Source: Escherichia coli (lineage in GTDB: Bacteria; Pseudomonadota; Gammaproteobacteria; Enterobacterales; Enterobacteriaceae). From it: 64,000 nucleotides of DNA. The stretch is taken from assembly GCF_009931435.1 (NCBI RefSeq), contig NZ_CP043414.1. One strand, given 5' to 3'. Both the position numbers and the translations under genes were made by a program. The notes beneath the pieces are model-generated. The model searched no databases, was not told the DNA's origin, and saw only the letters and a list, made by a program, of their open reading frames with translations. Positions within the stretch are counted from its first letter, which is position 1. The number at the start of each line of letters is the position of its first letter. This document shows, piece after piece, positions 1 through 64,000 of the stretch.

Positions 1-2858
<2,858 letters not shown>

Positions 2859-2865
2859 CTCTCAA

Positions 2866-2985
2866 TTACCGGATGCGATCCGGGCAACAAGTCGGAAACG
2901 ATTTGTAGGCCTGATAAGACGCGACAGCGTCGCATCAGGCATTGATTGCCGGATGCGGCGTATAACGCCTTATCCAGCCTACATT
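2866..2985. repeat. REP/BIME cluster (repetitive extragenic palindromes) downstream of acs
   Basis: gccggatgcggcg...cgccttatccggcctac and gtaggcctgataagacgcg...gcgtcgcatcaggc motifs in inverted copies. Confidence 0.7.
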
Positions 2986-3070
2986 CGGCGAGGGTTACCT
3001 GGGCGTTAACCCGCTCCCATAAGGGCGCGGGAATTAAAACAATCCCTACATTACCTCTGGAGAATCTGTG

Positions 3071-5031
<1,961 letters not shown>

Positions 5032-5209
5032 TCTCTCCCCTTCCCCGGTCGTCTGACCGGGGAATACTCTTCCTCTCCAATATGCATCATCTTTTCCCAT
5101 AATATTAAACAAATAAACTCATTAAAAAAATGAGCGATTTTTGACAGTCGTAGAAAATGATAATGCAGAGAATATGCCTTTTCTTTCTTGTTAATTATAA
5201 GGATATTTT

Positions 5210-6502
5210 ATGCGCTATAATGGTTTAAATAATATGTTTTTCCCTCTTTGCCTGATTAACGATAACCACCCTGTCACAAGTCCATCACATACAAAGAAAA
5301 CAGAATCAGATAATTATAGCAAACATCATAAAGACACGTTAATTGACAATAAAGCCCTCTCTCTTTTCAAAATGGATGATCATGAAAAAGTGATAGGCTT
5401 GATTCAGAAAATGAAAAGAACTTATGATACTTTACCATCAGGAAAAATCACTAAAGAAACGGACAGGAAAATTCATAAATATTTTATAGATATAGCTTTA
5501 TACGCAAGTAATAAATATGACGATAGAATTACGAGAAGAGTTTACCTTAATAAAGATAAGGAAGTGTCAATTAAGGTAGTGTATTTTATAAATAATGTCA
5601 CTGTCCATAATAATACTATCGAAATCCCACAGACAGTAAATGGTGGTTACGATTTTTCACACCTTAGCCTGAAAGGTATCAGGATTAAAGATGAAGATTT
5701 ATCCAATTCGGATTTTGCAGGTTGCAGACTACAAAATGCTATTTTCCAGGGCTGTAATATGTATCAAACGAATTTTAATTTTGCCATAATGGAAAAAATA
5801 ATTTTTGATAATTGTATTCTCGATGACTCAAATTTCGCTCAGATAAAAATGACTGACGGAACTCTAAATGCATGCTCCGCTATGCATGTTGAATTCTTCA
5901 ATGCAACAATGATTAGAGCTAAAATTAAAAATACCTTCCTTGACTATTCAAATTTTTATATGGCGTACATGGCTGAGGTGAATCTTTATAAAGTAATAGC
6001 GCCATATGTTAATTTATTTAGAGCCGACCTTAGTTTCTCTAAACTCGATTTAATTAACTTTGAACATGCTAATCTTTCTCGCGTCAACCTGAACAAAGCA
6101 ACCCTCCAGAATATAAACTTAATTAATAGCAAACTCTTTTTTACGCGGCTGACAAATACGTTCCTCGAAATGGTTATATGTACCGATTCTAATATGGCTA
6201 ATGCTAATTTTAATAATGCCAATTTAAGCAATTGCCATTTCAACTGTTCTATTTTAACAAAAGCCTGGATGTTTAATACCCGTTTCTATCGGGTTAATTT
6301 CGATGAGGCTATCGTCCAGGGAATGGGCATATCCATTCTCCGTGGGGAGGATAATATTCCCATTAATAGTGATATCCTGATAACACTACAGCAACTCTTT
6401 GAAGAGGATTGTGCCACTCATACTGGCATGTCACAAACTGAGCATAATATTCAGGAAGTGTCTATGAATACCACTGAAGATACTATGCAATACGCAGATT
6501 GA
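5210..6502 (+). CDS. yjcF: Pentapeptide-repeat protein, 430 aa, AT-rich gene
   Basis: 430 aa; long run of pentapeptide-like repeats (…SNSDFAGCRLQNAIFQGCNMYQTNFNFAIMEKIIFDNCILDDSNFAQ…); position and size match K-12 yjcF; markedly lower GC than neighbours. Confidence 0.8.
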   Translation: MRYNGLNNMFFPLCLINDNHPVTSPSHTKKTESDNYSKHHKDTLIDNKALSLFKMDDHEKVIGLIQKMKRTYDTLPSGKITKETDRKIHKYFIDIALYASNKYDDRITRRVYLNKDKEVSIKVVYFINNVTVHNNTIEIPQTVNGGYDFSHLSLKGIRIKDEDLSNSDFAGCRLQNAIFQGCNMYQTNFNFAIMEKIIFDNCILDDSNFAQIKMTDGTLNACSAMHVEFFNATMIRAKIKNTFLDYSNFYMAYMAEVNLYKVIAPYVNLFRADLSFSKLDLINFEHANLSRVNLNKATLQNINLINSKLFFTRLTNTFLEMVICTDSNMANANFNNANLSNCHFNCSILTKAWMFNTRFYRVNFDEAIVQGMGISILRGEDNIPINSDILITLQQLFEEDCATHTGMSQTEHNIQEVSMNTTEDTMQYAD

Positions 6503-6592
6503 GATTAAGCCGAAGAATAGCCAATGAATTGACTTTAAAAGAGAGATACTCACGGACTTCTGACTTATTTATTTTAGAATCATGAATGTTAG

Positions 6593-6648
6593 CCCGAGGT
6601 AATCTGAAAAAGGTGCAAAAGATTGCACCTTTTTCAGATTACCTCGGG
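6593..6648. terminator. Perfect 26-bp stem hairpin between convergent yjcF and yjcE
   Basis: cccgaggtaatctgaaaaaggtgcaa / aaga loop / ttgcacctttttcagattacctcggg; arms exactly complementary. Confidence 0.6.
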
Positions 6649-6669
6649 CCTGGTTACGTCGCTTTCGGC

Positions 6670-8319
6670 TTACTGATTTTCCTCAATCAGCAATGCTTCA
6701 AGCAAATCGAGATCGTGCAGTAATTTTTGCAGCGTTTCATTGCTGATCTCCCGCGTGGCGCGCAGGTGGTACAGTTCAGCACGTTCAGAACGCAATGCCG
6801 CCAGACGGAAGCGACGCTCAAGGTTCTCTTCCTGCACGGAACTTTCAACGTCGTTACGTCCATCGGCGCGACGACGCAGGTTACCAATGACGCGAGAACT
6901 GACCTCCGTGAGCAGCTGGTTATCGATATTCTCTTCGGTATCCGCCGCCAGACGCTCCTCCATTTTCTGGATTGCCACAATCGCCACTTCTGCCGTTGCC
7001 GCTCGCGCAATACGCTCCTCTTTCAACTGCTGCGAATGGTCTGCGACTTCAATGTGTTGCAGCAGAATGGGCAACATCACCACGCCGACAAACAGCGAAA
7101 AGAGAATGACGCCAGCCGCCAGGAACACCAACTCATAGCGCGCCGGGAAGACGTTGCCATCCGGCAAGAGTAGCGGGATAGAGAGCACACCGGCTAGTGT
7201 GATCGCCCCACGCACCCCGGCAAAAGACGCAATCAGGATTTCTCGTGTGGTCCACGAACCAAACTCCATCGGCTTCTTCTTCAGGAAACGGTTGCTGAAC
7301 TTTTTCATCGTCCACAGCCAGCCAAAACGGACCAGCATCAGCGCCGCATAAATCAGAATGATATCGGTAAACAGCATCCAGATTTCGACGTTAGGGTCGA
7401 TTTCTGCCGCCATCAGCGACGTCTCCAGAATACCCGGCAGCTGCAGACCTAACAGCAGGAACACCATGCCGTTAAAGACAAATTCCAGCATCGCCCAGGT
7501 GCTGTTTGCGCGCAGGCGCATTGCCAGCGGCGCACGGCGCATCACACCGGAGCGGGTGATGGTCATCCCGGCGGCAACCGCAGCGAGGATGCCGGAAACG
7601 CCAATATGTTCGGCAATCAGATAAGAAGCGAATGGCAGCAAGAACAGCAGAACAATCTGCGTCGCGGGTTCATCACCGCCCCAGCGGCTGAGGAATCGCA
7701 GCGAACGACCATACAGCCAGCTCACCACAAAACCGGCGAGAATACCGCCTATTGCCACTTTCATAAATTCCACCGTTGCACCGCCGACGGTGAAGATCAT
7801 CGTCCCCATCGCCACTGCCACAGCAAACTTTAATGACACCAGGCCGGAGGCGTCATTCATCAACGCTTCGCCCTGCAAAATACCCATGATTTTTTTCGGG
7901 ATGCGCCCTTCGCCAACAATACCGGAAAGCGCCACAGCATCGGTCGGAGAAAGCACCGCCGCCAGCGCAAAGGCGGGAATCAGCGGAATGCCCGGCACCA
8001 CCCAGTAAATAAGGAAGCCAATGCCAACCACGGTGACCACCACCAGCGCCAGCGCGAGGCCGAAAATCTCCCGACCATGTTCGAGAAATTCACGGGTCGG
8101 CGTTTTCCAGCCATCTGCGAACAGCAACGGCGGGATAAACAAGACTAAAAAGAGTTCAGGATCAAACTCCACATGCAAACCAAACGTCGGCCACGCCAGT
8201 AGCGCACCGATGGCGATTTGCATAAGCGGAAGCGGGATCTGAAAGGGCATGACACGAGTGACCACCCCGGACAGCGAGACCACGAGGGTCATTATCAGTA
8301 TGGTGAAGAAGATTTCCAT
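6670..8319 (-). CDS. yjcE: Na+/H+ (cation/proton) exchanger, CPA1 family, 549 aa
   Basis: 549-aa polytopic membrane protein with hydrophilic C-terminal tail; synteny with K-12 yjcE. Confidence 0.9.
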   Translation of the reverse strand: MEIFFTILIMTLVVSLSGVVTRVMPFQIPLPLMQIAIGALLAWPTFGLHVEFDPELFLVLFIPPLLFADGWKTPTREFLEHGREIFGLALALVVVTVVGIGFLIYWVVPGIPLIPAFALAAVLSPTDAVALSGIVGEGRIPKKIMGILQGEALMNDASGLVSLKFAVAVAMGTMIFTVGGATVEFMKVAIGGILAGFVVSWLYGRSLRFLSRWGGDEPATQIVLLFLLPFASYLIAEHIGVSGILAAVAAGMTITRSGVMRRAPLAMRLRANSTWAMLEFVFNGMVFLLLGLQLPGILETSLMAAEIDPNVEIWMLFTDIILIYAALMLVRFGWLWTMKKFSNRFLKKKPMEFGSWTTREILIASFAGVRGAITLAGVLSIPLLLPDGNVFPARYELVFLAAGVILFSLFVGVVMLPILLQHIEVADHSQQLKEERIARAATAEVAIVAIQKMEERLAADTEENIDNQLLTEVSSRVIGNLRRRADGRNDVESSVQEENLERRFRLAALRSERAELYHLRATREISNETLQKLLHDLDLLEALLIEENQ

Positions 8320-8470
8320 GCGTTCCCTGTTTGCGATGTTTTTTTATGATCTGAGAAAGGCGTTATGCCTGAATTCTCATTTTTTCAGAATATCGCAAAA
8401 GCTCACACAATGTGCGGAGAAAATAAAAACGGGCAGCCATTGCCACCCGTTTTCAGAATCTTATTAAAGC

Positions 8471-9820
8471 TTAGATAGCCCAGCCGCCCGCATAGAAGGT
8501 CACCAGCGCCACGGCGATAACGACCGTACCGATGTTCAACTTGCGCCATTCGCCGGAAACCAGACGACCAATCACCAGAGTCGCGAAGCCGATCATGATG
8601 CCTGTTACGATGTTACAGGTCAGCACGATGAATACCGCCGTAACCAGACCCGCCATCGCATCAACAAAATCAGCAAAGTCGATTTTCGCCACGTTGCTCA
8701 GCATCAGCAGGCCAACGTACATCAGCGCTGGAGCCGTTGCGTACCCAGGAACGAGGTAAGAGAGTGGAGAGAGGAACAGAATCAGCAGGAACAACACGCC
8801 AACGGTGATAGCCGTCAGACCGGTTTTTCCGCCCGCCGCTGTACCCGCCGCAGACTCGATGTATACCGCTGCCGGTGCTGCCCCCACCAGACCAGAGAAA
8901 ACACTGCTCATGGAGTCGGTGGTCAGTGCTTTCCCGCCGTCGATAATTTGCCCGTCTTTATCCAGCAGGTTTGCCTGGCCCGCGACGGCCCGGATGGTTC
9001 CGGTGGCATCGAAAACAGCAGTCATCACCAGTGCCAGCACGCTCGGCAGAACCACAGGGTTCAGCGCGCCCATAATGTCCAGGCTGCCAATCAGTGAATT
9101 GCCGTTTTCATCGCTCAATGAAGGCATGGCGAAAACGCCAGAGAAGTGGACGTTAGGATCGAAGATCAAACCGACAATTGAGATACCGATAATGGTCAGC
9201 AGAATGCCACCAGGGACTTTCAGTTTTTCCAGGCCGATGATCACCGCCAGACCTACCAGTGACATAATCACCGGGAAGGTCGCGAAATCACCCAGCGCAA
9301 CGGGCAGACCATCAAGCGGGTTTTTAATCACCAGACCGACACCATTAGCGGCAATGAGCAGCAGGAAAAGACCGATACCGATCCCCGTGCCGTGCGCCAC
9401 ACCGTGCGGCAAGTTGCGCAAAATCCAGCTACGAATACCCGTGGCAGAAATTATCGTAAACAGCACACCCATCAGGAACACGGCACCCAGCGCGACAGGT
9501 ACGCTAATATGTTGCCCCAGCACCAGACTGAATGCGGTAAACGCCGTCAGGGAGATGGCGCAACCAATCGCCAACGGCAGATTAGCCCACAGACCCATCA
9601 CGATAGAACCGAGTCCGGCAACCAGACAGGTCGCAACGAAAACTGCCGCAGGCGGGAAGCCCGCTTTACCCAACATGCCTGGAACGACGATAACCGAGTA
9701 GACCATCGCCAGAAACGTTGTTAACCCGGCAACCACTTCCTGACGGACAGTGCTTCCACGTTGTGAAATTTTAAACCAGGCGTCGAGTGAACCGCCGGTA
9801 CGCGCTGATGGCGTAGACAT
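8471..9820 (-). CDS. ghxP: Guanine/hypoxanthine permease (NCS2/AzgA-like), 449 aa
   Basis: 449-aa membrane protein [50 protein letters not shown]...; synteny (K-12 yjcD/ghxP). Confidence 0.9.
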
Positions 9821-10234
9821 AAGAAAACATCCCCTGAGAGTTTAATTTTCGTCAAGATGCGTGGCGGACAATCCCCTGCCAGCGAAACGTTATCTTCCTG
9901 CTCCAGGTTTGCGACAAATTGGTGCGTCGCAAAAACGCAAACGTTTAGCTCCGCGCATACAAAACGGGTGGTAAAAAAAGCAAACGATTATCCGGCGATC
10001 ATAGCGGCTTTTTCAACCGAAGTTTGCTGCTTTTTTCTCTTTTATTGTCTTGACGATGAAAAACCAGGCAATTGATGCGCAAACGTTATCGTCGATGCGC
10101 AAGATTGCAGCGTTATCGAACCGTATACCGTTCAGGATTGCGATAAAAAATCGTCTGAGATGACAAAAATATTGCGGCTAAAAAGTGTACTTTTACACTG
10201 GCGAAGAAACGCCGGTAACATACAATTAAAGCAT

Positions 10235-10375
10235 CAACACCAACCGGAACCTCCACCACGTGCTCGAATGAGGTGTGTTGACGTCGGGGGAAACCCTCCT
10301 GTGTACCAGCGGGATAGAGAGAAAGACAAAGACCGGAAAACAAACTAAAGCGCCCTTGTGGCGCTTTAGTTTTGT
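10235..10375 (+). ncRNA. ryjA: Candidate small RNA at the K-12 ryjA position (placement by synteny only)
   Basis: K-12 carries a ~140-nt sRNA between soxR and ghxP, convergent with soxR. Here a hairpin plus T-run at 10347-10375 could end a plus-strand transcript. Sequence not verified against ryjA. Confidence 0.25.
10347..10367. terminator. Hairpin at soxR 3' end (bidirectional terminator candidate)
   Basis: aaagcgcc-cttgt-ggcgcttt with T-rich flanks on both strands, overlapping the soxR stop codon. Confidence 0.5.
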
Positions 10376-10830
10376 TCATCTTCCAGCAAGCGTGCGCCGG
10401 TACCTTCTTCTCCTAATCGGTCGCCCGGGTTACGCAACGGGCAATCACTGCGCGAAAGGCAGCCACAACCAATACATCCATCCAGTTCGTCACGCAGCGC
10501 CACTAAGGTATGAATGCGCCGATCCAACTCTTCTCGCCATTGGGACGAAAGCTGTTTCCACTCTTTCGCACTTAACGTATGCCCTTCGGGCAACACGCCA
10601 AATGCTTCACGAATGGTCGCCAGCGGAATGCCAATACGCTGAGCAATTTTGATGATTGCGACATATCGCAACACATCACGTTTATATCGCCGCTGATTGC
10701 CACTATTACGGATACTGCTAATCAACCCTTTGCTTTCATAGAAATGCAGCGCCGATACCGCCACACCGCTGCGTTTTGCCACTTCGCCGGGGGTTAGCAG
10801 CGCTTTAATGCGGGGTAATTTCTTTTCCAT
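10366..10830 (-). CDS. soxR: Redox-sensitive transcriptional activator SoxR (MerR family, [2Fe-2S]), 154 aa
   Basis: [37 protein letters not shown]...; C-terminal cysteine cluster [17 protein letters not shown]. Confidence 0.95.
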
Positions 10831-10841
10831 AAATCGCTTTA

Positions 10842-10859
10842 CCTCAAGTTAACTTGAGG
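10842..10859. promoter_or_regulatory. SoxR-binding palindrome in the soxS promoter
   Basis: Perfect 18-bp palindrome cctcaagttaacttgagg in the 85-bp soxR/soxS divergent spacer, at the position of the SoxR box in K-12. Confidence 0.85.
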
Positions 10860-10915
10860 AATTATACTCCCCAACAGATGAATTAACGAACTGAACACTG
10901 AAAAGAGGCAGATTT

Positions 10916-11239
10916 ATGTCCCATCAGAAAATTATTCAGGATCTTATCGCATGGATTGACGAGCATATTGACCAGCCGCTTAACATTGATGTCGTCGCAA
11001 AAAAATCAGGCTATTCAAAGTGGTACTTACAGCGGATGTTCCGCACGGTGACGCATCAGACACTTGGTGATTACATTCGCCAACGCCGCCTGTTACTGGC
11101 CGCCGTTGAGTTGCGCACCACCGAGCGTCCGATTTTTGATATCGCAATGGACCTTGGTTATGTCTCGCAGCAGACTTTTTCCCGCGTTTTCCGTCGGCAG
11201 TTTGATCGCACTCCCAGCGATTATCGCCACCGCCTGTAG
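10916..11239 (+). CDS. soxS: Superoxide-response regulator SoxS (AraC/XylS family), 107 aa
   Basis: MSHQKIIQDLIAWIDEHIDQPLNIDVVAKKSGYSKWYLQRMFRTVTHQTLGDYIRQRRLLLAAVELRTTERPIFDIAMDLGYVSQQTFSRVFRRQFDRTPSDYRHRL. Confidence 0.95.
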   Translation: MSHQKIIQDLIAWIDEHIDQPLNIDVVAKKSGYSKWYLQRMFRTVTHQTLGDYIRQRRLLLAAVELRTTERPIFDIAMDLGYVSQQTFSRVFRRQFDRTPSDYRHRL

Positions 11240-11241
11240 TT

Positions 11242-12828
11242 TTATTGCCTGCGCGTTAACCCCCGCGCGGGTAATTGCTCCATCCATTGCATAAACACCT
11301 GCGGCGGCATCGCCTTCGCAAAGAACCATCCCTGGCAATAACGCACGCCGCGTTTACGCAACCAGTTAACCTGATCCTCAGTTTCTACCCCTTCTGCGAT
11401 CGTTTTTAACCCCAGACTGTGCGCCAGCTCGATGATGTGTTCCGCAATCAAATGACTGGTTTTATGGGTGGTCAGCGTCTCAACAAACGATTTATCGATT
11501 TTCAAAATATCGACATTCAATGATTTAAGGTTATGCAAGTTAGAGTAGCCAATACCAAAATCATCAATTGCCACTTCGTAACCAGCCTGGCGGAAAGCCA
11601 GAATAATTGGTGTCATTTTGTCGACATCAAGAAATGCATGTTCAGTCACTTCAAATTTAATTTGCTGTGGACGCACCGCGTATTGCTCTGTTTTCTGATT
11701 GGTTCGCGCTATCAACCGTGACGTATGAAAATCGGAGGCCGACAGGTTAATAGAAACATAGCGATCGGCATGTGTTGCCAGGTACGCGCCCAGATCGCGG
11801 AAGACATTATCAATAACATAATCAGTTACCTGTCCGATCATTCCCTCCTTTTCTGCCAGCGGAATAAACTCTGCCGGATTCATTACTTGCCCCTGCTCAC
11901 CAGGCCAACGTAACAATGCTTCAGCGCCGATACATTTTTCTGTTTTGATATCGATTATTGGCTGGTAATAAAGGCAAAGTTGATGTTTTTCGAGGGCGCG
12001 TTGCAATTTGCGTTTGGGAGACAAATAGTTTTGTCGAATACGTAGCCAGAGTAATAACAGAACAAGACTCCCCAAAATACCGGCGGGTAACGCAAAAATA
12101 AGATGATTATAAAAATGCGCTATAAGACGTTGATATGAAGTCGCAACAATGGCTGCAATTGGGCGTTTTGTCGAATAAACTGTCGCATATAAATAGCCAT
12201 TTCTTTGTACGGTTAAATCATTCAAATGAATCAGTGGAGAAAACGTTGCTGCCGAGGCCTCGTTGCTTAACGAGAAAAAGGTTTTCGTTACCGTATCATA
12301 CACACCCCATTGCAATGTCGGATCATCAGACATCACTTCACTCCAGAAGAGAGGGTTGATGACCACCACATAATTTCCCCGCTGCATATAGGTCATTTTA
12401 TAGCCAGAGAAAAAAGGCGTATCGCGGTAATAATAGATAGAAACCTTAGGTTCACGCTTATAATCGGCCGGTGCAATCGTATAGCCGTTTACAGGCGCTA
12501 TCAGCGATGAGCATAAAAAATGGTTATCACGGGCATAGATCAATTCATTAATATAAAGATAGCCACGAATAATATTCAACATTCGCTTTTGATGGGCTGG
12601 AGTGCAAACTTGCCCCTGATAGCGTTCTGCTGCATCGCTCACTAAATCTGCCTGGCGAATGACCAGCTCGGATTTATCCAGCGCCAGCTGAGCAAAAGTT
12701 TGGAGCTGACTATTCACTTCTGATTTTGCCCAAAGGAAGGCAATCCATAGCGACAGTATGATGGGAAAGAGAACTAAAAAGATAATGCCCGGCAACGCCA
12801 GTAATTGGTGTCGTGCACGATGACTCAT
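11242..12828 (-). CDS. pdeC: c-di-GMP phosphodiesterase (CSS sensor domain plus EAL domain), about 528 aa
   Basis: Two TM segments flanking a periplasmic domain, then EAL domain (…EALLRWP…, …[27 protein letters not shown]…). Start set at [10 protein letters not shown] (track ORF starts 3 codons upstream). Stop lies 2 nt from soxS stop (convergent). Confidence 0.9.
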
Positions 12829-13257
12829 TGCTATCAATTTCCTGCCTGTTTATACCCGGTCATTGCAAGGCGAGAACCCTGGTTATCGACGTCTTTAGAT
12901 AAATCTTACGGTATAAATAGCACTTTTGCCTGATTTGAAATTGATACCTTTTTAATCGTCACCTGAATAAAAATAATTCATTGATATTCAAAATTAATTT
13001 TCTACAGGAATACAGAGGCGGCGGGAAGATATACCCTTAATGCCCCTGAAAAACCACATAATCTGTACAGCAATAAAAGTCACGTCCTAATATGGCTAAC
13101 AAACAATCAATTGTGATATAGTTCACAAAATTAATGAAACAAAAAGAGTGTTTCATTTTTGTGTTCTGCAAGCCCCGCGATAGCCAGAGTGTACCACGCC
13201 TCCCGTGAACAACGCCGCGCTGTCCAGGGCATCGGCTCTTTTCAGAGGAATTGTTTG

Positions 13258-13539
13258 ATGGCTACCCTCACCACTGGCGTGGTTCTTCTTCGCTGGCAAC
13301 TTCTTAGTGCCGTAATGATGTTTCTGGCCAGCACACTCAACATCCGTTTTCGCAAATCAGATTATATTGGTCTTGCGGTGATTAGCAGCGGCCTGGGCGT
13401 TGTTTCTGCCTGCTGGTTCGCTACCGGATTGCTCGGTATTACCATGATGGATATTACCGCTATCTGGCACAACATTGAGTCGGTGATGGTGGAAGCCATA
13501 AATCAGGCGCCACCTGAATGGCCAATGATTATGACCTGA
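13258..13539 (+). CDS. yjcB: Small inner-membrane protein YjcB, 93 aa
   Basis: MATLTTGVVLLRWQLLSAVMMFLASTLNIRF... preceded by gaggaa ribosome-binding site; track ORF begins 33 codons upstream. Confidence 0.7.
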   Translation: MATLTTGVVLLRWQLLSAVMMFLASTLNIRFRKSDYIGLAVISSGLGVVSACWFATGLLGITMMDITAIWHNIESVMVEAINQAPPEWPMIMT

Positions 13540-13548
13540 TGGCGGGAG

Positions 13549-13580
13549 TTTGTGCAGGATCCCCGGTGATTCTGCACAAA
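13549..13580. terminator. Inverted repeat between convergent yjcB and island porin gene
   Basis: tttgtgcag ... ctgcacaaa (9-bp arms, 14-nt loop); weak terminator candidate at the left island junction. Confidence 0.4.
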
Positions 13581-13594
13581 CAAATGATTAAGAC

Positions 13595-14956
13595 CTACAG
13601 TTTGATTGTAATCTGAGTTCCCACAACCCAGGCGTCGTCGATTTCACTCACCCCACCGGGATCAATCAGCAACTGCACATTGGGTCGCAATGTTAACCAC
13701 GGCGTCACCACAAAACTGTAATGCAATTCTGCCGCATACTCAGCGTCTCTTACTGGCGTCCAGGCGGGATTATCATAATCATCAAGACCCTTTTTATCAT
13801 TGAGCAATTGCGCCCGTCTGGCTACTTTACTGTTTTCGTGCATTTTGCTGACGCCAAAGCCAATGTAATCCTGCCCCCGACCGGAAAATGGCCCTTTATA
13901 AATAGCGCCAATTTGCGTCTGGTAATCCATTGTCGCAGTATCCCGATCATTCATCGCCAGATGCCAGAACAGAGAAAGGCCACCACGAGGAGAACGGGGA
14001 TCAGCAGTCACTTGCTGGAGTAAGTAGATCCAGCCACCGTAACGCCCATCGTGAGTCGCCGGGGGACGTTGGCTCGTAACGTAGTCATCGCCTTCTGCAT
14101 CCTTCAGGACGTCACTGGCTTTTGCTGTGTTATACCAGGCTCCTACTTTCCAGGCACCCGGAAGTTTATTCGCACCCAGCGTTGGTGTATACCCAAATTC
14201 CATAAGGTACATATTTCCTAATCTTCCAGTATTATCCAACTGGAAACTGCCGCTTCGCGTCGCATAATTTGGGTTATACATAAACGCGCCGGTCTGCAAA
14301 TAAACTTGCGGTGTAAAATTATAACGTAACCTGGCCCCCCACTGACCAATCGGTGTGTTATACCAGACTCCCGCACCATGACCTGCCAACGAACCACAGA
14401 GGGAAAGGTTCTGGAAATAACAACCATTGTTATCGAAGTCTTCGCCAACCGGCATTAATCCTAACTTTAAATCAATCGTTTTTGCATACCATGATTGACG
14501 ATACCAGAATTGCGCGGCATGCCAGGTTTGACCCCGGCCATAGTTACTGTTTACCGTCGAGCCAATCACTGGGGCTCGAGGATCCTGAATTCTGTCGCTG
14601 GTAAGATCGCGGCCGTTACGATCGATAACAGAGACTTTAAACTCTCCATCCGTGATACCCGCAATTTTTTGCAGATCAAAATCGGCACCGATAATATACT
14701 GGTCGCTATATCGCGCCGTCCGATCCTTGTTATAACCGCCTGAAATATTCGATGTCACCATCGAGCCATATTCCAGAGTAAAATCATATCCTTTGTTTTT
14801 TAACTCACTACGCACTCCATTCCAATCTCCAGCCATATATTTTCCGGTTGAGGAAAAAGGTAACTCATTGGCTAACGAACCAAATGGGAACATCAGTATC
14901 ATCAGGAAAATATAATTTTCCCGTATAGAATGATCCATATTATTTATCCTTTGCAA
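13595..14956 (-). CDS. Accessory island gene 1: outer-membrane porin-like protein (OprB/carbohydrate-selective or OprD-like; family uncertain), 453 aa or shorter
   Basis: Signal-peptide-like N-terminus (…FLMILMFPFGSLA|NELP…); mature part rich in Gly/Tyr/Asn/aromatic residues with alternating hydrophobicity typical of beta-barrel porins; N-terminal GDWNGVRSELKNKGYDF…NISGG resembles the OprB-family start as I recall it. True start may be the internal MDHS. Confidence 0.6.
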   Translation of the reverse strand: MQRINNMDHSIRENYIFLMILMFPFGSLANELPFSSTGKYMAGDWNGVRSELKNKGYDFTLEYGSMVTSNISGGYNKDRTARYSDQYIIGADFDLQKIAGITDGEFKVSVIDRNGRDLTSDRIQDPRAPVIGSTVNSNYGRGQTWHAAQFWYRQSWYAKTIDLKLGLMPVGEDFDNNGCYFQNLSLCGSLAGHGAGVWYNTPIGQWGARLRYNFTPQVYLQTGAFMYNPNYATRSGSFQLDNTGRLGNMYLMEFGYTPTLGANKLPGAWKVGAWYNTAKASDVLKDAEGDDYVTSQRPPATHDGRYGGWIYLLQQVTADPRSPRGGLSLFWHLAMNDRDTATMDYQTQIGAIYKGPFSGRGQDYIGFGVSKMHENSKVARRAQLLNDKKGLDDYDNPAWTPVRDAEYAAELHYSFVVTPWLTLRPNVQLLIDPGGVSEIDDAWVVGTQITIKL

Positions 14957-15060
14957 TCCGAATATAACATTCAGAGAAGCGCTACTGGCAAATATTTCTT
15001 AATGCTGGTGAAACACAGAAATTCTCTGGCAGGCCGATCCTTTCTTCCCGGTCAGTACGG

Positions 15061-16527
15061 CTACGGCGAAAGCTCTTCCAGTGATTTTCCCTTCGTTTCA
15101 ATAGCGAACAAATAGGTAACCAGGCCGCCTATTAACGCGATGACTGCGAACACAATAAAAACAAAGCGGATCCCAAAACCAGAAACAATGAATCCCACCA
15201 GCAACGGTCCAACGGAAGAGCCAGCCCGCAACCAGGCACTGGAAAATGCCGTTCCAATCGCTCTCAGGCGAGTGGGGTATAGCTCTGCAGAGTAGAGATA
15301 AAGAGAGAAGGCAATGGTCTGGAGAATGGCATACGTCATACTACCGAAAATAAGGATTTCAATGGCAGATTTGGCTCCGAAAATACAAAGAGTCACTAAC
15401 GGGATAATGGCCAGTAAATAAGCCCAGGTATACCAGCATTTTCTTCCAATACGATCGATAAGCAGTGCACAAATTACCGACGCAAAAACTCCACAGGAGG
15501 AAGTAATCCAACCATAAGCCAGACTGGTTTCCAGTGGTAAGTGAAAAAGCGTTTTATACATGGTAGGAAACCAGGTGATCATACCATTGTTCACCGTATA
15601 AACGGTCAGCCATAGTCCCCATAACATAAACGTGCGTGATTTATAGATGCCGGAAAATAGTTCTTTTACGCCACCTGCAGGTTCCTTTTGCACAACTGCA
15701 GGATTAATCACCGGCTCAGGTAATTCCATTCCTCGCTGCAGCGCTTCTTTCTCAAACGCCGCAACGACTTTCTCAGCCTGAACATGGCGACCTTTCGCTG
15801 TTAACCAGCGTGGAGACTCAGGCATTAACCAGCGTAACGGAACCGTCAATGCCGAAGGGATAAGACCTATCAAAAACATCACTTTCCAGCCGTAAAGCGG
15901 AACAAGAAAATAGCCTACAAGACCAGCAAACATCATACCGATCGGAAAAATCACCTCGTAGAGTAAAAAAAAGCGGCCACGTTTTTTTGCTCCGATAAAT
16001 TCATTGATATAAGCGCTGGCAACCGGAACTTCTGCCCCTATTCCTAATCCTTGCAGGAAACGGATAACCAGAATCGACCATCCATTCCAGGCAAACAGGC
16101 AAGCGGCATCCATCGCGACGAACATCACAATGGTGATACGCAACACGCCAATGCGGCCAATTTTTTCTGCCAGAGAGCCAAAAAAGAGTGCGCCGCAGAG
16201 CTGCCCAACATAGCTTGCGGCAATGATCAGCCCGATGAAGGTTGGTGTTAATCCCCATTCCTGAGTGAGTTGCGGTAGCGCAAAAGCTATCGCGATAATG
16301 GTGTAAGCATCAAAGAATGTCGATAAACCCACCACTACACGAATAGCTAAAAGACGCCTGGTGACAGGGAGTCGTTCGAGCCTGGCAAGCAGCGTTGCGG
16401 GATCGCCTTCCCGCGGACTGGCAATAATACTTTCAGAAGTAATAACCTGAGTTGACATAGCGATATCCTGTTGATTGATTCGCAAGACAACGAACTGCGC
16501 CAAACCCAGCGGCTGGCAGCTATTCAC
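15061..16527 (-). CDS. Accessory island gene 2: MFS transporter (sugar-porter / aromatic-acid:H+ symporter-like), about 465-488 aa
   Basis: 12-TM profile; MFS signature motifs (…GRIGVLRITI…, …LMPESPRWL…). Track start is GTG at 16527; MSTQVITSES at about 16458 is an alternative start. Confidence 0.8.
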   Translation of the reverse strand: MNSCQPLGLAQFVVLRINQQDIAMSTQVITSESIIASPREGDPATLLARLERLPVTRRLLAIRVVVGLSTFFDAYTIIAIAFALPQLTQEWGLTPTFIGLIIAASYVGQLCGALFFGSLAEKIGRIGVLRITIVMFVAMDAACLFAWNGWSILVIRFLQGLGIGAEVPVASAYINEFIGAKKRGRFFLLYEVIFPIGMMFAGLVGYFLVPLYGWKVMFLIGLIPSALTVPLRWLMPESPRWLTAKGRHVQAEKVVAAFEKEALQRGMELPEPVINPAVVQKEPAGGVKELFSGIYKSRTFMLWGLWLTVYTVNNGMITWFPTMYKTLFHLPLETSLAYGWITSSCGVFASVICALLIDRIGRKCWYTWAYLLAIIPLVTLCIFGAKSAIEILIFGSMTYAILQTIAFSLYLYSAELYPTRLRAIGTAFSSAWLRAGSSVGPLLVGFIVSGFGIRFVFIVFAVIALIGGLVTYLFAIETKGKSLEELSP

Positions 16528-16565
16528 TTGCAGTTATTTGAGAATCTATCTGCATAAAAACCATA

Positions 16566-16593
16566 ATGAAAACGTTTCTGCAATCGTTTTCAT
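16566..16593. promoter_or_regulatory. Operator-like inverted repeat atgaaaacg-N10-cgttttcat in the divergent MFS / regulator promoter region
   Basis: Perfect 9-bp arms with 10-bp spacer; embedded tgcaatcgttttca fits the LacI/cre-type pattern TGnAAnCGnTTnCA; followed by tataat at 16595-16600. Second copy at 18068-18093. Confidence 0.45.
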
Positions 16594-16885
16594 GTATAAT
16601 TATCGTCATTAGTTTCCCGGGGGATGTCAATTCGACTCAGCGAATATTTGTTAATCAGTTCACATTCCGGATATCTGCTTAGAGAAAAAATGTGATGTTG
16701 TTCTTAAAGCCATCAAGAAAGCTCGCGACAAAGATCGGATACGTACACGCTCAGGACGTAGTAAACATCCAACATTTCTTTGTACATACAAAAAATTGCC
16801 GTACCATTTTACAAGGCCAATCATTACGCACTGGCCTTTTGAATGACGGGACCTTTCAGGTAATTAATACATACGGGAGTCAGCT

Positions 16886-17914
16886 ATGAGCCTGGAAAGC
16901 GAAGAAAAAGACCAAACAGAAAAAAAGCTGATCACCATGCGTGACGTGGCGAATGCTGCCGGGGTGAGTATTTCTACCGTTTCGCGTATCCTGGATGAAA
17001 GATTACCGCCATCTAAAAGCGCTTCTGCCGAAAAAGTACGCCAGGTCGCACGCGAATTGGGCTATCGTCGGGATTATGTTGCCTCCAGTCTCCGTCGCGG
17101 CGGCACCGGGACACTTGGTGTATTAGTTCCACGCCTGACTGATGCAGTTACTGCAATGTTGTTTGAAGAAATCGCTAAAGCAGCGTCGCATCGTGGTTAC
17201 TTCGCAGTGGTCGCGACTTGTGGAGACGATCCCCAGCAAGAGCGAGAATCTGTAGAATCACTTCTCGACAGGCGGGTCGACGGCTTGATTATGTCAACCT
17301 GTCGCCTCGGCGATCCCCTACCGCAAACTTTGCGTGAAAGGGATATTCCCCATGTGCTCGCCCTGCGTACTGATGGTGTTAGCCCATCATCCATCGGCGA
17401 TGATGAACTGGGTGGTTACCTTGCTACTCGCCATCTTATTGATTTAGGACATAAAAACATCGGTTTGATAGGTGGCCCGGATTTTGCCTCAAATGCGCTT
17501 AATCGCCGTAAAGGTTTTGAAAAGGCAATGCGCGAAGCCGGACTAACTATACAGCCGCAATGGTGCTGTTCATCAGACTTTAACATCCAGTCGGGAGAAG
17601 AAGCAGGGATGAAACTCCTCAGAACGACTCCTGCTCCAACCGCTATTTTTGCGGTAAATGACGAAATAGCGATTGGTGTGGTTGCTGCCGCTCACCATTT
17701 GGGGATAACAATCGGCCAAGAGTTGTCGTTAGTGGGTTATAACGACATTCCTCTGGTCAGCCGACTTCCTGTGGCGCTCACTTCCGTAAGAACGCCGCTA
17801 GAGCATATCGCCAGTAATGCTGTGGACATGTTGATTAATGCCGACAGTGGCCGCTCTTTGCGTACAACCATACCGACTTTAATACCAAGAAAATCAACGA
17901 GTTCACCCAAGTAA
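16886..17914 (+). CDS. Accessory island gene 3: LacI-family transcriptional regulator, about 325-342 aa
   Basis: N-terminal HTH (…ITMRDVANAAGVSISTVSRILDE…) followed by a periplasmic-binding-protein-like sugar-binding domain; alternative start at MRDVA (about 16937). Confidence 0.85.
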   Translation: MSLESEEKDQTEKKLITMRDVANAAGVSISTVSRILDERLPPSKSASAEKVRQVARELGYRRDYVASSLRRGGTGTLGVLVPRLTDAVTAMLFEEIAKAASHRGYFAVVATCGDDPQQERESVESLLDRRVDGLIMSTCRLGDPLPQTLRERDIPHVLALRTDGVSPSSIGDDELGGYLATRHLIDLGHKNIGLIGGPDFASNALNRRKGFEKAMREAGLTIQPQWCCSSDFNIQSGEEAGMKLLRTTPAPTAIFAVNDEIAIGVVAAAHHLGITIGQELSLVGYNDIPLVSRLPVALTSVRTPLEHIASNAVDMLINADSGRSLRTTIPTLIPRKSTSSPK

Positions 17915-17923
17915 AGCCTGTCT

Positions 17924-17962
17924 TTCATTTGCTGCAAAACCCGGGGTTTTGCAGCAAATGAA
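17924..17962. other. 39-bp near-perfect palindrome just downstream of the regulator gene
   Basis: ttcatttgctgcaaaaccc-g-gggttttgcagcaaatgaa (19-bp arms); no U-tract follows, so either an unusual terminator or a protein-binding site. Confidence 0.4.
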
Positions 17963-18067
17963 GAACATTAAAATTCTTATATTCCTTCCCTGATTTTGTG
18001 ATCCCTGCTGCATTTTTCAACAACTGTTGATTGACAACCTCATTCATCAGGTTCAAATTCAATCTTG

Positions 18068-18093
18068 TGAAAACGATTGCAAGAACGTTTTCA
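18068..18093. promoter_or_regulatory. Operator-like inverted repeat tgaaaacg-N10-cgttttca upstream of the DapA-like/FAH/Dcu genes
   Basis: Perfect 8-bp arms, 10-bp spacer, about 60-80 bp upstream of the ATG at 18151; first arm plus spacer (tgaaaacgattgca) matches TGnAAnCGnTTnCA exactly. Same architecture as 16566-16593. Confidence 0.45.
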
Positions 18094-18150
18094 TTTCGTT
18101 TCTTGCATTGTCCACATAATAAAAAAGACTAAATTATTAAGGAGATAGTC

Positions 18151-19080
18151 ATGATCAATATAGATCTCAGAGGTTTGACCCCGGCACCGGTTACCCCTTT
18201 CAATCGTGATGGTAGTATTGATTTTGATGCTATCCAGCGTCTGGGAAGCTGGCTGGGTAGTATTGACGGCGTTAAAGGGTTAGTTGTACTTGGTCATGCT
18301 GGTGAAGGTACTTTCCTGACACAAGATGAACAGGCCGCTGTGATCCGTGCTTTCGTAAAATCCGTAGATGGCAAGCTGCCTATCATTGCCGGTATCACCG
18401 GTGAAGGGACTGACGTCGCTGCTAAAGAAGCCAAACGTGCCGTGGAAGCTGGTGCTTCAGCAGGCCTGTTATATCCTTCTCATGGATGGTTGCGTTTCGG
18501 CTACCAGGACGGCGCACCACAAGATCGCTACCGCGTTGTCTATGAAGAAAGCGGCCTGCCCTTGATCCTGTTTCAGTATCCTGATGTGACTAAAGCAACC
18601 TATAATCTGCAAACACTGCTGGATATTTCCGCACAACCCGGTGTTTTTGCTATGAAAAATGGTGTACGCAATATGCGTCGTTGGGATACAGAGATCCCGG
18701 TTATCCGCCGCGAGCGTCCGGAATTACAGATCCTCAGTTGCCATGATGAATATCTGGTACACACTGCTTTTGACGTAGATGGTTTCCTTGTCGGCTATGG
18801 CAATATTGCGCCAGAACCGCTCATCGAGATGATCAAAGCAGGTAAAGCTGGCGATTATAAAAAAGCACGCGCGATACATGACCGTCTGCTGCCAGTAACG
18901 AAGTGCGTATATCATCGCGGTTCCCATATGGAAGGAACCGTCGCCCTGAAACACGCGCTGGTTGCTCGCGGTATTCTCGAACATGCTACTGTTCGTTCAC
19001 CGCTATTACCGCTGGAGCATGGTGCCGAAGAAGAAATTCATGCTGCTATGCGTGCAGCTGACCTGCCGCGCGTTAAATAA
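18151..19080 (+). CDS. Accessory island gene 4: DapA/NAL-family class I aldolase or dehydratase (dihydrodipicolinate synthase-like), 309 aa
   Basis: Family-typical layout: …TPAPVTPFNRDGSIDFDAIQRLGSWL…GLVVLGHAGEGTFLTQDEQ…, Tyr in …LFQYPDVT…, candidate Schiff-base Lys in …VFAMKNGV…. Good ribosome-binding site (aaggag) upstream. Confidence 0.8.
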   Translation: MINIDLRGLTPAPVTPFNRDGSIDFDAIQRLGSWLGSIDGVKGLVVLGHAGEGTFLTQDEQAAVIRAFVKSVDGKLPIIAGITGEGTDVAAKEAKRAVEAGASAGLLYPSHGWLRFGYQDGAPQDRYRVVYEESGLPLILFQYPDVTKATYNLQTLLDISAQPGVFAMKNGVRNMRRWDTEIPVIRRERPELQILSCHDEYLVHTAFDVDGFLVGYGNIAPEPLIEMIKAGKAGDYKKARAIHDRLLPVTKCVYHRGSHMEGTVALKHALVARGILEHATVRSPLLPLEHGAEEEIHAAMRAADLPRVK

Positions 19081-19351
19081 CTCCGGCAACAGAAAAGAAA
19101 GCAGTATTCTAAATCACTACTCCTGATGGTTATTGCTTTCTTTCACTTAATGCCACATTAACGACGACAGCCACCTTTACATACAATCATAAGGTGGCTC
19201 ATTCTCTTCATCAGCCTATTGTCGCGCCGGGCTATTTTGAATAACTCAGATGTAATAATGATGAGATTGTTAGAATCCAGGCCATAGTACAACGTCTCAG
19301 AAGCCAGAAGGTAAGTAATGCCCTGATCATGGCATGAATTGAAGGAACATC

Positions 19352-20233
19352 ATGAAACTGCTCAGTTTTTCTGTAGATAACGAAGAAAAGTATGGTGCCA
19401 TCGTATCCGATGGAATTATTGACTTGCATAAATTATTTCCCGAACTTCCCGACCTGAAATCATACGTTGCCAGTCAACATTCATTAGACATCGCTTTGTT
19501 TGCAGGTAAAAAAGCCGATTACCATCAGGGCGAAGTGACTTTTCTGCCCGTAATTACTCGACCAAATAAAATCATCTGCGCAGGTATGAACTACCGGGAA
19601 AAATGTGCAGAATTTAATGAAAAAGGTGGCGATCCGACGCTATTTATCCGTTTTGCTGATACTCAGACGGGCCACCGTTGTGGGTTAATAAAACCGACCC
19701 TGAGTAATGAATTTGATTATGAAGGCGAACTGGCGGTAATTATAGGTCGCCAGGGTTCTCACATTCCTGCTGATGAAGCATTTAACTATATTGCCGGGTA
19801 TAGCTGTTATATGGATGGTTCCGTTCGTGACTGGCAGCACAGCTGGTTTACTGCCGGTAAAAATTGGCCTGCAACAGGTGGATTCGGGCCATGGATGGTT
19901 ACGCCAGATGAAATTCCTGACCCTCAAAATCTGAATATTATCACCCGTCTTAACGGCAAGGAAGTGCAGAATGATAATACACATAGCATGCTGCACTCTA
20001 TTAAGGATTTGATTGCCTATATCAGTACTTTCACCACCTTATCGCCCGGTGACGTGATATTAACAGGCTCTCCGGGTGGGGTCGGTAAAAAACGCTCTCC
20101 ACCGCTCTTCTTGTGGCCTGGTGATATTGTTGAAGTTGAGATTTCAAGAATTGGTTGCCTGATAAATCACATTATAAGCGACAACGAAGAGTATCCGGTC
20201 ACTTTACAATCAGAACTCGATAACGCCTGCTGA
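19352..20233 (+). CDS. Accessory island gene 5: fumarylacetoacetate hydrolase (FAH) family protein (hydratase/decarboxylase/hydrolase type), 293 aa
   Basis: FAH-fold core …FDYEGELAVIIGRQGSHIPADEAFNYIAGYSCYMDGSVRDWQ… and …GDVILTGSPGGVG…. Confidence 0.8.
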   Translation: MKLLSFSVDNEEKYGAIVSDGIIDLHKLFPELPDLKSYVASQHSLDIALFAGKKADYHQGEVTFLPVITRPNKIICAGMNYREKCAEFNEKGGDPTLFIRFADTQTGHRCGLIKPTLSNEFDYEGELAVIIGRQGSHIPADEAFNYIAGYSCYMDGSVRDWQHSWFTAGKNWPATGGFGPWMVTPDEIPDPQNLNIITRLNGKEVQNDNTHSMLHSIKDLIAYISTFTTLSPGDVILTGSPGGVGKKRSPPLFLWPGDIVEVEISRIGCLINHIISDNEEYPVTLQSELDNAC

Positions 20234-20320
20234 TTATAAAGTTAACGAAAAATTCGGATAGATAGCCTGGCACTTTAGAAATTAACATTAAGTGGTAGGC
20301 AATCCTTTCAAGGAGTATGC

Positions 20321-21610
20321 GTGATGATCATGCTGCAATTTATTATCGTTTTATTTTTCCTGTTTTTAGGAATGCGTATTGGCGGCATTGGTGTCGGATT
20401 TGCTGGTGGGGCAGGTGTCATCGCCTTGTGCGCCCTTGGTGCAACACCCGGCGATTTACCGATGCTGGTGATCGTTTTTATTATGGTTGTCATCATTGCA
20501 ATTGCTGCAATGCAAGAAGCGGGTGGGATTGACTATCTGGTTGGTTTAACCGAAAAAATGCTTCGCCGCTACCCTCGCCTGCTGGTAATAACTGCACCTC
20601 TGTCTACATGGCTATTAACCATGATGGCCAGTACCGGTCAGGTGTCATTTGCCTGTATGCCGGTTATTGTGGGTGTCGCGAAGGAAAATCAACTTCGTCC
20701 CACCCGGGCGTTGGCGCTTTCGGTTACCGCTTCATTGTTAGGTATTGTTGCCTCGCCTATCTCTGCCGCCGTTATTTTCTTTTCAGGCATCCTGGAAAAA
20801 AATCACCAGGGATGGGGATATTTGCAACTCATTGCCGTTTCTATACCGGCTACTTTATTAGCGTTGATTTGTACTTCGCTTTTTTACCTGTTCTGGGACA
20901 AACTTCGCCAGAATGATCAATTACCCGTACATATGGCTGTAACGAAAAAATCTCTGTCTGCGCCTGTGGTACAGGGAGCTCGTCGCTCAGTACTAATATT
21001 TATTTTTGGCCTAGTTGTAGTACTTTTTTACGCCCTCATTGCCAGTCCGAAAACAGGCGTTATCATACATCCCGTTTTAAATAGTGGACAGGTCCGTATT
21101 TCAGTAATGATGGCTGTAGCACTCGCCATTGTTATGTTTTGCCGGGTAAATGTGAATAACATTCCTGCGACATCAGTTTTTAAAACAGGGATGACGTCAT
21201 GCATCTGTATTTTAGGTGTCGCCTGGCTCGGTTCTACATTCATGGATAGTAACCAGGTGTGGTTTCAAAGCATGATTTCCGGATATTTATTAGATTCACC
21301 ATTGTTGCTGGCAATTATTATTATGCTGGCGTCATGTTTTCTATATTCTCAGGCGGCCTCCACCAAAATACTTTTTCCTATTGCATTAAGTATGGGTATC
21401 GCCCCTGCCACTCTGGTCGCCTGCTTTCCAGCAACGGCTTCTCTTTTTATTTTACCTAACTACCCCACATTATTAGCCGCCGTGACTCTTGATGATACGG
21501 GGTCAACGAAATTAGGAAATCGAATAATCGATCATCCGTTTATTGTTCCTGGTTTAATGGCAACCGTGTTATCGATACTCTTCGCCGCGGGATTCGCATT
21601 GTTTATTTAA
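20321..21610 (+). CDS. Accessory island gene 6: Dcu-family (DcuA/DcuB-like) C4-dicarboxylate transporter, about 429 aa
   Basis: Close resemblance along the whole length to E. coli DcuA as recalled (…LGMRIGGIGVGFAGGAGV…, …AMQEAGGIDYLV…, …TKLGNRIIDHPFIVPG…); about 10-12 TM segments. Confidence 0.85.
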   Translation: MMIMLQFIIVLFFLFLGMRIGGIGVGFAGGAGVIALCALGATPGDLPMLVIVFIMVVIIAIAAMQEAGGIDYLVGLTEKMLRRYPRLLVITAPLSTWLLTMMASTGQVSFACMPVIVGVAKENQLRPTRALALSVTASLLGIVASPISAAVIFFSGILEKNHQGWGYLQLIAVSIPATLLALICTSLFYLFWDKLRQNDQLPVHMAVTKKSLSAPVVQGARRSVLIFIFGLVVVLFYALIASPKTGVIIHPVLNSGQVRISVMMAVALAIVMFCRVNVNNIPATSVFKTGMTSCICILGVAWLGSTFMDSNQVWFQSMISGYLLDSPLLLAIIIMLASCFLYSQAASTKILFPIALSMGIAPATLVACFPATASLFILPNYPTLLAAVTLDDTGSTKLGNRIIDHPFIVPGLMATVLSILFAAGFALFI

Positions 21611-21698
21611 AATGTATATGGCAGGAGTCAATATCATCAGACTCATAGTTCACATAAAACAAACTGCAGCATCATCAACATCACTCAGGTATTAAAAA

Positions 21699-21720
21699 TC
21701 CCCAACCAGCCTGTTGGGGA
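21699..21720. terminator. Hairpin between island and ssb (likely ssb terminator, bidirectional)
   Basis: tccccaac-cagcct-gttgggga; A-run upstream (a T-run on the ssb strand) and T-rich sequence downstream. Confidence 0.55.
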
Positions 21721-21822
21721 TAAATATGTATTTTTCAATGTCCCGAGTAGCTACCGGGCAGATATCAATCTGAGGCTGTGGCTAACGCACACTGGCGGTA
21801 ACCACCTGAACCAAAAGAAATC

Positions 21823-22359
21823 TTAGAACGGAATGTCGTCATCAAAATCCATCGGCGGCTCATTAGACGGTGCTGCCGGAGCAGACTGCTGCGGGCGAGA
21901 CTGCGCGCCGCCGCTGAACTGATTGCCGCCCTGCGGCTGCTGAGGCTGACCCCAACCGCCCTGCGGCTGACCACCACCGATATTGCCACCTGCAGGAGCG
22001 CCACCACCCTGACGACCACCCAGCATCTGCATGGTGCCGCCAACGTTTACCACAACTTCAGTGGTGTAGCGATCTTGACCGGATTGATCGGTCCATTTGC
22101 GGGTACGCAGCTGACCTTCGATATAAACCTGAGAACCTTTACGCAGATATTCGCTGGCCACTTCTGCCAGTTTGCCGAACAGCACAACGCGGTGCCATTC
22201 AGTCTGCTCTTTCATCTCGCCGGTCGCTTTATCACGCCAGGATTCGGAAGTAGCCAGCGTAATGTTGGCAACTGCGCCACCATTTGGCATGTAGCGTACT
22301 TCCGGGTCCTGACCCAGATTACCAACGAGAATAACCTTGTTTACGCCTCTGCTGGCCAT
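21823..22359 (-). CDS. ssb: Single-stranded DNA-binding protein, 178 aa
   Basis: [44 protein letters not shown]…, Gly/Gln-rich tail ending DFDDDIPF. Confidence 0.97.
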
Positions 22360-22512
22360 GTTCGTGTCTCCTGAAAAAAAATCGTTCTGAATAAGTGTAA
22401 ACGCGCGATTGTACCATTACCAATAGCGCTTTTACTATGTTGTGACCTCGGTTCAGGGAAACAAACCTGGCCAGACATTGTTACACAACACTCCGGGTAA
22501 TGCATTCCAATA

Positions 22513-22528
22513 CTGTATATTCATTCAG
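22513..22528. promoter_or_regulatory. LexA box shared by divergent ssb / uvrA promoters
   Basis: ctgtatattcattcag (CTGT-N8-CAG) within tactgtatattcattcaggtca, about 90 bp upstream of uvrA. Confidence 0.8.
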
Positions 22529-22613
22529 GTCAATTTGTGTCATAATTAACCGTTTGTGATCGCCGGTAGCACCATGCCACCGGGCAAAAAAGCGTTTAAT
22601 CCGGGAAAGGTGA

Positions 22614-50654: not shown

Positions 50655-52199
50655 ATGGATGTCATTAAAAAGAAACATTGGTGGCAAAGCGACGCGCTGA
50701 AATGGTCAGTGTTAGGTCTGCTCGGCCTGCTGGTGGGTTACCTTGTTGTTTTAATGTACGCACAAGGGGAATACCTGTTCGCCATTACCACGCTGATATT
50801 GAGTTCAGCGGGGCTCTATATTTTCGCCAATCGTAAAGCCTACGCCTGGCGCTATGTCTATCCGGGAATGGCTGGGATGGGGCTATTCGTCCTTTTCCCT
50901 CTGGTCTGCACCATCGCCATTGCCTTCACCAACTACAGCAGCACTAACCAGCTGACTTTTGAACGTGCGCAGGAAGTGTTGTTAGATCGCTCCTGGCAAG
51001 CAGGCAAAACCTATAACTTTGGTCTTTACCCGGCGGGCGATGAGTGGCAACTGGCGCTCAGCGACGGCGAAACTGGCAAAAATTACCTCTCCGACGCGTT
51101 TAAATTTGGCGGCGAGCAAAAACTGCAACTAAAAGAAACAGCCGCCCAGCCTGAAGGCGAGCGCGCGAATCTGCGTGTGATTACCCAGAATCGTCAGGCG
51201 CTGAGTGACATTACTGCCATTCTGCCGGATGGTAACAAAGTGATGATGAGCTCCTTGCGCCAGTTTTCTGGCACGCAGCCGCTCTACACACTCGACGGTG
51301 ACGGCACGCTGACGAATAACCAGAGCGGTGTGAAATATCGGCCGAATAACCAAATTGGTTTTTACCAGTCCATTACCGCCGACGGCAACTGGGGCGATGA
51401 AAAGTTAAGCCCCGGTTACACCGTGACCACCGGCTGGAAAAACTTTACCCGCGTCTTCACCGACGAAGGCATTCAGAAACCGTTCCTCGCCATTTTCGTC
51501 TGGACCGTGGTGTTCTCGCTAATCACCGTCTTTTTAACAGTGGCGGTCGGCATGGTTCTGGCGTGTCTGGTGCAGTGGGAAGCGTTGCGCGGCAAAGCGG
51601 TCTATCGTGTCCTGCTGATTCTGCCCTACGCGGTGCCATCGTTTATTTCAATCTTGATTTTCAAAGGGTTGTTTAACCAGAGCTTCGGTGAAATCAACAT
51701 GATGTTGAGCGCGCTATTTGGCGTGAAGCCTGCCTGGTTTAGCGATCCGACCACTGCCCGCACGATGCTGATTATCGTCAACACCTGGCTGGGTTATCCG
51801 TACATGATGATCCTCTGCATGGGCTTGTTGAAAGCGATTCCGGACGATCTGTATGAAGCCTCAGCAATGGATGGCGCAGGTCCATTCCAGAACTTCTTTA
51901 AAATTACGCTGCCGCTGCTGATTAAGCCGCTCACACCGCTAATGATCGCCAGCTTCGCCTTTAACTTTAACAACTTCGTGCTGATTCAACTGTTAACTAA
52001 CGGCGGCCCGGATCGTCTTGGCACTACCACGCCAGCCGGTTATACCGACCTGCTCGTTAACTACACCTACCGCATCGCCTTTGAAGGCGGCGGTGGTCAG
52101 GACTTCGGTCTGGCGGCGGCAATTGCCACGCTGATCTTCCTGCTGGTGGGTGCGCTGGCGATCGTCAACCTGAAAGCCACGCGAATGAAGTTTGATTAA
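50655..52199 (+). CDS. malF: Maltose ABC transporter permease MalF, 514 aa
   Basis: [40 protein letters not shown]…; track ORF starts 5 codons upstream. Confidence 0.95.
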
Positions 52200-52213
52200 G
52201 GGAGATAACAAAA

Positions 52214-53104
52214 ATGGCAATGGTCCAACCGAAATCGCAAAAAGCACGTTTGTTTATTACTCATCTGCTACTGCTACTTTTTATCGCGGCGATTATGTTC
52301 CCGCTGCTGATGGTCGTCGCTATCTCTCTGCGTCAGGGGAACTTCGCGACTGGTAGCCTGATCCCGGAACAAATCTCCTGGGATCACTGGAAACTGGCGT
52401 TAGGTTTTAGCGTTGAACAGGCTGATGGGCGCATTACGCCACCGCCGTTCCCGGTACTGCTGTGGCTGTGGAACTCAGTAAAGGTCGCCGGAATTTCCGC
52501 GATTGGCATTGTTGCGCTCTCCACCACCTGCGCCTACGCTTTCGCCCGTATGCGCTTTCCTGGTAAAGCGACACTGCTGAAAGGCATGCTGATTTTCCAG
52601 ATGTTCCCGGCGGTGCTTTCACTGGTAGCGTTGTATGCGTTATTTGATCGTTTGGGTGAGTACATTCCATTCATCGGCCTGAATACTCACGGCGGCGTAA
52701 TCTTCGCGTACCTGGGGGGGATTGCGCTGCATGTCTGGACCATCAAAGGCTATTTCGAAACCATCGACAGTTCGCTGGAAGAAGCGGCGGCGCTGGATGG
52801 TGCAACACCGTGGCAGGCCTTCCGCCTTGTCCTGTTGCCGCTGTCAGTGCCGATTCTGGCGGTGGTGTTCATCCTGTCGTTTATCGCTGCCATTACTGAA
52901 GTTCCGGTCGCGTCGTTGTTACTGCGTGACGTAAACAGCTACACCCTGGCCGTGGGAATGCAGCAATACCTCAACCCGCAAAACTACCTGTGGGGTGACT
53001 TTGCCGCCGCTGCCGTGATGTCTGCATTACCGATCACCATCGTCTTCTTGCTGGCTCAACGCTGGCTGGTCAACGGACTGACGGCAGGTGGTGTGAAAGG
53101 TTAA
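52214..53104 (+). CDS. malG: Maltose ABC transporter permease MalG, 296 aa
   Basis: [44 protein letters not shown]…; EAA-loop permease. Confidence 0.95.
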
Positions 53105-53174
53105 AGATGTTGTTCTGCCAATGTTATGCCGCTACACCCTCAACTTACGTTATCCCAACTTGTGACTGTTATTC

Positions 53175-53199
53175 GGCGCTCTATGGAGCGCCTTTTTTT
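53175..53199 (+). terminator. Intrinsic terminator downstream of malG
   Basis: ggcgctc-tatg-gagcgcc followed by ttttttt; the T-run overlaps the psiE stop codon on the other strand. Confidence 0.7.
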
Positions 53200-53608
53200 A
53201 CTCCCGCTTCAGCCGTTTCGAATTACACAGCCATAAGGTGATCACCAGTAGCAGGATCGCTGCCGAGTAGATCAACACATCCAGTGGTGATTTATGATCG
53301 ACGATGATCAAGCGCACAATGGCGGTGATCCCGATATAGACAAAGTAACGCAAGGGAAAGTGAAAACCGGACTGAAAGTACTTCACAATCAGCGCGATAA
53401 ATTCGAAATAGAGAAAGTAAACCACCAGCCCTTCCACCAGCTCATATTTGCTGGCTTGTTCTGGCGCGAACAGCACATCAGCCAGATGCACCGTTTCTTT
53501 GCCGAGGAAGACAACCAAAATCAGGCCGAGACACAACAGGCCAAGATTGAGAACGGTCTGCAAAATGGTGGAGATAAACTCCACGCGCGGACGAGAGAGT
53601 GACGTCAT
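53198..53608 (-). CDS. psiE: Phosphate-starvation-inducible inner-membrane protein PsiE, 136 aa
   Basis: [47 protein letters not shown]…. Confidence 0.9.
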
Positions 53609-53728
53609 AGCAGTACCTCCTTCACAATGGCGAGCTTCCTGTATAACGCAAAAATGTGACGGAGATCTATATTTTTTGTGTATGTTTTGTTCAACGCCGA
53701 ATACGATTCCTGTATTCGGCGCTGCTTG

Positions 53729-55825
53729 TTAGCGGAAATTGACGCTTCGGTCGCTGGTCATGTCGTACAACTGGAACTTACGCCCAAGTTGCTGACCACC
53801 GTCACGCGTCAGCGGCGTCCAGCCAATCGCCGCACGGCTGCGTGTCGGGCCAGACGAGAAGAGATCCAACGGTACAGAGACATACACGCCTTTGGTGAAG
53901 TCCCCTTCGCCGTACTCCTCTTTCGAAACATTCGTGATCGTGGCATACCCACCCACTACCACGCCGCTGTCAAAGCGTTTGGCGATTTCCAGCGTGCCGC
54001 CTTTATCCCCTGCCAGATACTGCCCGACGCTGGCTTTCACTAACACATCCTGAGCGAAAGATGGCGTCCAGTAGGCGGTCAAATGACCAGTTTTCACGCT
54101 GTAATCGGTGAATTTCATCATATCTTTCGCACTACGCCAGTCGCGCTGTTTAACGTAGTTAGCATCCAGACCAAACGCCCAGTTGCTATCCAGCGGGCGA
54201 TACAATACTTCTGCCCCCGCGCCGCCAAACATGGTTTCGAGATAACCACCGTAGACCTGACCGTAGAAGCCGTTGCCCAGATGCTGGAAATAGTTGGCTT
54301 GCAGGTTATTCACATAGACATCATTCTGCACATACTCACGCACATGGGTACGCACGCGCGGTAAGTGCGAGTCCTGCGGCGGATTGGTGTAGTTAAACTT
54401 GTCGTAGTTGTTGGCAAGGTTAGCAAACAGGCTGCCGGTGGTCAGCAGATGGTCCGTCAGCCACAAATCTGCCGTTCCCATCACGCCCAGCTGATACATG
54501 TAAAAGTTTTCCGGGCCACCGACCGACTGGTTTAGCACCGGATCGATATGAAAATCAAAGCGTGATTTGTCGATATACCAGCCCTGCTCGGTGGACTTCG
54601 GAACCACTGGCTCGACGCGTTTTTGCGCCAGCTTCGTTTCGTGGCCCAACGGCTCTCCGGCAAGATGATTTTTCAGGCTGGCGACATCGGTTTCCGTCGT
54701 CACCTGCGGCATGTTAAGGCGATTTTCTGTAACGCGGATCGTCTTGATCCCATCCGGCAGATCGTTCATCACGATCCGATTAGCACGGATGATCCCTTCG
54801 CGCGAATCACGATATTTCACCTGCTCACCGGTGACGTACAGCGTATCGCCTTTCGTCTGGATCTGCGGATCGGCCAGTCCGGCGTTGTATTTCAACAGCG
54901 TTAACTGATTCGCCACCACCGAATGCTGCAAAATGGCATCCTGCGGCTGCGGTTGATATTGCGGACGGGCGTTATCGTTGTAGGACGGGCGTAGATCGTT
55001 AAAGTTGGTACGCAGCGTGACGCCAAACATAAAGGTGTTACCGCGTTCATAGCTAAGGTTAACGTCGGCCCAATCGGTAACGCGATAAATCGCCCCGACG
55101 TTAAACTTACTTTTTTGCTCCAGCTTCCCGGCAAAATCCTGCTGATAATTATTACCTTCATACTCCAGTTTCAGACGCAGCGGCTGCCAGGGCGTCTGGT
55201 ATTCCACGCCGCCAAACAGTGAGGCCGGACCGTGGAACATCTGGCTGCCGTCGATAGATCCCGCTTGTTTGTAGCTGTTATCGCGATAGCAATATTTGTC
55301 ACTGGCCGAACAGAGCGGATTTTTCACGTTACCGCTGGTGCCCAGATATCCCCAGCCCAGGCCGAGCGTAAAATCGAATGGCCCCCAGGCTTTGCTGGCG
55401 ACAAGATATTCCGCATCGAACAGCCCCGTACCGCCGATATCCCGCGCACCAACCGCCACCTGTGGCAGCCAGTAACTCTCTTCCCATAAACGCAGTTTGA
55501 GATCGAAGGCTTTATCTTTATACGTTTGATCACCAGAGAACGCTTCGACGCTGCTGTACTGCCGAGTGCGCACGTCGGTGTAGCGTAGCGTTGTTTCCAA
55601 CCACGGGAAGAGTTGCACTGAAGCTGAGTAATAACGGTACTGATCGTTATCGCGATAGTTCAGACTCAACTCCCCTTCCCGCGCCATGCGCGCAGTAGGT
55701 GTTTGTAATAATCCTACGCCACCGAAATCCGATTGCGACGGACCAATGGGCGCAGGATATGTTTCGCCGTAGCAAGCCGTGCTAATGCCCAGCGCCAGTA
55801 AACTAAGCAGATGTCTTTTTTTCAT
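53729..55825 (-). CDS. yjbH: YjbH (GfcD/YmcA-like outer-membrane beta-barrel lipoprotein of the yjbEFGH polysaccharide locus), 698 aa
   Basis: Signal peptide [20 protein letters not shown]; beta-rich 698-aa protein ending …NFR; synteny with K-12 yjbEFGH. Confidence 0.85.
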
Positions 55826-56562
55826 TATTGCGGTATCCGCTGCGTCAGAGTCTGAAGAATGTCAGCGTTAAGGGCATCAGGCGTCTCACTCCAGACGGAG
55901 TCCGCGAGGCCAACATAAATAATGCTGCCGGGCATCGGCTCTACGTGACGCTTGTTCCAGTAAGCCACCGGAGTTTTTTGCGTGCGTCCATCCGGATAAA
56001 CGACCCACGCGTAGCTGCGATCCGCACCGCTGAGCAGGCTCTGGTCAGAGAGATAGCTCGCCACGTCGCGACCGGGAGTGAATGGCTGATTGCCAGGACG
56101 GCTGATAAGCCCGAACAACGTGACCGTGGACGGTGGTGGTCCGACCCACAGCGTGTAGTTGCCCTGCAACGGCGGGTTACCGCGTTCGGCAACGCGCACG
56201 ATATCAGGATCAAGATTGATTTTTTGTCTGCCCGTCACCTTCAACGCCTGAATTTGCTGGCGTAAGGCGTTAATGGCGGCGGCATCGTCGGTGCTGGATT
56301 CTGAGGCCAGTTCTGCCAGCCTTGTCAGCAACGCCTGCTGCTGCCGTAATGCCGCCGCCGTTGCCAGCTCTTCGCTAATCACCGCTCCGGGCCACCAACT
56401 GTTTGCCAGCCGCGGTTGGCCTACCAGATCGATTAAATGCTCTGCGCCCGTTAGCGTTTTGGCCTCATTGCTGCCATTACTGAACACTTTGACGGTGCCT
56501 GCCGCAAAGACCGATGACGCTCCCACGCTCATAATCAACGCAGCAATAGTTTGTTTAATCAT
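55825..56562 (-). CDS. yjbG: YjbG (GfcC-like periplasmic protein), about 245 aa
   Basis: Signal peptide [20 protein letters not shown]; start set at MIKQT (track ORF extends to 56658); stop overlaps yjbH start. Confidence 0.8.
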
Positions 56563-57197
56563 TGTTTTGCCGCCTTGATGAGAGTGGTTTTCACCGGGAA
56601 ATAATCCGCGCCGAGATACTGTTCCGACTGGCGAATTTGCCCTTCGCTGTCGATCCAATAGCGGTTATGCCAGCGAGCCTGGTCGGTGGAGACTTCTTCG
56701 TCCAGCACACGAACCGGAGTTTCATCGCTACCGACTTTGACAGTATCGGTGCCATCCCATTTGAAAACCGAGCGTGCGGTGGCGTAGCGCACCTGCTGGT
56801 ACTCGGTCCAGCCCATCGTGCGCGTCCAGGTTGCGCCATCAACAATTTGTGCGGGTTTTATCAGCGGGTCGGCGGCAAGGTTATTCACTTCAATCAGGTT
56901 GTCGCCGCCAAGCAAAGTCTTCACCAGACGACCATGTTGTGTGACGAGAGTGGCTTGATCCTGAGTAACCCATTTTTGTTGTCCGTCTTCAGCGAAGGCC
57001 AGCACCACAAACAACTGCGGCCCGCCATTAAGCTGCATGTACTGGCTGGCGTAGGGCATATTTTGAATATCATCGTCCGTCAGCTGTACGCCTGGCGTAC
57101 CGAACAGACTGTCCCACAGTGAATTGCCCAGCTCTTTAGTCGTGGCTGAACAAGCCTGTAATAGCAGGCAGATAAGAATGAGTGCAGGTCGCTTCAC
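56559..57197 (-). CDS. yjbF: YjbF (GfcB-like lipoprotein), about 212 aa
   Basis: Lipoprotein signal (V)KRPALILICLLLQACS; GTG start assumed; 4-bp overlap with yjbG start. Confidence 0.8.
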   Translation of the reverse strand: MKRPALILICLLLQACSATTKELGNSLWDSLFGTPGVQLTDDDIQNMPYASQYMQLNGGPQLFVVLAFAEDGQQKWVTQDQATLVTQHGRLVKTLLGGDNLIEVNNLAADPLIKPAQIVDGATWTRTMGWTEYQQVRYATARSVFKWDGTDTVKVGSDETPVRVLDEEVSTDQARWHNRYWIDSEGQIRQSEQYLGADYFPVKTTLIKAAKQ

Positions 57198-57311
57198 GAC
57201 TCTTCTCCAGAGGGGCAGAATAACCACACCGGAGTGTGGTTATGGTTAATCCCCGTCATACTTCAAGCCACAGATGCGATGACTCGAATTATTTTAGGGA
57301 TACATACTTTA

Positions 57312-57554
57312 TTACTGAGTACTGGTGGTCGTGGTTGTGGTGGTCCCGGTATTAGAACCATCACCGCCACCGGTTGCCGCGAGCGCGACACCCACCGCCG
57401 AGCTTACGGTGCTAACGCTGGTTGCGGAGGAGCTACCCGCCGAAACCGACGTTGCTGCCGCCCCTGCCGCTTCGCCCACCTGTACAGGTGCAGCCCACGC
57501 AGAAGTCGCCGCAAGCGCAGATATGGCAAAAATGCCATACAGAACTTTTTTCAT
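57312..57554 (-). CDS. yjbE: YjbE (small secreted Thr/Ala/Ser-rich protein), 80 aa
   Basis: Signal peptide [21 protein letters not shown]; low-complexity mature part ending …[19 protein letters not shown]. Confidence 0.8.
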
Positions 57555-57961
57555 AACAATTTCCCTTCATTGAATGAATGGAGATTTACCCAAAAACATT
57601 TCGGGCGGGATCGAGTATACACAACTAAAGCATGCGAATTACGGCGTGGGGAATTAGTGATGGGGTTTTAAGATAATTGGAATGAATATCAAATATAAGT
57701 TTCAACTTATATATAAATAATATTTAAAATCAAAAATTTAAAACAAAATCAAAAATAATTAACCTACGTATTTTCCGAAATCAATCATGATTAAAAATCT
57801 ATTTTAGGATTAACCTCACGGTATGATTTTCGTTAAATCACAGACAAGGGGATTTATCTGATAAAACAATGCCGACTTATAGTCGGCATTGTTATTAAGG
57901 TTATTTAATCAATCCTGCTATGTATTAATTGCCGAATATGATGTACATATCGGCATCGACC

Positions 57962-58040
<79 letters not shown>

Positions 58041-58069
58041 ATATCATCGGCATCAGGCTCGCTCGATGA

Positions 58070-59719
58070 TTAACCGCGCCACGCTTTATAGCGGTTAATC
58101 AGACCATTGGTCGAGCTATCGTGGCTGCTGATTTCTTTATCATCTTTCAGCTCTGGCAGAATACGGTTCGCCAGCTGTTTACCCAGCTCCACGCCCCACT
58201 GGTCGAAGGTGAAGATGTTCAGGATCACGCCCTGAGTAAAGATTTTGTGCTCATACAGCGCAATCAACGCCCCCAGGCTGAACGGAGTGATTTCACGCAG
58301 CAGGATGGAGTTGGTTGGGCGATTACCTTCGAACACTTTGAACGGTACCACGTAGTCAAGCGTTGCCGGATCTTTACCCTGATCGCGATATTCCTGCTCA
58401 ACCACTTCGCGGGATTTACCAAACGCCAGCGCTTCGGTCTGAGCGAAGAAGTTAGACAGCAGTTTCTGGTGATGATCAGAGAGCGGGTTATGGGTGATAG
58501 CCGGGGCGATGAAATCGCATGGCACCATCTTCGTACCCTGGTGGATCAGCTGGTAGAACGCGTGCTGACCGTTAGTGCCTGGTTCACCCCAGATAATCGG
58601 GCCAGTCTGGTAATCCACAACGTTACCGTTACGGTCTACATACTTACCATTGGACTCCATATTGCCCTGCTGGAAGTACGCTGCGAAACGGTGCATATAC
58701 TGGTCGTACGGCAGAATCGCTTCAGTTTCCGCGCCAAAGAAATTGTTGTACCAGATGCCGATCAGCGCCAGCAGTACAGGCAGGTTTTTCTCTGCAGGTG
58801 TGGTGGAGAAATGCTTGTCCATCGCGTGTGCGCCGGAAAGCAGTTCAACGAAGTTATCAAAGCCGATGGAGAGAACAATCGACAGGCCAATCGCTGACCA
58901 CAAAGAGTAACGACCGCCGACCCAGTCCCAAAACTCGAACATGTTAGCGGTATCAATACCAAACTCACCAACGGCTTTGGCATTGGTTGAGAGCGCAGCA
59001 AAGTGTTTCGCAACGTGTTGTTCATCACCTGCCGCTTTCAGGAACCAGTCACGCGCGCTATGGGCGTTGGTCATGGTTTCCTGAGTGGTGAAGGTTTTAG
59101 ATGCTACCAGGAACAGCGTGGTTTCCGGGTTCACTTTTTTCAGCACTTCCGCGATGTGAGTTCCATCGACGTTAGAAACAAAGTGCATGTTCAGGTGATT
59201 TTTGTACGGACGCAGTGCTTCGGTCACCATGTACGGGCCGAGGTCAGAACCGCCGATACCGATGTTCACCACGTCGGTGATTGCTTTGCCGGTATAACCC
59301 TTCCACTCACCGGAAATAATCGCTTCCGAGAAGGTTTTCATCTTCTCCAGCACGGCGTTAACATCCGGCATGACATCTTTGCCATCAACCAGAATCGGGG
59401 TATTGCTACGGTTACGCAACGCTACGTGCAGTACGGCGCGGTTTTCAGTGCGGTTGATCTTCTCGCCAGAGAACATCGACTTAATCGCGCCCGCCAGATC
59501 GCACTCTTTCGCCAGATCTTGTAATTTCGCCAGCGTCTCTTCAGTGATGCGGTTTTTGGAGTAATCCACCAGCATCTGATCGTCGAAGGTTGCAGAGAAC
59601 TTAGAAAAACGATCGCCGTCTTTAGCAAAAAGATCGGCGATCGTAACGTCTTTCATTTCATCGAAGTGTTTCTGTAGTGCCTGCCAGGCCGCGGTCTGCG
59701 TTGGATTGATGTTTTTCAT
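58070..59719 (-). CDS. pgi: Glucose-6-phosphate isomerase, 549 aa
   Basis: [58 protein letters not shown]…; track ORF starts 2 codons upstream. Confidence 0.97.
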
Positions 59720-59902
59720 TAGCAATACTCTTCTGATTTTGAGAATTGTGACTTTGGAAGATTGTAGCGCCAGTCACAGAAAAATGTGATGGTTTTAGTG
59801 CCGTTAGCGTAATGTTGAGTGTAAACCCTTAGCGCAGTGAAGCATTTATTAGCTGAACTACTGACCGCCAGGAGTGGATGAAAAATCCGCATGACCCCAT
59901 CG

Positions 59903-59936
59903 TTGACAACCGCCCCGCTCACCCTTTATTTATAAA
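59903..59936 (+). promoter_or_regulatory. lysC promoter candidate
   Basis: ttgaca at 59903-59908 with AT-rich -10 region (tttatttataaat) 17-22 bp downstream, about 310 bp upstream of the lysC ATG. Confidence 0.5.
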
Positions 59937-59944
59937 TGTACTAC

Positions 59945-60235
59945 CTGCGCTAGCGCAGGCCAGAAGAGGCGCGTTGCCCAAGTAACGGTGTTGGAGGAGC
60001 CAGTCCTGTGATAACACCTGAGGGGGTGCATCGCCGAGGTGATTGAACGGCTGGCCACGTTCATCATCGGCTACAGGGGCTGAATCCCCTGGGTTGTCAC
60101 CAGAAGCGTTCGCAGTCGGGCGTTTCGCAAGTGGTGGAGCACTTCTGGGTGAAAATAGTAGCGAAGTATCGCTCTGCGCCCACCCGTCTTCCGCTCTTCC
60201 CTTGTGCCAAGGCTGAAAATGGATCCCCTGACACG
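59945..60235 (+). promoter_or_regulatory. Lysine riboswitch (LYS element / L box) in the lysC leader
   Basis: About 300-nt structured leader with conserved segments as I recall them for the lysC riboswitch (…ccagaagaggcgcgttgcccaagtaacggtgttggaggagccag…ggtgcatcgccgaggtgattgaacggctgg…); immediately upstream of lysC. Confidence 0.8.
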
Positions 60236-60243
60236 AGGTAGTT

Positions 60244-61593
60244 ATGTCTGAAATTGTTGTCTCCAAATTTGGCGGTACCAGCGTAGCTGATTTTGACGCG
60301 ATGAACCGCAGTGCTGATATTGTGCTTTCTGATGCCAACGTACGTTTAGTTGTCCTCTCGGCTTCTGCTGGTATCACTAATCTGCTGGTCGCTTTAGCTG
60401 AAGGACTGGAACCTGGCGAGCGATTCGAAAAACTCGACGCAATCCGCAATATCCAGTTTGCCATTCTGGAACGTCTGCGTTACCCGAACGTTATCCGTGA
60501 AGAGATTGAACGTCTGCTGGAGAACATTACTGTTCTGGCAGAAGCGGCGGCGCTGGCAACGTCTCCGGCGCTGACAGATGAACTGGTCAGCCACGGCGAG
60601 CTGATGTCGACCCTGCTGTTTGTTGAGATCCTGCGCGAACGCGATATTCAGGCACAGTGGTTTGATGTACGTAAAGTGATGCGTACTAATGACCGATTTG
60701 GTCGTGCAGAGCCAGACGTAGCCGCGCTGGCGGAACTGGCTGCGCTGCAGCTGCTCCCGCGCCTCAATGAAGGCTTAGTGATCACCCAAGGATTTATCGG
60801 CAGCGAAAGTAAAGGTCGTACAACGACGCTTGGCCGTGGAGGCAGCGATTATACGGCAGCCTTGCTGGCGGAGGCCTTACACGCATCTCGTGTTGATATC
60901 TGGACCGACGTCCCGGGCATCTACACCACCGATCCACGCGTGGTTTCCGCAGCAAAACGCATTGATGAAATCGCGTTTGCCGAAGCGGCAGAGATGGCAA
61001 CTTTTGGTGCAAAAGTACTGCATCCGGCAACATTGCTACCCGCAGTACGCAGCGATATTCCGGTGTTTGTCGGCTCCAGCAAAGCCCCACGCGCAGGTGG
61101 TACGCTGGTGTGCAATAAAACTGAAAATCCGCCGCTGTTCCGTGCCCTGGCGCTTCGTCGTAATCAGACTCTGCTCACTTTGCACAGCCTGAATATGCTG
61201 CATTCTCGCGGTTTCCTCGCGGAAGTTTTCGGCATTCTCGCGCGGCATAATATCTCGGTGGATTTAATCACCACATCAGAAGTGAGCGTGGCATTAACCC
61301 TTGATACCACCGGTTCCACCTCCACTGGCGATACATTGCTGACGCAATCTCTGCTGATGGAGCTTTCCGCACTGTGCCGGGTAGAAGTGGAAGAAGGCCT
61401 GGCGCTGGTCGCGTTGATTGGCAATGACCTGTCAAAAGCCTGCGGCGTAGGCAAAGAGGTATTCGGCGTACTGGAACCGTTCAACATTCGCATGATTTGT
61501 TACGGCGCATCCAGCCATAACCTGTGCTTCCTGGTGCCCGGCGAAGATGCCGAGCAGGTGGTGCAGAAGCTGCATTTTAATTTGTTTGAGTAA
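60244..61593 (+). CDS. lysC: Lysine-sensitive aspartokinase III, 449 aa
   Basis: MSEIVVSKFGGTSVADFDAMNRSADIVLSDANVRLVVLSASAGITNLLVALAEG…; C-terminal ACT domains. Confidence 0.97.
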   Translation: MSEIVVSKFGGTSVADFDAMNRSADIVLSDANVRLVVLSASAGITNLLVALAEGLEPGERFEKLDAIRNIQFAILERLRYPNVIREEIERLLENITVLAEAAALATSPALTDELVSHGELMSTLLFVEILRERDIQAQWFDVRKVMRTNDRFGRAEPDVAALAELAALQLLPRLNEGLVITQGFIGSESKGRTTTLGRGGSDYTAALLAEALHASRVDIWTDVPGIYTTDPRVVSAAKRIDEIAFAEAAEMATFGAKVLHPATLLPAVRSDIPVFVGSSKAPRAGGTLVCNKTENPPLFRALALRRNQTLLTLHSLNMLHSRGFLAEVFGILARHNISVDLITTSEVSVALTLDTTGSTSTGDTLLTQSLLMELSALCRVEVEEGLALVALIGNDLSKACGVGKEVFGVLEPFNIRMICYGASSHNLCFLVPGEDAEQVVQKLHFNLFE

Positions 61594-61844
61594 ACACAGT
61601 ATGGTCCGAAAGACATTATTTCGGGCCGTATGTTTTTCTTGTCATTATGCCCATCAATAAACGAGTCTATTCCCTGTTAACCAGCATCTTTATCTAAGAA
61701 TAATTACCTTTAATTTTTTATCTGCATCTCTAGCTAATTATCGAGAGAGATAAATATTTAAGAGAAGGCAAAATGAATATTATCAGTTCTGCTCGCAAAG
61801 GAATTCCCGTACACTGAACTCTCCGGCTCACTGAGGGCACCATC

Positions 61845-62117
61845 ATGGCACTCCCCCGTATTACCCAAAAAGAGATGACTGAACGCGAGCAGCGTGAACT
61901 TAAAACACTGCTGGATCGGGCGCGTATTGCGCATGGTCGCGTGCTGACCAACTCCGAAACCAACAGCATCAAGAAAGAGTACATCGATAAATTAATGGTT
62001 GAGCGTGAGGCTGAAGCAAAAAAAGCCCGCCAGTTGAAGAAAAAGCAGGCTTATAAACCAGATCCTGAAGCGTCGTTTAGCTGGTCGGCAAATACGTCGA
62101 CGCGTGGTAGGCGCTGA
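61845..62117 (+). CDS. yjbD: DUF3811 protein YjbD, 90 aa
   Basis: MALPRITQKEMTEREQRELKTLLDRARIAHGRVLTNSETNSIKKEYIDKLMVEREAEAKKARQLKKKQ…; synteny. Confidence 0.8.
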   Translation: MALPRITQKEMTEREQRELKTLLDRARIAHGRVLTNSETNSIKKEYIDKLMVEREAEAKKARQLKKKQAYKPDPEASFSWSANTSTRGRR

Positions 62118-62990
62118 TTAGCGCCCCTTCTTTTTGCGCCCCGGCGAGGTGAAACGTTTACCGTTGGACGCCGGGCGACCACCTTTTTCCGCCGTTTTTT
62201 CCATCTTAACGACCGGGCGTTTGATGCCCGCCATTTTCGGTTTGGCCTTCGCTTTAGGTTTTACCTCAGAAGTGGAATTCTCAATTAATTTAAAGAGATC
62301 AATTAGCTCATCGTCGGTTAAATCGCGCCACTCACCCAGCGGAATGCCGCTTAAACTGACGTTCATAATGCGCGTACGCTCCAGCTTTTTCACTTCGTAA
62401 CCAAAGTGCTCGCACATGCGACGGATCTGACGGTTCAGTCCCTGCACCAGGGTAATGCGAAAAACAAACGGCGCTTCTTTTTTGACTTTGCACTTTTTCG
62501 TCACCGTCCCGAGGATCGGCACCCCCGCCCCCATACCACGAATAAATTCATCGGTAATCGGTTTATCGACCGTAACCAGATACTCTTTCTCATGATCGTT
62601 ACCCGCACGGAGGATCTTATTCACCAGGTCGCCGTGATTGGTGAGGAAAATCAGCCCCTGGGAATCTTTATCCAGGCGGCCAATCGGGAACACGCGTTTG
62701 CTGTGGTTAACAAAATCGACAATGTTATCGCGCTCGCCATCTTCGGTGGTGCTGACAATACCGACGGGCTTGTTCAGGGCGATAAGTACCAAATCTTCGG
62801 CTTCCCGAGGCTCAATCAACTGACCATTTACTTTCACAACGTCGCCGGGTTTCACCTGATCGCCAATGGTGGCTCGCTTGCCATTAAGGAACACATTGCC
62901 TTGCTCGATATAGCGATCCGCTTCGCGGCGTGAGCAAATTCCGCTTTCGCTGATGTATTTATTTAAACGGACTGATGAGTCGGGCAGCAT
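62118..62990 (-). CDS. rluF: 23S rRNA pseudouridine synthase F (RsuA/RluF family), 290 aa
   Basis: S4 domain then catalytic …[24 protein letters not shown]…; Lys/Arg-rich C-tail; stop adjacent to yjbD stop. Confidence 0.9.

Positions 62991-64000: not shown

Follow-up and report, generated by a model that had tools for sequence, protein, structure and literature searches.

What does a long, uninterrupted hairpin do between two convergent genes of E. coli, and does its perfection point to a function of its own? The element lies in the 64-kb window (the whole stretch of DNA that was analysed), between the genes for a pentapeptide-repeat protein (yjcF/espX5) and a Na+/H+ antiporter (yjcE), both named after the RefSeq annotation of their orthologues. 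A preliminary description had reported it as an exceptionally long, perfect 26-bp hairpin between convergent genes of contrasting GC content, and had interpreted it as a bidirectional terminator, a processing or stability element, or a remnant of the insertion that brought in yjcF. The hairpin is indeed real and perfect, its arms (GCCCGAGGTAATCTGAAAAAGGTGCAA on the left, TTGCACCTTTTTCAGATTACCTCGGGC on the right) being 100% complementary, but inverted-repeat analysis gave a stem of 27 bp. The convergent arrangement was confirmed (Table 1), as was the contrast in GC content, about 29–36% across yjcF versus 52–57% across yjcE. RNA folding yielded −49.1 kcal/mol for the + strand and −50.0 kcal/mol for the − strand (z = −14.8 and −15.8 respectively, with none of 200 shuffles equally stable), and folding as DNA −33.7 kcal/mol. 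No longer hairpin occurs within the 64-kb window, where the next in length are one with 24-nt arms (92% complementary) and one with a perfect stem of 13 bp.

Table 1. Features of the yjcF–yjcE junction, in window coordinates.
Feature	Position	Strand	Remarks
yjcF/espX5, pentapeptide-repeat protein, 430-aa ORF	5210..6502	+	stop codon 89 nt upstream of hairpin
Orthologous position of K-12 SEnd-seq 3' end (4281712)	6587	−	5 nt past stem; placed by homology
Complete 58-nt palindromic hairpin	6592..6649	.	27-bp perfect stem, 4-nt loop
yjcF-proximal (left) arm	6592..6618	.	variable arm in E. coli
Left-arm outer 15-nt extension	6592..6606	.	pairs with 6635–6649; perfect only in window lineage
Orthologous position of K-12 PNPase-dependent 3' end (4281703)	6596	−	placed by homology
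Invariant core, bidirectional intrinsic terminator shape	6607..6634	.	A5-GGTGCAA-AAGA-TTGCACC-T5
Core A5	6607..6611		
Core stem GGTGCAA	6612..6618		
Loop	6619..6622	.	AAGA on + strand, UCUU on − strand
yjcE-proximal (right) arm	6623..6649	.	homologous to sequence 3' of yjcE in yjcF-less Escherichia, including E. albertii
Core stem TTGCACC	6623..6629		
Core T5	6630..6634		
Right-arm outer 15-nt extension	6635..6649	.	
yjcE, Na+/H+ antiporter, 549-aa ORF	6670..8319	−	stop codon 20 nt from hairpin

Two further observations concern the immediate surroundings. Between the yjcF stop codon and the hairpin, the window lineage has a 14-nt stretch (CTCACGGACTTCTG, 6549–6562) that is missing in K-12, O157 and the other E. 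coli checked. A mechanically called 45-aa ORF (6586–6723, +), likewise open in K-12, has a start codon (ATG) 6 nt ahead of the hairpin, spans the whole element and overlaps yjcE, to which most of it is antisense.

The preliminary description had raised the prospect of a dispersed repeat, for which multiple identical copies would speak; the searches found instead one copy per genome. Either arm sequence has its sole site in the window at this hairpin (0 chance matches expected), and E. coli genomes searched with the K-12 query carry it at one place each, the apparent second places being only the palindrome matching its own reverse strand. A phage search gave no matches to the hairpin, and the 'plasmid' matches were confined to non-mobilizable records of 0.37–4.9 Mb, which we take to be chromosomal sequence. 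Single copies and the negative phage search led us to reject a dispersed repeat or mobile element (REP/BIME, MITE). In Rfam 15, searched at permissive thresholds, no family reached its gathering threshold; the best matches were to generic microRNA-precursor hairpin models (40.9 and 40.2 bits versus thresholds of 90 and 67) and were dismissed as generic hairpin noise. The RefSeq records among the matches listed have no feature annotated under the hairpin, which in the literature consulted is present only as rows of supplementary tables. In kind, then, the element is ordinary and falls within known categories, its perfection being an unusual local variant.

That the perfection is local became apparent from the alleles of other strains. 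The hairpin is carried by 4,118 of 5,426 complete E. coli genomes, but the perfect 27-pair form by only about 17–20 of the 5,426, strains 2013C-4282 and MFDS1022581 among them, so that the exceptionally long perfect stem reported earlier is confined to the window lineage, K-12 having 23 of 27 pairs (Table 2). About 4,050 genomes, K-12 among them, have 22–23 of the 27 pairs. Relative to the window, the left arm of K-12 has C at 6599, C at 6603 and TT at 6607–6608, and a right-arm A at 6637 occurs in about 700 E. coli genomes. In all, 4–5 mismatches are found in about 98% of hairpin-bearing E. coli genomes, with 2–3 of them in the outer 15-nt extension and the other two at 6607–6608 in the A-tract. 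The central 24 nt (AAAGGTGCAA-AAGA-TTGCACCTTT) are constant across all alleles except that of the single isolate L004. Since the stem varies outwardly from 22 to 27 pairs around a constant core, its outer part is not strongly constrained to be perfect, while the core, unchanged across about 4,100 E. coli genomes, is conserved.

Table 2. Alleles of the hairpin in E. coli, with RNA folding energies for the + and − strands.
Allele	Distinguishing sequence	Pairs	dG (+/−), kcal/mol	Genomes
Window type		27/27	−49.1 / −50.0	17–20
L004, single isolate	6613 G>A, inner stem	26/27	−42.4 / −47.4	1 genome checked
L005 type	left arm GAGcTAAcCTGaa	25/27	−37.7 / −45.3	about 23
K-12 / O157 type	left arm GAGcTAAcCTGtt	23/27	−33.2 / −39.0	about 3,370
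CAAATT type	K-12 left arm + right-arm 6637 G>A	22/27	−29.9 / −36.5	most of roughly 750 at 95–99% identity to K-12

The window lineage itself is divergent, with 93–97% identity to K-12 over the whole 3.8–9.4 kb comprising actP, yjcF, yjcE and ghxP. In a neighbour-joining tree of yjcE it falls in its own clade with MFDS1022581 and R32_14_1F, on a separate deep branch. It may thus represent a cryptic clade, with a divergence exceeding the usual level between E. coli strains. In one other genome (NZ_LR882973.1, 788–1500 of the extracted locus) an IS1 lies inside the hairpin, the left arm being lost and CAAAAGA plus the right arm remaining.

We then asked how the hairpin relates to yjcF. The actP–yjcE interval (5032–6669) is a variable locus with three states in E. 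coli. The first, in the 4,118 genomes mentioned above, comprises yjcF/espX5 and the hairpin. The second, in B2 strains (e.g. APEC O1) and E. whittamii, is a lrgB-lrgA-lysR cassette with an unrelated GC-rich hairpin; here the yjcE stop codon is the exact point at which homology to the window ends, and the window hairpin is wholly replaced. The third, in 264 E. coli genomes (IAI39, SMS-3-5, CE10 and others) and likewise in E. albertii, is a direct convergent actP/yjcE junction with a spacer of roughly 80 nt (82 nt) between the converging stop codons. The actP-proximal flank is common to the yjcF and cassette alleles and missing from the empty one. Core-homologous hairpins occur in the actP/yjcE spacer of IAI39-type E. 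coli (CGGTAAAAAGGTGCG-ATGTAC-TGCACCTTTTTACCG), E. albertii (AAAAGGTGCGA-TTTA-TCGCACCTTTTT), Escherichia sp. MOD1-EC7003 and strain SCPM-O-B-8794, the last an E. coli-labelled record from the YjcE scan that is without yjcF. The right arm of the window and its flank (TTGCACCTTTTTCAGATTACCTCGGGC...ACGTCGCTTTCGGC) align base for base with those of E. albertii (TCGCACCTTTTTCAGATTAAGTCGGGC...ACGTCGCTTTCGGC). Because core and right arm are found in genomes that lack yjcF, they are older than yjcF and not a scar of its insertion, and sequence comparison indicates that yjcF is inserted between a small hairpin of actP (5043–5062) and the core hairpin. The outer stem is absent from E. albertii; MOD1-EC7003, without yjcF, has a long quasipalindrome.

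A search for the hairpin allowing up to 8 mismatches at 80 YjcE loci of a species-representative genome collection found none, the Escherichia homologues having been recognised by reading the region 3' of yjcE; Citrobacter and other genera have REP-like repeats or a LysR gene at that position instead. Like REP/BIME elements, the hairpin is an intergenic 3'-UTR palindrome able to stabilise the upstream mRNA, and in Citrobacter such repeats take the equivalent place, but it is single-copy per genome and unrelated in sequence. A peptide-pattern scan for YjcF in genomes representing 100,044 species returned no confirmed relatives, though most E. coli carry yjcF.

Some further details of the locus may be recorded here. 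The small actP-side hairpin is a perfect 8-bp stem-loop (CCCCGGTC-GTCT-GACCGGGG) 11 nt past the actP stop codon, and no T-run follows. The B2 cassette allele shares this stem-loop, whose counterpart in empty-junction genomes is GGTCACCTGACC. In the cassette alleles (3960–3975 of L002; 5180–5195 of L008) the sequence around the lysR stop codon is TAAGTCGGG in B2 and TAAGACGGG in E. whittamii, both of which resemble the outer right-arm sequence of E. albertii, TTAAGTCGGGC; the likeness could go back to an ancestral junction common to them, or be coincidental. A candidate target-site duplication for yjcF (CTGACC versus CCCGAGG) was discarded as too weak a match.

Comparison between lineages also revealed paired changes within the stem. 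They include A:T to G:C beside the loop and, beyond the A/T tracts, CTGT/ACAG versus CGGT/ACCG versus CTG/CAG; two more distinguish the outer helices of MOD1-EC7003 and E. coli. In a small alignment of eight sequences, 84% of cells pair, compared with 28–49% when the partners are slid by 1–3 columns, and four pairs have changed on both sides, a count that misses some outer pairs of two outgroups whose register is shifted by 1 nt. Such covariation need not reflect selection on RNA, as template switching between the arms of a quasipalindrome can mimic compensatory evolution; it therefore supports co-evolution of the arms more firmly than a selected RNA structure.

Template switching at quasipalindromes has been shown experimentally in E. 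coli and inferred comparatively (PMC7202029, PMC5941160, PMC8794818), and the alleles bear its mark. All four differences between the window and K-12 (6599, 6603, 6607 and 6608) lie on the left arm, and each restores pairing. K-12 and the 25-bp L005 type differ at 23 positions in about 3,080 nt, the sole tandem double among them, TT>AA, falling on the two mismatched T:T pairs. Quasipalindrome correction by template switching characteristically leaves changes that are clustered on one arm and complement the other. The simplest origin of the 25-bp type, which lies next to K-12, or nested among K-12-like sequences, in the yjcE tree, is from the K-12 type, and judging from these sequences the 25-bp form probably arose from the 23-bp one. 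For the step between 23 and 27 pairs, the window clade forms a separate deep branch and the outgroup states conflict; the perfect form could be ancestral, with the other alleles decayed from it. At 6607–6608, where the change completes a U-tract, selection may have acted as well. The locus thus resembles the known quasipalindrome hotspots (Ripley 1982; thyA, Lovett laboratory; Lavi et al. 2018) in its clustered one-arm changes complementing the other arm, but differs from them in that the variation is natural and affects a terminator instead of a reporter gene, and in that direction is established only for the 23-to-25 step.

The conserved core has the features of a bidirectional terminator, as the preliminary description had suggested: the A5/T5 core is symmetric, and the orthologous actP/yjcE hairpins show compensatory changes. 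Its stem is 7 bp long with four G:C pairs and a 4-nt loop, on the weak side in free energy (−8.7 / −9.6 kcal/mol, or −13.9 / −14.8 kcal/mol with the A:U pairs included), and is followed by TTTTT on both window strands (6630–6634 on + and the complement of 6607–6611 on −). In K-12 only the yjcF side has UUUUU, and the yjcE side reads UUUAAC where the window has UUUUUC. Consensus terminator scans of the window, K-12 and E. albertii all passed over the site; on our reading, the maximal stem absorbs the A:T pairs and leaves no T-run after it.

Published 3'-end data are available for the K-12 orthologue (NC_000913.3, 4281650–4281707), and there they support the further proposal of a processing or stability element. 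A re-analysis of SEnd-seq data of Ju et al., mapped to NC_000913.3, defines a ghxP–yjcE transcription unit spanning 4278307–4281712 (PMC10667835), whose 3' terminus falls 5 nt beyond the outermost base pair of the full hairpin rather than at the inner U-tract. The list 'PNPase ends in WT' includes a 3' end at 4281703, which lies within the stem, 4 nt from its base, and accounts for 14% of ends in the wild type versus 0 in the pnp mutant, with borderline statistics (log2FC 4.6, FDR 0.045; PMC10667835). Bicyclomycin-sensitive Rho termination regions were reported by Adams et al. at 4281854 (+, yjcE-sense) and 4281402 (−, yjcF-sense) (PMC7815308), that is, 147 and 248 nt beyond the hairpin respectively, although the signal at 4281854 could come partly from spurious antisense promoters inside yjcF. 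Their curated Term-seq list for K-12 has no 3' end at 42814xx–42817xx (PMC7815308). After the full stem, K-12 reads UAACAUUC on the yjcE side and CUGGUUAC on the yjcF side, without a U-run on either. Together, the 3' end, its PNPase dependence and the downstream Rho region fit a protective 3' stem-loop. Since the yjcE-side tract of K-12 is only UUUAAC, read-through by polymerase is plausible there; for the same reason K-12 3'-end mapping is not directly transferable to the window, whose UUUUUC should, from its sequence, make direct intrinsic termination more efficient than in K-12.

Taking these lines together, we consider it likely that the convergent yjcF/espX5 and (ghxP–)yjcE mRNAs share this hairpin as their transcript-end element, perfected mainly by template switching. 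The core would be an old bidirectional Rho-independent terminator that served actP and yjcE before yjcF was inserted. RNA polymerase coming from either gene would stall at the U-tract during formation of the stem, after which release would follow, as we infer from the architecture of the core. Transcripts that read through would fold the full 27-bp stem, which would block 3'-to-5' exonucleases, and RNA terminated downstream by Rho would be trimmed to the hairpin base, a step seen in the imperfect K-12 orthologue and in the yjcE direction. The 15-bp outer extension would be a quasipalindrome perfected mainly by template switching between the arms rather than by acquisition of a new function, but the TT>AA change at 6607–6608 could be favoured, as it converts the yjcE-side U-tract from UUUAAC to UUUUUC. 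Of the three interpretations offered at the outset, the terminator is thus supported, as is the stability element in K-12, and the insertion remnant fails for the core and right arm. The AT-rich yjcF is probably little transcribed, and transcription collisions at the junction would then be rare.

Such an element has clear relatives among known systems. It shares with bidirectional intrinsic terminators a short G:C stem with a 4-nt loop, flanking A- and T-tracts, a location between converging stop codons and compensatory changes across Escherichia, but its helix in the window runs 15 pairs past the A/T tracts, about twice the usual stem length, and the mapped yjcE 3' end in K-12 comes after the whole helix and not at the U-tract. 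SEnd-seq identified bidirectional terminators with a hairpin in convergent gene pairs (Ju et al. 2019, as described in bioRxiv 10.1101/2022.10.23.513370), and, as far as that description goes, the likeness lies in a hairpin that separates convergent genes and is proposed to halt transcripts arriving from either direction. In the work of Dar & Sorek (2018), Rho-terminated mRNAs are trimmed by exonucleases to a protective stem-loop without a following U-run (PMC6061677). The K-12 orthologue matches this in having its 3' end just past the stem-loop, a PNPase-dependent end at the base and a Rho region ~150 nt downstream; the window hairpin differs in having a terminator core with both U-tracts complete, and may terminate directly, without Rho and trimming. 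Elsewhere in the window, the second long hairpin (17919–17967; 24-nt arms, 92% complementary, 1 nt between them) starts 5 nt past an ORF ending at 17914, has no T-run after it, and may be another protective 3' stem-loop.

Could the perfect stem nevertheless have a function that the mismatched alleles lack? RNase III needs roughly two helical turns (about 20 or more uninterrupted bp), a length exceeded by the 27 uninterrupted bp of the window and not reached in K-12, and the full stem might be a dedicated processing site for this enzyme, gained relative to K-12, at which read-through transcripts from either gene are cut and the antisense tail is destroyed; K-12 data agree with this in that transcription proceeds beyond the hairpin in both directions and Rho regions flank it. 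However, with 4–5 mismatches interrupting the helix in about 98% of hairpin-bearing E. coli, such a function would have to be new and limited to about 20 genomes, and the K-12 hairpin stays intact at the mature 3' end, which makes this reading quite unlikely. Somewhat broader is the proposal that in the window lineage the perfected palindrome turned a leaky, Rho-backed, PNPase-trimmed stem-loop into an efficient symmetric bidirectional terminator and/or a duplex cleavable by RNase III. We regard it as rather doubtful; if true, yjcE would be insulated from the AT-rich effector gene espX5, and the 22-, 23-, 25- and 27-bp alleles would amount to a natural series, with terminator strength adjusted by template-switch mutation.

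The perfection could also have been there from the start, were the outer left arm (GCCCGAGGTAATCTG in E. coli) a scar of the yjcF insertion, formed as an inverted duplication of the right arm by fold-back synthesis, born perfect and since decayed in most E. coli. This would explain a perfect stem without selection, and it agrees with the AT-rich insert stopping exactly at 6591 and the GC-rich outer arm starting at 6592, as well as with E. albertii, which has the right-arm sequence CAGATTAAGTCGGGC without a complementary left outer arm. But the yjcF-less MOD1-EC7003 has an extended quasipalindrome (CCTGACCAATCTGT... / ...ACAGGTTAAGTCAGG) whose left arm aligns with that of E. coli, the core and right arm predate yjcF, and the 25-bp variant, nested among K-12-like sequences, speaks of change towards perfection and not only of decay. 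The 9 nt at the outer end of the left arm may still be an insertion remnant; as the origin of the outer arm and its perfection, an insertion scar is unlikely. A role at the level of DNA, as a cruciform, a site for a dimeric protein or a hotspot of recombination or insertion at the edge of a variable segment, we judge very improbable. The three alternative contents of the actP–yjcE interval, the genome with IS1 in the hairpin and the stability of the DNA hairpin would be in keeping with it; against it, the B2 cassette replaces the hairpin and homology breaks at the yjcE stop codon, not in the hairpin, most genomes carry the mismatched version, reading of the window sequence revealed no direct repeats flanking the hairpin, and by inspection it has no likeness to dif, attC or known operators.

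A shared transcript-end element perfected by template switching, as favoured here, has modest practical value, and carries a caution that relatives be checked before a long perfect hairpin is called special. For the biology of E. coli it would provide a natural example of a bidirectional terminator that outlives the insertion of an adjacent gene and serves a new gene pair. Whether the same hairpin acts as an intrinsic terminator or shields Rho-terminated RNA from exonucleases would hinge on two U-tract bases, a switch between hairpin roles of the kind proposed by Dar & Sorek (2018; PMC6061677). Quasipalindrome correction would, moreover, give rise in natural populations to multi-base polymorphisms that can be mistaken for selection on RNA structure. 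The alleles with 22, 23, 25 and 27 pairs could be used to measure the effects of stem perfection and U-tract length on read-through, and could show what decides between intrinsic and Rho-dependent 3'-end formation.

Follow-up and report, generated by a model that had tools for sequence, protein, structure and literature searches.

The window, that is, the whole 64,000-nucleotide stretch of the Escherichia coli contig NZ_CP043414.1 that was analyzed, contains the genes ghxP and soxR on the minus strand and the gene soxS, which diverges from soxR, on the plus strand (Table 1). According to the ORF table, the soxR-ghxP spacer (9821–10365) is 545 bp long, equal to the spacer in K-12 and in agreement with an earlier note on this DNA, which gave its length as more than 500 bp. 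A plus-strand segment with similarity to a known small RNA was found at the soxR end of this spacer. The RNA ends at position 10373 and the stop codon of soxR occupies 10366–10368 on the opposite strand; the two are therefore convergent, as the same note had proposed.

Table 1. Coordinates of the genes, signals and RNA segments at the ghxP-ryjA-soxR locus (positions of the window).
Feature	Position	Strand	Basis
ghxP ORF	8471–9820	−	ORF table
Conserved A-tract (−53 to −49; consensus aaaaa)	10180–10184	+	Anchored upstream alignment
Putative −35 element CTGGCG (−35 to −30; consensus CTGGCR)	10198–10203	+	Conserved at fixed distance, 99 sequences
Predicted −10 element TACAAT (−12 to −7; consensus TAnAnT)	10221–10226	+	Anchored upstream alignment
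TAA after the −10 element (−6 to −4)	10227–10229	+	Anchored upstream alignment
ryjA/sraL sRNA gene, 141 nt	10233–10373	+	Rfam RF01408 match and identity with K-12 ryjA
5′ stem-loop domain (helix 10234–10240 with 10275–10281)	10234–10281	+	Rfam consensus structure, covariation
Conserved segment CCGGAACCUCC with anti-Shine-Dalgarno-like CCUCC	10244–10254	+	Upper-case in the Rfam consensus
Segment complementary to the tig leader (sRNA nt 24–34)	10256–10266	+	7 + 3 bp with E. coli tig
Internal hairpin (10297–10302 with 10309–10314)	10297–10314	+	Covariation
A/G-rich linker AUAGAGAGAAAGACAAAGACCGGAAAACA, mostly single-stranded	10315–10341	+	Conservation in the 100-sequence alignment
Shared bidirectional intrinsic terminator, 13-bp stem, then U-tail	10342–10373	both	Terminator scan, inverted repeat, covariation
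Last 8 bases of soxR (end of Asn codon and UAA stop 10366–10368)	10366–10373	−	ORF table, sequence
soxR ORF	10366–10830	−	ORF table
soxS ORF, diverging from soxR	10916–11239	+	ORF table

According to the Rfam scan of the whole window, the sraL family (RF01408) covers the segment over the full length of the model (positions 1–142 of 142), with a score of 153.3 bits against a gathering score of 39 (E 1.1e-34). Alignment with the K-12 MG1655 genome showed that all 141 bases are the same as those of the ncRNA ryjA (b4459), which is annotated at 4277926–4278066, is flanked by soxR and ghxP and overlaps the 3′ end of soxR. The gene order of K-12, pdeC-soxS-soxR-ryjA-ghxP, is that of the window, and the orientation relative to soxR and ghxP, the 8-nt overlap with soxR and the terminator are also shared. 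The earlier note had suspected a small RNA at the ryjA position and had suggested a comparison with K-12 ryjA and an Rfam scan; both analyses returned this RNA, the first with complete identity and the second as a full-length sraL (that is, ryjA) match of 153 bits. The place given there (10235–10375) was right, with an offset of 2 nt from the true span shown in Table 1.

The K-12 locus differs from that of the window only upstream of the RNA. Four substitutions (at 10178, 10187, 10212 and 10217) were detected in a 251-bp alignment, all of them ahead of the RNA start and none in the conserved −35 and −10 hexamers; their restriction to the upstream flank is consistent with the RNA being under stronger constraint. 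The ryjA stretch was found in 5420 of the 5426 complete E. coli genomes. Knowledge of RyjA/SraL dates back to 2001, and the feature is an ordinary one for E. coli, with nothing new in it.

In the listed RefSeq records of E. coli (H1–H12), soxR was the sole annotation under the stretch, and ryjA is apparently unannotated in these PGAP genomes, so that it is easy to overlook the sRNA in strains other than K-12. The practical value of the identification is thus one of annotation, and it has little weight as a discovery.

In search of promoter elements, 99 upstream sequences were anchored at the 5′ end of the RNA. A predicted promoter of the form CTGGCG-17-TACAAT-TAA (10198–10229) is conserved at a constant distance from this end, with a spacer of 17 bp between the two hexamers, the first of which probably serves as the −35 element. 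The A-tract upstream of it is possibly UP-element-like. By these features, ryjA has its own promoter of the sigma-S type, with a −10 element followed by TAA and a degenerate −35 element, conserved across genera. The sraL promoter has been described with the same features, which are typical of RpoS-dependent promoters (PMC3753932). A generic sigma-70 scan proposed another pair of hexamers (TTTACA-18-TAACAT, 10192–10221). This candidate was rejected: transcription from it would start approximately 5–6 nt upstream of 10233, the conservation seen across genera falls on the other promoter, and K-12 has a different sequence at the second hexamer.

At the other end of the RNA, the terminator scan and the inverted-repeat search both indicated a perfect stem of 13 bp (10342–10354 with 10360–10372; 100% complementarity) and a 5-nt loop. 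The hairpin at 10347–10367 (AAAGCGCCCTTGTGGCGCTTT) that had been pointed out earlier is real and represents the G+C-rich core of this longer stem. Its T-rich flanks were likewise observed on both strands, TTTTGTTCATCTT following the hairpin on the plus strand and GUUUUCCGGUCUUUGUCUUU on the minus strand. In the 100-sequence alignment described below, 96% of the cells in the terminator columns are paired, and two covarying pairs are located in the outer stem. The fold of the minus strand has a z of −4.0, and none of 200 shuffles was equally good. The hairpin holds the UAA stop codon of soxR (reverse complement of 10366–10368) within its stem and can fold on both strands, which bears out the suggestion of a bidirectional terminator common to the sRNA and soxR. 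As in K-12, the 3′ end of ryjA overlaps the final 8 bases of soxR.

Homologues were sought in a species-representative genome collection using a pattern of two exact words, CCGGAACCTCC and GGGGGAAACCC, separated by a gap of 20–40 nt. As a result, 100 loci were obtained. The scan sampled only loci with both exact words, and more divergent homologues lie outside this sample; for the same reason, the invariance of the CCGGAACCTCC and GGGGGAAACCC columns in the 100-sequence alignment (A2) is imposed by the search. A homologue detectable in blastn was present in 99 of the 100 loci, belonging to approximately 25 enterobacterial genera. The remaining locus, from an archaeal MAG, is a chance match, and Rfam finds no sraL there. 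When the most divergent genera were tested, Rfam called sraL at identical boundaries in all ten (Shimwellia, Buttiauxella, Kosakonia, Klebsiella, Phytobacter, Atlantibacter, Cedecea, Salmonella, Citrobacter and one more).

The genomic surroundings are conserved together with the RNA. A convergent soxR gene lies just downstream in 98 of the 99 homologous loci, and ghxP is located upstream wherever the locus extends far enough. Relative to soxR, the sRNA 3′ end lies between −30 (inside the gene) and +511 nt; the most frequent values are 0/+1 and, in the Escherichia group, −8. The coupling to soxR is thus nearly universal and geometrically loose. In Citrobacter sedlakii (locus L033), the sraL homologue (1602–1742, minus strand) is retained and no soxR is found within 1.6 kb downstream. 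An ORF for a 303-aa LysR-type regulator (698–1609, plus strand) converges on the sRNA in the place of soxR and likewise overlaps the 3′ end of the sRNA by approximately 8 nt. In addition, typical Enterobacteriaceae ghxP-sraL-soxR loci were detected on contigs whose labels assign them to a Bacillota MAG, a Chryseobacterium isolate and “Proteobacteria bacterium” MAGs (L049, L075, L008 and L011), and the sRNA of L049 is 100% identical to that of E. coli; contamination or mis-binning of these assemblies is likely.

The functionally studied orthologue, SraL of Salmonella enterica (L059), is approximately 92% identical over its full length and scores 164.5 bits in Rfam. It has in common with the RNA of the window the promoter features, the terminator, the convergent soxR gene and the GUGCUC core of the tig-pairing segment. 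Small differences are located in the loop of the 5′ domain and in the hairpin loop. The upstream neighbor in Salmonella is a putative glutathione S-transferase gene (PMC3753932), whereas ghxP directly precedes the RNA in E. coli, and the aligned C-terminus of the soxR product in locus L059 ends approximately 35 nt beyond the sRNA 3′ end, without an overlap.

The Rfam consensus structure was mapped onto the 100-sequence alignment. Overall, 94.7% of the cells form standard pairs, compared with 39–54% when the partners are slid by 1–3 columns. Double-sided changes were found in 10 pairs, and none of 500 shuffles reached the observed values. Compensatory double changes occur in four of the seven pairs of the 5′ helix (95.9% of cells paired), and compensatory changes occur in four of the six pairs of the internal hairpin (94.7%). 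The minimum free energy of the whole RNA, calculated from the single sequence, is unremarkable (z = −1.69), so that the structure is argued from covariation and not from energy. The fold consisting of the 5′ stem-loop domain, the internal hairpin and the terminator is supported by covariation.

Two segments stand out by their conservation. The invariance of CCGGAACCUCC in the alignment was imposed by the search pattern; in the Rfam consensus the segment is highly conserved, and it may serve as a seed. The search pattern placed no constraint on the A/G-rich linker, where the motif GAAAGAC..AAGACCGG is invariant or nearly so and GAAAGACAAAGACCGG is invariant. The exception to its single-stranded character is 10325–10327, the 3′ arm of a never-varying 3-bp Rfam helix with 10283–10285. 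The linker is a candidate Hfq-contact or seed region, and the features of RyjA that bear on Hfq are this invariant linker and the terminal U-run.

SraL/RyjA has been described as an RNA of approximately 140 nt with stationary-phase induction. Its transcription in Salmonella is RpoS-dependent, and the binding of RpoS at the sraL promoter in vivo was demonstrated by ChIP; the transcription of RyjA in E. coli is summarized in the same work (PMC3753932). The RNA is stabilized by Hfq (PMC3753932), and the Rfam description also gives Hfq association. In E. coli RNA-seq data, RyjA is seen as a full-length transcript carrying a poly(A) tail, and a pcnB mutant accumulates it strongly (PMC5389530). The 5′ part of Salmonella SraL pairs just upstream of the Shine-Dalgarno sequence of tig (encoding trigger factor) in two segments of 7 and 3 bp, and the resulting repression was validated with compensatory mutations (PMC3753932). 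In the accounts given in PMC6582626 and PMC12360218 of Silva 2019, SraL of Salmonella also base-pairs with the leader of rho across a putative rut site and shields the rho mRNA from premature Rho-dependent termination. SdsR (RyeB), which is likewise broadly conserved in enterobacteria, is similar to RyjA in being transcribed by sigma-S, induced in stationary phase, associated with Hfq and acting as a base-pairing repressor (PMC3753932), but it is unrelated in sequence, locus and targets and stands outside the sraL family.

E. coli carries the tig site. The leader of the E. coli gene contains CGAGCAC-U-GUG at −29 to −19, and RyjA nt 24–34 can pair with it through 7 + 3 bp around a one-base bulge (−16.4 kcal/mol), which fits the published description (PMC3753932). 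Taken by itself, this pairing is not significant, as the 7-mer match is found in 35% of shuffles, and the local tig duplex of the 5′ segment (nt 8–36) was equalled in 67 of 500 shuffles. The best local duplex with the rho leader, formed by sRNA nt 80–106 and the C/U-rich positions −152 to −118 (−18.8 kcal/mol), was equalled in 194 of 500. Since the local duplexes of nt 8–36 and of the A/G-rich linker (nt 80–110) are no better than those of shuffles or random pieces of the window, no target pairing is claimed from the sequence alone. The full-length RNAduplex comparisons with the E. coli tig and rho leaders were uninformative (z of −0.07 and +0.22, respectively), because unconstrained long duplexes dominate them.

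Taken together, these data indicate that 10233–10373 of the plus strand is the gene for RyjA (SraL), a trans-acting, Hfq-associated 141-nt sRNA of Enterobacteriaceae, with a probability of roughly 93%. Following the literature, sigma-S RNA polymerase would transcribe RyjA as cells enter stationary phase, Hfq would stabilize the RNA, and poly(A) polymerase would initiate its turnover. By analogy with Salmonella, its 5′ part would pair upstream of the tig Shine-Dalgarno sequence and lower the synthesis of trigger factor, and its binding to the rho leader over the putative rut site would spare the rho mRNA premature Rho-dependent termination. The regulation of tig and rho presumably operates in this E. 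coli strain too, given that the RNA is identical to that of K-12 and the tig site is present.

Could the locus be explained by soxR itself? An explanation without any independent RNA would reduce the feature to the 3′ UTR and terminator of soxR, leaving the rest of the spacer as promoter DNA of ghxP. The hairpin does hold the soxR stop codon, folds well on the minus strand and is followed by a U-rich tail, and most non-K-12 RefSeq annotations of E. coli show soxR alone under the stretch. However, such an explanation does not account for 100 conserved plus-strand bases upstream of the hairpin with two covarying helices, nor for the fixed-distance promoter, the full-length Rfam match, the K-12 ncRNA annotation and the published transcript, and it is judged hardly credible. 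Scarcely more probable is a small mRNA or dual-function RNA. An AUG-initiated ORF for a 26-aa peptide (MRCVDVGGNPPVYQRDREKDKDRKTN; AUG at 10268, UAA at 10346–10348) does lie entirely within the RNA, but its AUG is present in only 14 of the 100 aligned sequences and is replaced elsewhere by CUG, UUG or CCG, and no Shine-Dalgarno sequence precedes the AUG at 10268. Indels of 1–2 nt break the frame between genera; the longest ORFs of the homologues have other start sites and unrelated peptide products, and 19 homologues lack an ORF altogether. As the ORF is not conserved, its coding role was rejected.

A different objection concerns the mode of action rather than the existence of the RNA. RyjA could act primarily in cis on soxR, through the 3′ overlap of approximately 40 nt or through interference by convergent transcription, connecting stationary phase with SoxRS, with trans regulation as a secondary effect. 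The tail-to-tail linkage in 98 of 99 loci, with the soxR stop usually within 1–2 bases of the sRNA 3′ end, speaks for this, and SraL has been termed an antisense sRNA next to soxR (PMC3753932). Yet the overlap consists essentially of the terminator hairpin, whose arms pair with each other in either RNA, and the strongest conservation within the sRNA is seen outside the overlap. The distance between the sRNA and soxR is variable, Citrobacter sedlakii keeps the sRNA with a LysR-type gene in place of soxR, and the trans targets were validated by compensatory mutation. A primary role in cis is thus considered improbable, if somewhat less so than a coding role, and RyjA is regarded as a trans-acting sRNA.

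With the RNA identified as RyjA, it is conceivable, though unlikely, that the main conserved function is one that has not been described, exerted either on conserved targets via CCGGAACCUCC/GAAAGACAAAGACCGG or as an effect in cis on the soxR 3′ end that would couple sigma-S to the superoxide response. According to the alignment, the tig-pairing segment belongs to the most poorly conserved portions of the RNA: other sequence stands in its place in Klebsiella/Raoultella, and Kosakonia/Phytobacter have lost it. The ancestral or main target may therefore be a gene other than tig. The stretches of greatest invariance do not coincide with this experimentally defined segment, which suggests that the conserved target set is incompletely known. 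Such a reading leaves modest room for new targets or a role in cis, and the verdict on the gene is unchanged by it.

Several other features were noted in the window. In the upstream region of ghxP, a cluster of PurR-operator-like motifs extends over 9883–10120. Its best members, ACGCAAACGTTTAGCT (9935–9950) and GCGCAAACGTTATCGT (10077–10092), are two of the three matches to ACGCAAACGTTTGCGT with at most three mismatches in the 64-kb window, where the mean expected by chance is 0.47. Weaker copies were seen at 9883–9897, 9980–9990 and approximately 10108–10120. Judged by these motifs, the cluster fits control of the guanine/hypoxanthine transporter gene ghxP by the purine repressor. A perfect 18-bp palindrome, CCTCAAGTTAACTTGAGG, is located at 10842–10859 in the divergent soxR-soxS region, presumably the expected place of the SoxR operator of the soxS promoter.

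The Rfam scan additionally identified a lysine riboswitch aptamer (RF00168) at 59956–60152 of the plus strand (99.5 bits) and the enterobacterial sRNA STnc430 (RF02053) at 57751–57900 of the same strand (72.6 bits; gathering score, 47). On the minus strand, naRNA4 (RF02564) was matched three times with scores of 73–80 bits, at 2908–2979, 46336–46406 and 57966–58037; these matches have the form of paired hairpins resembling REP elements.

Follow-up and report, generated by a model that had tools for sequence, protein, structure and literature searches.

The perfect 18-bp palindrome at positions 10842–10859 of the window, the whole stretch of 64,000 nucleotides that was analysed, is almost certainly the single SoxR-homodimer operator of the bidirectional soxS/soxR promoter, and the arrangement would be the textbook switch. 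The element is real, had been interpreted correctly and was already known; it holds nothing new to biology. Its sequence, its geometry, its identity with K-12 DNA, the identities of the flanking genes and its invariance across genera are observed directly in this work. A strain with 2.4% coding divergence at this locus has an intact redox switch for the superoxide and multidrug-resistance regulon, equal to that of K-12. The case is also useful as a positive control, in which a real operator was recognisable from sequence alone with one positional detail wrong.

The SoxR box in the soxR–soxS spacer

The soxR–soxS divergent control region, or PsoxS/soxR bidirectional promoter, spans 85 bp (10831–10915), as in K-12. 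This length, given in the first-pass annotation, is exact and is set by the flanking reading frames at 10366–10830 on the minus strand and 10916–11239 on the plus strand. The SoxR box, CCTCAAGTTAACTTGAGG (10842–10859), is assigned as the operator for one SoxR dimer from its sequence, from the electrophoretic mobility shift assays (EMSA) of PMC12825309 and from its conservation. Its two 9-nt arms pair at 100% complementarity and adjoin without a gap, and the comparison of the arms in the window sequence bears out the perfect 18-bp palindrome described earlier; the symmetry ends at the next outward pair, A10841/A10860. Placed between the two divergent genes, the box is separated by 11 nt from the ATG of soxR and by 56 nt from that of soxS. 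Its description as centred in the spacer was wrong, with the palindrome centre at 10850.5 and the spacer centre at 10873. Position is the sole point on which the earlier description has to be corrected: the box is situated inside the soxS −35/−10 interval, hard by the soxR ATG.

Symmetry by itself is weak evidence for the element. The number of perfect palindromes of at least 18 bp expected per 64 kb of simulated first-order Markov sequence is 0.37, and another one, 24 bp long, is present in the window at 41810–41833. Since a perfect palindrome of this length is not rare on this scale, the significance of the box rests on its sequence identity and its position. The same expectation lends something to the reading in which the palindrome arose by chance or serves another dimeric regulator (a MerR paralogue such as CueR or ZntR, or SoxS), with SoxR bound elsewhere in the spacer, a reading that is weighed below with the mutational and comparative evidence. 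CCTCAAGTTAACTTGAGG itself was found once in the 64-kb window with up to three mismatches allowed, where 0.02 occurrences are expected.

The flanking genes

The gene to the left of the spacer is soxR (10366–10830, minus strand), identified from its reading frame and the NCBIfam equivalog model TIGR01950, and its product of 154 aa is the MerR-family [2Fe-2S] redox sensor. The protein scores 247.6 bits against TIGR01950 (cut-off 116.9) and far under the cut-offs of the CueR, ZntR and MerR models, matches the SoxR entries 2zhg and 2zhh of the PDB over its full length, and carries the four-cysteine motif C-X2-C-X-C-X5-C in its translation. The gene to the right is soxS (10916–11239, plus strand), which encodes the AraC/XylS-family activator of the superoxide regulon (107 aa) and was identified from its reading frame and the equivalog model NF007584, against which it scores 228 bits (cut-off 174). 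Both proteins thus exceed their NCBIfam equivalog cut-offs, and the names soxR and soxS given to the two genes beforehand are confirmed.

SoxS is identical to its K-12 counterpart at 107 of 107 positions and SoxR at 152 of 154, the differences being T38S and G74R. These two substitutions form a recurrent SoxR polymorphism pair in clinical E. coli, reported from a fully levofloxacin-susceptible isolate and from resistant isolates (PMC4317672). Since the pair is present in susceptible as well as resistant isolates, it is probably the mark of a lineage and not a constitutive allele.

At the far end of soxR, the small RNA sraL/RyjA was detected at 10233–10373 on the plus strand (Rfam RF01408, 153 bits). 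The 3′ end of this RNA is antisense to the final 8 nt of soxR, and the two have a terminator hairpin in common at 10342–10372. This overlap is the known K-12 arrangement, in which ryjA is annotated beside soxR.

Architecture of the soxS promoter

The −35 hexamer of soxS, TTTACC (10838–10843, plus strand), agrees with TTGACA at four of six positions and shares its final 2 bp with the start of the box. Exactly this hexamer is swapped out in the “soxS down” mutation listed in Table S2 of PMC12825309. The −10 hexamer, TATACT (10863–10868, plus strand), agrees with TATAAT at five of six positions, is marked in the same Table S2 and is invariant across genera. The two are separated by a counted spacer of 19 bp (10844–10862), 2 bp longer than the 17-bp optimum, and the 19-bp distance between the soxS core elements is rated sub-optimal in PMC12825309. 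The box overlaps the −35 hexamer by 2 bp and stops 3 bp short of the −10 hexamer. A SoxR palindrome between the soxS −35 and −10 elements had been predicted, and TTTACC, 19 bp and TATACT were found accordingly. The locus has the layout of a MerR-type promoter, with the operator inside the −35/−10 interval and an over-long spacer whose 19 bp falls in the 19–20 bp range of that class.

A consensus sigma-70 scan of 10200–11400 with spacers of 16–18 bp only called no promoter, because of that spacer limit and the weak soxR −35 element. The empty scan is what an over-long MerR-type spacer predicts and is not evidence against the promoter.

The transcription start of soxS, transferred from the cappable-seq start in Table S2 of PMC12825309, maps to about 10877 (within 2 nt) on the plus strand. 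A start at this position would give a 39-nt leader and place the box at approximately −35 to −18 of soxS. The likely Shine-Dalgarno sequence of soxS, AGAGG (10904–10908, plus strand), was read from the sequence and lies 7 nt before the ATG; its GAGG is kept in most of the enteric loci compared. Downstream of the −10 hexamer is a half-site-like CCCCAAC (10869–10875, plus strand), which agrees with CCTCAAG at five of seven positions and is not conserved between genera. It probably corresponds to the “partial SoxR motif” of PMC12825309 that SoxR does not bind, because its position fits the placement of that motif between the shared −10 and the soxR −35.

The soxR promoter and leader

On the minus strand, a perfect −10 hexamer TATAAT (10861–10866) shares 4 bp with the −10 hexamer of soxS, and PMC12825309 depicts the −10 region as common to both directions of the bidirectional promoter. 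The corresponding −35 hexamer, TTCGTT (10885–10890, minus strand), is located 18 bp upstream of TATAAT and agrees with the consensus at two of six positions. In Table S2 of PMC12825309, ttcgtt becomes ttGACA in the “soxR up” mutation. This hexamer differs between genera and reads TTCGTC in Salmonella, Citrobacter and Klebsiella. The transcription start of soxR, transferred from Table S2 of PMC12825309, falls inside the box at about 10853 (within 1 nt) on the minus strand, so that the box would span about −6 to +12 of soxR; the coordinates of both starts are good to 1–2 nt, the mark-up in the text of that table being imprecise. The −10 elements with 4 bp in common and the transferred divergent starts at about 10877 and about 10853 make up a bidirectional promoter.

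The left end of the box, read as its reverse complement, provides the soxR Shine-Dalgarno sequence GAGG (10842–10845, minus strand), which by our count is 11 nt from the AUG. The soxR Shine-Dalgarno sequence is described in PMC4405209 as 10 nt from the AUG, an unusually long distance that is the basis of the polyamine-stimulated translation of SoxR, and the mutagenic primers of that study bring exactly this GAGG nearer the AUG.

The palindrome could also be read as an RNA hairpin of the soxR or soxS transcript, for example a terminator, an attenuator or a stability element, and the mapped starts make this exceedingly improbable. The RNA of 10836–10865 (30 nt) does fold, at −9.5 kcal/mol (z = −4.6), into a 7-bp stem closed by a 4-nt loop, but any perfect palindrome folds well, which renders the z-score of the stem uninformative. 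Neither mapped transcript contains both arms, as the soxS mRNA runs from about 10877 and the soxR mRNA from about 10853; the 23-nt leader of soxR lacks structure (−0.2 kcal/mol, z = +0.7); and neither strand has a T-run after the stem, nor was a terminator called at the box. A role as RNA hairpin was rejected on the transcripts, the leader and the missing T-run.

Comparison with K-12 and other E. coli genomes

A mismatch to the K-12 SoxR site, named beforehand as the observation that would speak against the assignment, was looked for and none was found; the box is identical at 18 of 18 positions (NC_000913.3), and the same site is printed in Table S2 of PMC12825309. A 145-bp query, made up of the spacer with 30 bp of flank at either end, matches K-12 MG1655 at 100% identity; 5420 complete E. 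coli genomes gave a match, and in 5417 of them the identity is 99% or higher. SoxR footprints and EMSA data have reportedly been published for the identical sequence.

The locus as a whole is less uniform. Over soxR, the spacer and soxS (874 bp), 21 positions differ from MG1655, 19 of them at codon position 3; all are in the coding flanks, the two amino acid replacements in SoxR among them, and the regulatory DNA shows no difference. None of the differences falls between 10778 and 10992. The two loci also agree in the hexamers, in their 19-bp spacing, in the shared −10, in the 11 nt between the box and the soxR ATG and in the order of the genes, ghxP–sraL/ryjA–soxR–soxS–pdeC. Taken against K-12 alone, the substitution-free spacer is not significant (P = 0.11; P = 0.054 for the longest run), and the argument from conservation therefore rests on the cross-genus alignments.

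Among 5426 complete E. coli genomes, the best match to the soxRS segment 10366–11239 has 99.1% identity, and that to K-12 has 97.6%. The source strain is not closely represented among those genomes, as far as this segment indicates, even though its spacer equals that of K-12.

One further E. coli genome deserves mention. The human isolate E. coli E138 (NZ_AP022351.1, 2200–3060) carries IS1X4 in the soxR–soxS spacer, at a site that corresponds approximately to 10856–10864 of the window and is flanked by the 9-bp duplication GAGGAATTA. The insertion parts the soxS −35 and the SoxR box from the soxS −10, for which reason the soxS switch should be broken or rewired in that isolate.

Conservation across genera

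Contigs of one genome per species were scanned for CCTCAAG-N4-CTTGAGG, which yielded at least 120 loci; by our own arithmetic, 298 Gb should contain about 1100 matches by chance. Among the matches listed, 27 of 121 boxes are within 300 bp of a SoxR-like reading frame, a figure that, from a scan with exact arms, gives association with soxR rather than frequencies or a rate of box divergence. The chance of adjacency to one gene of ~450 bp in a genome of several Mb was estimated, rather than computed, at about 1 in 5000. The boxes near SoxR-like genes among these matches come from gamma-proteobacteria, alpha-proteobacteria and actinobacteria.

Twelve loci with both soxR and soxS are found among the matches listed, from Escherichia albertii, Citrobacter, Enterobacter, Klebsiella, Superficieibacter, Pantoea and Rosenbergiella. 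All 12 have the same 18-mer box, including the central TTAA, which the search left unconstrained. The invariance extends to a 32-bp block, CTTTACCTCAAGTTAACTTGAGGAATTATACT (10837–10868), which spans the −35, the box and the −10 and is unchanged in 14 sequences from Escherichia to Pantoea and Rosenbergiella, the 14 arm bases being invariant by design of the search. Outside the block, both the sequence and the length of the spacer differ between loci, and the distance from the box to soxS ranges from 51 to at least 126 bp.

A set chosen independently of the box gives the same picture. The loci of Citrobacter freundii, Salmonella and Klebsiella pneumoniae were retrieved by overall similarity (78–82% identity), being taken from soxRS matches on records labelled as plasmids. 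In all three, 10835–10869 is invariant, and variation is seen in the leader of soxS and in the −35 region of soxR.

The plasmid records with soxRS are mostly of megabase size or several hundred kb, and one is of 94 kb; those of megabase size are probably mislabelled chromosomes. The 452-kb pPJT1-452kb of Salmonella sp. PJM1 (NZ_OM317741.1), typed as a conjugative IncHI2A plasmid, has soxR, soxS and the neighbouring EAL-domain gene, which points to chromosomal DNA that was either taken up into the plasmid or assembled together with it.

Published experiments and mechanism of the switch

Binding, activation, repression and the start sites are documented in the literature on identical DNA and would apply to this locus on that basis. 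In EMSA with DNA of the same sequence as this region, Warman et al. 2026 (PMC12825309) observed a single SoxR complex; all binding was lost when the complete site was mutated, and mutation of the partial site had no effect. In vitro, SoxR strongly activated soxS transcription and simultaneously blocked the soxR transcript. The repression of soxR persisted when the soxS −35 was destroyed, and SoxR was found to occlude the soxR start and part of the soxR −10. SoxS modestly repressed both transcripts in the same system (PMC12825309). The binding affinity of SoxR is similar in all redox states and only the oxidised form activates; it remodels a promoter with a 19-bp spacer, and the same single site serves to autorepress soxR (PMC4411124). 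The same 85 bp are contained in the soxS-promoter primer used for an oxygen-inducible GFP plasmid (PMC4234026).

These experiments bear on the reading of the box as a chance palindrome or as the site of CueR, ZntR or SoxS. It draws further on the second, partial SoxR-like half-site in the spacer (10869–10875) and on the modest repression of both transcripts by SoxS in vitro, but the box is base for base the characterised K-12 site, and SoxR binding disappears with the box and is indifferent to the partial site. Moreover, boxes with the same arms adjoin SoxR genes in alpha- and gamma-proteobacteria and actinobacteria among the matches listed, and the box and hexamers are invariant across enteric genera while the remaining spacer drifts. 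Such a reading is hardly credible; identity with the K-12 site, the published mutants and the cross-genus invariance led to its rejection. The description of the box as a known SoxR element in the classical arrangement is, conversely, supported by the K-12 identity, the equivalog scores, the hexamers and the published EMSA.

Nothing in the analysis speaks against the box as the SoxR operator, and with it the switch is expected to work as follows. SoxR, whose minus-strand gene starts 11 nt from the box, would occupy the box whether reduced or oxidised. Basal transcription of soxS would be low because the hexamers, 19 bp apart, are out of phase for sigma-70 RNA polymerase. Upon oxidation or nitrosylation of the [2Fe-2S] cluster, the bound SoxR would distort and untwist the DNA at the centre of the box, realign the soxS −35 and −10 and turn soxS on; SoxS would then activate the superoxide and multidrug-resistance regulon. 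In the opposite direction, the minus-strand TATAAT that overlaps the soxS −10 would drive soxR. As the soxR start lies inside the box, SoxR bound in any redox state should block and shut its own promoter, resulting in autorepression. The shared −10 and the soxR start within the box would allow one SoxR dimer to activate soxS and repress soxR (PMC12825309). The left arm of the box doubles as the distant GAGG ribosome-binding site of soxR. The step of DNA distortion is known for K-12 SoxR from published work; for this locus we infer it from the identical sequence, and we also infer the behaviour of the T38S/G74R SoxR of this strain.

A broader proposal is that a block of 32–35 bp has been frozen across the Enterobacterales by five overlapping codes, namely the soxS −35, the SoxR operator, the shared −10, the soxR start and the soxR ribosome-binding site, and that poor translation of SoxR is a forced by-product. 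The GAGG of the left arm of the operator would be held 10–11 nt from the AUG and SoxR translation would depend on polyamines. The proposal has an even chance of being right. Each of the layers has already been published separately, and only the synthesis would be new.

Relation to other MerR-family promoters

The merT/MerR, copA/CueR and zntA/ZntR promoters carry a dyad operator inside an over-long −35/−10 spacer of 19–20 bp. Promoters of the MerR family are activated by DNA distortion rather than recruitment, a mechanism cited in PMC12825309, and the regulator gene is often divergent from its target. The three systems differ from SoxR in their operator sequences and in the signal, which is a metal ion in place of the redox state of a [2Fe-2S] cluster.

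The SoxR boxes of Stenotrophomonas mfsA and Streptomyces (sav_7218) have the arms CCTCAAG...CTTGAGG or close variants of them, the Streptomyces site being CCTCAAGATTGCTTGAGG (PMC8867992). Like the enteric box, the non-enteric boxes are located between the −35 and the −10 with a 19-bp spacer, and in the mfsA–soxR region of Stenotrophomonas one site activates the divergent target and represses soxR (PMC4411124). In Stenotrophomonas and Streptomyces, however, there is no soxS and SoxR directly controls effector genes (pumps and oxidoreductases). The central 4 bp vary among the non-enteric boxes, whereas all enteric soxS loci of the present sample have TTAA.

Other elements of the window

The 24-bp perfect palindrome at 41810–41833, AAAGCCGGATGATCATCCGGCTTT, is situated between the convergent reading frames 39205–41688 (plus strand) and 41843–42715 (minus strand). 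It is preceded by an A-run and followed by a T-run, and for this reason looks like an ordinary bidirectional intrinsic terminator.

Several RNA elements elsewhere in the window match Rfam at gathering score. Three naRNA4/REP-type elements are located at 2908–2979, 46336–46406 and 57966–58037 on the minus strand, and STnc430 at 57751–57900 on the plus strand. A lysine riboswitch is present at 59956–60152 on the plus strand (99.5 bits), and a 16-bp perfect palindrome at 59944–59959 abuts its start.

What the first reader, a model, noticed from the sequence alone, without database searches (positions are those of the whole stretch)
13540..21822. Six-gene accessory transport/catabolic island inserted between yjcB and ssb, the chromosomal hotspot that holds SPI-4 in Salmonella
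In the K-12 gene order as I recall it, yjcB and ssb are adjacent convergent genes about 0.3 kb apart. Here they are 8.3 kb apart, and the extra DNA encodes a porin-like outer-membrane protein and an MFS transporter (minus strand) divergent from a LacI-family regulator, a DapA/NAL-family class I lyase, an FAH-family enzyme and a Dcu-family C4-dicarboxylate-type transporter (plus strand). There is no integrase, transposase, tRNA or direct repeat at the junctions; both edges sit next to hairpin terminators of the flanking core genes (13549-13580 and 21699-21720). The content looks like a self-contained uptake and catabolism module for an organic acid (sugar acid, keto-acid or dicarboxylate), with outer-membrane entry, two inner-membrane carriers, two enzymes and a dedicated repressor. 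I cannot assign it to a characterised E. coli pathway from memory, and the two enzymes do not form a complete known route without a dehydratase or dehydrogenase.
Basis: partly seen in the sequence, partly recalled or inferred. Interest (0 to 1): 0.8.

Follow-up and report, generated by a model that had tools for sequence, protein, structure and literature searches.

The report
Rare organic-acid island with hyper-conserved enzyme
A rare 8.3-kb gene island in E. coli, at a known insertion hotspot, encodes a self-regulated system for importing and cleaving an unidentified organic acid; its central enzyme has no known function yet is about 80-95% identical from E. coli to actinobacteria and to moulds.

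Summary
Window 13541-21817 (8,277 bp) replaces the 94-bp yjcB-ssb spacer of K-12. It encodes six genes: OprB porin and MFS carrier (minus strand), and LacI regulator, DHDPS/NAL-superfamily enzyme, FAH-family enzyme and DcuA-like carrier (plus strand). Only 12 of 5,426 complete E. coli genomes carry it; 4,993 have the compact site. The site is a published hotspot (defence islands in E. coli, SPI-4 in Salmonella). There is no integrase, tRNA or flanking repeat. Carriers share a near-identical block (6 mismatches in 8.6 kb) that includes a divergent yjcB allele, inside backbones that differ by 2-5%. This points to spread by homologous recombination. A perfect dual LacI-type operator sits at both promoters and is conserved across phyla. 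The same six-gene layout exists in Raoultella, Klebsiella, Enterobacillus and Citrobacter. Across 80 species the invariant core is regulator + enzyme + carboxylate carrier + porin, with no second recurrent enzyme. The enzyme is an uncharacterised, sequence-isolated subfamily: 77-95% identity within it, at most 39% to anything else. It evolves far more slowly than its operon partners and was probably passed once to ascomycete fungi. The substrate is unknown. My best inference is Schiff-base cleavage of an imported 2-oxo or sugar acid to pyruvate.

The parts
13228..21861 (.). Recombined block shared almost identically by carrier strains (yjcB allele + island + last ~40 bp of ssb)
   Evidence: Only 6 mismatches to strain SCU-301 inside this range, against 2-5% divergence on both sides
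13258..13539 (+). yjcB, a divergent allele that travels with the island
   Evidence: 83-88% identical to K-12 at its 3' end, against ~97% for the backbone. Lies inside the near-identical block. The exact protein occurs on 861 contigs, all Escherichia
13541..21817 (.). DNA absent from K-12 (8,277 bp replacing a 94-bp spacer)
   Evidence: BLAST of the window against the K-12 ssb-yjcB region
13548..13581 (.). Hairpin between the convergent yjcB and porin genes
   Evidence: 17-nt arms, 88% complementary (I12); absent from the K-12 spacer
13595..14938 (-). OprB-family carbohydrate-selective porin (447 aa)
   Evidence: Pfam PF04966 E=1.5e-91; RefSeq 'carbohydrate porin'; 65-76% identical orthologues in the same position in Raoultella, Klebsiella, Enterobacillus and Citrobacter
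15061..16458 (-). MFS carrier (465 aa), the near-universal partner of the enzyme
   Evidence: A homologue lies next to the DHDPS-like gene in 61 of 80 species loci. Nearest families are AAHS, SLC22, SV2 and sugar porter, all below cut-off
16567..16592 (.). Operator O1: dual LacI-type box TGAAAACGTTTCTGCAATCGTTTTCA in the MFS/LacI divergent promoter region
   Evidence: Perfect match to TGAAAACG-N10-CGTTTTCA; conserved at the same place in 10 enterobacterial loci
16886..17914 (+). LacI-family repressor (342 aa)
   Evidence: NCBIfam hits to RbsR, CytR, PurR and GntR, all below cut-off. Nearest solved structures are RbsR, PurR and CcpA. Linked to the enzyme gene in 20 of 80 loci, including Actinobacteria
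17919..17967 (.). 24-bp-arm hairpin immediately after the LacI stop codon
   Evidence: 92% complementary, 1-nt loop (I2)
18031..18093 (+). Promoter/operator of the enzyme operon: perfect TTGACA (18031-18036) followed by operator O2 TGAAAACGATTGCAAGAACGTTTTCA (18068-18093), 58 bp before the ATG
   Evidence: Sequence read directly; perfect motif match. An equivalent operator lies ~50-90 bp upstream of the gene in Enterobacterales, Gilliamella, Marinobacter, Rhodococcus and Agrococcus
18151..19080 (+). Hyper-conserved orphan enzyme of the DHDPS/NAL (class I, Schiff-base lyase) superfamily (309 aa)
   Evidence: PF00701; TIM barrel with TM 0.83 to NAL/DHDPS structures at 22-29% identity; Schiff-base Lys169 conserved; 77-95% identical in ~460 bacterial loci and in Pezizomycotina; next full-length relatives at most 39%
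19352..20233 (+). FAH-family enzyme (293 aa), an accessory partner
   Evidence: PF01557. Best matches are 2,4-didehydro-3-deoxy-L-rhamnonate hydrolase (164 bits, cut-off 500) and HpcE/HpaG. Present next to the enzyme gene in only 12 of 80 loci
20324..21610 (+). DcuA-like C4-dicarboxylate-family carrier (428 aa), an accessory partner
   Evidence: NCBIfam NF006927 452 bits (cut-off 369); 45% identical to K-12 DcuA and 30% to DcuB; present in 7 of 80 loci, all Enterobacterales
21698..21721 (.). G+C-rich hairpin between the convergent Dcu-family gene and ssb (terminator-like with a T-run on the ssb strand)
   Evidence: 9-bp stem plus T-run; not present in the K-12 spacer

Best explanation
The insert is a horizontally acquired, LacI-repressed module for taking up and cleaving one organic acid (or a small group of related ones). 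Shown: it is accessory and sits in a known hotspot. Shown: inside Escherichia it moves as a block, together with its own yjcB allele, by homologous recombination in the flanking core genes, without any integrase. Shown: a conserved dual LacI-type operator lies at the MFS/LacI divergent promoter and at the promoter of the enzyme operon. Shown: the evolutionarily stable core is regulator + DHDPS/NAL-superfamily enzyme + inner-membrane carboxylate carrier + outer-membrane porin. Inferred mechanism: the acid crosses the outer membrane through the OprB porin and the inner membrane through the MFS carrier. It (or a derivative) releases the repressor. The enzyme binds the substrate's 2-oxo group as a Schiff base on Lys169 and cleaves it to pyruvate plus a small aldehyde or acid that housekeeping metabolism handles. 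That would explain why no second enzyme is needed in most lineages. In Enterobacterales the FAH-family enzyme and the DcuA-like carrier extend the module. FAH probably converts a related dicarboxylic 2-oxo or 2,4-dioxo acid into, or onward from, the lyase step. The Dcu-like carrier probably imports that acid or exchanges a C4-dicarboxylate product. The identity of the substrate is not established.
For: Accessory island at exact junctions. Known hotspot. Recombination block: island 99.8-99.9% identical among carriers, whose flanks are only 97.5-97.8% identical to the window; 6 mismatches between 13228 and 21861 against 2-5% outside. No tRNA, repeats or integrase. Regulon: two perfect operators, one directly after a TTGACA box; conserved upstream of the enzyme gene from Enterobacterales to Rhodococcus and Agrococcus, and upstream of the KdgM porin gene in K. 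variicola. Conserved module: six-gene layout in Raoultella, K. indica, K. michiganensis, Enterobacillus and Citrobacter youngae. Across 80 loci: enzyme 80, MFS 61, LysR 47, LacI 20, IclR 10, porins 26+12, FAH 12, Nramp-like 9, Dcu 7, TctC 7, TAXI-TRAP 3-4, and no other recurrent enzyme. Carboxylate substrate: the associated carriers include Dcu, TTT and TRAP types, which transport carboxylates (established knowledge of these families). Class I lyase: PF00701, NAL/DHDPS fold, invariant Lys169 aligned with DapA K161 and NanA K165, NanA-like Asp-Glu pair retained. Fungi show the same logic, with the enzyme next to an MFS and a Zn2Cys6 regulator.
Against: No experimental datum exists for any member (10 literature searches). 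The catalytic set departs from all characterised members. The carboxylate-binding GTTGE/GSTGE motif is GHAGE. The catalytic Tyr (DapA Y133, NanA Y137) aligns with Phe141, with Tyr143 two residues later. The chemistry may therefore not be a simple retro-aldol. The AF2 model is weakest (pLDDT below 50) exactly in the family-specific invariant loops. The roles assigned to FAH and Dcu are guesses from family membership. The E. coli island has no operator in front of the porin, FAH or Dcu genes, so their co-regulation rests on operon position only. The partner MFS resembles SLC22, SV2 and sugar porters rather than a defined acid carrier.
Confidence: 0.6

Rival explanations
1. The core enzyme is a lyase for an acidic keto-deoxy sugar of the sialic-acid/KDO/KDN/KDG type, giving pyruvate plus a neutral sugar, and the island is a scavenging system for such sugars. 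This is a specific version of the main explanation.
For: The nearest folds are N-acetylneuraminate lyases. The NanA Asp191-Glu192 pair is retained as D199-E200. The outer-membrane partners are a carbohydrate-selective OprB porin and, in K. variicola, a KdgM/NanC-family porin under the same operator. The LacI regulators resemble sugar-responsive RbsR, GalS and GntR. The MFS hits sugar-porter and sialate-symporter models. No gene for KDO aldolase turned up in the searchable literature.
Against: NanA models score far below cut-off (83 vs 281; 62 vs 382). The Ser-Thr of GSTGE and the Tyr137 position are changed. No kinase, epimerase or isomerase for the released sugar is ever linked. Association with Dcu, TTT and TAXI-TRAP carriers and a FAH enzyme fits di- or tricarboxylates better. 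Many invariant Arg and His residues suggest a polyanionic ligand.
Confidence: 0.15
2. The module degrades an unsaturated or hydroxylated 2-oxo-dicarboxylic acid (C5-C7), like the lower part of aromatic meta-cleavage pathways. The FAH enzyme acts as an HpcE/HpcG-like decarboxylase, isomerase or hydratase, or as a 2,4-dioxo-acid hydrolase. The DHDPS-like enzyme acts as the aldolase, giving pyruvate plus succinate or malonate semialdehyde or glyoxylate. The Dcu-like carrier imports the dicarboxylate.
For: The best solved match of the FAH protein is HpcE (165 bits), followed by related hydratases and hydrolases. NCBIfam HpaG C-terminal domain scores 154 bits. NCBIfam holds a DHDPS-family model (TIGR02313) for an aldolase recruited to exactly that role, and it gives a weak hit. 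The carriers are dicarboxylate or tricarboxylate types. Anaerobic dicarboxylate and citrate fermenters (Propionivibrio dicarboxylicus, Formivibrio citricus) carry the enzyme.
Against: FAH is absent from 68 of 80 loci and Dcu from 73, so the core enzyme must work without them. All specific models are far below cut-off. No ring-cleavage or upstream genes are linked. Such intermediates are not known as abundant free nutrients.
Confidence: 0.15
3. The enzyme is not an aldolase but a Schiff-base dehydratase, decarboxylase or deaminase like KdgD, L-2-keto-3-deoxyarabinonate dehydratase or pyrroline-4-hydroxy-2-carboxylate deaminase. It may even catalyse a chemistry new to the superfamily.
For: The superfamily includes such enzymes (established knowledge). 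The altered GHAGE motif, the shifted Tyr and several invariant His, Cys and Arg residues suggest a non-standard mechanism. Extreme conservation could reflect a multi-step reaction in one site.
Against: KdgD models score 67-74 bits against cut-offs of 278-374. The known dehydratase-type members give 2,5-dioxopentanoate and are linked to an aldehyde dehydrogenase, which never accompanies this gene.
Confidence: 0.1
4. The DHDPS-family gene is a spare lysine-biosynthesis dapA, or the island is a defence or virulence cargo like the other occupants of this hotspot.
For: Automatic annotations call many members '4-hydroxy-tetrahydrodipicolinate synthase'. The hotspot elsewhere holds defence islands and SPI-4.
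Against: The dapA model scores 128 bits against a cut-off of 206. DapA Arg138, which binds aspartate semialdehyde, is Val, and Thr44/Thr45 are His/Ala. The gene is always linked to carriers, porins and catabolic-type regulators. It is widespread in fungi, which make lysine by the aminoadipate route (established knowledge). There are no PADLOC defence hits apart from a trivial helix-turn-helix match.
Confidence: 0.02

Closest known systems
N-acetylneuraminate lyase NanA and the nan regulon (NanR-NanA-NanT plus the NanC porin) of E. coli
   Same: Same fold and Schiff-base lysine, and the Asp-Glu pair of the sugar-binding region is retained. Same system logic: repressor + one class I lyase + MFS symporter + dedicated outer-membrane channel for an acidic nutrient.
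   Different: Only 24% identity. NanA models are far below cut-off. GSTGE is GHAGE and Tyr137 aligns with Phe. No NanK/NanE-type enzymes for the second product. The regulator is LacI-type rather than GntR-type. Membership was tested and not met.
4-hydroxy-tetrahydrodipicolinate synthase DapA (DHDPS)
   Same: Same Pfam family PF00701; it is the best-scoring NCBIfam and PDB relative (128 and 106 bits).
   Different: 23% identity to E. coli DapA. Below the equivalog cut-off. Lacks Arg138, Thr44 and Thr45. Catabolic gene context. Present in fungi, which lack the diaminopimelate pathway.
YagE/YjhH 2-keto-3-deoxy-sugar-acid aldolases and KdgD-type dehydratases of the same superfamily (accessory sugar-acid islands of E. 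coli)
   Same: DHDPS-family catabolic enzymes encoded in accessory clusters with an MFS carrier and a regulator.
   Different: Those clusters always include the dehydratase that makes the keto-deoxy acid, or an aldehyde dehydrogenase. Here no such partner recurs. YagE scores only 71 bits and KdgD 67 bits.
FAH-family enzymes: HpcE/HpaG, 2,4-diketo-3-deoxy-L-rhamnonate hydrolase, oxaloacetate decarboxylases (YisK, FAHD1)
   Same: The FAH protein matches them over its full length.
   Different: All specific models are well below cut-off (164 vs 500; 154 vs 276). The 4-dehydrogenase that feeds the diketo-acid hydrolases is absent.
DcuA, the aspartate/C4-dicarboxylate carrier of E. coli
   Same: Family membership met (452 bits against a cut-off of 369); 45% identity over the full length.
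   Different: A third, island-borne paralogue found only with this module in Enterobacterales. Its substrate is untested.
Other occupants of the yjcB-ssb hotspot: the E. coli 'yjcB-ssb defense island' (hotspot 39), the Avs4/AbiGi element, and Salmonella SPI-4
   Same: Same insertion site between the convergent ssb and yjcB genes.
   Different: Those carry integrases with defence genes, or a type I secretion system and adhesin. This one carries metabolism genes only, with no mobility genes.

Membership tests
DHDPS/NAL superfamily (Pfam PF00701, class I Schiff-base lyases) | Profile match over the whole protein | tested here: met
   PF00701 precomputed for the protein and all relatives; NCBIfam hits to dapA, nanA and KdgD over residues 5-303
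DHDPS/NAL superfamily (Pfam PF00701, class I Schiff-base lyases) | (beta/alpha)8 barrel with C-terminal helical domain | tested here: met
   AF2 model with pTM 0.82; Foldseek TM 0.79-0.83 to NAL and DHDPS structures
DHDPS/NAL superfamily (Pfam PF00701, class I Schiff-base lyases) | Schiff-base lysine on strand 6 | tested here: met
   Lys169 is invariant and aligns with DapA K161 and NanA K165
DHDPS/NAL superfamily (Pfam PF00701, class I Schiff-base lyases) | Catalytic Tyr at the end of strand 5 and the G-[ST]-[ST]-G-E carboxylate-binding motif | tested here: not met
   The Tyr position aligns with Phe141 (an invariant Tyr143 lies two residues later). The motif is GHAGE. Whether Tyr143 takes over the role cannot be decided from the model, which has low pLDDT there
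DHDPS/NAL superfamily (Pfam PF00701, class I Schiff-base lyases) | Covalent imine with pyruvate or a 2-oxo acid; lyase activity | not testable with these tools
   Requires the purified protein
DapA (true 4-hydroxy-tetrahydrodipicolinate synthase) | NCBIfam equivalog TIGR00674 at or above 206.15 bits | tested here: not met
   127.8 bits
DapA (true 4-hydroxy-tetrahydrodipicolinate synthase) | Arg138 (binds aspartate semialdehyde) and Thr44/Thr45 | tested here: not met
   Val146 and His49/Ala50 at the aligned positions
NanA (N-acetylneuraminate lyase) | NCBIfam NF003164 at or above 281 bits, or TIGR00683 at or above 382 bits | tested here: not met
   83.4 and 62 bits
[quoted passage not shown] | TIGR03249 at or above 374 bits; linked 2,5-dioxopentanoate dehydrogenase | tested here: not met
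   67 bits; no aldehyde dehydrogenase in any of 80 neighbourhoods
FAH family (PF01557) | Profile match; Glu-x-Glu...Asp metal-binding motif | tested here: met
   PF01557. The motif YEGE...D is visible in the translation. Specific equivalogs are not met: NF053535 164 bits vs 500, TIGR02303 154 bits vs 276
DcuA/DcuB anaerobic C4-dicarboxylate transporter family | NCBIfam NF006927 at or above 369 bits, or TIGR00770 at or above 331 bits | tested here: met
   452.4 and 433.7 bits; 45% identity to DcuA. Substrate not testable here
OprB carbohydrate-selective porin family | Pfam PF04966 over the barrel | tested here: met
   E=1.5e-91, residues 79-452 matching model positions 2-371 of 372
LacI-family repressor system | N-terminal HTH plus periplasmic-binding-protein-like domain | tested here: met
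   Full-length hits to RbsR, PurR, CytR and GalS; PF00356 plus PF13377 in the orthologues
LacI-family repressor system | Palindromic operator of the TGnAAnCGnTTnCA type at the regulated promoters | tested here: met
   Two perfect dual boxes at 16567-16592 and 18068-18093, conserved across genera. Binding itself was not tested
Integrative mobile element (integrase-borne genomic island) | Integrase or recombinase gene, tRNA or att target, flanking direct repeats | tested here: not met
   No such ORF, no tRNA, no junction repeats
Anti-phage defence island (typical cargo of this hotspot) | Match to known defence-system proteins | tested here: not met
   PADLOC gives no hits except a 31-residue HTH match of the LacI protein

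The most novel reading that the evidence does not exclude
The core enzyme is the founding member of an unrecognised, hyper-conserved enzyme family. It has about 460 loci among 100,044 bacterial species genomes plus most Pezizomycotina, shares at least 77% identity throughout, and has no relative between 77% and 39%. Its catalytic apparatus departs from every characterised DHDPS/NAL enzyme (GHAGE, FQYP, HGWLRFG, CHDEY). In one step it converts a widespread but so far unrecognised natural organic acid into central metabolites, possibly by a chemistry new to the superfamily. It entered an ancestor of filamentous ascomycetes by a single transfer from bacteria.
Probability: 0.35. Interest if true: 0.8.

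Novelty: new variant of a known kind. Interest (0 to 1): 0.62.

Why it matters
For E. coli biology, this is a clear case of a metabolic island that occupies a hotspot otherwise used by defence islands and SPI-4. It spreads between lineages purely by homologous recombination, carrying a diverged allele of the flanking core gene with it. It may mark a niche-specific nutrient for a small set of human, primate and pig commensals.

The larger point is the enzyme. A non-housekeeping catabolic enzyme that is 86% identical between E. coli and the rice blast fungus, and 80% identical between E. coli and Rhodococcus, is highly unusual, especially since its own transporter and regulator have diverged normally. 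This implies very strong constraint on nearly every residue. Its wide distribution in soil, plant-associated, marine, insect-gut and clinical bacteria (Acinetobacter pittii and nosocomialis, Klebsiella, Burkholderia) and in most filamentous ascomycetes implies a common natural substrate that current pathway maps do not include.

The conserved operator, the dedicated carriers and the single-enzyme architecture make the question directly testable. Suitable approaches are growth arrays, effector screening of the repressor, and a pyruvate-release assay.

Tried and rejected
1. Finding a donor: nucleotide identity of the island to every other genus is only 69-75% and synonymous sites are saturated. 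All relatives at 90% identity or more are Escherichia. No donor was identified.
2. Synteny: in no other genus is the module next to ssb, yjcB, uvrA or pdeC.
3. 'Recent promiscuous transfer' as the reason for the high identity: rejected, because dS is saturated in all pairs and the operon partners have diverged 2-5 times more at non-synonymous sites.
4. Function from close homologues: the Salmonella FAH homologue (62%) lies in an unrelated aconitase-type cluster and is a paralogue. The sister DHDPS-like proteins (37-39%) are unannotated and sit on short contigs.
5. Fungal clusters: the neighbouring fungal MFS genes are not homologous to the bacterial partner MFS.
6. Literature: 10 full-text searches and targeted reading of PMC9162365, 10.1101/072470 and PMC5153877 found nothing on this subfamily, the island or the fungal transfer.
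7. Riboswitch or structured RNA in the long intergenic regions: no Rfam match up to E=1.
8. Defence function: no PADLOC hits.
9. Structure-based inference: the AF2 model is only moderate (pLDDT 77) and worst in the family-specific loops, because the alignment has almost no diversity. Fold search returns only generic NAL/DHDPS hits.

Full report
**1. What is in the sequence**

- OprB-family porin, 13595-14938(-)
- MFS carrier, 15061-16458(-)
- LacI-family regulator, 16886-17914(+)
- DHDPS-family protein, 18151-19080(+)
- FAH-family protein, 19352-20233(+)
- Dcu-family carrier, 20324-21610(+)

They lie between yjcB 13258-13539(+) and ssb 21823-22359(-). In K-12 MG1655, ssb and yjcB are convergent neighbours 98 bp apart. 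BLAST of the window against that K-12 region shows homology ending at window 13540 and resuming at 21818. So 8,277 bp replace a 94-bp spacer. The K-12 spacer, including its own hairpin, is not retained. There is no tRNA, no integrase or transposase ORF and no repeat shared by the two junctions. G+C is lower in the island (41-52%) than in ssb/uvrA (51-58%).

**2. Accessory status and the hotspot**

The island is present in 12 of 5,426 complete E. coli genomes, always chromosomal and always at least 99.8% identical. A chimeric query made of the two flanks shows that 4,993 genomes have yjcB and ssb within about 1.1 kb of each other.

Other genomes carry different cargo at the same place:
- A ~12-kb element with AbiGi, Avs4 and two tyrosine recombinases in strains AVS0247 and C288.
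- An IS200C copy in one strain (H41).

The literature already names a 'yjcB-ssb defense island' and calls this site integration hotspot 39 (PMC11728103). SPI-4 of Salmonella Typhimurium is flanked by ssb and yjcB (PMC12607715). The hotspot is known, but this metabolic occupant was not found in any paper.

**3. How it moves**

The window's backbone is unusual. Its best match for the 6.5 kb to the left of the island among 5,426 genomes is 98.4%, and the island carriers match at only 97.5-97.8%. Their islands, however, are 99.8-99.9% identical to the window's.

A base-by-base comparison with strain SCU-301 shows 6 mismatches between 13228 and 21861 and 2-5% divergence on either side. The shared block therefore comprises the whole yjcB gene, the island and the last ~40 bp of ssb. 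This explains why yjcB here is only 83-88% identical to K-12 at its 3' end while the neighbouring backbone is ~97%.

The inference is that the island spreads within Escherichia by homologous recombination in the flanking core DNA, without a dedicated recombinase. It came originally from a lineage with a diverged yjcB allele. All proteins at least 90% identical to the island proteins and to this YjcB are from Escherichia. RefSeq labels them 'MULTISPECIES', and the exact sequences occur on about 500 to at least 1,000 contigs. In other genera the module lies elsewhere in the genome. Its DNA there is only 69-75% identical, with saturated synonymous sites. No donor can be named.

**4. One regulon**

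A 26-nt motif, TGAAAACG-N10-CGTTTTCA, occurs twice in the 64-kb window with no mismatch:
- At 16567-16592, in the MFS/LacI divergent intergenic region.
- At 18068-18093, 58 bp before the start codon of the DHDPS-like gene and directly after a perfect TTGACA box.

The motif consists of two tandem 14-bp boxes of the LacI-family type, TGnAAACGnTTnCA. The same dual box is found ~50-90 bp upstream of the orthologous enzyme gene in Providencia, Dickeya, Pantoea, Raoultella, Klebsiella, Enterobacillus, Citrobacter, Serratia, Gilliamella and Marinobacter, and in the actinobacteria Rhodococcus and Agrococcus. In the enterobacterial loci it also sits at the MFS/LacI promoter, and in K. variicola it lies in front of a KdgM-family porin gene. 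Binding was not tested, but the conservation makes a single LacI-controlled regulon the natural reading. No Rfam family matches the long intergenic regions.

**5. A conserved module with a minimal core**

The complete six-gene layout occurs in Raoultella terrigena, Klebsiella indica, K. michiganensis, Enterobacillus tribolii and Citrobacter youngae. Variants are:
- Dickeya has it without the porin and with a second MFS.
- Providencia has LacI-enzyme-FAH-Dcu.
- Pantoea has MFS | LacI-enzyme-Dcu.
- K. variicola has KdgM porin, LacI, the enzyme and an Nramp-type carrier.

A pattern scan of one genome per species (100,044 species) found about 460 loci encoding a relative. The best 80 were fetched. 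Clustering all ORFs within 6 kb gave these counts:

| Neighbour | Loci (of 80) |
|---|---|
| DHDPS-like enzyme | 80 |
| Homologous MFS | 61 |
| LysR regulator | 47 |
| OmpC-type porin | 26 |
| LacI regulator | 20 |
| FAH | 12 |
| Acinetobacter porin | 12 |
| IclR regulator | 10 |
| Nramp-like carrier | 9 |
| Dcu | 7 |
| Chemoreceptor | 7 |
| TctC-type binding protein | 7 |

An operon-restricted analysis added TAXI-TRAP systems and again found no second recurrent enzyme. Dcu, TTT and TRAP systems are carboxylate carriers (established knowledge), so the substrate is an organic acid. One enzyme evidently suffices to feed it into central metabolism. In fungi the gene (a single exon) sits next to an MFS and a Zn2Cys6 regulator in Aspergillus niger and next to a divergent MFS in Colletotrichum. 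Those MFS genes are not homologous to the bacterial one.

**6. The enzyme**

It belongs to Pfam PF00701. The AF2 model is a DHDPS/NAL-type barrel (pLDDT 77, pTM 0.82; TM 0.79-0.83 to NAL and DHDPS structures at 22-29% identity). All specific NCBIfam models are below their cut-offs: dapA 128 vs 206, NanA 83 vs 281, KdgD 67 vs 374. The best solved relative scores 106 bits.

Alignment with E. coli DapA and NanA shows:
- The Schiff-base lysine is conserved (K169).
- DapA Arg138 is Val, and Thr44/Thr45 are His/Ala (motif GHAGE).
- The catalytic Tyr position is Phe141, with an invariant Tyr143 two residues later (FQYP).
- The NanA Asp191-Glu192 pair is retained (CHDEY).

It is therefore not a dihydrodipicolinate synthase, a sialate lyase or a KdgD. 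It is probably still a Schiff-base enzyme acting on a 2-oxo acid.

**7. Extreme conservation**

The E. coli protein has these identities to its relatives:

| Relative | Identity |
|---|---|
| Dickeya / Raoultella | 94-95% |
| Providencia | 93% |
| Acinetobacter, Paraburkholderia, Cupriavidus | 82-85% |
| Rhodococcus, Agrococcus | 79-80% |
| Pyricularia oryzae | 86% (264/307, no gaps) |
| Aspergillus brasiliensis | 84% |

Single 90%-identity clusters span Aspergillus, Penicillium and Talaromyces, or Colletotrichum, Apiospora and Pestalotiopsis. In a library of 1.84 billion representatives clustered at 50% identity, the family collapses into one full-length representative. The next full-length relatives are at 39% or less, and they share the unusual motifs.

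The conservation is not due to recent transfer:
- dS is saturated (at least 1.8, or not computable) in every pair.
- dN of the enzyme gene against Raoultella is 0.037, compared with 0.081 (MFS), 0.099 (LacI), 0.137 (Dcu), 0.171 (porin) and 0.198 (FAH) for the operon partners.
- Against Rhodococcus it is 0.17, compared with 0.41 for LacI.
- Against Paraburkholderia it is 0.14, compared with 0.57 for the MFS.
- Against fungi it plateaus at 0.135-0.140.

A neighbour-joining tree places all 22 sampled fungal sequences in one clade. That clade is nested within the bacterial sequences and is sister to the enterobacterial clade containing the E. coli gene. There are no support values, so this is provisional. 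It suggests a single ancient bacterium-to-Pezizomycotina transfer. No paper describing the family, its conservation or the transfer was found.

**8. The accessory genes**

The FAH protein shows ordinary divergence (77% to Dickeya, 62% to a Salmonella paralogue in an unrelated cluster). It most resembles HpcE/HpaG, 2,4-diketo-3-deoxy-L-rhamnonate hydrolase and oxaloacetate-decarboxylase-type members, all below cut-off. The Dcu-family carrier meets the family cut-off and is 45% identical to DcuA and 30% to DcuB. Both genes accompany the enzyme mainly in Enterobacterales. This fits an extension of the module to a related dicarboxylic acid or to anaerobic product exchange, but that is inference.

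**9. Verdict**

This is a rare, self-contained, LacI-controlled organic-acid uptake and cleavage island at a known hotspot, and it is not assignable to any characterised pathway.

- The island's mode of spread is homologous recombination that carries a yjcB allele with it.
- A conserved operator defines the regulon.
- The module is built around a single orphan enzyme with exceptional sequence conservation across bacterial phyla and fungi.

The substrate and the exact reaction remain unknown. The most likely mechanism is Schiff-base cleavage of a 2-oxo, keto-deoxy or hydroxy-oxo acid to pyruvate. As a kind of system it is a new variant of a known kind (a catabolic genomic island with a class I lyase). 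The enzyme family deserves experimental attention.

Noticed in passing
L003 2408-13841 and L004 2408-13841 (E. coli AVS0247 and C288; same yjcB-ssb site): The same intergenic site holds a ~12-kb element with an AbiGi-family protein, Avs4, two hypothetical proteins and two adjacent tyrosine recombinases next to ssb. This is a defence island distinct from the Detocs/dGTPase island described in PMC11728103.
   Followed up: partly
L003 19525-28599 (E. coli AVS0247, downstream of aphA): Next to aphA this strain has a further accessory block: a sensor kinase, a sigma-54-dependent regulator, an Ldh-family oxidoreductase, a DASS anion symporter, sucD/sucC paralogues and an lpdA paralogue. None of this is present in K-12 at that position.
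   Followed up: no
window 7000-13227 and 21862-27200: The window's backbone is not closely matched by any of 5,426 complete E. coli genomes (best 98.4% over 6.5 kb; ~96-97% to K-12). The source strain therefore belongs to a poorly represented or divergent Escherichia lineage.
   Followed up: partly
window 27203-27406: Alignment with K-12 breaks here. About 200 bp in the window correspond to about 980 bp in K-12 containing yjbS. SCU-301 is annotated with a truncated hypothetical pseudogene at this place.
   Followed up: no
window 17919-17967: A near-perfect hairpin with 24-bp arms (92% complementary, 1-nt loop) lies directly after the LacI stop codon. It separates lacI from the enzyme operon promoter and has no obvious T-run.
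   Followed up: no
hit H41 (E. coli 2022N21-074-17, NZ_CM125674.1 3187677-3189686): An IS200C-family element is inserted in the short yjcB-ssb spacer of this strain, another sign that the spacer tolerates insertions.
   Followed up: no
L006/L007 11063-12353 (Klebsiella variicola): The Nramp-type carrier downstream of the DHDPS-like gene is split into two overlapping ORFs (131 and 305 aa) in two independent assemblies. This may be a frameshifted, decaying gene. A 223-aa protein with no family match follows it.
   Followed up: no
P0022 and P0023 (Pantoea sp. SGAir0183, same 4.37-Mb contig): Two slightly different protein records (310 and 309 aa, 90% and 89% identical to the E. coli enzyme) are listed for the same chromosome. 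This is either a duplicate gene or two gene calls for one gene.
   Followed up: no
cluster 3 (P0265, P0267, P0268, P0271, P0274, P0275, P0277): Members of the DHDPS-like cluster from Apiospora, Neoarthrinium, Pestalotiopsis and Seiridium are annotated as 'methylthioadenosine phosphorylase'. This is almost certainly an annotation-transfer error.
   Followed up: no
L010 6567-12792 (Salmonella enterica): The 62%-identical FAH paralogue of Salmonella (895 cluster members) lies in a different cluster: MFS, aconitase-like large and small subunits, FAH, alpha/beta-hydrolase and a LysR regulator, beside an IS element and a fimbrial operon. Its function is unknown.
   Followed up: no
L020, L022, L023, L041, L044, L048, L069 (cluster 19): A methyl-accepting chemotaxis protein gene lies within the module in seven species (Serratia, Symbiopectobacterium, Trinickia, Paraburkholderia, Robbsia and a Rhodocyclaceae MAG). 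This suggests that the unknown substrate is also a chemoattractant.
   Followed up: no

What the first reader, a model, noticed from the sequence alone, without database searches (positions are those of the whole stretch)
13595..14956. Island porin-like protein has a non-aromatic C-terminus
The predicted outer-membrane protein ends …VGTQITIKL, whereas most enterobacterial beta-barrel proteins end in an aromatic residue (compare lamB …EIWW in this window), which is part of the recognised targeting signal for barrel assembly. This may indicate a foreign origin, a mis-called stop or frame at the 3' end, or an atypical assembly signal.
Basis: partly seen in the sequence, partly recalled or inferred. 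Interest (0 to 1): 0.25.

Follow-up and report, generated by a model that had tools for sequence, protein, structure and literature searches.

The report
OprB sugar porin ending in leucine
The gene is an intact, correctly called OprB-family sugar channel on a rare E. coli island, and its leucine ending is a common, repeatedly evolved alternative to phenylalanine in this family, so it is ordinary.

Summary

The interpretation mostly fails:
- **Not a mis-called stop or sequencing error.** Four independent E. coli assemblies give the same 447-aa ORF. Homologues at 40-76% identity stop at the same aligned position. Pfam OprB covers the protein to its penultimate residue. P. putida OprB (4GEY) aligns to within 4 residues of both C-termini. 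An AlphaFold model has 16 strands, the last being residues 434-446.
- **Terminal Leu is normal for this family.** Among 124 near-full-length 50%-identity cluster representatives, 83 end in F and 33 in L. On a tree of 237 homologues the terminal residue changed at least 31 times. Klebsiella aerogenes orthologues all end ...IKL.
- **I-K-L fits the published beta-signal consensus**, which accepts an aromatic or hydrophobic residue at both positions.
- **Foreign origin is supported.** The gene lies in an 8.3-kb, low-GC island between yjcB and ssb, found in 12 of 5426 complete E. coli genomes.

Outer-membrane localisation of a Leu-ending member was not found in the literature. Interest is low.

The parts
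13595..14938 (-). CDS of an OprB-family carbohydrate porin (447 aa plus TAG stop at 13595-13597).
   Evidence: ORF. RefSeq CDS WP_000350093.1. Pfam PF04966, E=1.2e-91. P. putida OprB 4GEY, E=6e-125. AlphaFold model with 16 strands; Foldseek against 4gey gives TM 0.87/0.92.
13598..13639 (-). Last beta-strand and C-terminus (residues 434-447, DDAWVVGTQITIKL). The final three residues I-K-L form a hydrophobic-x-hydrophobic beta-signal.
   Evidence: DSSP strand 434-446 with pLDDT about 84. All 237 homologues align flush in the last alignment column. Matches the C-terminal regular expression printed in PMC3582582.
14870..14938 (-). Predicted Sec signal peptide MDHSIRENYIFLMILMFPFGSLA, with cleavage before NELPF.
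   Evidence: Read from the sequence. Homologues have equivalent hydrophobic leaders ending in A/S-x-A before a conserved (P)FS motif. The 4GEY alignment begins at residue 33 of the 453-aa numbering. No signal-peptide predictor was run.
13548..13581 (.). Stable hairpin between the convergent porin and yjcB genes, inside the island edge. It may be a 3'-end or terminator element.
   Evidence: RNA fold -20.1 kcal/mol, z = -2.7 against shuffles. There is no U tract, and the terminator scan did not call it.
15061..16458 (-). MFS transporter gene immediately upstream on the same strand (122-nt gap). It is probably co-transcribed with the porin.
   Evidence: Pfam Sugar_tr/MFS_1. RefSeq WP_000107353.1. 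The MFS-OprB pair is conserved in L002 and L004.
16886..17914 (+). Divergently transcribed LacI-family regulator, the probable repressor of the cluster.
   Evidence: Pfam LacI plus Peripla_BP_3. The same position is conserved in L002 and L004.
18151..21610 (+). Three further island genes: a DHDPS-family enzyme (18151-19080), an FAH-family hydrolase (19352-20233) and a Dcu-type C4-dicarboxylate transporter (20324-21610).
   Evidence: No equivalog-level assignment was reached, so the substrate is unknown.
13541..21817 (.). The whole accessory island, inserted between the stop codons of yjcB and ssb.
   Evidence: Similarity to the other roughly 5400 E. coli genomes ends at 13540 and resumes at 21818. 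The porin is present in 12 of 5426 genomes. GC is about 0.44-0.49.

Best explanation
**What it is.** The gene encodes a complete, functional-looking OprB-family substrate-specific outer-membrane channel: a 16-stranded barrel made with a Sec signal peptide. It belongs to a horizontally acquired sugar or sugar-acid utilisation island and is probably co-transcribed with an MFS inner-membrane transporter under a LacI-type repressor.

**The C-terminus.** The terminal Leu is a near-neutral, lineage-level substitution for the terminal Phe seen in other OprB proteins. Phe to Leu is one nucleotide step (TTT to CTT), and the codon here is CTG.

**How assembly would work (inferred).** The last strand keeps the family pattern: Gly at -7 and alternating lipid-facing aliphatic residues (V, T, I, I, L). 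It ends I-K-L, which fits the [aromatic/hydrophobic]-x-[aromatic/hydrophobic] core of the beta-signal. BamA/BamD should therefore recognise it as they do Phe-ending relatives.

**Shown:** ORF integrity, family membership, completeness of the last strand, and the frequency and repeated origin of terminal Leu.

**Inferred:** outer-membrane localisation, BAM-dependent assembly, co-transcription and substrate class.
For: **Family and completeness**
- Pfam OprB scores 308 bits and covers profile positions 2-371 of 372, up to residue 452 of 453.
- PDB 4GEY matches at E=6e-125, with four unaligned residues left at the C-terminus of both sequences.
- The AlphaFold model (pLDDT 77.7) has 16 strands, the last at 434-446. 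Foldseek against 4gey gives TM 0.87/0.92.

**Not an error**
- Four further E. coli assemblies carry 447-aa ORFs with 0-2 amino-acid differences, all ending IKL*.
- K. aerogenes has ...ATC AAG CTT TAA, and an F-ending relative has ...CGG TTT TAA, at the same aligned position.

**Leu is common and labile in this family**
- Homologue termini are F 72 and L 44 of 120.
- The enterobacterial clade mixes L, F and M among close relatives: Enterobacillus ...IKF against K. aerogenes ...IKL.
- Among 50%-cluster representatives of at least 400 aa: F 83, L 33, I 2, V 1, M 1, and no W or Y.
- NJ tree plus Fitch parsimony gives at least 31 state changes in 237 sequences.
- Leu-enders occur in Pseudomonas, Acinetobacter, Alcanivorax, Sphingomonas, Parvibaculum and Planctomycetes.

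**Literature**
- The beta-signal consensus is zeta-x-G-x-x-[aromatic/hydrophobic]-x-[aromatic/hydrophobic] (PMC10945584).
- The C-terminal pattern in the proteobacterial survey allows [YFWHILM] at the last position (PMC3582582). The query matches it.
- In PagP, F161L changes folding free energy by only about 0.3 kcal/mol, and aliphatic residues are as stabilising as Phe (PMC5519381).
- Lys or Arg at the penultimate position occurs in 25-40% of Escherichia OMP C-terminal peptides (PMC3582582).
Against: - No experiment shows that this protein, or any Leu-ending OprB homologue, is in an outer membrane. I found none in the searchable literature. Only Phe-ending P. putida OprB has a solved structure.
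- Classical work cited in PMC3582582 reports that deleting or substituting the terminal Phe of PhoE impairs assembly at high expression. A kinetic cost of Leu in E. coli is therefore not excluded.
- The PagP data concern unassisted folding, not BAM-assisted assembly.
- The stricter consensus in a 2026 review (G-x-x-aromatic-x-aromatic; PMC13067283) is not met. Neither the -2 nor the terminal residue is aromatic, and Gly lies at -7 rather than -5.
- The gene is too similar among E. coli strains (0-3 nt differences) to measure selection within the species.
Confidence: 0.78

Rival explanations
1. The stop codon or reading frame at the 3' end is wrong (sequencing or assembly error), and the true protein continues to an aromatic residue.
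For: Only the general expectation that OMPs end in F or W (PMC3582582).
Against: - The 3' end is identical in independent assemblies from four countries.
- Homologues down to about 30% identity end at the same aligned column.
- The stop is directly adjacent in two diverged loci.
- The three downstream frames give *VLIICLCRITG..., RS*SFV... and GLNHLFVQNHRG..., none of which looks like a strand extension.
Confidence: 0.01
2. The terminal Leu is a weakened beta-signal with a functional consequence. It slows BAM engagement or lowers assembly efficiency, so the porin depends more on BamD and internal signals and stays at low copy number. This could be an adaptive tuning or a tolerated cost.
For: - Substituting or deleting the terminal Phe of PhoE impairs biogenesis at high expression but is tolerated at low expression (as summarised in PMC3582582).
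- No aromatic residue lies in the last 9 residues.
- An internal-signal-like pattern lies five strands upstream: Y339-x5-A345-x-Y347, in strand 337-348 (motif from PMC10945584).
Against: - At least 31 F/L switches, including between close relatives and across phyla, argue for near-neutrality rather than a specialised role.
- Leu is about as stabilising as Phe in PagP.
- No compensating change appears at -2 in the non-redundant set (Fisher p=0.62).
- The internal motif match has low specificity.
Confidence: 0.17
3. The gene is a decaying or non-functional foreign remnant whose defective targeting signal is not under selection.
For: The island is rare (12 of 5426 genomes). There are no expression data.
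Against: - The ORF is intact in every genome examined.
- All family-invariant residues are kept, including the Cys173/Cys181 pair.
- The Leu-ending orthologue is retained across many K. aerogenes variants and together with the same neighbouring genes.
Confidence: 0.04

Closest known systems
Pseudomonas putida OprB (PDB 4GEY/4GF4), the glucose-inducible carbohydrate-selective porin; Pfam PF04966
   Same: - About 45% identity over the whole mature protein.
- The same predicted 16-stranded barrel (PMC4849052).
- Same length at the C-terminus.
- Gly at -7 and alternating aliphatic residues in the last strand.
- A conserved Cys pair and many invariant Arg, Asp and Glu residues.
   Different: - It ends in Leu, whereas the Pseudomonas homologues end ...F.
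- The last-strand sequence is WVVGTQITIKL, against ...LVAGLKIQS(S/K)F in Pseudomonas.
- It is encoded with an MFS transporter and a LacI regulator, not with a glucose ABC transporter. The latter context is from my own knowledge of Pseudomonas and was not tested here.
- The substrate is unknown.
Klebsiella aerogenes 'carbohydrate porin' (P0029 cluster, 446 aa)
   Same: - 65-66% identity.
- Terminus ...QVTIKL with the stop directly after Leu.
- The same neighbours: MFS, LacI, DHDPS-family enzyme and Dcu transporter.
   Different: - The Leu codon is CTT rather than CTG.
- The cluster lacks the FAH-family gene.
- It lies next to GH88 and sulfatase genes and a P2-like replication gene.
Canonical E. 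coli porin beta-signals (OmpC, OmpF, LamB, PhoE), which end aromatic-x-aromatic
   Same: The C-terminal strand ends flush with the protein. The -2 and terminal positions are hydrophobic and the penultimate residue is polar or charged, which fits zeta-x-G-x-x-[aromatic/hydrophobic]-x-[aromatic/hydrophobic] at those two positions.
   Different: There is no aromatic residue at either the -2 or the terminal position. Gly is at -7 rather than -5. LamB in the same window ends EIWW.

Membership tests
OprB carbohydrate-selective porin family (Pfam PF04966) | Significant full-length match to the family profile, above the curated threshold. | tested here: met
   308.3 bits against a cut-off of 22.9. Profile positions 2-371 of 372 match residues 79-452 of the 453-aa translation.
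OprB carbohydrate-selective porin family (Pfam PF04966) | 16-stranded beta-barrel fold like the solved P. putida OprB. | tested here: met
   The AlphaFold model has 16 strands. The best PDB match is 4gey, with E=5.5e-69, TM 0.87/0.92 and rmsd 2.8 over 422 columns. This is a prediction, not a solved structure.
OprB carbohydrate-selective porin family (Pfam PF04966) | Complete C-terminal strand ending at the family's usual position. | tested here: met
   All 237 near-full-length homologues place their terminal residue in the same last alignment column. Four unaligned residues remain at the end of both the query and 4GEY.
OprB carbohydrate-selective porin family (Pfam PF04966) | N-terminal signal peptide for export. 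| tested here: inconclusive
   By inspection only: MDHSIRENYIFLMILMFPFGSLA|NELPF, with equivalent leaders in homologues. No dedicated predictor was available.
OprB carbohydrate-selective porin family (Pfam PF04966) | Outer-membrane location and carbohydrate-selective channel activity. | not testable with these tools
   This needs fractionation and bilayer or liposome-swelling assays. No literature on an enterobacterial member was found.
Canonical bacterial beta-signal, strict form (G-x-x-aromatic-x-aromatic; PMC13067283) | Aromatic residue at the C-terminus and at -2, with Gly at -5. | tested here: not met
   The terminus is G-T-Q-I-T-I-K-L: Leu at 0, Ile at -2, Gln at -5, Gly at -7. Gly at -7 is family-wide, at 91-98%.
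Bacterial beta-signal, broad form (zeta-x-G-x-x-[aromatic/hydrophobic]-x-[aromatic/hydrophobic]; PMC10945584) and the C-terminal pattern of PMC3582582 | Hydrophobic or aromatic residue at -2 and at the terminus; last position within [YFWHILM]. | tested here: met
   I-K-L satisfies the core. The regular expression printed in PMC3582582 matches VVGTQITIKL.

The most novel reading that the evidence does not exclude
OprB-family porins could be a natural experiment on the beta-signal. Phe and Leu (never Trp or Tyr in the sample) have swapped at the terminal position dozens of times, sometimes between paralogues or near-identical orthologues. Leu-enders such as this one carry no aromatic residue in the last nine positions. 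If Leu-enders were assembled with measurably different BAM, BamD or SurA dependence, this rare E. coli island porin would be a native E. coli substrate for testing whether aromaticity or mere hydrophobicity is read at the C-terminus.
Probability: 0.15. Interest if true: 0.3.

Novelty: already known. Interest (0 to 1): 0.08.

Why it matters
It matters little. The result closes three worries: frame error, truncated barrel, and defective targeting signal. It also shows that the 'aromatic C-terminus' rule of thumb should not be used to flag OprB-family genes, because about a quarter of family lineages end in Leu.

The only wider value is as a pointer. An uncharacterised 8.3-kb accessory island carries a porin, an MFS transporter, a LacI regulator, DHDPS-family and FAH-family enzymes and a Dcu transporter. 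It is present in 12 of 5426 E. coli genomes and shared with Klebsiella aerogenes, and its substrate is unknown.

Tried and rejected
1. **Compensation at -2.** In the redundant set, Leu-enders had a hydrophobic -2 residue in 96% of cases against 73% for Phe-enders. In the 50%-cluster representatives the difference vanishes: 31/33 against 80/83, Fisher p=0.62. The apparent effect came from the Pseudomonas OprB-I clade, which has Ser at -2.
2. **Penultimate Lys as a 'Neisseria-like', E. coli-incompatible feature.** Rejected, because 25-40% of Escherichia OMP C-terminal peptides have Lys or Arg there (PMC3582582).
3. **Experimental evidence for a Leu-ending OprB homologue.** Literature searches found nothing usable. 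The P. putida three-paralogue study gives no C-terminal sequences (PMC13332142). The P. monteilii Leu-ender (P0123) does not sit in a recognisable oprB-II or oprB-III context.
4. **Papers not available.** The van den Berg 2012 JBC structure paper is not held. The original BOMP paper was not found.
5. **NCBIfam.** No model matches the porin.
6. **Naming the island's substrate.** NCBIfam and PDB sequence searches of the DHDPS-family and FAH-family enzymes gave only family-level matches below the equivalog cut-offs.
7. **Terminator scan.** It did not call a terminator after the porin. A hairpin is present but has no U tract.

Full report
**Observation.** The minus-strand ORF at 13595..14956 exists and ends ...DDAWVVGTQITIKL, followed by TAG. 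RefSeq annotates the same gene in identical DNA of strain Z1323HEC0423 as a 447-aa 'carbohydrate porin' (WP_000350093.1) starting at the ATG that corresponds to window 14938. Homologues are 446-447 aa. The comparator is correct: lamB lies at 46419..47789 (-) and ends EIWW.

**What the protein is.** Pfam assigns it to the OprB family (PF04966, E=1.2e-91). The match runs over profile positions 2-371 of 372 and reaches the penultimate residue. The only solved relatives are P. putida OprB, 4GEY and 4GF4 (E=6e-125). That alignment stops four residues before the end of both sequences, so the two proteins have C-termini of the same length.

An AlphaFold model built on a 40-sequence alignment (mean pLDDT 77.7, pTM 0.76) has 16 beta-strands. 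The last covers residues 434-446 at pLDDT about 84. Foldseek returns 4gey as the top hit, with TM 0.87/0.92. OprB is described as a 16-stranded carbohydrate-specific channel (PMC4849052). The N-terminus, MDHSIRENYIFLMILMFPFGSLA|NELPF, looks like a Sec signal peptide, as do the leaders of the homologues. This was judged by inspection only.

**Is the 3' end an error?** No.
- Four other complete E. coli genomes from Korea, Mexico, Finland and the USA carry a 447-aa ORF with 0-2 amino-acid differences. None has an internal stop and all end IKL*.
- In K. aerogenes the gene ends ...ATC AAG CTT TAA. In a 74%-identical relative from an unnamed enterobacterial contig it ends ...CGG TTT TAA. The stop therefore follows the aligned terminal codon in diverged DNA.
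- None of the three frames downstream of the window's stop gives a plausible extension.
- A stable hairpin follows the stop at 13548-13581 (-20 kcal/mol, z = -2.7).

**How unusual is a terminal Leu?** It is not unusual in this family.
- Among the 120 closest database clusters, 72 end in F and 44 in L.
- Within the enterobacterial clade (58-76% identity to the query), L, F and one M are interleaved. Enterobacillus tribolii ends ...QVTIKF and another relative ...QVTVKF. They sit beside K. aerogenes ...QVTIKL, and the query's own subclade has eleven L, one M and two F.
- In an exhaustive search of 50%-identity cluster representatives, the 124 near-full-length hits among the best 150 end in F (83), L (33), I (2), V (1) and M (1). 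A few ragged ends look truncated, and none ends in W or Y.
- In a MAFFT alignment of 237 homologues every terminal residue falls in the last column. On an NJ tree, Fitch parsimony needs at least 31 changes of that residue.
- Leu-ending members come from Pseudomonas monteilii, Acinetobacter bereziniae, Alcanivorax, Sphingomonas, Parvibaculum and Planctomycetes. The state is therefore not tied to one host's BAM machinery.

[quoted passage not shown] A recent review writes the motif as G-x-x-aromatic-x-aromatic (PMC13067283), and the query fails that strict form. It has Ile at -2, Leu at 0 and Gly at -7, and the Gly at -7 is a family-wide feature at 91-98%.

The experimentally derived consensus is zeta-x-G-x-x-[aromatic/hydrophobic]-x-[aromatic/hydrophobic] (PMC10945584). 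The C-terminal pattern used for 437 proteobacterial genomes allows [YFWHILM] at the last position (PMC3582582), and VVGTQITIKL matches it. For PagP, F161L costs about 0.3 kcal/mol, and aliphatic residues are as stabilising as Phe at this interface position (PMC5519381). That result is for unassisted folding. The penultimate Lys is unremarkable, since 25-40% of Escherichia OMP C-terminal peptides have Lys or Arg there.

**Mechanism.** The best-supported reading is a normal OprB-type channel. It would be exported by Sec and inserted by BAM through an aliphatic-x-aliphatic beta-signal. It would serve as the outer-membrane entry for the substrate of the adjacent MFS transporter.

Shown here:
- the ORF is intact;
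- the protein belongs to the OprB family;
- the last strand is complete;
- terminal Leu is frequent and has arisen many times.

Inferred:
- localisation and BAM dependence;
- co-transcription with the MFS gene (122-nt gap, same strand; the pair is conserved in L002 and L004);
- repression by the divergent LacI-family gene.

A weaker rival is that Leu lowers assembly efficiency and shifts reliance to internal signals. The strand five before the last, MDYQTQIGAIYK, fits the internal-signal pattern, but that pattern has low specificity. I give this rival about 0.17.

**Foreign origin.** Similarity to essentially all other E. coli genomes stops at window 13540 (the yjcB stop) and resumes at 21818 (the ssb stop). 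The 8.3 kb between them has GC about 0.44-0.49. The ssb/uvrA side is at 0.52-0.56, while the pdeC-yjcB side is itself low at 0.41-0.49. The porin is found in 12 of 5426 complete genomes.

The island carries the porin, an MFS transporter, a LacI regulator, a DHDPS-family enzyme, an FAH-family hydrolase and a Dcu-type transporter. The same core cluster occurs in K. aerogenes and in an unnamed enterobacterial contig. No enzyme reached an equivalog-level assignment, so the substrate is unknown.

**Verdict.** 'Foreign origin' is supported, 'mis-called stop' is refuted, and 'atypical signal' is true only against classical E. coli porins, not against the protein's own family or the broad published consensus. 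The one gap is experimental: I found no Leu-ending OprB homologue with demonstrated outer-membrane localisation. Novelty: already known, since the gene is correctly annotated as an OprB-family porin. Interest is low.

Noticed in passing
window 13541-21817: An 8.3-kb accessory island lies between yjcB and ssb. It carries an OprB porin, an MFS transporter, a LacI regulator, a DHDPS-family enzyme, an FAH-family hydrolase and a Dcu C4-dicarboxylate transporter. The substrate is unknown. The porin is present in only 12 of 5426 complete E. coli genomes.
   Followed up: partly
L002 1-21341 (K. aerogenes metagenome scaffold) and L004: The homologous cluster is conserved in K. aerogenes. There it lacks the FAH-family gene and lies beside GH88, an 827-aa unannotated protein, a second MFS/LacI pair, a sulfatase and a P2-like Phage_GPA replication gene. 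This hints at a link to unsaturated uronate or glycosaminoglycan-type substrates. In L004 an extra MFS gene sits between the DHDPS-family and FAH-family genes.
   Followed up: no
window 20300-22700: Only 6 genomes cover at least 80% of this stretch although 12 carry the porin. The right-hand (Dcu) end of the island seems to vary among carriers.
   Followed up: no
window 13548-13581: A 13-bp hairpin lies between the convergent porin and yjcB genes, just inside the island boundary (-20.1 kcal/mol, z = -2.7). It has no U tract on either strand.
   Followed up: partly
window 13400-13540 (3' end of yjcB): The last 141 nt of yjcB matched only one island-free E. coli genome by megablast, at 82% identity. 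The whole pdeC-yjcB stretch is 94-97% identical elsewhere. The 3' end of yjcB next to the island is therefore unusually diverged. The mechanical ORF (TTG 13159, 126 aa) is also longer than the RefSeq YjcB CDS (282 nt).
   Followed up: no
OprB family homologues (P0121-P0270): Across the sampled OprB family the terminal residue is essentially only F or L, never W or Y. Gly sits at -7 rather than the textbook -5, and position -2 is aliphatic rather than aromatic. The family's beta-signal therefore departs from the aromatic-x-aromatic form as a whole.
   Followed up: partly

What the first reader, a model, noticed from the sequence alone, without database searches (positions are those of the whole stretch)
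16566..18093. Two copies of a TGAAAACG-N10-CGTTTTCA inverted repeat mark both promoter regions of the island
The 26-28 bp element atgaaaacg-tttctgcaat-cgttttcat (16566-16593) lies in the divergent spacer between the MFS/porin operon and the LacI-family regulator gene, abutting a tataat hexamer. A second copy, tgaaaacg-attgcaagaa-cgttttca (18068-18093), lies 60-80 bp upstream of the DapA-like gene. In each, one arm plus spacer forms a 14-mer (tgcaatcgttttca; tgaaaacgattgca) matching the LacI/CcpA-type operator pattern TGnAAnCGnTTnCA. Recurrence at exactly the two expected regulatory positions argues these are operators of the island-encoded regulator and that it controls both operons and possibly itself.
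Basis: seen in the sequence. Interest (0 to 1): 0.6.

Follow-up and report, generated by a model that had tools for sequence, protein, structure and literature searches.

The report
Overlapping double operators of a LacI-type repressor
The two 26-bp elements are almost certainly the binding sites of the sugar-acid island's own LacI-family repressor, each made of two overlapping operators exactly 12 bp apart just downstream of a lac-like, CRP-type promoter; this is an ordinary kind of switch with a little-understood overlapping-site layout.

Summary
TGAAAACG-N10-CGTTTTCA occurs exactly twice in the window (16567-16592 and 18068-18093), against 0 expected by chance.

Read towards the downstream gene, the two copies are 24/26 identical and point the same way. 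One points to the MFS/porin genes, the other to the DapA-like gene.

The "inverted repeat with a 10-bp spacer" is really two overlapping LacI-type 14-mers whose central CGs lie exactly 12 bp apart.

In 78 of 80 orthologous regulator loci, from Enterobacteria to Rhizobium and Actinobacteria, the same 12-bp-phased array of 2 or 3 units lies next to the regulator and DapA-like gene pair. In nearly all loci aligned it follows a TTGAC -35 element.

In 10 enteric species both E. coli-type promoters share one conserved layout: a CRP-like site at about -61.5, TTGACA, a 17-bp spacer, a weak -10, then the array from about +3 to +29.

Across 5,426 E. coli genomes, near-complete copies occur only inside this island.

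The best reading is a lac-like, CRP-assisted, repressor-controlled pair of promoters. Autoregulation in E. coli is not supported.

Overlapping LacI-family sites were already described in 2014, with the mechanism unresolved. This is therefore a new member of a known kind. No binding experiment exists.

The parts
16567..16592 (-). Operator array 1. Read on the minus strand it is TGAAAACGATTGCAGAAACGTTTTCA, two overlapping 14-mers with CG centres 12 bp apart, pointing towards the MFS/porin genes.
   Evidence: It is conserved in 9-10 enteric species while the flanks diverge.
16579..16592 (-). Promoter-proximal full 14-bp palindrome of array 1 (TGAAAACGATTGCA).
   Evidence: (22.7 bits).
16567..16580 (-). 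Distal overlapping unit of array 1 (CAGAAACGTTTTCA). It has a good outer half-site, a conserved AACGTT core and a degenerate inner half-site.
18068..18093 (+). Operator array 2 (TGAAAACGATTGCAAGAACGTTTTCA), pointing towards the DapA-like gene.
18068..18081 (+). Promoter-proximal full 14-bp palindrome of array 2 (TGAAAACGATTGCA), identical to that of array 1.
18080..18093 (+). Distal overlapping unit of array 2 (CAAGAACGTTTTCA).
16649..16664 (-). CRP-like site TGTGAACTGATTAACA of the MFS promoter. Its centre is at about -61.5 from the inferred start.
   Evidence: 1 mismatch to TGTGA-N6-TCACA. (TGTGA invariant in 9 species).
16625..16630 (-). -35 hexamer TTGACA of the MFS/porin promoter.
   Evidence: (TTGAC invariant).
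16602..16607 (-). Weak -10 hexamer GACGAT, 17 bp after the -35. The inferred start is near 16595, which puts the array at about +4 to +29.
   Evidence: (A2, A5 and T6 of the hexamer invariant). The start site is inferred.
17997..18012 (+). CRP-like site TGTGATCCCTGCTGCA of the DapA promoter. The left half is perfect and the right half weak. Its centre is at about -61.5.
   Evidence: (TTTGTGA invariant in 10 species).
18031..18036 (+). -35 hexamer TTGACA of the DapA-like gene promoter.
   Evidence: (TTGAC invariant).
18054..18059 (+). -10 hexamer CAAATT, 17 bp after the -35. The inferred start is near 18066, which puts the array at about +3 to +28.
   Evidence: (A at hexamer position 2 and T at position 6 invariant). 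The start site is inferred.
16886..17914 (+). LacI-family regulator gene (342 aa), the presumed cognate repressor.
16780..16807 (+). Candidate promoter of the regulator gene (TTGTAC-16-TACCAT). It has no operator nearby.
   Evidence: (CGTA and TAnnAT conserved in the Klebsiella/E. coli clade). Weak evidence.
17919..17967 (+). 19-bp-stem hairpin after the regulator gene, a terminator that separates it from the DapA promoter.
   Evidence: Every enteric ortholog checked has a strong, non-homologous hairpin at this position.
15061..16458 (-). MFS transporter gene (aromatic-acid/sugar-porter type), first gene behind array 1.
13595..14938 (-). OprB-family carbohydrate porin gene, downstream of the MFS gene.
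18151..19080 (+). DHDPS/DapA-family gene (predicted lyase), first gene behind array 2. It is the invariable partner of the regulator across phyla.
19352..20233 (+). FAH-family hydrolase gene. It is probably co-transcribed or read through from the DapA promoter, and no operator of its own was found.
20324..21610 (+). Dcu-family C4-dicarboxylate transporter gene.

Best explanation
Each 26-bp element is a composite operator for the LacI-family repressor encoded at 16886-17914.

Anatomy. Each element consists of two overlapping 14-bp LacI-type pseudo-palindromes that share 2 bp. Their central CpG steps are exactly 12 bp apart. The promoter-proximal unit is a full palindrome (TGAAAACG|ATTGCA). The distal unit keeps the AACGTT core and a good outer half-site (TGAAAAC), but its inner half-site is degenerate.

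Placement. Both arrays have the same orientation relative to transcription. Each begins 8-9 bp after the -10 hexamer of a lac-like promoter with this layout: a CRP-type site centred near -61.5, TTGACA, a 17-bp spacer, then a weak -10. The arrays cover roughly +3 to +29.

Function. Without inducer the repressor occupies the array and blocks open-complex formation or promoter escape at both promoters. These are P(MFS-porin) and P(DapA-like, probably reading on into FAH-Dcu). An unknown carbohydrate-like acid, or its 2-keto-3-deoxy intermediate, releases the repressor. cAMP-CRP then supplies activation.

What is shown. Sequence, conservation, placement, co-occurrence with the regulator, and restriction to the island.

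What is inferred. Transcription starts, repression, CRP dependence, the inducer, and whether two dimers sit on the array at once. I favour two, anchored by their hinge helices at both CpGs and by the outer headpieces. That sub-claim I hold at only about 0.4-0.5.
For: - Chance is excluded.
- The regulator is a standard LacI/PurR/RbsR-type protein with an HTH and an 'ASSL' hinge.
- In 10 other enteric species both arrays are conserved block-wise while the flanks diverge.
- In 80 orthologous loci from gamma-, beta- and alpha-Proteobacteria and Actinobacteria the regulator is always next to the DapA-like gene. 78 of the 80 carry the array. The two exceptions are truncated contigs.
- Anchoring on the best 14-mer in 55 non-redundant loci, CG occurs at exactly +/-12 in 71 of 110 flanks, against at most 2 at +/-11 or +/-13.
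- 58 of 60 strong sites have at least one flanking CG at +/-12. In that flanking unit the unselected positions A17 and T22 are 97-99% conserved.
- Distances between PWM hits are 12 bp in 25 of 29 cases.
- In 49 of the 54 non-redundant DapA-upstream regions a TTGAC lies 22-47 bp upstream of the first array CG, most often at 22, 34-35 or 43 bp, so the array overlaps the -10/start region across phyla.
- The same CRP/-35/-10/array geometry is found at both E. coli promoters.
- Among 5,426 E. coli genomes the near-complete 26-mer occurs only in the 12 island genomes (2 copies each) and in 3 genomes with a divergent copy of the same island, there again upstream of the DapA-like gene.
- The recognition-helix residue after 'GVS' tracks the half-site type. 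K goes with GGGAAC; I/V/T go with TGCAAAC or TGAAAAC.
Against: - There is no experimental binding, start-site or expression data for any member of this group. None was found in the searchable literature.
- In canonical LacI/PurR-DNA complexes about 7 bp per half-site are contacted. Two dimers 12 bp apart would therefore compete for the inner half-sites. Ravcheev et al. judged such arrangements hard to reconcile with the known structures.
- The right half of the CRP-like site at the DapA promoter is poor, with 3 mismatches.
- The residue/half-site correlation may reflect only two clades.
- A hairpin in the DapA-FAH gap leaves it open whether FAH and Dcu are under the array's control.
- The BLAST scan of E. 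coli genomes detects only near-complete copies, not isolated 14-mers.
Confidence: 0.8

Rival explanations
1. Only the promoter-proximal 14-bp palindrome is the operator. It binds one dimer in the canonical way. The extra CGTTTTCA arm is a non-functional or merely auxiliary relic, for example an alternative binding register that is never occupied together with the first.
For: The proximal 14-mer is the only full match to the LacI pattern. The inner half-site of the distal unit carries almost no information, 0.07-0.25 bits. Canonical structures argue against two dimers 12 bp apart.
Against: The second CG at exactly 12 bp, with its AWCGWT core, is kept in 58 of 60 non-redundant strong sites across several phyla. 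A third unit is added in several lineages. If a strong central site were always occupied alone, selection on the weaker overlapping neighbours would be hard to explain.
Confidence: 0.12
2. The inverted repeat acts as RNA. Because the arrays lie at about +3 to +29, the transcripts begin with an 8-9-bp stem and 10-nt loop that stabilises the mRNA or modulates translation.
For: The MFS leader folds with this hairpin in its minimum-energy structure. The arms pair in 84% of cells across 32 distinct arrays, and both-side changes exceed the shuffles.
Against: Changes within the enterics break pairs without compensation, for example TGATAACG...CGATTTCA. 9-11 of 32 sequences are unpaired at three of the eight pairs. 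The covariation seen is equally expected from a shared half-site preference. The DapA leader prefers a different fold. Three-unit arrays and arrays overlapping the -10 in other phyla do not fit a leader hairpin. There is no Rfam match.
Confidence: 0.04
3. In E. coli the sites are mainly bound by host LacI-family paralogues with similar boxes (GalR/GalS, PurR), not by the island regulator.
For: The gal OE operator TGTAAACGATTCCA differs from the proximal 14-mer at only 2 of 14 positions. From my own knowledge, the PurR box (GCAAACGTTTNC) resembles TGCAATCGTTTTCA.
Against: The motif travels with the regulator gene across phyla, in hosts that lack GalR or PurR. It is absent from E. coli genomes without the island. 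The two mismatches to gal OE lie at symmetry-related half-site positions 3 and 12. From my own knowledge, these are typical specificity positions.
Confidence: 0.04

Closest known systems
Overlapping tandem LacI-family sites described by comparative genomics (Ravcheev et al. 2014, PMC4052901), with E. coli GntR at gntKU as the tested example
   Same: Two LacI-type palindromes overlap within one promoter region. The arrangement is conserved within an orthologous group. Groups of three sites also occur. The binding mode is unresolved. I verified the gntK upstream sequence in K-12: TGTTACCGATAACAGTTACCCGTAACA, two 14-mers.
   Different: The GntR sites are offset by 13 bp with a 1-bp overlap. Here the offset is always exactly 12 bp with a 2-bp overlap. 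Here the arrangement is near-obligatory, in 58 of 60 strong sites, and spans Proteobacteria and Actinobacteria.
RegPrecise regulog 'RL3595' (Rhizobiales and Rhodobacterales; 'sugar utilization', no effector)
   Same: It is probably the same orthologous group. The R. leguminosarum 3841 ortholog found here is CAK09084.1 / Q1MD93. It is the only LacI-family gene in its 13-kb neighbourhood. The regulog lists 4 regulons with 8 sites, that is, two sites per genome.
   Different: The identity rests on accession arithmetic and gene position, not on a direct look-up. The published group does not include Enterobacteria, Halomonadaceae or Actinobacteria, and no function is given.
The lac promoter-operator (CRP at -61.5, LacI O1 centred at +11)
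   Same: A class-I-type CRP site at about -61.5, a weak -10, and a LacI-family operator centred at about +10 downstream of the start. The lac positions are from my own knowledge.
   Different: There are no distant auxiliary operators and the regulator has no tetramerisation tail, as it ends at residue 342. In their place a second, overlapping unit is centred at about +22. Two promoters share the design.
gal OE operator of GalR/GalS
   Same: 12 of 14 positions are identical to the proximal unit, and it has the same CG-centred 14-mer pattern.
   Different: It has a different cognate regulator, it differs at half-site positions 3 and 12, and it works with a second operator about 113 bp away by looping (my own knowledge), not by overlap.

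Membership tests
LacI/GalR-family operator | A LacI-family regulator with an HTH and a hinge helix is encoded next to the site. | tested here: met
   The 342-aa protein matches RbsR/CytR/PurR/CcpA models at E 1e-45 to 1e-60 and PDB PurR/RbsR/CcpA. The HTH 'GVSISTVSRIL' and hinge 'YVASSLRRG' are conserved.
LacI/GalR-family operator | An even palindrome of 14-20 bp with a central CG. | tested here: met
   TGAAAACG|ATTGCA matches TGnAAnCGnTTnCA with 0 mismatches at both sites. The CG is invariant in all orthologous arrays.
LacI/GalR-family operator | [quoted passage not shown] | tested here: met
   58-83 bp before the DapA-like ATG and 109-134 bp before the MFS ATG. It lies directly after conserved -35/-10 elements.
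LacI/GalR-family operator | Conserved upstream of orthologous genes (phylogenetic footprint) and co-occurring with the regulator. | tested here: met
   In E. coli it is restricted to island genomes.
LacI/GalR-family operator | Direct, ligand-sensitive binding of the regulator (EMSA or footprint). | not testable with these tools
Overlapping tandem LacI-TF sites (Ravcheev 2014 class; GntR-gntKU type) | Two sites of the same motif overlap at a fixed offset of about 13 bp, conserved within the orthologous group. | tested here: met
   A fixed offset is conserved across 55-60 non-redundant loci. The offset is 12 bp here, against 13 bp at gntK.
RegPrecise RL3595 regulog | The regulator is the ortholog of R. 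leguminosarum RL3595. | tested here: inconclusive
   The ortholog CAK09084.1 sits at 3.779 Mb of the 3841 chromosome. The regulog has two sites per genome. The locus tag could not be looked up, and the protein sequences in the stored supplement were cut.
Class I CRP-dependent promoter | A CRP consensus site centred at -61.5 from the transcription start. | tested here: inconclusive
   TGTGA-N6-TAACA has 1 mismatch and TGTGA-N6-CTGCA has 3. In both, TGTGA is invariant in 9-10 species, lies 34 bp before TTGACA, and is centred at -61.5 from a start inferred 7 nt after the -10. No start site or CRP data exist.
Structured 5'-leader RNA | Base pairs are maintained by compensatory changes, or there is a match to a described RNA family. 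| tested here: not met
   There are uncompensated mismatches within the enterics, and 9-11 of 32 sequences are unpaired at three pairs. No Rfam hit at E<=1.

The most novel reading that the evidence does not exclude
This orthologous group of LacI-family repressors may require a phased array of two or three overlapping operators at exactly 12-bp register. It would occupy them simultaneously, with one dimer per CpG. Hinge helices would kink the DNA every 12 bp, and the inner headpieces would be shared or disengaged, giving a side-by-side 'fan' of dimers on bent DNA. This binding mode has not been seen in any LacI-family structure. It would explain the unexplained roughly 13-bp peak of overlapping sites reported for the whole family in 2014. 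The E. coli island would offer a simple native system, with two promoters and one regulator, in which to solve it.
Probability: 0.35. Interest if true: 0.6.

Novelty: new member of a known kind. Interest (0 to 1): 0.35.

Why it matters
- It gives a concrete regulatory model for an uncharacterised, horizontally mobile six-gene catabolic island: one repressor, two lac-like CRP-assisted promoters, and an unknown carbohydrate-acid inducer. The island is rare in E. coli, in 15 of 5,426 complete genomes.
- It ties the island to a regulator/DapA-like/transporter module that is spread from Actinobacteria to Proteobacteria. No function for this module is published.
- The strictly 12-bp-phased overlapping operators form an unusually clean and widely conserved example of a layout that comparative genomics flagged as structurally unexplained for the LacI family.
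- The locus would therefore be a convenient test case for that open, if specialised, question.
- As a regulatory element it is otherwise ordinary.

Tried and rejected
- **Loose chain search.** A search for CG-centred 14-mers with at least 6/10 pattern matches was too noisy in GC-rich loci. I replaced it with anchor and PWM analyses.
- **+ strand TATAAT.** I considered the TATAAT abutting site 1 as the regulator's promoter, and GATAAT on the minus strand as the MFS -10. Both were rejected because they are not conserved. The conserved -10 is GACGAT, 17 bp after TTGACA.
- **Extra operators.** I looked for further operators upstream of the FAH, Dcu or porin genes and found none.
- **Relic gene.** I looked for a relic of the second MFS gene in the DapA-FAH gap and found none.
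- **Literature.** Searches for the motif, the gene combination and candidate locus tags returned nothing relevant. The only hit for GGGAACGTTCCC was a Streptomyces scabiei sugar-transporter paper, judged unrelated from its title and abstract and not opened.
- **RL3595.** I tried to confirm the identity from the supplement's protein sequences, but the stored file is cut.
- **Substrate.** I could not identify it. The NCBIfam hits of the DapA-like and FAH proteins are all below the curated cut-offs. The closest solved DapA-family structures are only distant.
- **RNA-element reading.** Rejected.
Full report
**1. The observation**

The window carries ATGAAAACG-TTTCTGCAAT-CGTTTTCAT at 16566-16593 and TGAAAACG-ATTGCAAGAA-CGTTTTCA at 18068-18093.
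- The pattern TGAAAACG-N8-12-CGTTTTCA occurs twice in 64 kb, against 0.00 in 100 dinucleotide-preserving shuffles.
- With a PWM built from enteric sites they score 22.7 bits. The next hit in the window scores 16.9 and the maximum over 200 shuffles is 19.4.

**2. Context**

The region is an E. coli chromosomal island between yjcB and ssb. Its genes are:
- an OprB-family porin (13595-14938, minus strand);
- an MFS transporter (15061-16458, minus strand);
- a LacI-family regulator (16886-17914, plus strand);
- a DHDPS/DapA-family protein (18151-19080);
- an FAH-family protein (19352-20233);
- a Dcu-family transporter (20324-21610).

Only 12 of 5,426 complete E. coli genomes carry the island at 99% identity or more. 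Three more carry a divergent, IS-flanked copy elsewhere.

A 19-bp-stem hairpin follows the regulator gene (17919-17967). Every enteric ortholog checked has a strong but non-homologous hairpin there. The regulator gene is therefore its own transcription unit.

**3. Anatomy of the element**

Read towards the downstream gene, the two copies are:
- TGAAAACGATTGCAGAAACGTTTTCA (site 1, minus strand, towards the MFS gene);
- TGAAAACGATTGCAAGAACGTTTTCA (site 2, plus strand, towards the DapA-like gene).

They are 24/26 identical and have the same orientation relative to transcription.

The element is not simply an 8-bp inverted repeat with a 10-bp spacer. It is two 14-bp LacI-type pseudo-palindromes that share 2 bp, with central CGs exactly 12 bp apart.
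- The promoter-proximal unit, TGAAAACG|ATTGCA, is a full match and is identical at both sites.
- The distal unit, CA(G/A)(A/G)AACG|TTTTCA, keeps the AACGTT core and a good outer half-site but has a degenerate inner half-site.

**4. Related loci**

A scan of one genome per species returned 80 loci encoding relatives of the regulator at 53-85% identity. They come from Enterobacteria, Halomonadaceae, Marinobacter, a beta-proteobacterium, many alpha-Proteobacteria and many Actinobacteria.

In 78 of the 80 loci the regulator gene lies next to the DapA-like gene (59-94% identity). The MFS transporter is often present too. In Halomonas, Microbacterium and Celerinatantimonas an NRAMP-like transporter takes its place. 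Serratia and Dickeya add a chemoreceptor gene.

In 10 enteric species both 26-bp arrays are conserved as blocks while the flanks diverge.

In 78 of the 80 loci a PWM finds the array next to the regulator/DapA-like pair. The two exceptions are contigs that end beside the regulator gene.

The 12-bp register is universal. Examples are:
- Halomonas: TGTTAT-CG-TTCCTGGGAA-CG-ATTGCA;
- Streptomyces: TAGGAT-CG-TTCTCGGGAA-CG-TTCCCA.

Three CGs at 12-bp steps occur in Microbacterium, Marinobacter and many rhizobia, for example TAGGAT-CG-TTTACGGGAA-CG-TTCCCACTAT-CG-TTCTCG.

Quantitatively:
- Anchoring on the best 14-mer in 55 non-redundant loci, CG occurs at exactly +/-12 in 71 of 110 flanks, against at most 2 at +/-11 or +/-13.
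- 58 of 60 non-redundant strong sites have at least one such neighbour, and 17 have two.
- In the neighbouring unit the positions that were not used for selection (A17, T22) are 97-99% conserved. The two inner half-site positions carry 0.07-0.25 bits.
- Distances between independent PWM hits are 12 bp in 25 of 29 cases.

**5. Promoters**

Alignments of the two enteric promoter regions show the same three conserved blocks upstream of each array.
- A CRP-type site comes first. For the MFS promoter it is TGTGAACTGATTAACA at 16649-16664 (minus strand), with 1 mismatch to the consensus. For the DapA promoter it is TGTGATCCCTGCTGCA at 17997-18012. TGTGA is invariant in all species in both.
- 34 bp after the TGTGA comes an invariant TTGAC(A), at 16630-16625 and at 18031-18036.
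- After a 17-bp spacer comes a weak -10 whose A2 and T6 are invariant: GACGAT at 16607-16602 and CAAATT at 18054-18059.

Assume a start 7 nt after each -10, near 16595 and 18066. The CRP-type sites are then both centred at -61.5. The arrays cover about +4 to +29 and +3 to +28, and the proximal CG lies at about +10. These start positions are inferred.

This is the architecture of the lac promoter (own knowledge), with an overlapping second unit in place of distant auxiliary operators.

The placement holds beyond the enterics. In 49 of the 54 non-redundant DapA-upstream regions, a TTGAC lies 22-47 bp upstream of the first array CG. The commonest distances are 22, 34-35 and 43 bp. The array therefore overlaps the -10/start region in Actinobacteria and alpha-Proteobacteria as well.

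**6. Specificity to the island regulator**

A blastn search of 28 Gb of complete E. coli genomes with site 1 finds near-complete copies only in island-bearing genomes.
- The 12 island genomes have two copies each.
- The 3 genomes with the divergent island have one copy each, again upstream of the DapA-like gene.

This scan cannot see isolated 14-mers.

The recognition-helix residue after 'GVS' tracks the half-site type. K goes with GGGAAC in alpha-Proteobacteria and several Actinobacteria. I, V or T goes with TGCAAAC or TGAAAAC in gamma- and beta-Proteobacteria and Microbacterium. This may reflect only two clades.

**7. Autoregulation**

In the Klebsiella/E. coli clade the conserved promoter-like element of the regulator gene is TTGTAC-16-TACCAT at 16780-16807. 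It lies about 200 bp from array 1.

The + strand TATAAT that abuts the array is not conserved.

Autoregulation in E. coli is therefore not supported. It remains plausible where the regulator and the DapA-like gene diverge from a 120-170-bp spacer that holds the array.

**8. Mechanism**

The best-supported reading is classical repression. The repressor sits on the initial transcribed region of both promoters, is released by an unknown inducer, and CRP provides activation.

How a LacI-family protein uses units 12 bp apart is open. In canonical complexes the inner half-sites would be contested. Ravcheev et al. (PMC4052901) noted exactly this problem for overlapping sites.

The conservation pattern fits two or three dimers bound at once. 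Outer half-sites are good, AWCGWT cores are conserved at every CpG, and one inner half-site is uninformative. Each dimer would be anchored by its hinge helices and an outer headpiece (inference).

The persistence of weaker flanking units beside a perfect central palindrome also argues against mutually exclusive occupancy (inference). I hold this sub-claim at 0.4-0.5.

**9. Rivals**

- Single operator plus relic: disfavoured by the cross-phylum conservation of the second unit.
- Leader-RNA hairpin: disfavoured by uncompensated mismatches within the enterics, by three-unit arrays, and by the absence of an Rfam hit. The arm covariation seen is expected from a shared half-site preference.
- Host paralogues: gal OE differs from the proximal unit at only 2 of 14 positions, so cross-talk with GalR/GalS is conceivable. 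However, the motif travels with the island regulator.

**10. What is known**

Overlapping LacI-family sites at about 13 bp, upstream of 110 operons and including triples, were reported in 2014 with the mechanism unresolved. At E. coli gntK the two GntR 14-mers are offset by 13 bp. Here the offset is always 12 bp.

The RegPrecise regulog RL3595 covers Rhizobiales and Rhodobacterales, lists two sites per genome, and is annotated 'sugar utilization' with no effector. It is probably the same orthologous group, but I could not verify the locus tag.

No paper on any ortholog, on the island or on the pathway was found.

The substrate remains unknown. The OprB porin and the LacI-type sensor point to a carbohydrate-like acid. 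The DapA-family and FAH-family enzymes point to a 2-keto-3-deoxy acid intermediate (inference).

**11. Verdict**

This is a real, non-random regulatory element.

It is a new member of a known kind: a local LacI-family regulon with overlapping tandem operators. Interest is moderate. The value lies mainly in providing a clean, widely conserved and experimentally convenient case of the unexplained overlapping-operator layout.

Noticed in passing
window 13112-13127: A perfect CRP-type palindrome, TGTGATATAGTTCACA, lies about 30 bp upstream of the yjcB ORF. It is outside the island and is the only 0-mismatch match in the window.
   Followed up: no
window 17919-17967: A 19-bp-stem hairpin lies directly after the regulator gene. 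Its arms contain TGCAAAAC, which resembles the operator half-site. All enteric orthologs checked have a strong but unrelated hairpin at this position, so it is most likely a terminator.
   Followed up: partly
window 19081-19351: The 271-bp gap between the DapA-like and FAH genes contains a hairpin (GCCACCTT...AAGGTGGC, about 19170-19198). It has no operator and no relic of the second MFS gene that Raoultella, K. indica and Citrobacter carry at this position. Whether FAH and Dcu are co-transcribed with the DapA-like gene is open.
   Followed up: partly
window 18094-18110: After array 2 comes TTTCGTTTCTTGCATTG, with a third CG at 18097-98. It lies 11 bp after the second CG in E. coli and 12 bp after it in the K. 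oxytoca group. It is possibly a degenerate third unit, and it is not conserved in Raoultella, K. indica or Pantoea.
   Followed up: partly
L016, L026, L032 (next to the DapA-like gene); L012 7052-8686 and L019 7051-9009: The transporter partner is swapped between taxa. It is MFS in enterics and alpha-Proteobacteria, and a divergent NRAMP-like transporter in Halomonas, Microbacterium and Celerinatantimonas. Serratia and Dickeya insert a methyl-accepting chemotaxis protein between the regulator and FAH genes. In L032 a second array lies at 9386-9411.
   Followed up: partly
L082 (E. coli MIN11, NZ_CP069666.1 3526800-3540825): A divergent copy of the same six-gene island lies at another chromosomal site, flanked by IS3 and IS30 remnants. 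This shows that the island is mobile.
   Followed up: partly
L085 186-199 (E. coli K-12 galE upstream): The gal OE operator TGTAAACGATTCCA is 12/14 identical to the proximal operator unit TGAAAACGATTGCA. Cross-recognition by GalR/GalS in E. coli hosts is therefore conceivable.
   Followed up: partly
regulator proteins of L002-L081, residues about 36-45 of the E. coli protein: All orthologs share an invariant 'LDERLP.S.S' loop after the recognition helix. By my manual count it is one residue longer than the corresponding loop of LacI and PurR. They also share an unusual hinge context, 'YRRD..ASSLRRG'. Whether this relates to the overlapping-site binding is unknown.
   Followed up: no

What the first reader, a model, noticed from the sequence alone, without database searches (positions are those of the whole stretch)
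17924..17962. 39-bp near-perfect palindrome immediately after the regulator gene
ttcatttgctgcaaaaccc-g-gggttttgcagcaaatgaa has 19-bp perfectly complementary arms around a single central base. It sits 10 bp after the regulator stop codon and about 190 bp upstream of the DapA-like gene, with no U-tract, so it is not a canonical intrinsic terminator. Such long palindromes can be protein-binding sites, RNase III or RNase E processing stems, or stabilising 3' stem-loops. It is unrelated to the REP consensus seen elsewhere in the window.
Basis: seen in the sequence. Interest (0 to 1): 0.4.

Follow-up and report, generated by a model that had tools for sequence, protein, structure and literature searches.

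The report
Hairpin ending a repressor gene's transcript
The 39-base palindrome is real, but it is an ordinary feature: the local version of an RNA hairpin found just after this repressor gene's stop codon in many related bacteria, most likely capping the repressor's mRNA and separating it from the regulated promoter downstream.

Summary
Positions 17924-17962 form a palindrome with perfect 19-nt arms, extendable to 17919-17967. It is far beyond chance and single-copy. It sits in a rare 6-gene E. coli accessory island found in 12 of 5426 complete genomes.

It is not the operator. The repressor's real operators are a 26-bp composite LacI-type site present twice, at 16567-16592 and 18068-18093. 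Both are conserved across genera, together with a CRP-like site and a -35 box.

In 18 of 19 orthologous regulator-to-enzyme loci a stable hairpin starts 0-20 nt after the stop codon, though the sequences differ. The E. coli stem aligns in register with those of Klebsiella variicola, Raoultella, Dickeya and Pantoea. Ten of 18 pairs show compensatory changes, and the G-U pairs inside the helices fall on the sense strand. That marks a selected stem in the sense RNA.

About half the orthologs carry a T-tract, making them canonical terminators. The E. coli clade does not, and instead has C>G sequence downstream.

Best reading: a 3'-terminal stem-loop without a U-tract, of the kind mapped at Rho-dependent 3' ends. 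It would protect the regulator mRNA and insulate the downstream promoter. This is a known kind of element and of low interest.

The parts
16886..17914 (+). LacI-family transcriptional regulator gene (342 aa), whose 3' end the hairpin follows
   Evidence: ORF list. Pfam LacI HTH plus Peripla_BP_1/3 domains. RefSeq annotation WP_000051319.1.
17924..17962 (+). Perfect palindrome: 19-nt arms and one central base, forming the core of the RNA hairpin
17919..17967 (+). Full predicted stem-loop: about 22 bp with one 1x1 mismatch and a 3-nt loop, dG about -29 kcal/mol
   Evidence: It aligns in register with the hairpins of K. variicola, Raoultella, Dickeya and Pantoea, with compensatory changes.
17968..18047 (+). 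Untranslated, U-rich tract with C>G after the hairpin (19 C against 8 G in 80 nt). Candidate Rho loading and termination zone; this is inferred.
   Evidence: Orthologs without a U-tract share the C>G bias, and orthologs with a T-tract do not.
17994..18015 (+). CRP-like site (TGTGA at 17997-18001) of the downstream promoter, conserved in all 14 aligned orthologs
   Evidence: Alignment A2 shows invariant TTTGTGA and a conserved CATTT. Its function is inferred from the consensus.
18031..18036 (+). -35 hexamer TTGACA of the enzyme-operon promoter (TTGAC invariant in orthologs)
   Evidence: Inferred.
18068..18093 (+). Composite LacI-type operator TGAAAACGATTGCAAGAACGTTTTCA: the real operator in front of the DHDPS-family gene
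   Evidence: Nearly invariant in 14 orthologs. TGAAAACGATTGCA occurs only here and at 16579-16592 in the window.
16567..16592 (-). Second copy of the composite operator, in reverse-complement orientation, in the divergent MFS-transporter/regulator region
18151..19080 (+). DHDPS-family enzyme gene, first gene of the regulated operon downstream

Best explanation
The palindrome encodes the 3'-terminal stem-loop of the LacI-family regulator's mRNA. When transcribed on the + strand it folds into a hairpin of about 22 bp, starting 5 nt after the stop codon. It has no U-tract, so it probably does not release RNA polymerase efficiently by itself. The likely sequence of events is as follows. Transcription of the untranslated, C>G-biased 236-nt spacer is ended by Rho, or decays. 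3'-to-5' exonucleases then trim the transcript back to the hairpin. The hairpin thereby defines and protects the regulator mRNA's 3' end. The net effect is that constitutive regulator transcription is kept apart from the CRP-dependent, operator-controlled promoter of the enzyme operon. Shown here: the hairpin exists, its position and pairing are conserved across genera, the selection acts on the sense RNA, and it is distinct from the operators. Inferred: the involvement of Rho and exonucleases, and the insulating effect.
For: (1) In 18 of 19 orthologous regulator-to-DHDPS loci a stable hairpin (dG -12.8 to -28.8 kcal/mol) begins 0-20 nt after the stop codon. The first 60 nt after the stop fold better than the last 60 nt of the coding sequence in all 19 loci, and better than the next 60 nt in 18 of 19. 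(2) The sequences differ but the pairing is kept. In the six-sequence alignment A3, 79.6% of cells pair and 10 of 18 pairs have changes on both sides. Shuffles average 5.1 such pairs, with 1 of 500 reaching the observed value, and slid registers give 1-4. (3) Within the helices, the non-Watson-Crick pairs are almost all G-U on the + strand. The + strand also folds better than the - strand in 11 of the 19 orthologs, by 3-10 kcal/mol in 9 of them. This indicates selection on the sense RNA rather than on duplex DNA. (4) About half of the orthologs (Klebsiella oxytoca group, Intestinirhabdus, Citrobacter youngae, two metagenome loci) carry a T-rich tail, which makes them canonical intrinsic terminators at the same position. 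The position is therefore a transcript end. (5) Loci without a U-tract, including E. coli, have C/G of 1.7-2.4 in the 80 nt after the hairpin (one exception at 1.0). Loci with a T-tract have 0.8-1.4. (6) Dar & Sorek 2018 (PMC6061677) mapped this class in E. coli. [quoted passage not shown] (7) The real operators, the CRP-like site and the -35 box lie downstream and are conserved in sequence, unlike the hairpin.
Against: There are no transcript data for this locus, so no 3' end has been shown. The C>G bias is mild (93rd percentile of the window). It overlaps an AT-rich promoter region. The loci compared are phylogenetically related, so the contrast is only suggestive. One ortholog (Pantoea sp., L096) has no convincing hairpin. 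The E. coli stem is much longer and more perfect than function as a 3' cap would require. The perfect symmetry of the E. coli copy gives no information on strand by itself.
Confidence: 0.68

Rival explanations
1. It is a weak, non-canonical intrinsic terminator. The very stable hairpin, together with the interrupted U-rich tail UUAAAAUUCUUAUAUU, releases RNA polymerase directly without Rho.
For: The position is that of a terminator, and about half of the orthologs have canonical T-tract terminators there. The E. coli tail has the fifth-highest T-score of the 19 loci (3.16; 4 T in the first 8, 9 in the first 16). The stem is very stable.
Against: The tail fails the usual criterion of at least 5 T in 8, and only two U directly follow the stem. 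Its closest structural homologs (K. variicola, Raoultella, Dickeya, Pantoea) have no T-richness at all, yet keep the stem by compensatory change.
Confidence: 0.17
2. It is a DNA-level protein-binding site. One possibility is an auxiliary operator for the LacI-family regulator, allowing looping in the manner of lac O3 at the end of lacI. Another is a site for a different dimeric factor.
For: Each arm contains TGCAAAAC, which resembles the LacI-family half-sites TGAAAAC and TGCAATC of the local operator. Its location, upstream of a CRP site at the end of the repressor gene, recalls lac O3 (my own knowledge).
Against: The half-site-like motifs are 16 bp apart centre to centre instead of 7, and there is no central CG. 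The 14-mer operator pattern matches only at 16579-16592 and 18068-18081. The sequence is not conserved in any ortholog, whereas the true operator and the CRP-like site are nearly invariant. G-U pairs in orthologs point to RNA rather than duplex DNA. Arms of 19 bp are far longer than a transcription-factor site needs.
Confidence: 0.05
3. It is an RNase III (or other endonuclease) processing stem that destabilises or matures the regulator mRNA rather than protecting it.
For: The extended stem of about 22 bp is near the length RNase III needs (my own knowledge). It is longer than all orthologous stems.
Against: Orthologous stems of 8-18 bp are mostly too short for RNase III, yet they are conserved at the same place. 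So the conserved function does not need that length. There is no direct evidence.
Confidence: 0.05
4. The unusual perfection and length are a mutational by-product. An ancestral imperfect terminator hairpin would have been 'corrected' to a perfect palindrome by replication template switching, with no function beyond that of the ancestral hairpin.
For: All 19 arm positions are Watson-Crick with no G-U, unlike every ortholog. Perfect inverted repeats are strongly over-represented in E. coli non-coding DNA, and template-switch correction has been proposed for them (Lavi et al. 2018, PMC5941160). Two of the 12 E. coli strains carry C-to-A at 17940, which breaks a pair without compensation.
Against: This explains the form, not the presence. 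It is compatible with the best explanation rather than an alternative to it. No intermediate imperfect allele was found.
Confidence: 0.04
5. It is a member or remnant of a dispersed repeat family or mobile element (REP-like, MITE or IS end).
For: Palindromic extragenic repeats are common in E. coli (my own knowledge).
Against: There is one copy per genome, and only in the 12 genomes that carry the island. It is absent from plasmids and viral contigs. The two hits among 241 million metagenome records are the same island at 99.6-99.75% identity. No other copy exists in the window. It has no Rfam family.
Confidence: 0.01

Closest known systems
[quoted passage not shown]
   Same: A stable stem-loop just downstream of a gene, no uridine tract, and C-over-G bias in the downstream sequence. 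It is not a REP element.
   Different: No 3'-end, bicyclomycin or exonuclease-mutant data exist for this locus. The stem (about 22 bp, perfect over 19) is longer than typical.
Canonical intrinsic (Rho-independent) terminators
   Same: Position right after the stop codon, a stable hairpin and a short loop. Orthologs in the Klebsiella oxytoca group, Citrobacter youngae and others have a true T-tract terminator at the same place.
   Different: The E. coli copy and its closest structural homologs lack the U-tract. The lower part of the stem is AT-rich.
REP / BIME extragenic palindromes
   Same: An extragenic palindrome of about 35-40 bp that can protect upstream mRNA from 3' exonucleases.
   Different: Single copy, no REP consensus, and not dispersed.
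LacI-family operators, including the auxiliary operator lac O3 at the end of lacI
   Same: A palindrome at the end of a LacI-family repressor gene, upstream of a CRP-type site. The arms contain TGCAAAAC-like half-sites.
   Different: The spacing is wrong, there is no central CG, and the sequence is not conserved. The true operators are a different 26-bp composite site present at both promoters.

Membership tests
Intrinsic (Rho-independent) terminator | Stable, usually G+C-rich stem-loop shortly after the end of a gene | tested here: met
   dG -29.6 kcal/mol, z -6.5. The stem-loop starts 5 nt after the stop codon.
Intrinsic (Rho-independent) terminator | Run of U (about 5 or more of 8) immediately 3' of the stem | tested here: not met
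   The tail is TTAAAATT, with 4 T of 8 and only two adjacent to the stem. The scan does not call it.
Intrinsic (Rho-independent) terminator | Factor-independent release of RNA polymerase in vitro | not testable with these tools
   Needs an in vitro transcription assay.
Protective 3' stem-loop of Rho-dependent transcripts (Dar & Sorek 2018) | [quoted passage not shown] | tested here: met
Protective 3' stem-loop of Rho-dependent transcripts (Dar & Sorek 2018) | C-over-G enrichment in the downstream sequence (rut-like) | tested here: met
   19 C against 8 G in the 80 nt after the stem, at the 93rd percentile of the window. The same bias is present in 8 of 9 loci without a U-tract and absent from orthologs with a T-tract. 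The effect is mild and confounded by the promoter's composition.
Protective 3' stem-loop of Rho-dependent transcripts (Dar & Sorek 2018) | Steady-state RNA 3' end at the base of the stem; read-through with bicyclomycin; longer tails in pnp/rnb mutants | not testable with these tools
   No transcript data for strains carrying the island.
Conserved RNA structural element | Pairing maintained by compensatory substitutions across homologs | tested here: met
   10 of 18 pairs changed on both sides, against 5.1 in shuffles (1 of 500 reaching the observed value) and 1-4 in slid registers. G-U pairs lie on the sense strand. Only six sequences were used, and the structure was derived from one of them.
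LacI-family operator | 14-20 bp palindrome with adjacent half-sites around a central CG, matching sites at co-regulated promoters | tested here: not met
   The operator motif occurs only at 16579-16592 and 18068-18081. In the palindrome the half-site-like motifs are separated by CCGGG, and the sequence is not conserved.
REP or other dispersed extragenic repeat, or MITE | Many copies per genome sharing a consensus | tested here: not met
   Single copy, and only in island-bearing genomes. No Rfam match.

The most novel reading that the evidence does not exclude
The extension of an ancestral stem of 8-14 bp to a perfect stem of about 22 bp in the E. coli island may be adaptive. It would turn a simple 3' cap into a double-stranded RNA substrate for RNase III, or into a DNA cruciform or auxiliary looping site. 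That would set the regulator's own level and so the inducibility of the acquired catabolic island.
Probability: 0.05. Interest if true: 0.35.

Novelty: new member of a known kind. Interest (0 to 1): 0.12.

Why it matters
It matters little beyond annotation. The analysis marks the end of the regulator's transcription unit in a rare E. coli catabolic island. It also separates the hairpin from the real control elements of the island: two copies of a 26-bp composite LacI-type operator, a CRP-like site and a promoter. A modest general point is that within one orthologous position some lineages use a T-tract terminator. Others use a hairpin without a U-tract followed by C>G sequence. This could serve as a small natural test case for switching between intrinsic termination and Rho-dependent termination combined with exonuclease trimming.

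Tried and rejected
Repeat family: I searched the window with up to 3 mismatches, all complete E. coli genomes in distant mode, plasmids, viral contigs and metagenome contigs. Only the locus itself turned up.

Rfam: a permissive scan gave only chance-level miRNA and snoRNA hits with E > 2.

Operator hypothesis: rejected after the real operators were found at both promoters.

A second palindrome, CTGCGATC-NN-GATCGCAG, seen in Dickeya and Pantoea allii orthologs, was sought in the window. It is absent.

Naming the pathway with NCBIfam: no family reached its curated cut-off for the regulator, the DHDPS-family protein or the FAH-family protein, so the substrate of the island remains unknown.

Covariation in the T-tract clades: these sequences are too similar to be informative, with 0 and 3 compensatory pairs.

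One malformed literature query failed.

Full report
**Observation.** The window sequence at 17924-17962 reads TTCATTTGCTGCAAAACCC-G-GGGTTTTGCAGCAAATGAA. It has 19-nt arms that are perfectly complementary around one central base. The inverted repeat extends to 24-nt arms at 92% complementarity (17919-17942 / 17944-17967).

It begins 10 nt after the TAA stop codon (17912-17914) of a 342-aa LacI-family regulator gene (16886-17914). It ends 189 nt before the ATG (18151) of a DHDPS-family gene. No T-run follows it: the tail is TTAAAATTCTTATAT, and the terminator scan does not call it.

As RNA it folds into a hairpin of about 22 bp at -29.6 kcal/mol (z = -6.5). As DNA it folds at -20.3 kcal/mol (z = -7.9). 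None of 100 shuffles of the window contained such a sequence. It is the second-longest close inverted repeat in the 64-kb window.

**Context.** The window is Escherichia coli. The regulator and its neighbours form a six-gene accessory island inserted between yjcB and ssb:
- an OprB-type porin
- an MFS transporter
- the LacI-family regulator
- a DHDPS-family enzyme
- a fumarylacetoacetate-hydrolase-family enzyme
- a Dcu-type transporter

The island is present in only 12 of 5426 complete E. coli genomes. NCBIfam gives no specific name to the regulator or the enzymes.

**Not a repeat family.** The palindrome with its flanks occurs once per genome, and only in those 12 genomes (each genome shows two 'places' because a palindrome matches both strands). 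It is absent from 72,556 plasmids and from the viral contig collection. In 241 million metagenome records the pattern TTGCTGCAAAAC-N5-GTTTTGCAGCAA hit two contigs, and both are the same island at 99.6-99.75% identity. No Rfam family matches. Two E. coli strains carry a single C-to-A change at 17940, which breaks one pair near the loop.

**Not the operator.** The divergent region between the MFS transporter and the regulator contains TGAAAACGTTTCTGCAATCGTTTTCA (16567-16592). The region in front of the DHDPS-family gene contains TGAAAACGATTGCAAGAACGTTTTCA (18068-18093). These are near reverse complements of each other.

The 14-mer TGAAAACGATTGCA is a classical LacI-family operator form, TGnAAnCGnTTnCA (my own knowledge of the family). 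It occurs exactly twice in the window, at these two places.

In an alignment of 14 orthologous regulator-to-enzyme spacers from Klebsiella, Raoultella, Dickeya, Pantoea, Citrobacter, Intestinirhabdus and Enterobacillus, this operator is nearly invariant. So are a CRP-like site (TTTGTGA...CATTT; 17994-18015 in the window) and a TTGAC -35 box (18031-18036). The first 60-100 nt after the stop codon are not conserved in sequence.

The palindrome arms contain TGCAAAAC, which resembles an operator half-site. However, the two copies are separated by CCGGG, so their centres are 16 bp apart rather than 7. There is also no central CG. A LacI-type dimer would not fit, and no ortholog keeps the sequence.

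**What is conserved is a hairpin.** I collected 19 orthologous loci: the window, ten genomes from the genome collection, and eight loci reached through homologous regulator proteins.

In 18 of the 19 loci a stable single hairpin (dG -12.8 to -28.8 kcal/mol, 8-22 bp) starts 0-20 nt after the regulator's stop codon. The first 60 nt after the stop fold better than the last 60 nt of the coding region in all 19 loci. They fold better than the next 60 nt in 18 of 19. Only one Pantoea sp. locus (L096) lacks a convincing hairpin.

The E. coli hairpin is homologous, in register, to those of K. variicola, Raoultella terrigena, Dickeya and two Pantoea species. They share a GCTGCA/TGCAGC core. On that six-sequence alignment:
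- 79.6% of cells form standard pairs.
- 10 of 18 pairs show changes on both sides. Shuffles average 5.1, with 1 of 500 reaching 10, and slid registers give 1-4.
- An example of a compensatory change is GCTGCA/TGCAGC in E. coli becoming GCTACA/TGTAGC in Dickeya.
- Inside the helices the non-Watson-Crick pairs are almost all G-U on the + strand.

The + strand also folds 3-10 kcal/mol better than the - strand in 9 of the 19 orthologs. G-U pairs exist only in RNA, and only on one strand. The selected object is therefore a stem in the sense transcript, not a duplex-DNA site. One caveat applies: only six sequences were used, and the tested structure was taken from one of them.

**Terminator or cap.** About half the orthologs have a T-rich tail with at least 5 T in 8: the Klebsiella oxytoca, michiganensis and grimontii group, Intestinirhabdus, Citrobacter youngae, and two metagenome loci. 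These are canonical intrinsic terminators (little variation within these clades). This shows that the position is a transcript end.

The E. coli clade has no T-tract, yet keeps the stem by compensation. Loci without a U-tract have C/G ratios of 1.7-2.4 in the 80 nt following the hairpin. E. coli has 19 C against 8 G, at the 93rd percentile of the window, and P. allii is an exception at 1.0. Loci with a T-tract have 0.8-1.4.

This matches the class described by Dar & Sorek 2018 (PMC6061677). [quoted passage not shown] These stem-loops lack uridine tracts, are followed by C-over-G enrichment, and protect the mRNA from PNPase and RNase II after diffuse Rho termination downstream.

I therefore favour the following mechanism. 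The hairpin is the protective 3' cap of the regulator mRNA. Rho acts on the 236-nt untranslated spacer. Read-through into the CRP-dependent, operator-controlled enzyme promoter is thereby limited. The Rho and exonuclease steps and the insulation effect are inferred. The contrast in C/G ratios rests on few, related loci and on a region that is also a promoter.

**Rivals.**
- A weak intrinsic terminator using the interrupted UUAAAAUUCUU tail remains possible (about 0.17).
- A DNA-binding site (about 0.05) is disfavoured by the points above.
- An RNase III processing site (about 0.05) would fit only the unusual length of the E. coli stem, and that length is not conserved.
- The perfection of the palindrome, with no G-U pairs or mismatches in 19 pairs, is unlike all orthologs. 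It may be a by-product of template-switch 'correction' of an imperfect inverted repeat. This process has been proposed to explain the excess and conservation of perfect inverted repeats in E. coli non-coding DNA (Lavi et al. 2018, PMC5941160). It would explain the form, not the function.
- A mobile or dispersed repeat is effectively excluded.

**Verdict.** This is a real, non-random, locus-specific palindrome. It is the local member of a positionally conserved, covarying RNA hairpin at the 3' end of a regulator gene. It belongs to a known kind of element: a transcript-end stem-loop, here of the type without a U-tract. Interest is low.

Noticed in passing
window 6592-6649: An even longer perfect palindrome, with 27-nt arms and a 4-nt spacer (GCCCGAGGTAATCTGAAAAAGGTGCAA / TTGCACCTTTTTCAGATTACCTCGGGC). 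It lies between the convergent core genes actP and yjcE and also has no T-tract. The 91-nt region is found in 4109 of 5426 E. coli genomes, but only 19 are at least 99% identical to this window's copy. It is probably a bidirectional 3' stem-loop. I did not check whether its perfection varies between strains.
   Followed up: partly
window 16567-16592 and 18068-18093: A 26-bp composite (double) LacI-type operator is present twice in the island, in opposite orientations. One copy lies in the MFS-transporter/regulator divergent region and the other in front of the DHDPS-family gene. It is nearly invariant across Klebsiella, Raoultella, Dickeya, Pantoea and Citrobacter. It defines the regulon of this uncharacterised repressor.
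   Followed up: partly
window 17994-18036: A conserved CRP-like site (TGTGA at 17997-18001) lies about 27 bp upstream of a TTGACA -35 box. If the -10 element is TCAAAT at 18053-18058, the site is centred near -61.5. This suggests a class I CRP-dependent promoter for the enzyme operon. The inference rests on consensus only.
   Followed up: no
window 13595-21610 (the island); L083, L086, L088, L091-L093: The six-gene island between yjcB and ssb occurs in only 12 of 5426 complete E. coli genomes. Orthologous clusters in K. variicola, Dickeya and other species carry a second MFS transporter gene between the DHDPS-family and FAH-family genes. E. coli lacks this gene: 19081-19351 is a 271-bp gap. 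The substrate is unknown, since no NCBIfam equivalog applies.
   Followed up: partly
L086 4085-4102, L087 4085-4102, L012 7081-7098: A second palindrome, CTGCGATC-NN-GATCGCAG, lies between the post-stop hairpin and the CRP-like site in Dickeya and Pantoea allii. Degenerate versions (ATCTGCGATCG...) occur in Raoultella and K. variicola. It is absent from the E. coli island. It could be a second hairpin or a site for another regulator.
   Followed up: partly
window 17940 (L002 position 326): Two of the 12 E. coli strains (Z1323HEC0423 and Z1323HEC0067) carry C-to-A at this position. It creates an uncompensated mismatch three pairs from the loop.
   Followed up: yes
window 21700-21719: A short GC-rich hairpin, CCCCAAC-CAGCCT-GTTGGGG, is flanked by an A-run upstream and T-rich sequence downstream. 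It lies between the island's last gene (Dcu-type transporter) and the convergent ssb gene, and looks like a canonical bidirectional terminator at the island's edge.
   Followed up: no

What the first reader, a model, noticed from the sequence alone, without database searches (positions are those of the whole stretch)
18151..20233. DapA-family lyase with atypical active-site motifs paired with an FAH-family enzyme: an incomplete or unusual keto-acid pathway
The DapA/NAL-family protein has the family-typical Tyr (…FQYPDV…) and a candidate Schiff-base Lys (…FAMKNGV…), but the conserved G-[ST]-T-G-E motif reads GHAGEG and the Lys motif reads K-N-G rather than K-[EQD]-[AST]-[ST]-G as in DapA, NanA and KdgD as I remember them. 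That suggests a distinct subfamily or substrate. The adjacent FAH-family protein resembles 2-keto-3-deoxy-acid dehydratases, acylpyruvate hydrolases and oxaloacetate decarboxylases. A DapA-like plus FAH-like pair is the core of several oxidative sugar-acid routes, but no upstream dehydratase or dehydrogenase is in the island.
Basis: partly seen in the sequence, partly recalled or inferred. Interest (0 to 1): 0.45.

Follow-up and report, generated by a model that had tools for sequence, protein, structure and literature searches.

The report
Hyperconserved orphan DapA-like acid-catabolism island
The two genes sit in a rare 8.3-kb E. coli island that takes up and breaks down an unidentified organic acid; its core enzyme is an uncharacterised DapA-like protein that lacks the family's usual catalytic residues yet stays about 80% identical from bacteria to filamentous fungi.

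Summary
ORFs 18151-19080 (DHDPS/NAL family) and 19352-20233 (FAH family) are intact. They lie in an 8.28-kb island (13541-21824) between yjcB and ssb, present in 12 of 5426 complete E. coli genomes and on Klebsiella and Rahnella plasmids.

The DapA-like protein keeps the Schiff-base Lys169. All three residues of the canonical proton-relay triad are replaced (Thr44 to His49, Tyr107 to Gly112, Tyr133 to Phe141), and a conserved Tyr143 sits two residues further on.

It belongs to a clade that stays 77-100% identical across Proteobacteria, Rhodococcus and Pezizomycotina fungi. Of 309 columns, 106 are invariant. Synonymous sites are saturated and GC3 ranges from 0.17 to 0.95. A rhizobial tier sits at about 65% and the next relatives at 39% or less. 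No member is solved or characterised.

In 88 loci the recurring unit is regulator, this enzyme, a transporter from one of five families, and a porin. No other enzyme recurs. FAH is facultative (18/88), mostly in fermentative hosts, and has Lys84 where relatives have the catalytic His.

Best reading: a complete, LacI-controlled, one-enzyme uptake-and-cleavage module for an exogenous 2-oxo carboxylic acid, with FAH as an accessory keto-acid decarboxylase or tautomerase. The substrate is unknown.

The parts
13541..21824 (.). 8.28-kb accessory island between yjcB and ssb. It replaces the 99-bp spacer of E. coli K-12.
   Evidence: blastn against MG1655. Present in 12/5426 complete E. coli genomes, always chromosomal, at 99.8% identity or more. 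The same gene set is on K. variicola IncF and Rahnella plasmids. GC is 0.45-0.48 against about 0.51 in the flanks.
13595..14938 (-). OprB-family carbohydrate-selective porin
   Evidence: PF04966, E 1e-91. The RefSeq CDS is; the ORF list extends it to 14956.
15061..16458 (-). MFS transporter (Sugar_tr/MFS_1), nearest to the aromatic-acid:H+ symporter subfamily. Probable substrate importer.
   Evidence: A homologue (median 62% identity) lies beside the DapA-like gene in 64-65 of 88 loci.
16579..16592 (.). LacI/GalR-type operator TGCAATCGTTTTCA inside a 27-nt composite palindrome (16567-16593), in the divergent MFS/lacI promoter region
   Evidence: One of only two matches to TGNAANCGNTTNCA in 64 kb, against 0.07 expected. 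It resembles the second site and is conserved in other enterics.
16886..17914 (+). LacI-family repressor of the island, followed by a 24-bp-arm hairpin terminator at 17919-17967
18068..18081 (.). LacI/GalR-type operator TGAAAACGATTGCA (composite 18068-18094), 83 bp upstream of the DapA-like ATG
   Evidence: The same operator lies at -80 to -98 in Providencia, Raoultella, Klebsiella, Enterobacillus, Pantoea and Citrobacter, and at -67 in Marinobacter.
18151..19080 (+). DapA/NAL-superfamily enzyme of an uncharacterised hyperconserved subfamily. Key residues: Lys169, His49, Tyr143, Arg173, Cys197-His198-Asp199-Glu200.
19352..20233 (+). FAH-family enzyme of a Lys84 subfamily (G-M-N-Y-x-x-K-x-x-E). 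Metal ligands Glu124, Glu126 and Asp155 are kept. A facultative partner.
20324..21610 (+). DcuA/DcuB-family anaerobic C4-dicarboxylate transporter
   Evidence: PF03605, E 3e-102; NF006927 scores 452 bits against a cut-off of 369. Present in 10 of 88 loci.

Best explanation
The island is a complete, repressor-controlled uptake-and-cleavage module for one exogenous organic acid. That acid is most likely a 2-oxo (4-hydroxy-2-oxo or 2-keto-3-deoxy type) di- or poly-carboxylic or sugar acid.

Proposed sequence of events:
- The acid crosses the outer membrane through the OprB porin.
- It crosses the inner membrane through the MFS symporter, and anaerobically through the Dcu-type carrier.
- It relieves LacI repression at the two operators.
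- The DapA-like enzyme processes it. Lys169 forms a Schiff base with the 2-oxo group. His49 and Tyr143 stand in for the lost Thr/Tyr/Tyr proton relay. Several invariant arginines (Arg115, 173, 176, 177, 256) hold extra carboxylates.
- The outcome is C-C cleavage, or elimination, to pyruvate plus a second central metabolite. No further dedicated enzyme is needed.

The FAH(Lys84) protein is an optional add-on found mostly in fermentative hosts. It most likely decarboxylates or tautomerises an oxalo-type keto-acid product such as oxaloacetate, giving pyruvate. This would parallel the oxaloacetate decarboxylases embedded in enterobacterial citrate and tartrate fermentation operons.

Shown here: gene content, operators, residue replacements, conservation and operon architecture. 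Inferred: Schiff-base catalysis, the substrate class and the FAH reaction.
For: Architecture. In 88 loci from Gamma-, Beta- and Alphaproteobacteria and Rhodococcus, the DapA-like gene is flanked by a regulator (LysR 49, LacI 27-28, IclR 12). A transporter follows immediately: MFS 64-65, Nramp-related 11 directly downstream, TctC 8, TAXI-TRAP 4, Dcu 10. Usually there is also a porin, and 9 loci carry a chemoreceptor. No other enzyme family recurs. Annotated plasmid and chromosome copies show the same layout in Agrobacterium C58 pAt, Marivivens, B. cepacia and A. baumannii. Fungal copies are intronless and lie next to an MFS gene, in Aspergillus also a Zn2Cys6 factor.

Regulation. The only two LacI/GalR consensus operators in the 64-kb window sit in the island's two promoter regions and are conserved in other genera.

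Constraint. 106 of 309 columns are invariant and 185 are at least 95% conserved over 189 distinct sequences. dS is saturated and dN is 0.11-0.21. GC3 ranges from 0.17 to 0.95.

FAH. The metal ligands are kept, but the His of NYxxHxxE is Lys in this protein and in 119 of its 120 nearest homologues. FAH-positive loci are enterics, Gilliamella, Telmatospirillum, Propionivibrio, Accumulibacter, Formivibrio and a Rhodocyclaceae MAG. Acinetobacter, Burkholderiaceae, Halomonas, Marinomonas, Rhodococcus and fungi lack it. The same FAH subfamily (58-62% identity) lies beside a CHA aldolase/oxaloacetate decarboxylase cluster and in an MFS-LeuCD-FAH-hydrolase module.

Wider subfamily. More distant members sit in sugar-acid-type clusters.
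Against: No substrate, product or activity is known for any member, and the literature searches found nothing.

Loss of the canonical Tyr/Thr/Tyr triad could mean the chemistry is not the usual aldol cleavage.

The transporter families point in different directions. Dcu, TctC and TAXI suggest di- or tricarboxylates. OprB or KdgM porins and LacI suggest sugar-like acids.

The link between FAH and a fermentative lifestyle is imperfect: Pantoea, K. variicola and Dickeya oryzae loci lack FAH.

The role of the His-to-Lys change rests on my recollection of FAHD1 mutagenesis, not on a test here.

Ordinary catabolic aldolases are not this conserved, so something about the constraint remains unexplained.
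Confidence: 0.55

Rival explanations
1. The two genes are a fragment of a non-phosphorylative oxidative sugar-acid pathway (2-keto-3-deoxy-acid aldolase plus an FAH-type KdXD dehydratase or diketo-acid hydrolase). The dehydrogenase, lactonase and dehydratase steps would be encoded elsewhere or lost.
For: Best NCBIfam hit of the FAH is 2,4-didehydro-3-deoxy-L-rhamnonate hydrolase, over its full length. PDB 8gsr (LRA6) is a close relative. The island has a LacI regulator and an OprB porin. A distant subfamily member in Variovorax lies beside an SDR and an enolase-superfamily dehydratase.
Against: Scores are far below the cut-offs (164 against 500). None of 88 loci has a dehydratase or dehydrogenase. 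FAH is absent from 70 of 88 loci. The same enzyme + transporter unit recurs with five transporter families and in fungi. The FAH lacks the catalytic His of the hydrolases.
Confidence: 0.12
2. The DapA-like enzyme is a Schiff-base dehydratase/decarboxylase or deaminase, like KdgD, L-KDA dehydratase or Pyr4H2C deaminase. It would produce 2,5-dioxopentanoate, which a housekeeping aldehyde dehydrogenase then oxidises to 2-oxoglutarate.
Against: No KGSA dehydrogenase is linked in any locus. KdgD models score 67-74 bits against cut-offs of 278-374. Strict and fermentative anaerobes carry the module.
Confidence: 0.15
3. The module is biosynthetic or export-related. The enzyme would condense pyruvate with an aldehyde to make a chelator- or signal-like product that the MFS and porin export.
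For: DHDPS itself is a condensing enzyme. Extreme conservation is more usual for biosynthetic than for catabolic enzymes. Some adjacent transporters are Nramp-related.
Against: The adjacent Nramp-like proteins lack the DPGN and MPH metal-binding motifs. Solute-binding-protein-dependent importers (TctC, TAXI-TRAP) occupy the same operon position. Chemoreceptors, substrate-selective porins and LacI/LysR/IclR regulators are catabolic signatures. DapA's Arg138 is absent.
Confidence: 0.05
4. The protein is an ordinary DapA paralogue for lysine or diaminopimelate synthesis.
For: Best PDB and NCBIfam hits carry the DapA name.
Against: It scores below the dapA cut-off. Thr44, Tyr107, Tyr133 and Arg138 are all replaced. 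It occurs in fungi, which use the aminoadipate route (established knowledge). It lies in a rare accessory island with transporters.
Confidence: 0.01

Closest known systems
N-acetylneuraminate lyase (NanA) with NanT, NanC and NanR: a one-aldolase sugar-acid uptake-and-cleavage regulon
   Different: Only 23-24% identity. Ser47, Thr48, Tyr110 and Tyr137 are replaced by His, Ala, Gly and Phe. The nanA models score 62-83 bits against cut-offs of 281-382. The hyperconserved clade also uses dicarboxylate-type carriers and occurs in fungi.
4-hydroxy-tetrahydrodipicolinate synthase (DapA)
   Same: Best sequence matches in the PDB (about 29% identity, E 1e-29). Same fold, same Lys, same G-x-x-G-E scaffold.
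   Different: The catalytic triad and the Arg138 substrate clamp are absent. The score is below the equivalog cut-off. The context is catabolic and accessory.
Hydratase or decarboxylase + aldolase pairs of meta-cleavage lower pathways (HpaG/HpcE with HpcG and HpaI, including the DHDPS-type 'HpaI-NOT-DapA' aldolase TIGR02313; GalB/GalC)
   Same: An FAH-fold enzyme is paired with a pyruvate-releasing aldolase acting on 2-oxo di- or tricarboxylates. HpaG is the best PDB hit of the FAH. A 58%-identical FAH lies beside GalB/GalC/GalD.
   Different: The island has no ring-cleavage or upstream genes. TIGR02313 scores 68.6 against 396.7 and HpaG-C scores 153.7 against 276.4. The FAH has Lys where these have the conserved His.
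Non-phosphorylative L-rhamnose/L-fucose/pentose routes (DHDPS-type LRA4 or L-KDA dehydratase; FAH-type LRA6, XylX or HDOP hydrolase)
   Same: The same two superfamilies act on 2-keto-3-deoxy or 2,4-diketo acids (PMC6336799, PMC9795676).
   Different: Dehydrogenase, lactonase and dehydratase genes are missing in all loci. Scores are far below the family cut-offs. FAH is dispensable.
Enterobacterial citrate and tartrate fermentation operons with an embedded oxaloacetate decarboxylase and a substrate/succinate antiporter (my own knowledge)
   Same: An acid-specific operon in facultative anaerobes that combines a lyase, a keto-acid decarboxylase candidate and a Dcu-type or antiporter-type carrier.
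   Different: Those decarboxylases are membrane Na+ pumps and the lyases are unrelated. The analogy is functional only and was not tested here.

Membership tests
DHDPS/NAL superfamily (Pfam PF00701) | (beta/alpha)8 barrel with a C-terminal helical domain | tested here: met
DHDPS/NAL superfamily (Pfam PF00701) | Schiff-base lysine on strand 6 (DapA K161 / NanA K165) | tested here: met
   Lys169 aligns and is invariant in all subfamily members. Catalytic use is not testable here.
DHDPS/NAL superfamily (Pfam PF00701) | Catalytic Tyr on strand 5 (DapA Y133 / NanA Y137) | tested here: not met
   Phe141 at that column (Phe or His in the wider subfamily). A conserved Tyr143 lies two residues later.
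DHDPS/NAL superfamily (Pfam PF00701) | G-[ST]-[ST]-G-E carboxylate-binding and proton-relay motif, and the interdigitating Tyr107/Tyr110 | tested here: not met
   G-H49-A50-G-E52: Gly and Glu are kept, but both hydroxyl residues are lost. Tyr107 aligns with Gly112.
DapA proper (4-hydroxy-tetrahydrodipicolinate synthase, TIGR00674) | Score above the equivalog cut-off, and Arg138 that binds aspartate semialdehyde | tested here: not met
   127.8 bits against 206.15. Arg138 aligns with Val146.
N-acetylneuraminate lyase (TIGR00683 / NF003164) | Score above the cut-off, and the Ser47/Thr48/Tyr137 set | tested here: not met
   62 bits against 382, and 83 against 281. The residues are replaced.
5-dehydro-4-deoxyglucarate dehydratase KdgD (TIGR03249) | Score above the cut-off | tested here: not met
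   67 bits against 374; only residues 7-178 match.
4-hydroxy-2-oxoglutarate aldolase (HOGA1-type) | Orthology to HOGA1, and activity on 4-hydroxy-2-oxoglutarate | tested here: inconclusive
FAH superfamily (Pfam PF01557) | Fold and divalent-metal ligands (E-x-E ... D) with the conserved Lys | tested here: met
   PF01557 E 6e-59. Glu124, Glu126, Asp155 and Lys170 align with the ligands of five solved relatives.
FAH-type C-C hydrolases and HpaG-type enzymes (LRA6 NF053535; HpaG-C TIGR02303) | Score above the cut-off, and the conserved His of N-Y-x-x-H-x-x-E | tested here: not met
   164 bits against 500, and 153.7 against 276.4. The His is Lys84 here and in 119 of the 120 nearest homologues.
Soluble oxaloacetate decarboxylases of the FAH family (FAHD1, Cg1458) | Oxaloacetate decarboxylase activity, and the D-x3-R-x2-Q segment | tested here: inconclusive
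   D155-x3-R159-x2-Q162 is present, but it also occurs in hydrolase relatives. FAHD1 and Cg1458 are weaker matches at 90-94 bits. Activity is not testable here.

The most novel reading that the evidence does not exclude
The DapA-like protein may define a new functional subfamily of class-I-aldolase-fold enzymes with a rebuilt catalytic apparatus (Lys169 with His49 and Tyr143 instead of the Thr/Tyr/Tyr relay). This subfamily would carry out, on its own, an unrecognised one-step catabolic route for a widespread natural keto acid. Candidates to test are Kdo (the gene for Kdo aldolase EC 4.1.2.23 is not known to me), 4-deoxy-5-keto-uronates from polysaccharide lyases, 4-hydroxy-2-oxoglutarate, parapyruvate, and 4-carboxy-4-hydroxy-2-oxoadipate. 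The gene would have moved once between bacteria and the ancestor of filamentous ascomycetes and been kept almost unchanged since, under a constraint not seen in other catabolic aldolases. The Lys84 FAH would be a new soluble oxalo-acid decarboxylase or tautomerase class used by fermenters.
Probability: 0.3. Interest if true: 0.75.

Novelty: new variant of a known kind. Interest (0 to 1): 0.62.

Why it matters
This enzyme is found in over 200 bacterial species and in four classes of filamentous ascomycetes (Sordario-, Eurotio-, Dothideo- and Orbiliomycetes). It has its own transporters, porins, regulators and sometimes chemoreceptors, and it is more conserved than most housekeeping proteins. 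Yet neither its substrate nor its structure is known.

Identifying the substrate would add a missing carbon-flux route shared by soil, plant-associated, marine, gut and clinical organisms, including Acinetobacter baumannii, the Burkholderia cepacia complex and Klebsiella plasmids. It could also assign a gene to an orphan activity.

The protein is a natural experiment in how the DHDPS/NAL scaffold works without its textbook catalytic triad. The adjacent solute-binding proteins and the LacI operator make the question directly testable.

Tried and rejected
1. Dual coding as the cause of hyperconservation. An antisense ORF of about 300 aa covers the gene in 63 of 88 loci. It is open only where GC3 exceeds about 0.6 and is broken in E. 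coli, Acinetobacter and Gilliamella. I treat it as a GC artefact.

2. Recent horizontal spread as the cause of the high identity. dS is saturated and GC3 has fully adapted to each host. Rejected.

3. A metal-linked function suggested by Nramp genes. The Nramp-like genes directly downstream lack the DPGN and MPH motifs. The canonical MntH copies in the same BLAST cluster lie 4-5 kb away on the other strand. Rejected.

5. Literature. Ten searches by family names, accessions and candidate activities found nothing on this family.

6. Contexts of the closest distant relatives P0256 and P0274. The contigs were too short to help.

7. Rfam scan of the island: no hit.

8. Flanking direct repeats or mobility genes at the E. 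coli island borders: none found.

9. The AFDB50 fold library was unavailable.

10. The fungal MFS neighbour is not homologous to the bacterial one, so the enzyme gene was not co-transferred with its transporter.
Full report
**Where the genes are.** The window is E. coli chromosome. ORFs 18151-19080 and 19352-20233 are intact. RefSeq annotates them as 'dihydrodipicolinate synthase family protein' and 'fumarylacetoacetate hydrolase family protein'. They lie in an 8.28-kb insertion, window 13541-21824, that replaces the 99-bp ssb-yjcB spacer of K-12.

The island encodes six genes:
- an OprB-type porin and an MFS transporter on the minus strand;
- a LacI-family regulator, the DapA-like enzyme, the FAH enzyme and a DcuA/B-family carrier on the plus strand.

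Only 12 of 5426 complete E. coli genomes carry it, always at this chromosomal site and at 99.8% identity or more. The same gene set, with a second MFS gene added, is on a conjugative IncF plasmid of K. variicola and on a Rahnella plasmid.

**Regulation.** The window contains exactly two matches to the LacI/GalR operator consensus TGNAANCGNTTNCA, against 0.07 expected. One is in the divergent MFS/lacI promoter region (16579-16592). The other is 83 bp upstream of the DapA-like start (18068-18081). Each is part of a similar 27-nt composite palindrome. The operator upstream of the enzyme gene is conserved in Providencia, Raoultella, Klebsiella, Enterobacillus, Pantoea, Citrobacter and Marinobacter. 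A strong hairpin follows lacI (17919-17967). The island therefore reads as one repressor-controlled regulon with two operons. Rfam finds nothing in it.

**The DapA-like protein: motifs.**
- The Schiff-base lysine is kept: K161/K165 aligns with Lys169.
- Every residue of the canonical proton-relay triad is replaced. Thr44/Ser47 becomes His49, Tyr107/Tyr110 becomes Gly112, and Tyr133/Tyr137 becomes Phe141.
- DapA's substrate clamp Arg138 is Val146.
- The Tyr in 'FQYPD' is therefore not the family Tyr. It lies two residues further along strand 5, and it is conserved throughout the subfamily.

New invariant features are Arg173 (Lys+4), His111-Gly-Trp-Leu-Arg115, Cys197-His198-Asp199-Glu200 and His255-Arg-Gly-Ser-His259.

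**The unexpected result: conservation.** The protein's homologues are 83-87% identical in many filamentous ascomycetes: Aspergillus, Penicillium, Colletotrichum, Pyricularia, Verticillium, Exophiala, Aureobasidium and Orbilia. They are 77-94% identical in at least 80 bacterial species of Gamma-, Beta- and Alphaproteobacteria and in Rhodococcus. In all, 206 species genomes gave a confirmed match.

An exhaustive search of 1.84 billion representatives places all full-length members in a single 50%-identity cluster. The next full-length relatives are at 39% or less. A rhizobial and Rhodobacterales tier at about 65% identity bridges part of that gap.

Over 189 distinct sequences, 106 of 309 columns are invariant and 185 are at least 95% conserved. 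This is not recent spread:
- GC3 of the gene ranges from 0.17 (Gilliamella) to 0.95 (Rhodoplanes).
- dS is saturated for nearly all pairs, while dN is only 0.11-0.21.

Fungal genes are intronless. In an unrooted neighbour-joining tree the fungi separate from all bacteria by a single split, and their nearest bacterial relatives are Enterobacterales. That fits one ancient transfer followed by very strong purifying selection.

A long antisense ORF over the gene turned out to be a GC artefact.

**Context across 88 loci.** The recurring unit is as follows:
- a regulator: LysR 49, LacI 27-28, IclR 12;
- the enzyme;
- a transporter immediately downstream: MFS 64-65, Nramp-related, TctC 8, TAXI-TRAP 4 or Dcu 10;
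- usually a porin: general, OprD-type, OprB-type or KdgM-type;
- a chemoreceptor in 9 loci.

No second enzyme family recurs. Annotated copies in Agrobacterium C58 pAt, Marivivens, the B. cepacia ATCC 25416 plasmid and A. baumannii show the same layout. Fungal copies sit next to an MFS gene, in Aspergillus also a Zn2Cys6 factor.

The Nramp-like proteins in the transporter position lack the DPGN and MPH metal-binding motifs, so they are probably organic-solute carriers.

This is the signature of a one-enzyme catabolic module whose product enters central metabolism directly. It is not a truncated pathway.

More distant subfamily members (31-50% identity) share the His/Tyr+2/K-x-G-x-R/C-H-D-E motifs. 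They lie in sugar-acid-type clusters: SDR plus enolase-superfamily dehydratase plus TctC in Variovorax, and a gluconokinase-type kinase plus LacI plus MFS in Bacillus safensis. This supports 2-oxo or 2-keto-3-deoxy acid chemistry for the subfamily as a whole.

**The FAH partner.** It accompanies the enzyme in only 18 of 88 loci, but in varied gene orders across three proteobacterial classes, so the link is selected for.
- FAH-positive hosts are mostly facultative or fermentative: enterics, Gilliamella, Telmatospirillum, Propionivibrio, Accumulibacter, Formivibrio.
- Strict aerobes and fungi lack it. There are exceptions, such as Pantoea and K. variicola.

The protein keeps the metal ligands Glu124, Glu126 and Asp155, and also Lys170. 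The His of the N-Y-x-x-H-x-x-E segment is present in all five solved relatives: HpaG, 6j57, 8sky, LRA6 (8gsr) and 6v77. It is Lys84 here and in 119 of the 120 nearest homologues.

The same Lys subfamily (58-62% identity) occurs in two other acid modules:
- MFS-LeuC-LeuD-FAH-alpha/beta-hydrolase-LysR, in Salmonella and on many K. pneumoniae plasmids;
- LysR-FAH-MFS beside GalB, GalC (CHA aldolase/oxaloacetate decarboxylase) and GalD.

From memory, the equivalent His in FAHD1 is needed for acylpyruvate hydrolysis and not for oxaloacetate decarboxylation. I therefore favour a decarboxylase or tautomerase role on an oxalo-type keto acid, by analogy with the oxaloacetate decarboxylases embedded in enterobacterial citrate and tartrate operons. 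This step is inference.

**What it most likely is.** The island is a LacI-controlled module that imports an exogenous 2-oxo carboxylic acid through porin, MFS and Dcu. The DapA-like enzyme cleaves it through a Lys169 Schiff base, with His49 and Tyr143 replacing the lost relay. The products would be pyruvate plus another central metabolite. Fermenters would add the FAH to process the keto-acid product.

Gene content, operators, residue replacements, conservation and architecture are shown. Catalysis, substrate class and the FAH reaction are inferred.

The transporter mix does not fix the substrate. Dcu, TctC and TAXI point to di- or tricarboxylates. OprB, KdgM and LacI point to sugar-like acids. 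Candidates for screening are Kdo, 4-deoxy-5-keto-uronates, KDG, 5-keto-4-deoxy-aldarates, 4-hydroxy-2-oxoglutarate, parapyruvate and CHA. A 2025 paper still cites Kdo aldolase by activity only, with no gene named (PMC12199768).

The cause of the extreme constraint is unexplained.

**Comparison with the known.** The module works like the NanA/NanT/NanC/NanR sialate regulon, or like the hydratase/decarboxylase-aldolase pairs of lower aromatic pathways. It fails the defining-residue and score tests for DapA, NAL, KdgD, HpaI-type aldolase, LRA6 and HpaG. It is a member only of the two superfamilies.

No literature on this subfamily was found in ten searches. NCBIfam release 20 has no specific model for it.

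I classify it as a new variant of a known kind.

Noticed in passing
L047:11118-12422, L073:10989-12410, L074:11010-12287, L079:11023-12294, L088:11204-12487: Nramp-family (PF01566) proteins occupy the substrate-transporter slot directly downstream of the DapA-like gene. They lack the canonical DPGN and MPH metal-binding motifs (they read FGPG.. and ..TNFS..). This suggests an Nramp-related clade that carries an organic solute rather than a metal.
   Followed up: partly
L096:4567-10792 (Salmonella chromosome); L108:4576-10766 (K. pneumoniae plasmid): An uncharacterised mobile module, MFS - LeuC-like - LeuD-like - FAH(Lys subfamily, 62% identical to the island FAH) - alpha/beta hydrolase - LysR. 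It is flanked by IS elements or an integrase and is present on dozens of K. pneumoniae plasmids.
   Followed up: partly
L105:3502-9846 (K. pneumoniae plasmid CP052329.1): A gallate-pathway lower segment (GalD tautomerase, GalC CHA aldolase/oxaloacetate decarboxylase, GalB-like PIG-L hydratase, LysR) has no annotated gallate dioxygenase within the 16-kb stretch examined. It is joined to an FAH (58% identical to the island FAH) and an MFS gene.
   Followed up: partly
window 18151-19080, minus strand, and the equivalent position in 63 of 88 loci: An antisense ORF of about 300 aa spans the whole DapA-like gene in GC-rich hosts. It is broken in AT-rich hosts; in the E. coli window only 86 aa remain (18724-18984). 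It is a composition artefact that gene callers could mis-annotate.
   Followed up: yes
L104:399-6544 (K. variicola plasmid NZ_CP056146.1): On the IncF plasmid the island lies directly beside an iac-type cluster: an IacB protein, ring-hydroxylating dioxygenase subunits, an acyl-CoA dehydrogenase family protein and a flavin reductase. An IS630-family transposase sits on the other side.
   Followed up: no
L066:6539-7459 and the second copy downstream of LacI (Formivibrio citricus): Two copies of the hyperconserved DapA-like gene flank the LacI gene in this citrate-fermenting anaerobe. FAH and MFS genes lie nearby.
   Followed up: no
window 34001-36000 (GC 0.365), 44001-46000 (GC 0.407), 4001-6000 (GC 0.434): Other low-GC stretches in the window may mark further accessory segments. 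They were not examined.
   Followed up: no
window 19081-19351: There is a 271-bp spacer between the DapA-like and FAH genes. Raoultella, K. indica, Citrobacter, Dickeya, Rahnella and the K. variicola plasmid have a second MFS gene at this position. The E. coli, Providencia, K. michiganensis and Enterobacillus versions lack it.
   Followed up: partly

What the first reader, a model, noticed from the sequence alone, without database searches (positions are those of the whole stretch)
19081..19351. Structured 271-bp spacer between the DapA-like and FAH-like genes
The two enzyme genes are co-directional but separated by 271 bp containing two inverted repeats: aaagaaagca … tgctttcttt (19094-19103 / 19134-19143) and agccacctt … aaggtggct (19169-19177 / 19191-19199). 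This could be an internal attenuator or terminator, an internal promoter for the FAH/Dcu genes, or a small regulatory RNA or leader.
Basis: seen in the sequence. Interest (0 to 1): 0.3.

Follow-up and report, generated by a model that had tools for sequence, protein, structure and literature searches.

The report
Hairpin-bearing scar of a lost transporter gene
The 271-bp gap between the two enzyme genes is the leftover upstream region of a transporter gene that close relatives still carry there, and its two stem-loops are ordinary gene-end RNA hairpins that follow the first enzyme gene in every related gene cluster.

Summary
Both inverted repeats are exactly where stated. IR1 extends to 13 nt with one mismatch. 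Two such repeats arise in only 0.4% of shuffles of the spacer.

The spacer is not a repeated or mobile element, a known RNA family, or a LacI-type operator site.

In the closest non-E. coli islands (Dickeya, Klebsiella, Raoultella), a 464-aa MFS transporter gene (MFS2) lies between the DapA-like and FAH-like genes. It is preceded by a 230-265-bp untranslated spacer. E. coli 19081-19320 aligns end to end with that spacer (z 3.8-4.5). It still carries the MFS2 ribosome-binding site and ATG (19307-19320), followed at once by CCC-TGA. A four-protein tree nests E. coli among MFS2-bearing islands, so MFS2 was lost.

Both hairpins are inherited. A stem-loop follows the DapA-like stop codon in every island examined, with different and partly compensating stem sequences. 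The repressor's operator is invariant upstream of the DapA-like gene and absent from every spacer.

My best reading is a transcribed intercistronic region whose hairpins act as leaky terminators or mRNA 3'-end protectors. The rest is decaying leader. Hairpin function is inferred, not shown. This is ordinary biology and of low interest.

The parts
18068..18093 (+). Context: tandem LacI-family operators (TGAAAACGATTGCA plus the overlapping CAAGAACGTTTTCA) just downstream of a by-eye promoter (TTGACA 18031-18036). This is the only regulated promoter evident for the DapA-like, FAH-like and Dcu genes.
   Evidence: TGAAAACGATTGCA is invariant upstream of the DapA-like gene in all 11 islands scanned. 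A sister site, TGCAATCGTTTTCA, lies at 16579 in the MFS1 promoter. The promoter hexamers were read by eye; the scan tool did not call them.
18151..19080 (+). DapA-like (DHDPS-family) gene, the upstream cistron
   Evidence: The protein is 77-95% identical across Proteobacteria and Rhodococcus.
19081..19317 (+). Homologue of 'spacer A', the untranslated region that lies between the DapA-like gene and the MFS2 transporter gene in the closest relatives
   Evidence: Global alignment of 19081-19320 to stop-to-ATG spacers gives Dickeya z 4.5, K. pneumoniae z 3.75 and Raoultella z 3.9, with 0/300 shuffles as good. Collinear shared words appear and the MAFFT alignment A1.
19094..19143 (+). Hairpin 1: 13-bp A/U-rich stem (12 of 13 positions complementary) with a 24-nt loop, starting 14 nt after the DapA-like stop codon
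   Evidence: It is homologous to hairpins in Dickeya, Klebsiella, Raoultella and K. indica, where 94.9% of alignment cells are paired and 2 pairs carry compensatory changes. A hairpin sits at the same position, with unrelated stems, in more distant islands.
19169..19208 (+). Hairpin 2: 9-bp perfect stem (5 G-C) and 13-nt loop at 19169-19199, followed by the pyrimidine-rich tail CATTCTCTT. The arms read as anti-SD/SD-like sequence (CCACCUU / AAGGUGG).
   Evidence: It is conserved in Dickeya, K. indica and L090, with one pair found as UA, AU and CG, and loop lengths varying from 15 to 25 nt. It is not called a terminator because the loop exceeds 8 nt.
19158..19187 (+). Weak sigma-70-like match TTAACG-18-TACAAT overlapping hairpin 2. 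It is the only consensus promoter match in the spacer.
   Evidence: 1 match found against 1.3 expected from shuffles. It is not conserved in relatives.
19307..19320 (+). Orphan translation-initiation region of the lost MFS2 gene: GAAGGTAA, 3 nt, then ATG (ATG at 19318-19320)
   Evidence: Relatives read CAGGAAGGTA[A/T]ACC-ATG-TCT at the MFS2 start. The pattern GAAGGTA[AT]NNNATG occurs once in the 64-kb window on either strand, and in 3 of 20000 shuffles of the spacer. A SNP at 19311 in other strains falls within it.
19318..19326 (+). Deletion junction: ATG CCC TGA, a 2-codon ORF in this strain. The 3 of the 12 matching complete E. coli genomes whose spacer I read (the 99.7%- and 99.3%-identity variants) have TGG at 19324-19326, giving a 20-codon out-of-frame ORF.
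   Evidence: MFS2 of relatives ends ...CCN-stop, so this may be the start codon fused to the last codon. The G/A polymorphism at 19326 leaves that unproven.
19327..19351 (+). Remaining 25 nt of the MFS2-FAH spacer, carrying the FAH-like gene's own SD (GAAGGA, 19341-19346)
   Evidence: The sequence gaattgaaggaacatc-ATG resembles K. indica gattgaaggtgaata-ATG. The equivalent spacer in relatives is 60-100 nt long.
19352..20233 (+). FAH-family gene, the downstream cistron. The N-terminus MKLLSF is conserved in all relatives.

Best explanation
The 271-bp spacer is a transcribed intercistronic region made of two parts.

(1) About the first 120 nt carry two RNA stem-loops that belong to the 3' end of the DapA-like cistron. 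They form in the polycistronic mRNA that starts at the LacI-family-repressed promoter upstream of the DapA-like gene. I infer that they act as cistron-end elements. They would partly stop or pause RNA polymerase (hairpin 2 with its U/C-rich tail) and block 3'-to-5' exonucleases. The DapA-like message would then be more abundant and stable than the downstream FAH-Dcu message.

(2) The remainder (about 19200-19326) is the decaying leader of a second MFS transporter gene, MFS2. That gene sits here in the closest relatives and was deleted in the E. coli lineage. The deletion left its Shine-Dalgarno sequence and ATG in front of an immediate stop. FAH is translated from its own SD 25 nt further on.

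Three things are shown: homology to the relatives' spacer, loss of MFS2, and conservation of the hairpins. Two things are inferred: co-transcription, and the terminator or stabiliser role.
For: Gene loss:
- Eleven distinct islands from nine lineages (Dickeya, K. pneumoniae, the K. pneumoniae-like contig L092, R. terrigena, K. indica, C. youngae, L088, L090, L095, L096) have the order DapA, 199-265 bp, MFS2 (464-465 aa), 60-100 bp, FAH, Dcu.
- E. coli has no MFS2.
- An NJ tree of LacI+DapA+FAH+Dcu nests E. coli inside the MFS2-bearing clade.
- DapA followed by an MFS gene is the commonest order across Proteobacteria.

Spacer homology:
- Global alignment gives z 3.75-4.5, with 0/300 shuffles as good.
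- The orphan MFS2 SD+ATG at 19307-19320 is unique in the window and occurs in 3/20000 shuffles.
- Two other lineages lost MFS2 independently and also kept the hairpins after DapA.

Hairpins:
- They exceed chance.
- A stem-loop lies within about 50 nt of the DapA-like stop in essentially all 90 loci.
- Compensatory changes occur: U-A vs C-G vs U-G in hairpin 1; C-G to U-A between L091 and L093; UA/AU/CG in hairpin 2.
- Variable loop lengths argue for RNA pairing rather than a fixed protein site.
- Canonical terminators sit at the equivalent place in Acinetobacter and in L091/L093.

Co-transcription:
- The operator TGAAAACGATTGCA is invariant upstream of DapA in all 11 islands and absent from every spacer.
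Against: - No transcript data exist. Termination or stabilisation is inferred from anatomy alone.
- Neither hairpin meets the canonical intrinsic-terminator pattern, and the scan calls none. The loops are 24 and 13 nt, and hairpin 1 has no U-tract directly after the full stem.
- Covariation within the alignable set is modest. There are six sequences, and 26/500 shuffles reach the covariation score.
- In L088 two changes in hairpin 2 are not compensated.
- The hairpins could persist in E. coli only because the deletion is recent.
- blastn finds no similarity in the spacer proper. Homology rests on global alignment and short collinear words.
- The reading of CCC-TGA as the last codon plus stop is weakened by TGG in other strains.
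Confidence: 0.62

Rival explanations
1. Purely vestigial. The spacer is a deletion scar and both hairpins are inherited leftovers with no present function in E. coli.
For: The part near the lost gene is clearly decaying. The third hairpin and the conserved block of relatives are absent or degenerate. Both SNPs seen among E. coli strains fall in the orphan SD/ATG region. E. coli hairpin 1 is the weakest of the family, at -15.6 against -20 to -33 kcal/mol.
Against: Both stems are intact (12/13 and 9/9) although the rest of the spacer is only about 50% identical to relatives. E. coli hairpin 1 keeps pairing through a U-A / G-U combination where relatives have C-G / G-C. Three independent MFS2 losses all retain the post-DapA hairpins.
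Confidence: 0.2
2. Internal promoter. The spacer drives FAH-Dcu transcription independently of the DapA-like promoter.
For: There is one sigma-70-like match, TTAACG-18-TACAAT, at 19158-19187. By eye there is an extended -10-like TGTAATAAT at 19251-19259. The region is A/T-rich and long, and relatives also keep a long spacer before the next gene.
Against: The match count does not exceed shuffles (1 against 1.3 expected). Neither candidate is conserved in relatives. No LacI-type operator lies in this or any homologous spacer, while the DapA and MFS1 promoters carry invariant tandem operators. An unregulated promoter inside a repressor-controlled catabolic cluster would be odd.
Confidence: 0.12
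3. An undescribed cis-regulatory RNA or small RNA, for example a metabolite- or sRNA-responsive leader, encoded in the spacer.
For: The structure is conserved across lineages. The hairpin 2 arms are SD/anti-SD-like (CCACCUU / AAGGUGG). In the Enterobacillus and K. michiganensis type islands the real FAH SD is sequestered in a comparable hairpin. Relatives carry a nucleotide-conserved block and a covarying third hairpin before MFS2.
Against: No Rfam family matches the window or eight relatives. The spacer has no canonical terminator to define an sRNA 3' end. The loops are not conserved beyond close relatives. The most conserved module of relatives is the part E. coli has lost. The whole-spacer fold is not exceptional, at z -1.4.
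Confidence: 0.05
4. DNA-level palindromes bound by a regulatory protein (operator sites).
For: The arms of hairpin 2 are perfect 9-mers about two helical turns apart.
Against: The spacing between the conserved arm cores varies from 15 to 25 nt among homologues. Arm sequences differ completely between lineages while pairing is kept. There is no resemblance to the island's LacI-type operator.
Confidence: 0.03

Closest known systems
Intercistronic stem-loops that stabilise the upstream part of a polycistronic mRNA (for example the REP hairpins between malE and malF; from my own knowledge, not tested here)
   Same: The stem-loops lie just after the stop codon of an upstream cistron in a catabolic or transport operon. 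They have no canonical U-tract. The expected effect is a higher level of the upstream gene product.
   Different: These are not REP elements. The sequence is unique, with no second copy in 5426 E. coli genomes. Any stabilising effect is untested.
Leaky intra-operon intrinsic terminators or attenuators (for example the rplL-rpoB attenuator, or the terminator in the gltI-gltJ spacer that yields SroC; from my own knowledge)
   Same: A hairpin plus pyrimidine/U-rich tail sits between co-directional genes under one regulated promoter. Some homologous islands carry a textbook terminator at this position.
   Different: The E. coli hairpins have 13- and 24-nt loops and weak tails, and they fail the consensus scan. 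There is no evidence for a stable processed RNA.
Gene-loss scars: an orphan leader, SD and start codon left by deletion of a gene from an operon
   Same: Synteny, flank homology, an orphan SD+ATG and a nested phylogeny all fit.
   Different: No coding remnant survives, so the exact breakpoints cannot be fixed. The ancestral E. coli-type island with MFS2 has not been found.

Membership tests
Canonical Rho-independent terminator | G+C-rich stem of at least 5 bp | tested here: met
   Hairpin 2 has 9 bp with 5 G-C pairs. Hairpin 1 has 13 bp but only 3 G-C pairs.
Canonical Rho-independent terminator | Short loop (3-8 nt) | tested here: not met
   The loops are 24 nt (hairpin 1) and 13 nt (hairpin 2). 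The scan reports 0 terminator-like sites in 18800-19600.
Canonical Rho-independent terminator | U-tract (at least 5 U in 8 nt) directly after the stem | tested here: inconclusive
   For hairpin 2, the tail ATTCTCTT has 5 T in 8 nt at offset 1. For hairpin 1, the tail CACTTAAT has 3 T in 8 nt. The U-rich run UUUCUUU is inside the 3' arm.
Repeated extragenic elements (REP/BIME, ERIC/IRU, MITEs) | Multiple dispersed copies in the genome | tested here: not met
   blastn with word size 11 and E up to 10 finds the spacer only at this locus, in 12 of 5426 genomes and at one place each.
Any Rfam RNA family | Covariance-model score at or above the gathering threshold | tested here: not met
   The best hit in the spacer scores 20.9 bits against a gathering score of 56.8, to a plastid 3'UTR model at E 3.4. 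Nothing matches in eight homologous loci.
LacI-family operator of this island | Match to TGMAAWCGWTTKCA | tested here: not met
   There is no match at up to 3 mismatches in the E. coli spacer. Across 10 homologous spacers there is one 3-mismatch match, in L090. Perfect sites occur in both promoter regions of every island.
Sigma-70 promoter | -35 and -10 hexamers with 16-18 nt spacing, more frequent than chance | tested here: inconclusive
   There is one 9/12 match at 19158-19187, against 1.3 expected from shuffles. It is not conserved.
Gene-deletion relic | The gene is present at the same position in the closest relatives and the lineage is nested among them | tested here: met
   and the tree.
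Gene-deletion relic | The flanking non-coding DNA is homologous to the flanks of the gene in relatives | tested here: met
   Global alignment gives z 3.75-4.5. An orphan SD+ATG is present. The FAH-proximal 16 nt resemble the end of the relatives' downstream spacer.
Gene-deletion relic | A residual coding fragment of the lost gene | tested here: not met
   tblastn of four MFS2 proteins against 19060-19370 gives only noise, with best E 0.86. The deletion removed the whole ORF.
Conserved structured RNA | Base pairs maintained through compensatory substitutions | tested here: inconclusive
   For hairpin 1, 94.9% of cells are paired and 2 of 10 pairs have double changes, but 26/500 shuffles reach the covariation score with only 6 sequences. 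For hairpin 2, 1 of 7 pairs has double changes. Conservation of position with unrelated stems is the stronger evidence.

The most novel reading that the evidence does not exclude
The conserved multi-hairpin spacer after the DapA-like gene could be an undescribed cis-regulatory RNA. That gene is highly conserved and functionally unassigned. The RNA could be a metabolite- or sRNA-responsive attenuator or translational leader that sets expression of the downstream transporter and enzymes in a widespread sugar-acid-type catabolic operon. Under this reading E. coli keeps a working two-hairpin 5' module, whose SD/anti-SD-like hairpin 2 still influences FAH-Dcu expression.
Probability: 0.06. Interest if true: 0.5.

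Novelty: new member of a known kind. Interest (0 to 1): 0.2.

Why it matters
It matters mainly for annotation. The gap should not be flagged as a candidate new RNA gene or promoter without transcript data. It is an orphaned leader plus cistron-end hairpins.

It also records that this rare E. coli accessory island is a reduced version of a six-gene cluster, with one transporter lost. It lies between yjcB and ssb and occurs in 12 of 5426 complete genomes. The same transporter gene has been lost at least three times independently, which suggests it is redundant with its 64-68%-identical paralogue MFS1.

The wider cluster may deserve biochemical attention, independently of this spacer. Its DapA-like enzyme is 77-95% identical across phyla and has no assigned function.

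Tried and rejected
- Repeated or mobile element: rejected. There is no other copy in 5426 E. coli genomes.
- Known RNA family: rejected.
- LacI operator in the spacer: rejected.
- Coding remnant of MFS2: none found.
- Plain blastn of the spacer against relatives: only the coding ends matched. Homology had to be shown by anchored global alignment.
- First alignment-significance test: I used free end gaps, which made it uninformative. I redid it with penalised ends and a k-mer chain.
- Small ORFs on the minus strand (65 aa and 44 aa): no Pfam hit, and the sequence is not conserved.
- Conserved small ORF starting at the CTGATGAG motif of relatives: rejected, because the reading frame is not conserved between Dickeya and Klebsiella (by inspection).
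- Metagenome scan with the MFS2 start pattern: gave only one extra locus, a K. pneumoniae-like one.
- Literature search on the gene trio: found nothing.
- Protein database: contains no FAH relative between 99% and 77% identity, so no intermediate island is available.
- Precise in-frame fusion of ATG to the last Pro codon and stop: considered, but left open because other strains read TGG at 19324-19326.

Full report
**Observation.** The window has co-directional ORFs at 18151-19080 and 19352-20233, separated by 271 bp. RefSeq annotates them as a DHDPS-family and an FAH-family protein in identical islands. IR1 extends to 13 nt with one mismatch (19094-19106 / 19131-19143, 24-nt loop). IR2 is a perfect 9-mer pair (19169-19177 / 19191-19199, 13-nt loop).

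I tested chance on 2000 dinucleotide shuffles of the spacer. A perfect 9-nt repeat appears in 2.65% of shuffles, a 13-nt repeat with one mismatch in 0.5%, and two repeats in 0.4%. Folded alone, hairpin 1 gives -15.6 kcal/mol (z -3.9) and hairpin 2 gives -13.6 kcal/mol (z -4.9). The whole spacer is not exceptional, at z -1.4 on the + strand and -0.2 on the - strand.

**What it is not.**
- The spacer is single-copy. A sensitive blastn finds it only at this locus, in 12 of 5426 complete E. coli genomes. This excludes REP, ERIC and MITE-type elements.
- No Rfam family matches the window or eight homologous loci.
- The consensus scan finds no terminator. It finds one 9/12 promoter match, which is no more than shuffles give.
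- The minus-strand ORFs have no family hits.

**Context.** The genes belong to a rare island between yjcB and ssb. Its order is OprB-type porin and MFS transporter (MFS1) on the minus strand, then LacI-family regulator, DapA-like, FAH-like and Dcu-family transporter on the plus strand.

LacI-type operators lie in the MFS1 promoter (TGCAATCGTTTTCA, 16579) and upstream of the DapA-like gene (TGAAAACGATTGCA, 18068, with an overlapping second site). Across 11 islands the DapA operator is invariant. No spacer downstream of DapA contains an operator. The downstream genes are therefore most simply co-transcribed from the DapA promoter, which makes the spacer intercistronic RNA. This step is an inference.

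**The key comparative result.** The nearest FAH relatives outside E. coli are only 73-77% identical. I fetched their contigs from Dickeya, K. pneumoniae, R. terrigena and K. indica. Every one has a 464-aa MFS transporter gene (MFS2) between the DapA-like and FAH-like genes. MFS2 is preceded by a 230-265-bp spacer A and followed by a 75-100-bp spacer B. MFS2 is 64-68% identical to MFS1.

More islands showed the same order: C. youngae, L088, L090, L092, L095 and L096. Across 80 genomes, DapA followed by an MFS gene is the commonest arrangement. E. coli has no MFS2 and no coding remnant of it in the spacer.

**The spacer is the orphaned spacer A.**
- Plain blastn sees nothing in the spacer proper.
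- A global alignment of E. coli 19081-19320 to the stop-to-ATG spacers scores z 4.5 for Dickeya, 3.75 for K. pneumoniae and 3.9 for Raoultella. None of 300 shuffles did as well. An earlier test with free end gaps was uninformative.
- Collinear shared words with Dickeya mark hairpin 1 (GCAGTATTC), the 3' arm of hairpin 2 (ATAAGGTGGC), a TATTTTGA run, and GAAGGTAA.
- GAAGGTAA is the MFS2 Shine-Dalgarno. E. coli reads CCAGAAGGTAAGTA-ATG-CCC-TGA, where relatives read TCAGGAAGGTAAACC-ATG-TCT....
- The pattern GAAGGTA[AT]NNNATG occurs once in the 64-kb window and in 3 of 20000 shuffles of the spacer.
- Only 25 nt then remain before the FAH ATG. They resemble the end of spacer B.
- MFS2 of relatives ends ...CCN-stop, so ATG-CCC-TGA may be the start codon fused to the last codon. 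The three genomes I read (L001, L097, L098) carry TGG at that position, so I leave this open.
- The only spacer SNPs among those three genomes, which represent both identity classes of the twelve, are at 19311 and 19326. Both fall in this orphan initiation region.

**Direction of change.** An NJ tree of LacI+DapA+FAH+Dcu nests E. coli among MFS2-bearing islands. Two other MFS2-less lineages sit elsewhere in the tree: L091/L093/L094, and Enterobacillus/K. michiganensis. In the latter lineage the conserved spacer-A block CTCTGTATAT is fused directly to the FAH SD. MFS2 was therefore lost at least three times, and E. coli is one of those losses.

**The hairpins.** Both are inherited features of spacer A.
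- Hairpin 1 aligns with hairpins in Dickeya, K. pneumoniae, Raoultella, K. indica and L088. Of the alignment cells, 94.9% are paired. One pair is found as C-G, U-G and U-A, and another as A-U, G-U and C-G. With six sequences the covariation score is reached by 26/500 shuffles, which is modest.
- More telling, every Enterobacterales island has a 10-18-bp stem-loop starting 13-25 nt after the DapA-like stop, with stem sequences that are unrelated between lineages.
- L091 and L093 differ by a clean C-G to U-A exchange.
- Essentially all 90 loci have a stable hairpin within about 50 nt of the stop. These include textbook terminators in Acinetobacter.
- Hairpin 2 is conserved in Dickeya, K. indica and L090, with one pair found as U-A, A-U and C-G. 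Loop lengths run from 15 to 25 nt. That argues for RNA pairing rather than a protein site of fixed geometry.
- In L088 two changes in hairpin 2 are uncompensated.
- In L091/L093 the second hairpin is a canonical terminator, GGCCAGC-CAT-GCTGGCC followed by CTATTTTT. In K. indica it is followed by GTTATTTTTG.
- E. coli hairpin 2 has a suitable stem and a tail of 5 T in 8 nt. Its 13-nt loop fails the consensus.
- All three independent MFS2 losses kept the post-DapA hairpins. This ties them to the DapA-like cistron rather than to MFS2.

**Mechanism.** I commit to the following model, at about 0.6 overall.
- Transcription starts at the repressor-controlled promoter upstream of the DapA-like gene and runs through the spacer.
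- The two stem-loops form behind the terminating ribosome. They act as leaky terminators and/or 3' exonuclease barriers, which raises DapA-like mRNA relative to FAH-Dcu mRNA.
- Positions 19200-19326 are a decaying leader with an orphan SD/ATG.
- FAH uses its own SD at 19341-19346.

The gene-loss part I hold at about 0.85. The functional role of the hairpins I hold at about 0.5-0.6.

Rivals, with my estimates:
- Purely vestigial hairpins: 0.2.
- An internal promoter: 0.12. It has no support beyond one chance-level match and a by-eye TGTAATAAT at 19251-19259.
- An undescribed regulatory RNA: 0.05.
- DNA operator palindromes: 0.03.

**Comparison with known systems.** The spacer works like intercistronic stabiliser hairpins and leaky intra-operon terminators, and like other gene-loss scars. 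These comparisons come from my own knowledge of those classes. It is not a REP element, a canonical intrinsic terminator or an Rfam family; each of those was tested and not met. It is a new member of known kinds.

**Verdict.** The structure is real and conserved, and the biology is ordinary. The main added value is the explanation of why the gap is so long. Interest 0.2.

Noticed in passing
L002:5425-5505, L004:5455-5529, L008:6095-6173, L009:6100-6173, L090:2440-2509: Upstream of MFS2, the relatives share three features: a nucleotide-conserved block (ATCAGACGACAnCTCTGTATATCCGGG), a third hairpin, and TCATTCAGGAAGGTAWACC-ATG. The arms of the third hairpin differ between lineages but stay complementary (CCGGG/CCCGG, GGGAG/CTCCC, CCGAAGT/ACTTCGG, TCCGG/CCGGA). 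This may be an undescribed translational leader of the transporter. It matches no Rfam family. E. coli has lost or degraded it.
   Followed up: partly
window 18151-19080: The DapA-like protein is 77-95% identical from Enterobacterales to Burkholderiaceae, Acinetobacter, Marinomonas and Rhodococcus. It reaches no NCBIfam equivalog cut-off. It is a very conserved enzyme of unassigned function, almost always followed by an MFS transporter gene.
   Followed up: partly
window 13595-21610: The whole island (OprB porin, MFS1, LacI-family regulator, DapA-like, FAH-like, Dcu) sits between yjcB and ssb in only 12 of 5426 complete E. coli genomes. At least two of the twelve are clinical isolates: N17 from CSF and MS20657 from blood.
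   Followed up: partly
L099:1422-9326 (E. coli MIN11, NZ_CP069666.1): Three other E. coli genomes carry a second, 78%-identical version of the island at a different locus, flanked by IS fragments. It is of the K. michiganensis/Enterobacillus type, with no MFS2 and a 142-bp spacer.
   Followed up: partly
L010:6040-6073, L011:6040-6072, L099:7040-7072: In the 142-143-bp spacer variant, the FAH Shine-Dalgarno (AAGGUGA) is predicted to pair with an upstream UCACCU in a small hairpin. E. coli hairpin 2 has similar SD/anti-SD-like arms (CCACCUU / AAGGUGG), and its 3' arm resembles the FAH SD of relatives (UAAGGUG). The meaning of this is unexplained.
   Followed up: no
window 16565-16592 and 18068-18093: Tandem, partly overlapping LacI-family operators lie in both promoter regions of the island. 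The core TGAAAACGATTGCA is invariant in all 11 islands compared.
   Followed up: yes
window 20201-20242: Another 13-nt inverted repeat with one mismatch (ACTTTACAATCAG / CTGATTATAAAGT) spans the FAH-like stop codon. A strong hairpin at 17923-17963 follows the LacI-family gene. A stem-loop at the end of each gene therefore seems to be a recurring feature of this island.
   Followed up: no
window 19311 and 19326: These are the only spacer polymorphisms seen among the three other E. coli genomes whose spacer I read: G>A at 19311 in 2 of the 3, and A>G at 19326 in all 3 (by the identity classes, probably all twelve). Both fall in the orphan MFS2 SD/ATG region. This window's strain is the odd one at 19326.
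   Followed up: yes
window 6593-6648: A 26-bp perfect palindrome with a 4-nt loop (CCCGAGGTAATCTGAAAAAGGTGCAA...) lies between the convergent actP and yjcE genes. It is probably a bidirectional terminator.
   Followed up: no
window 46305-46346 and 50533-50575: Two copies of a REP-like inverted repeat, CTTATCCGGCCTACA...TGTAGGCCTGATAAG.
   Followed up: no
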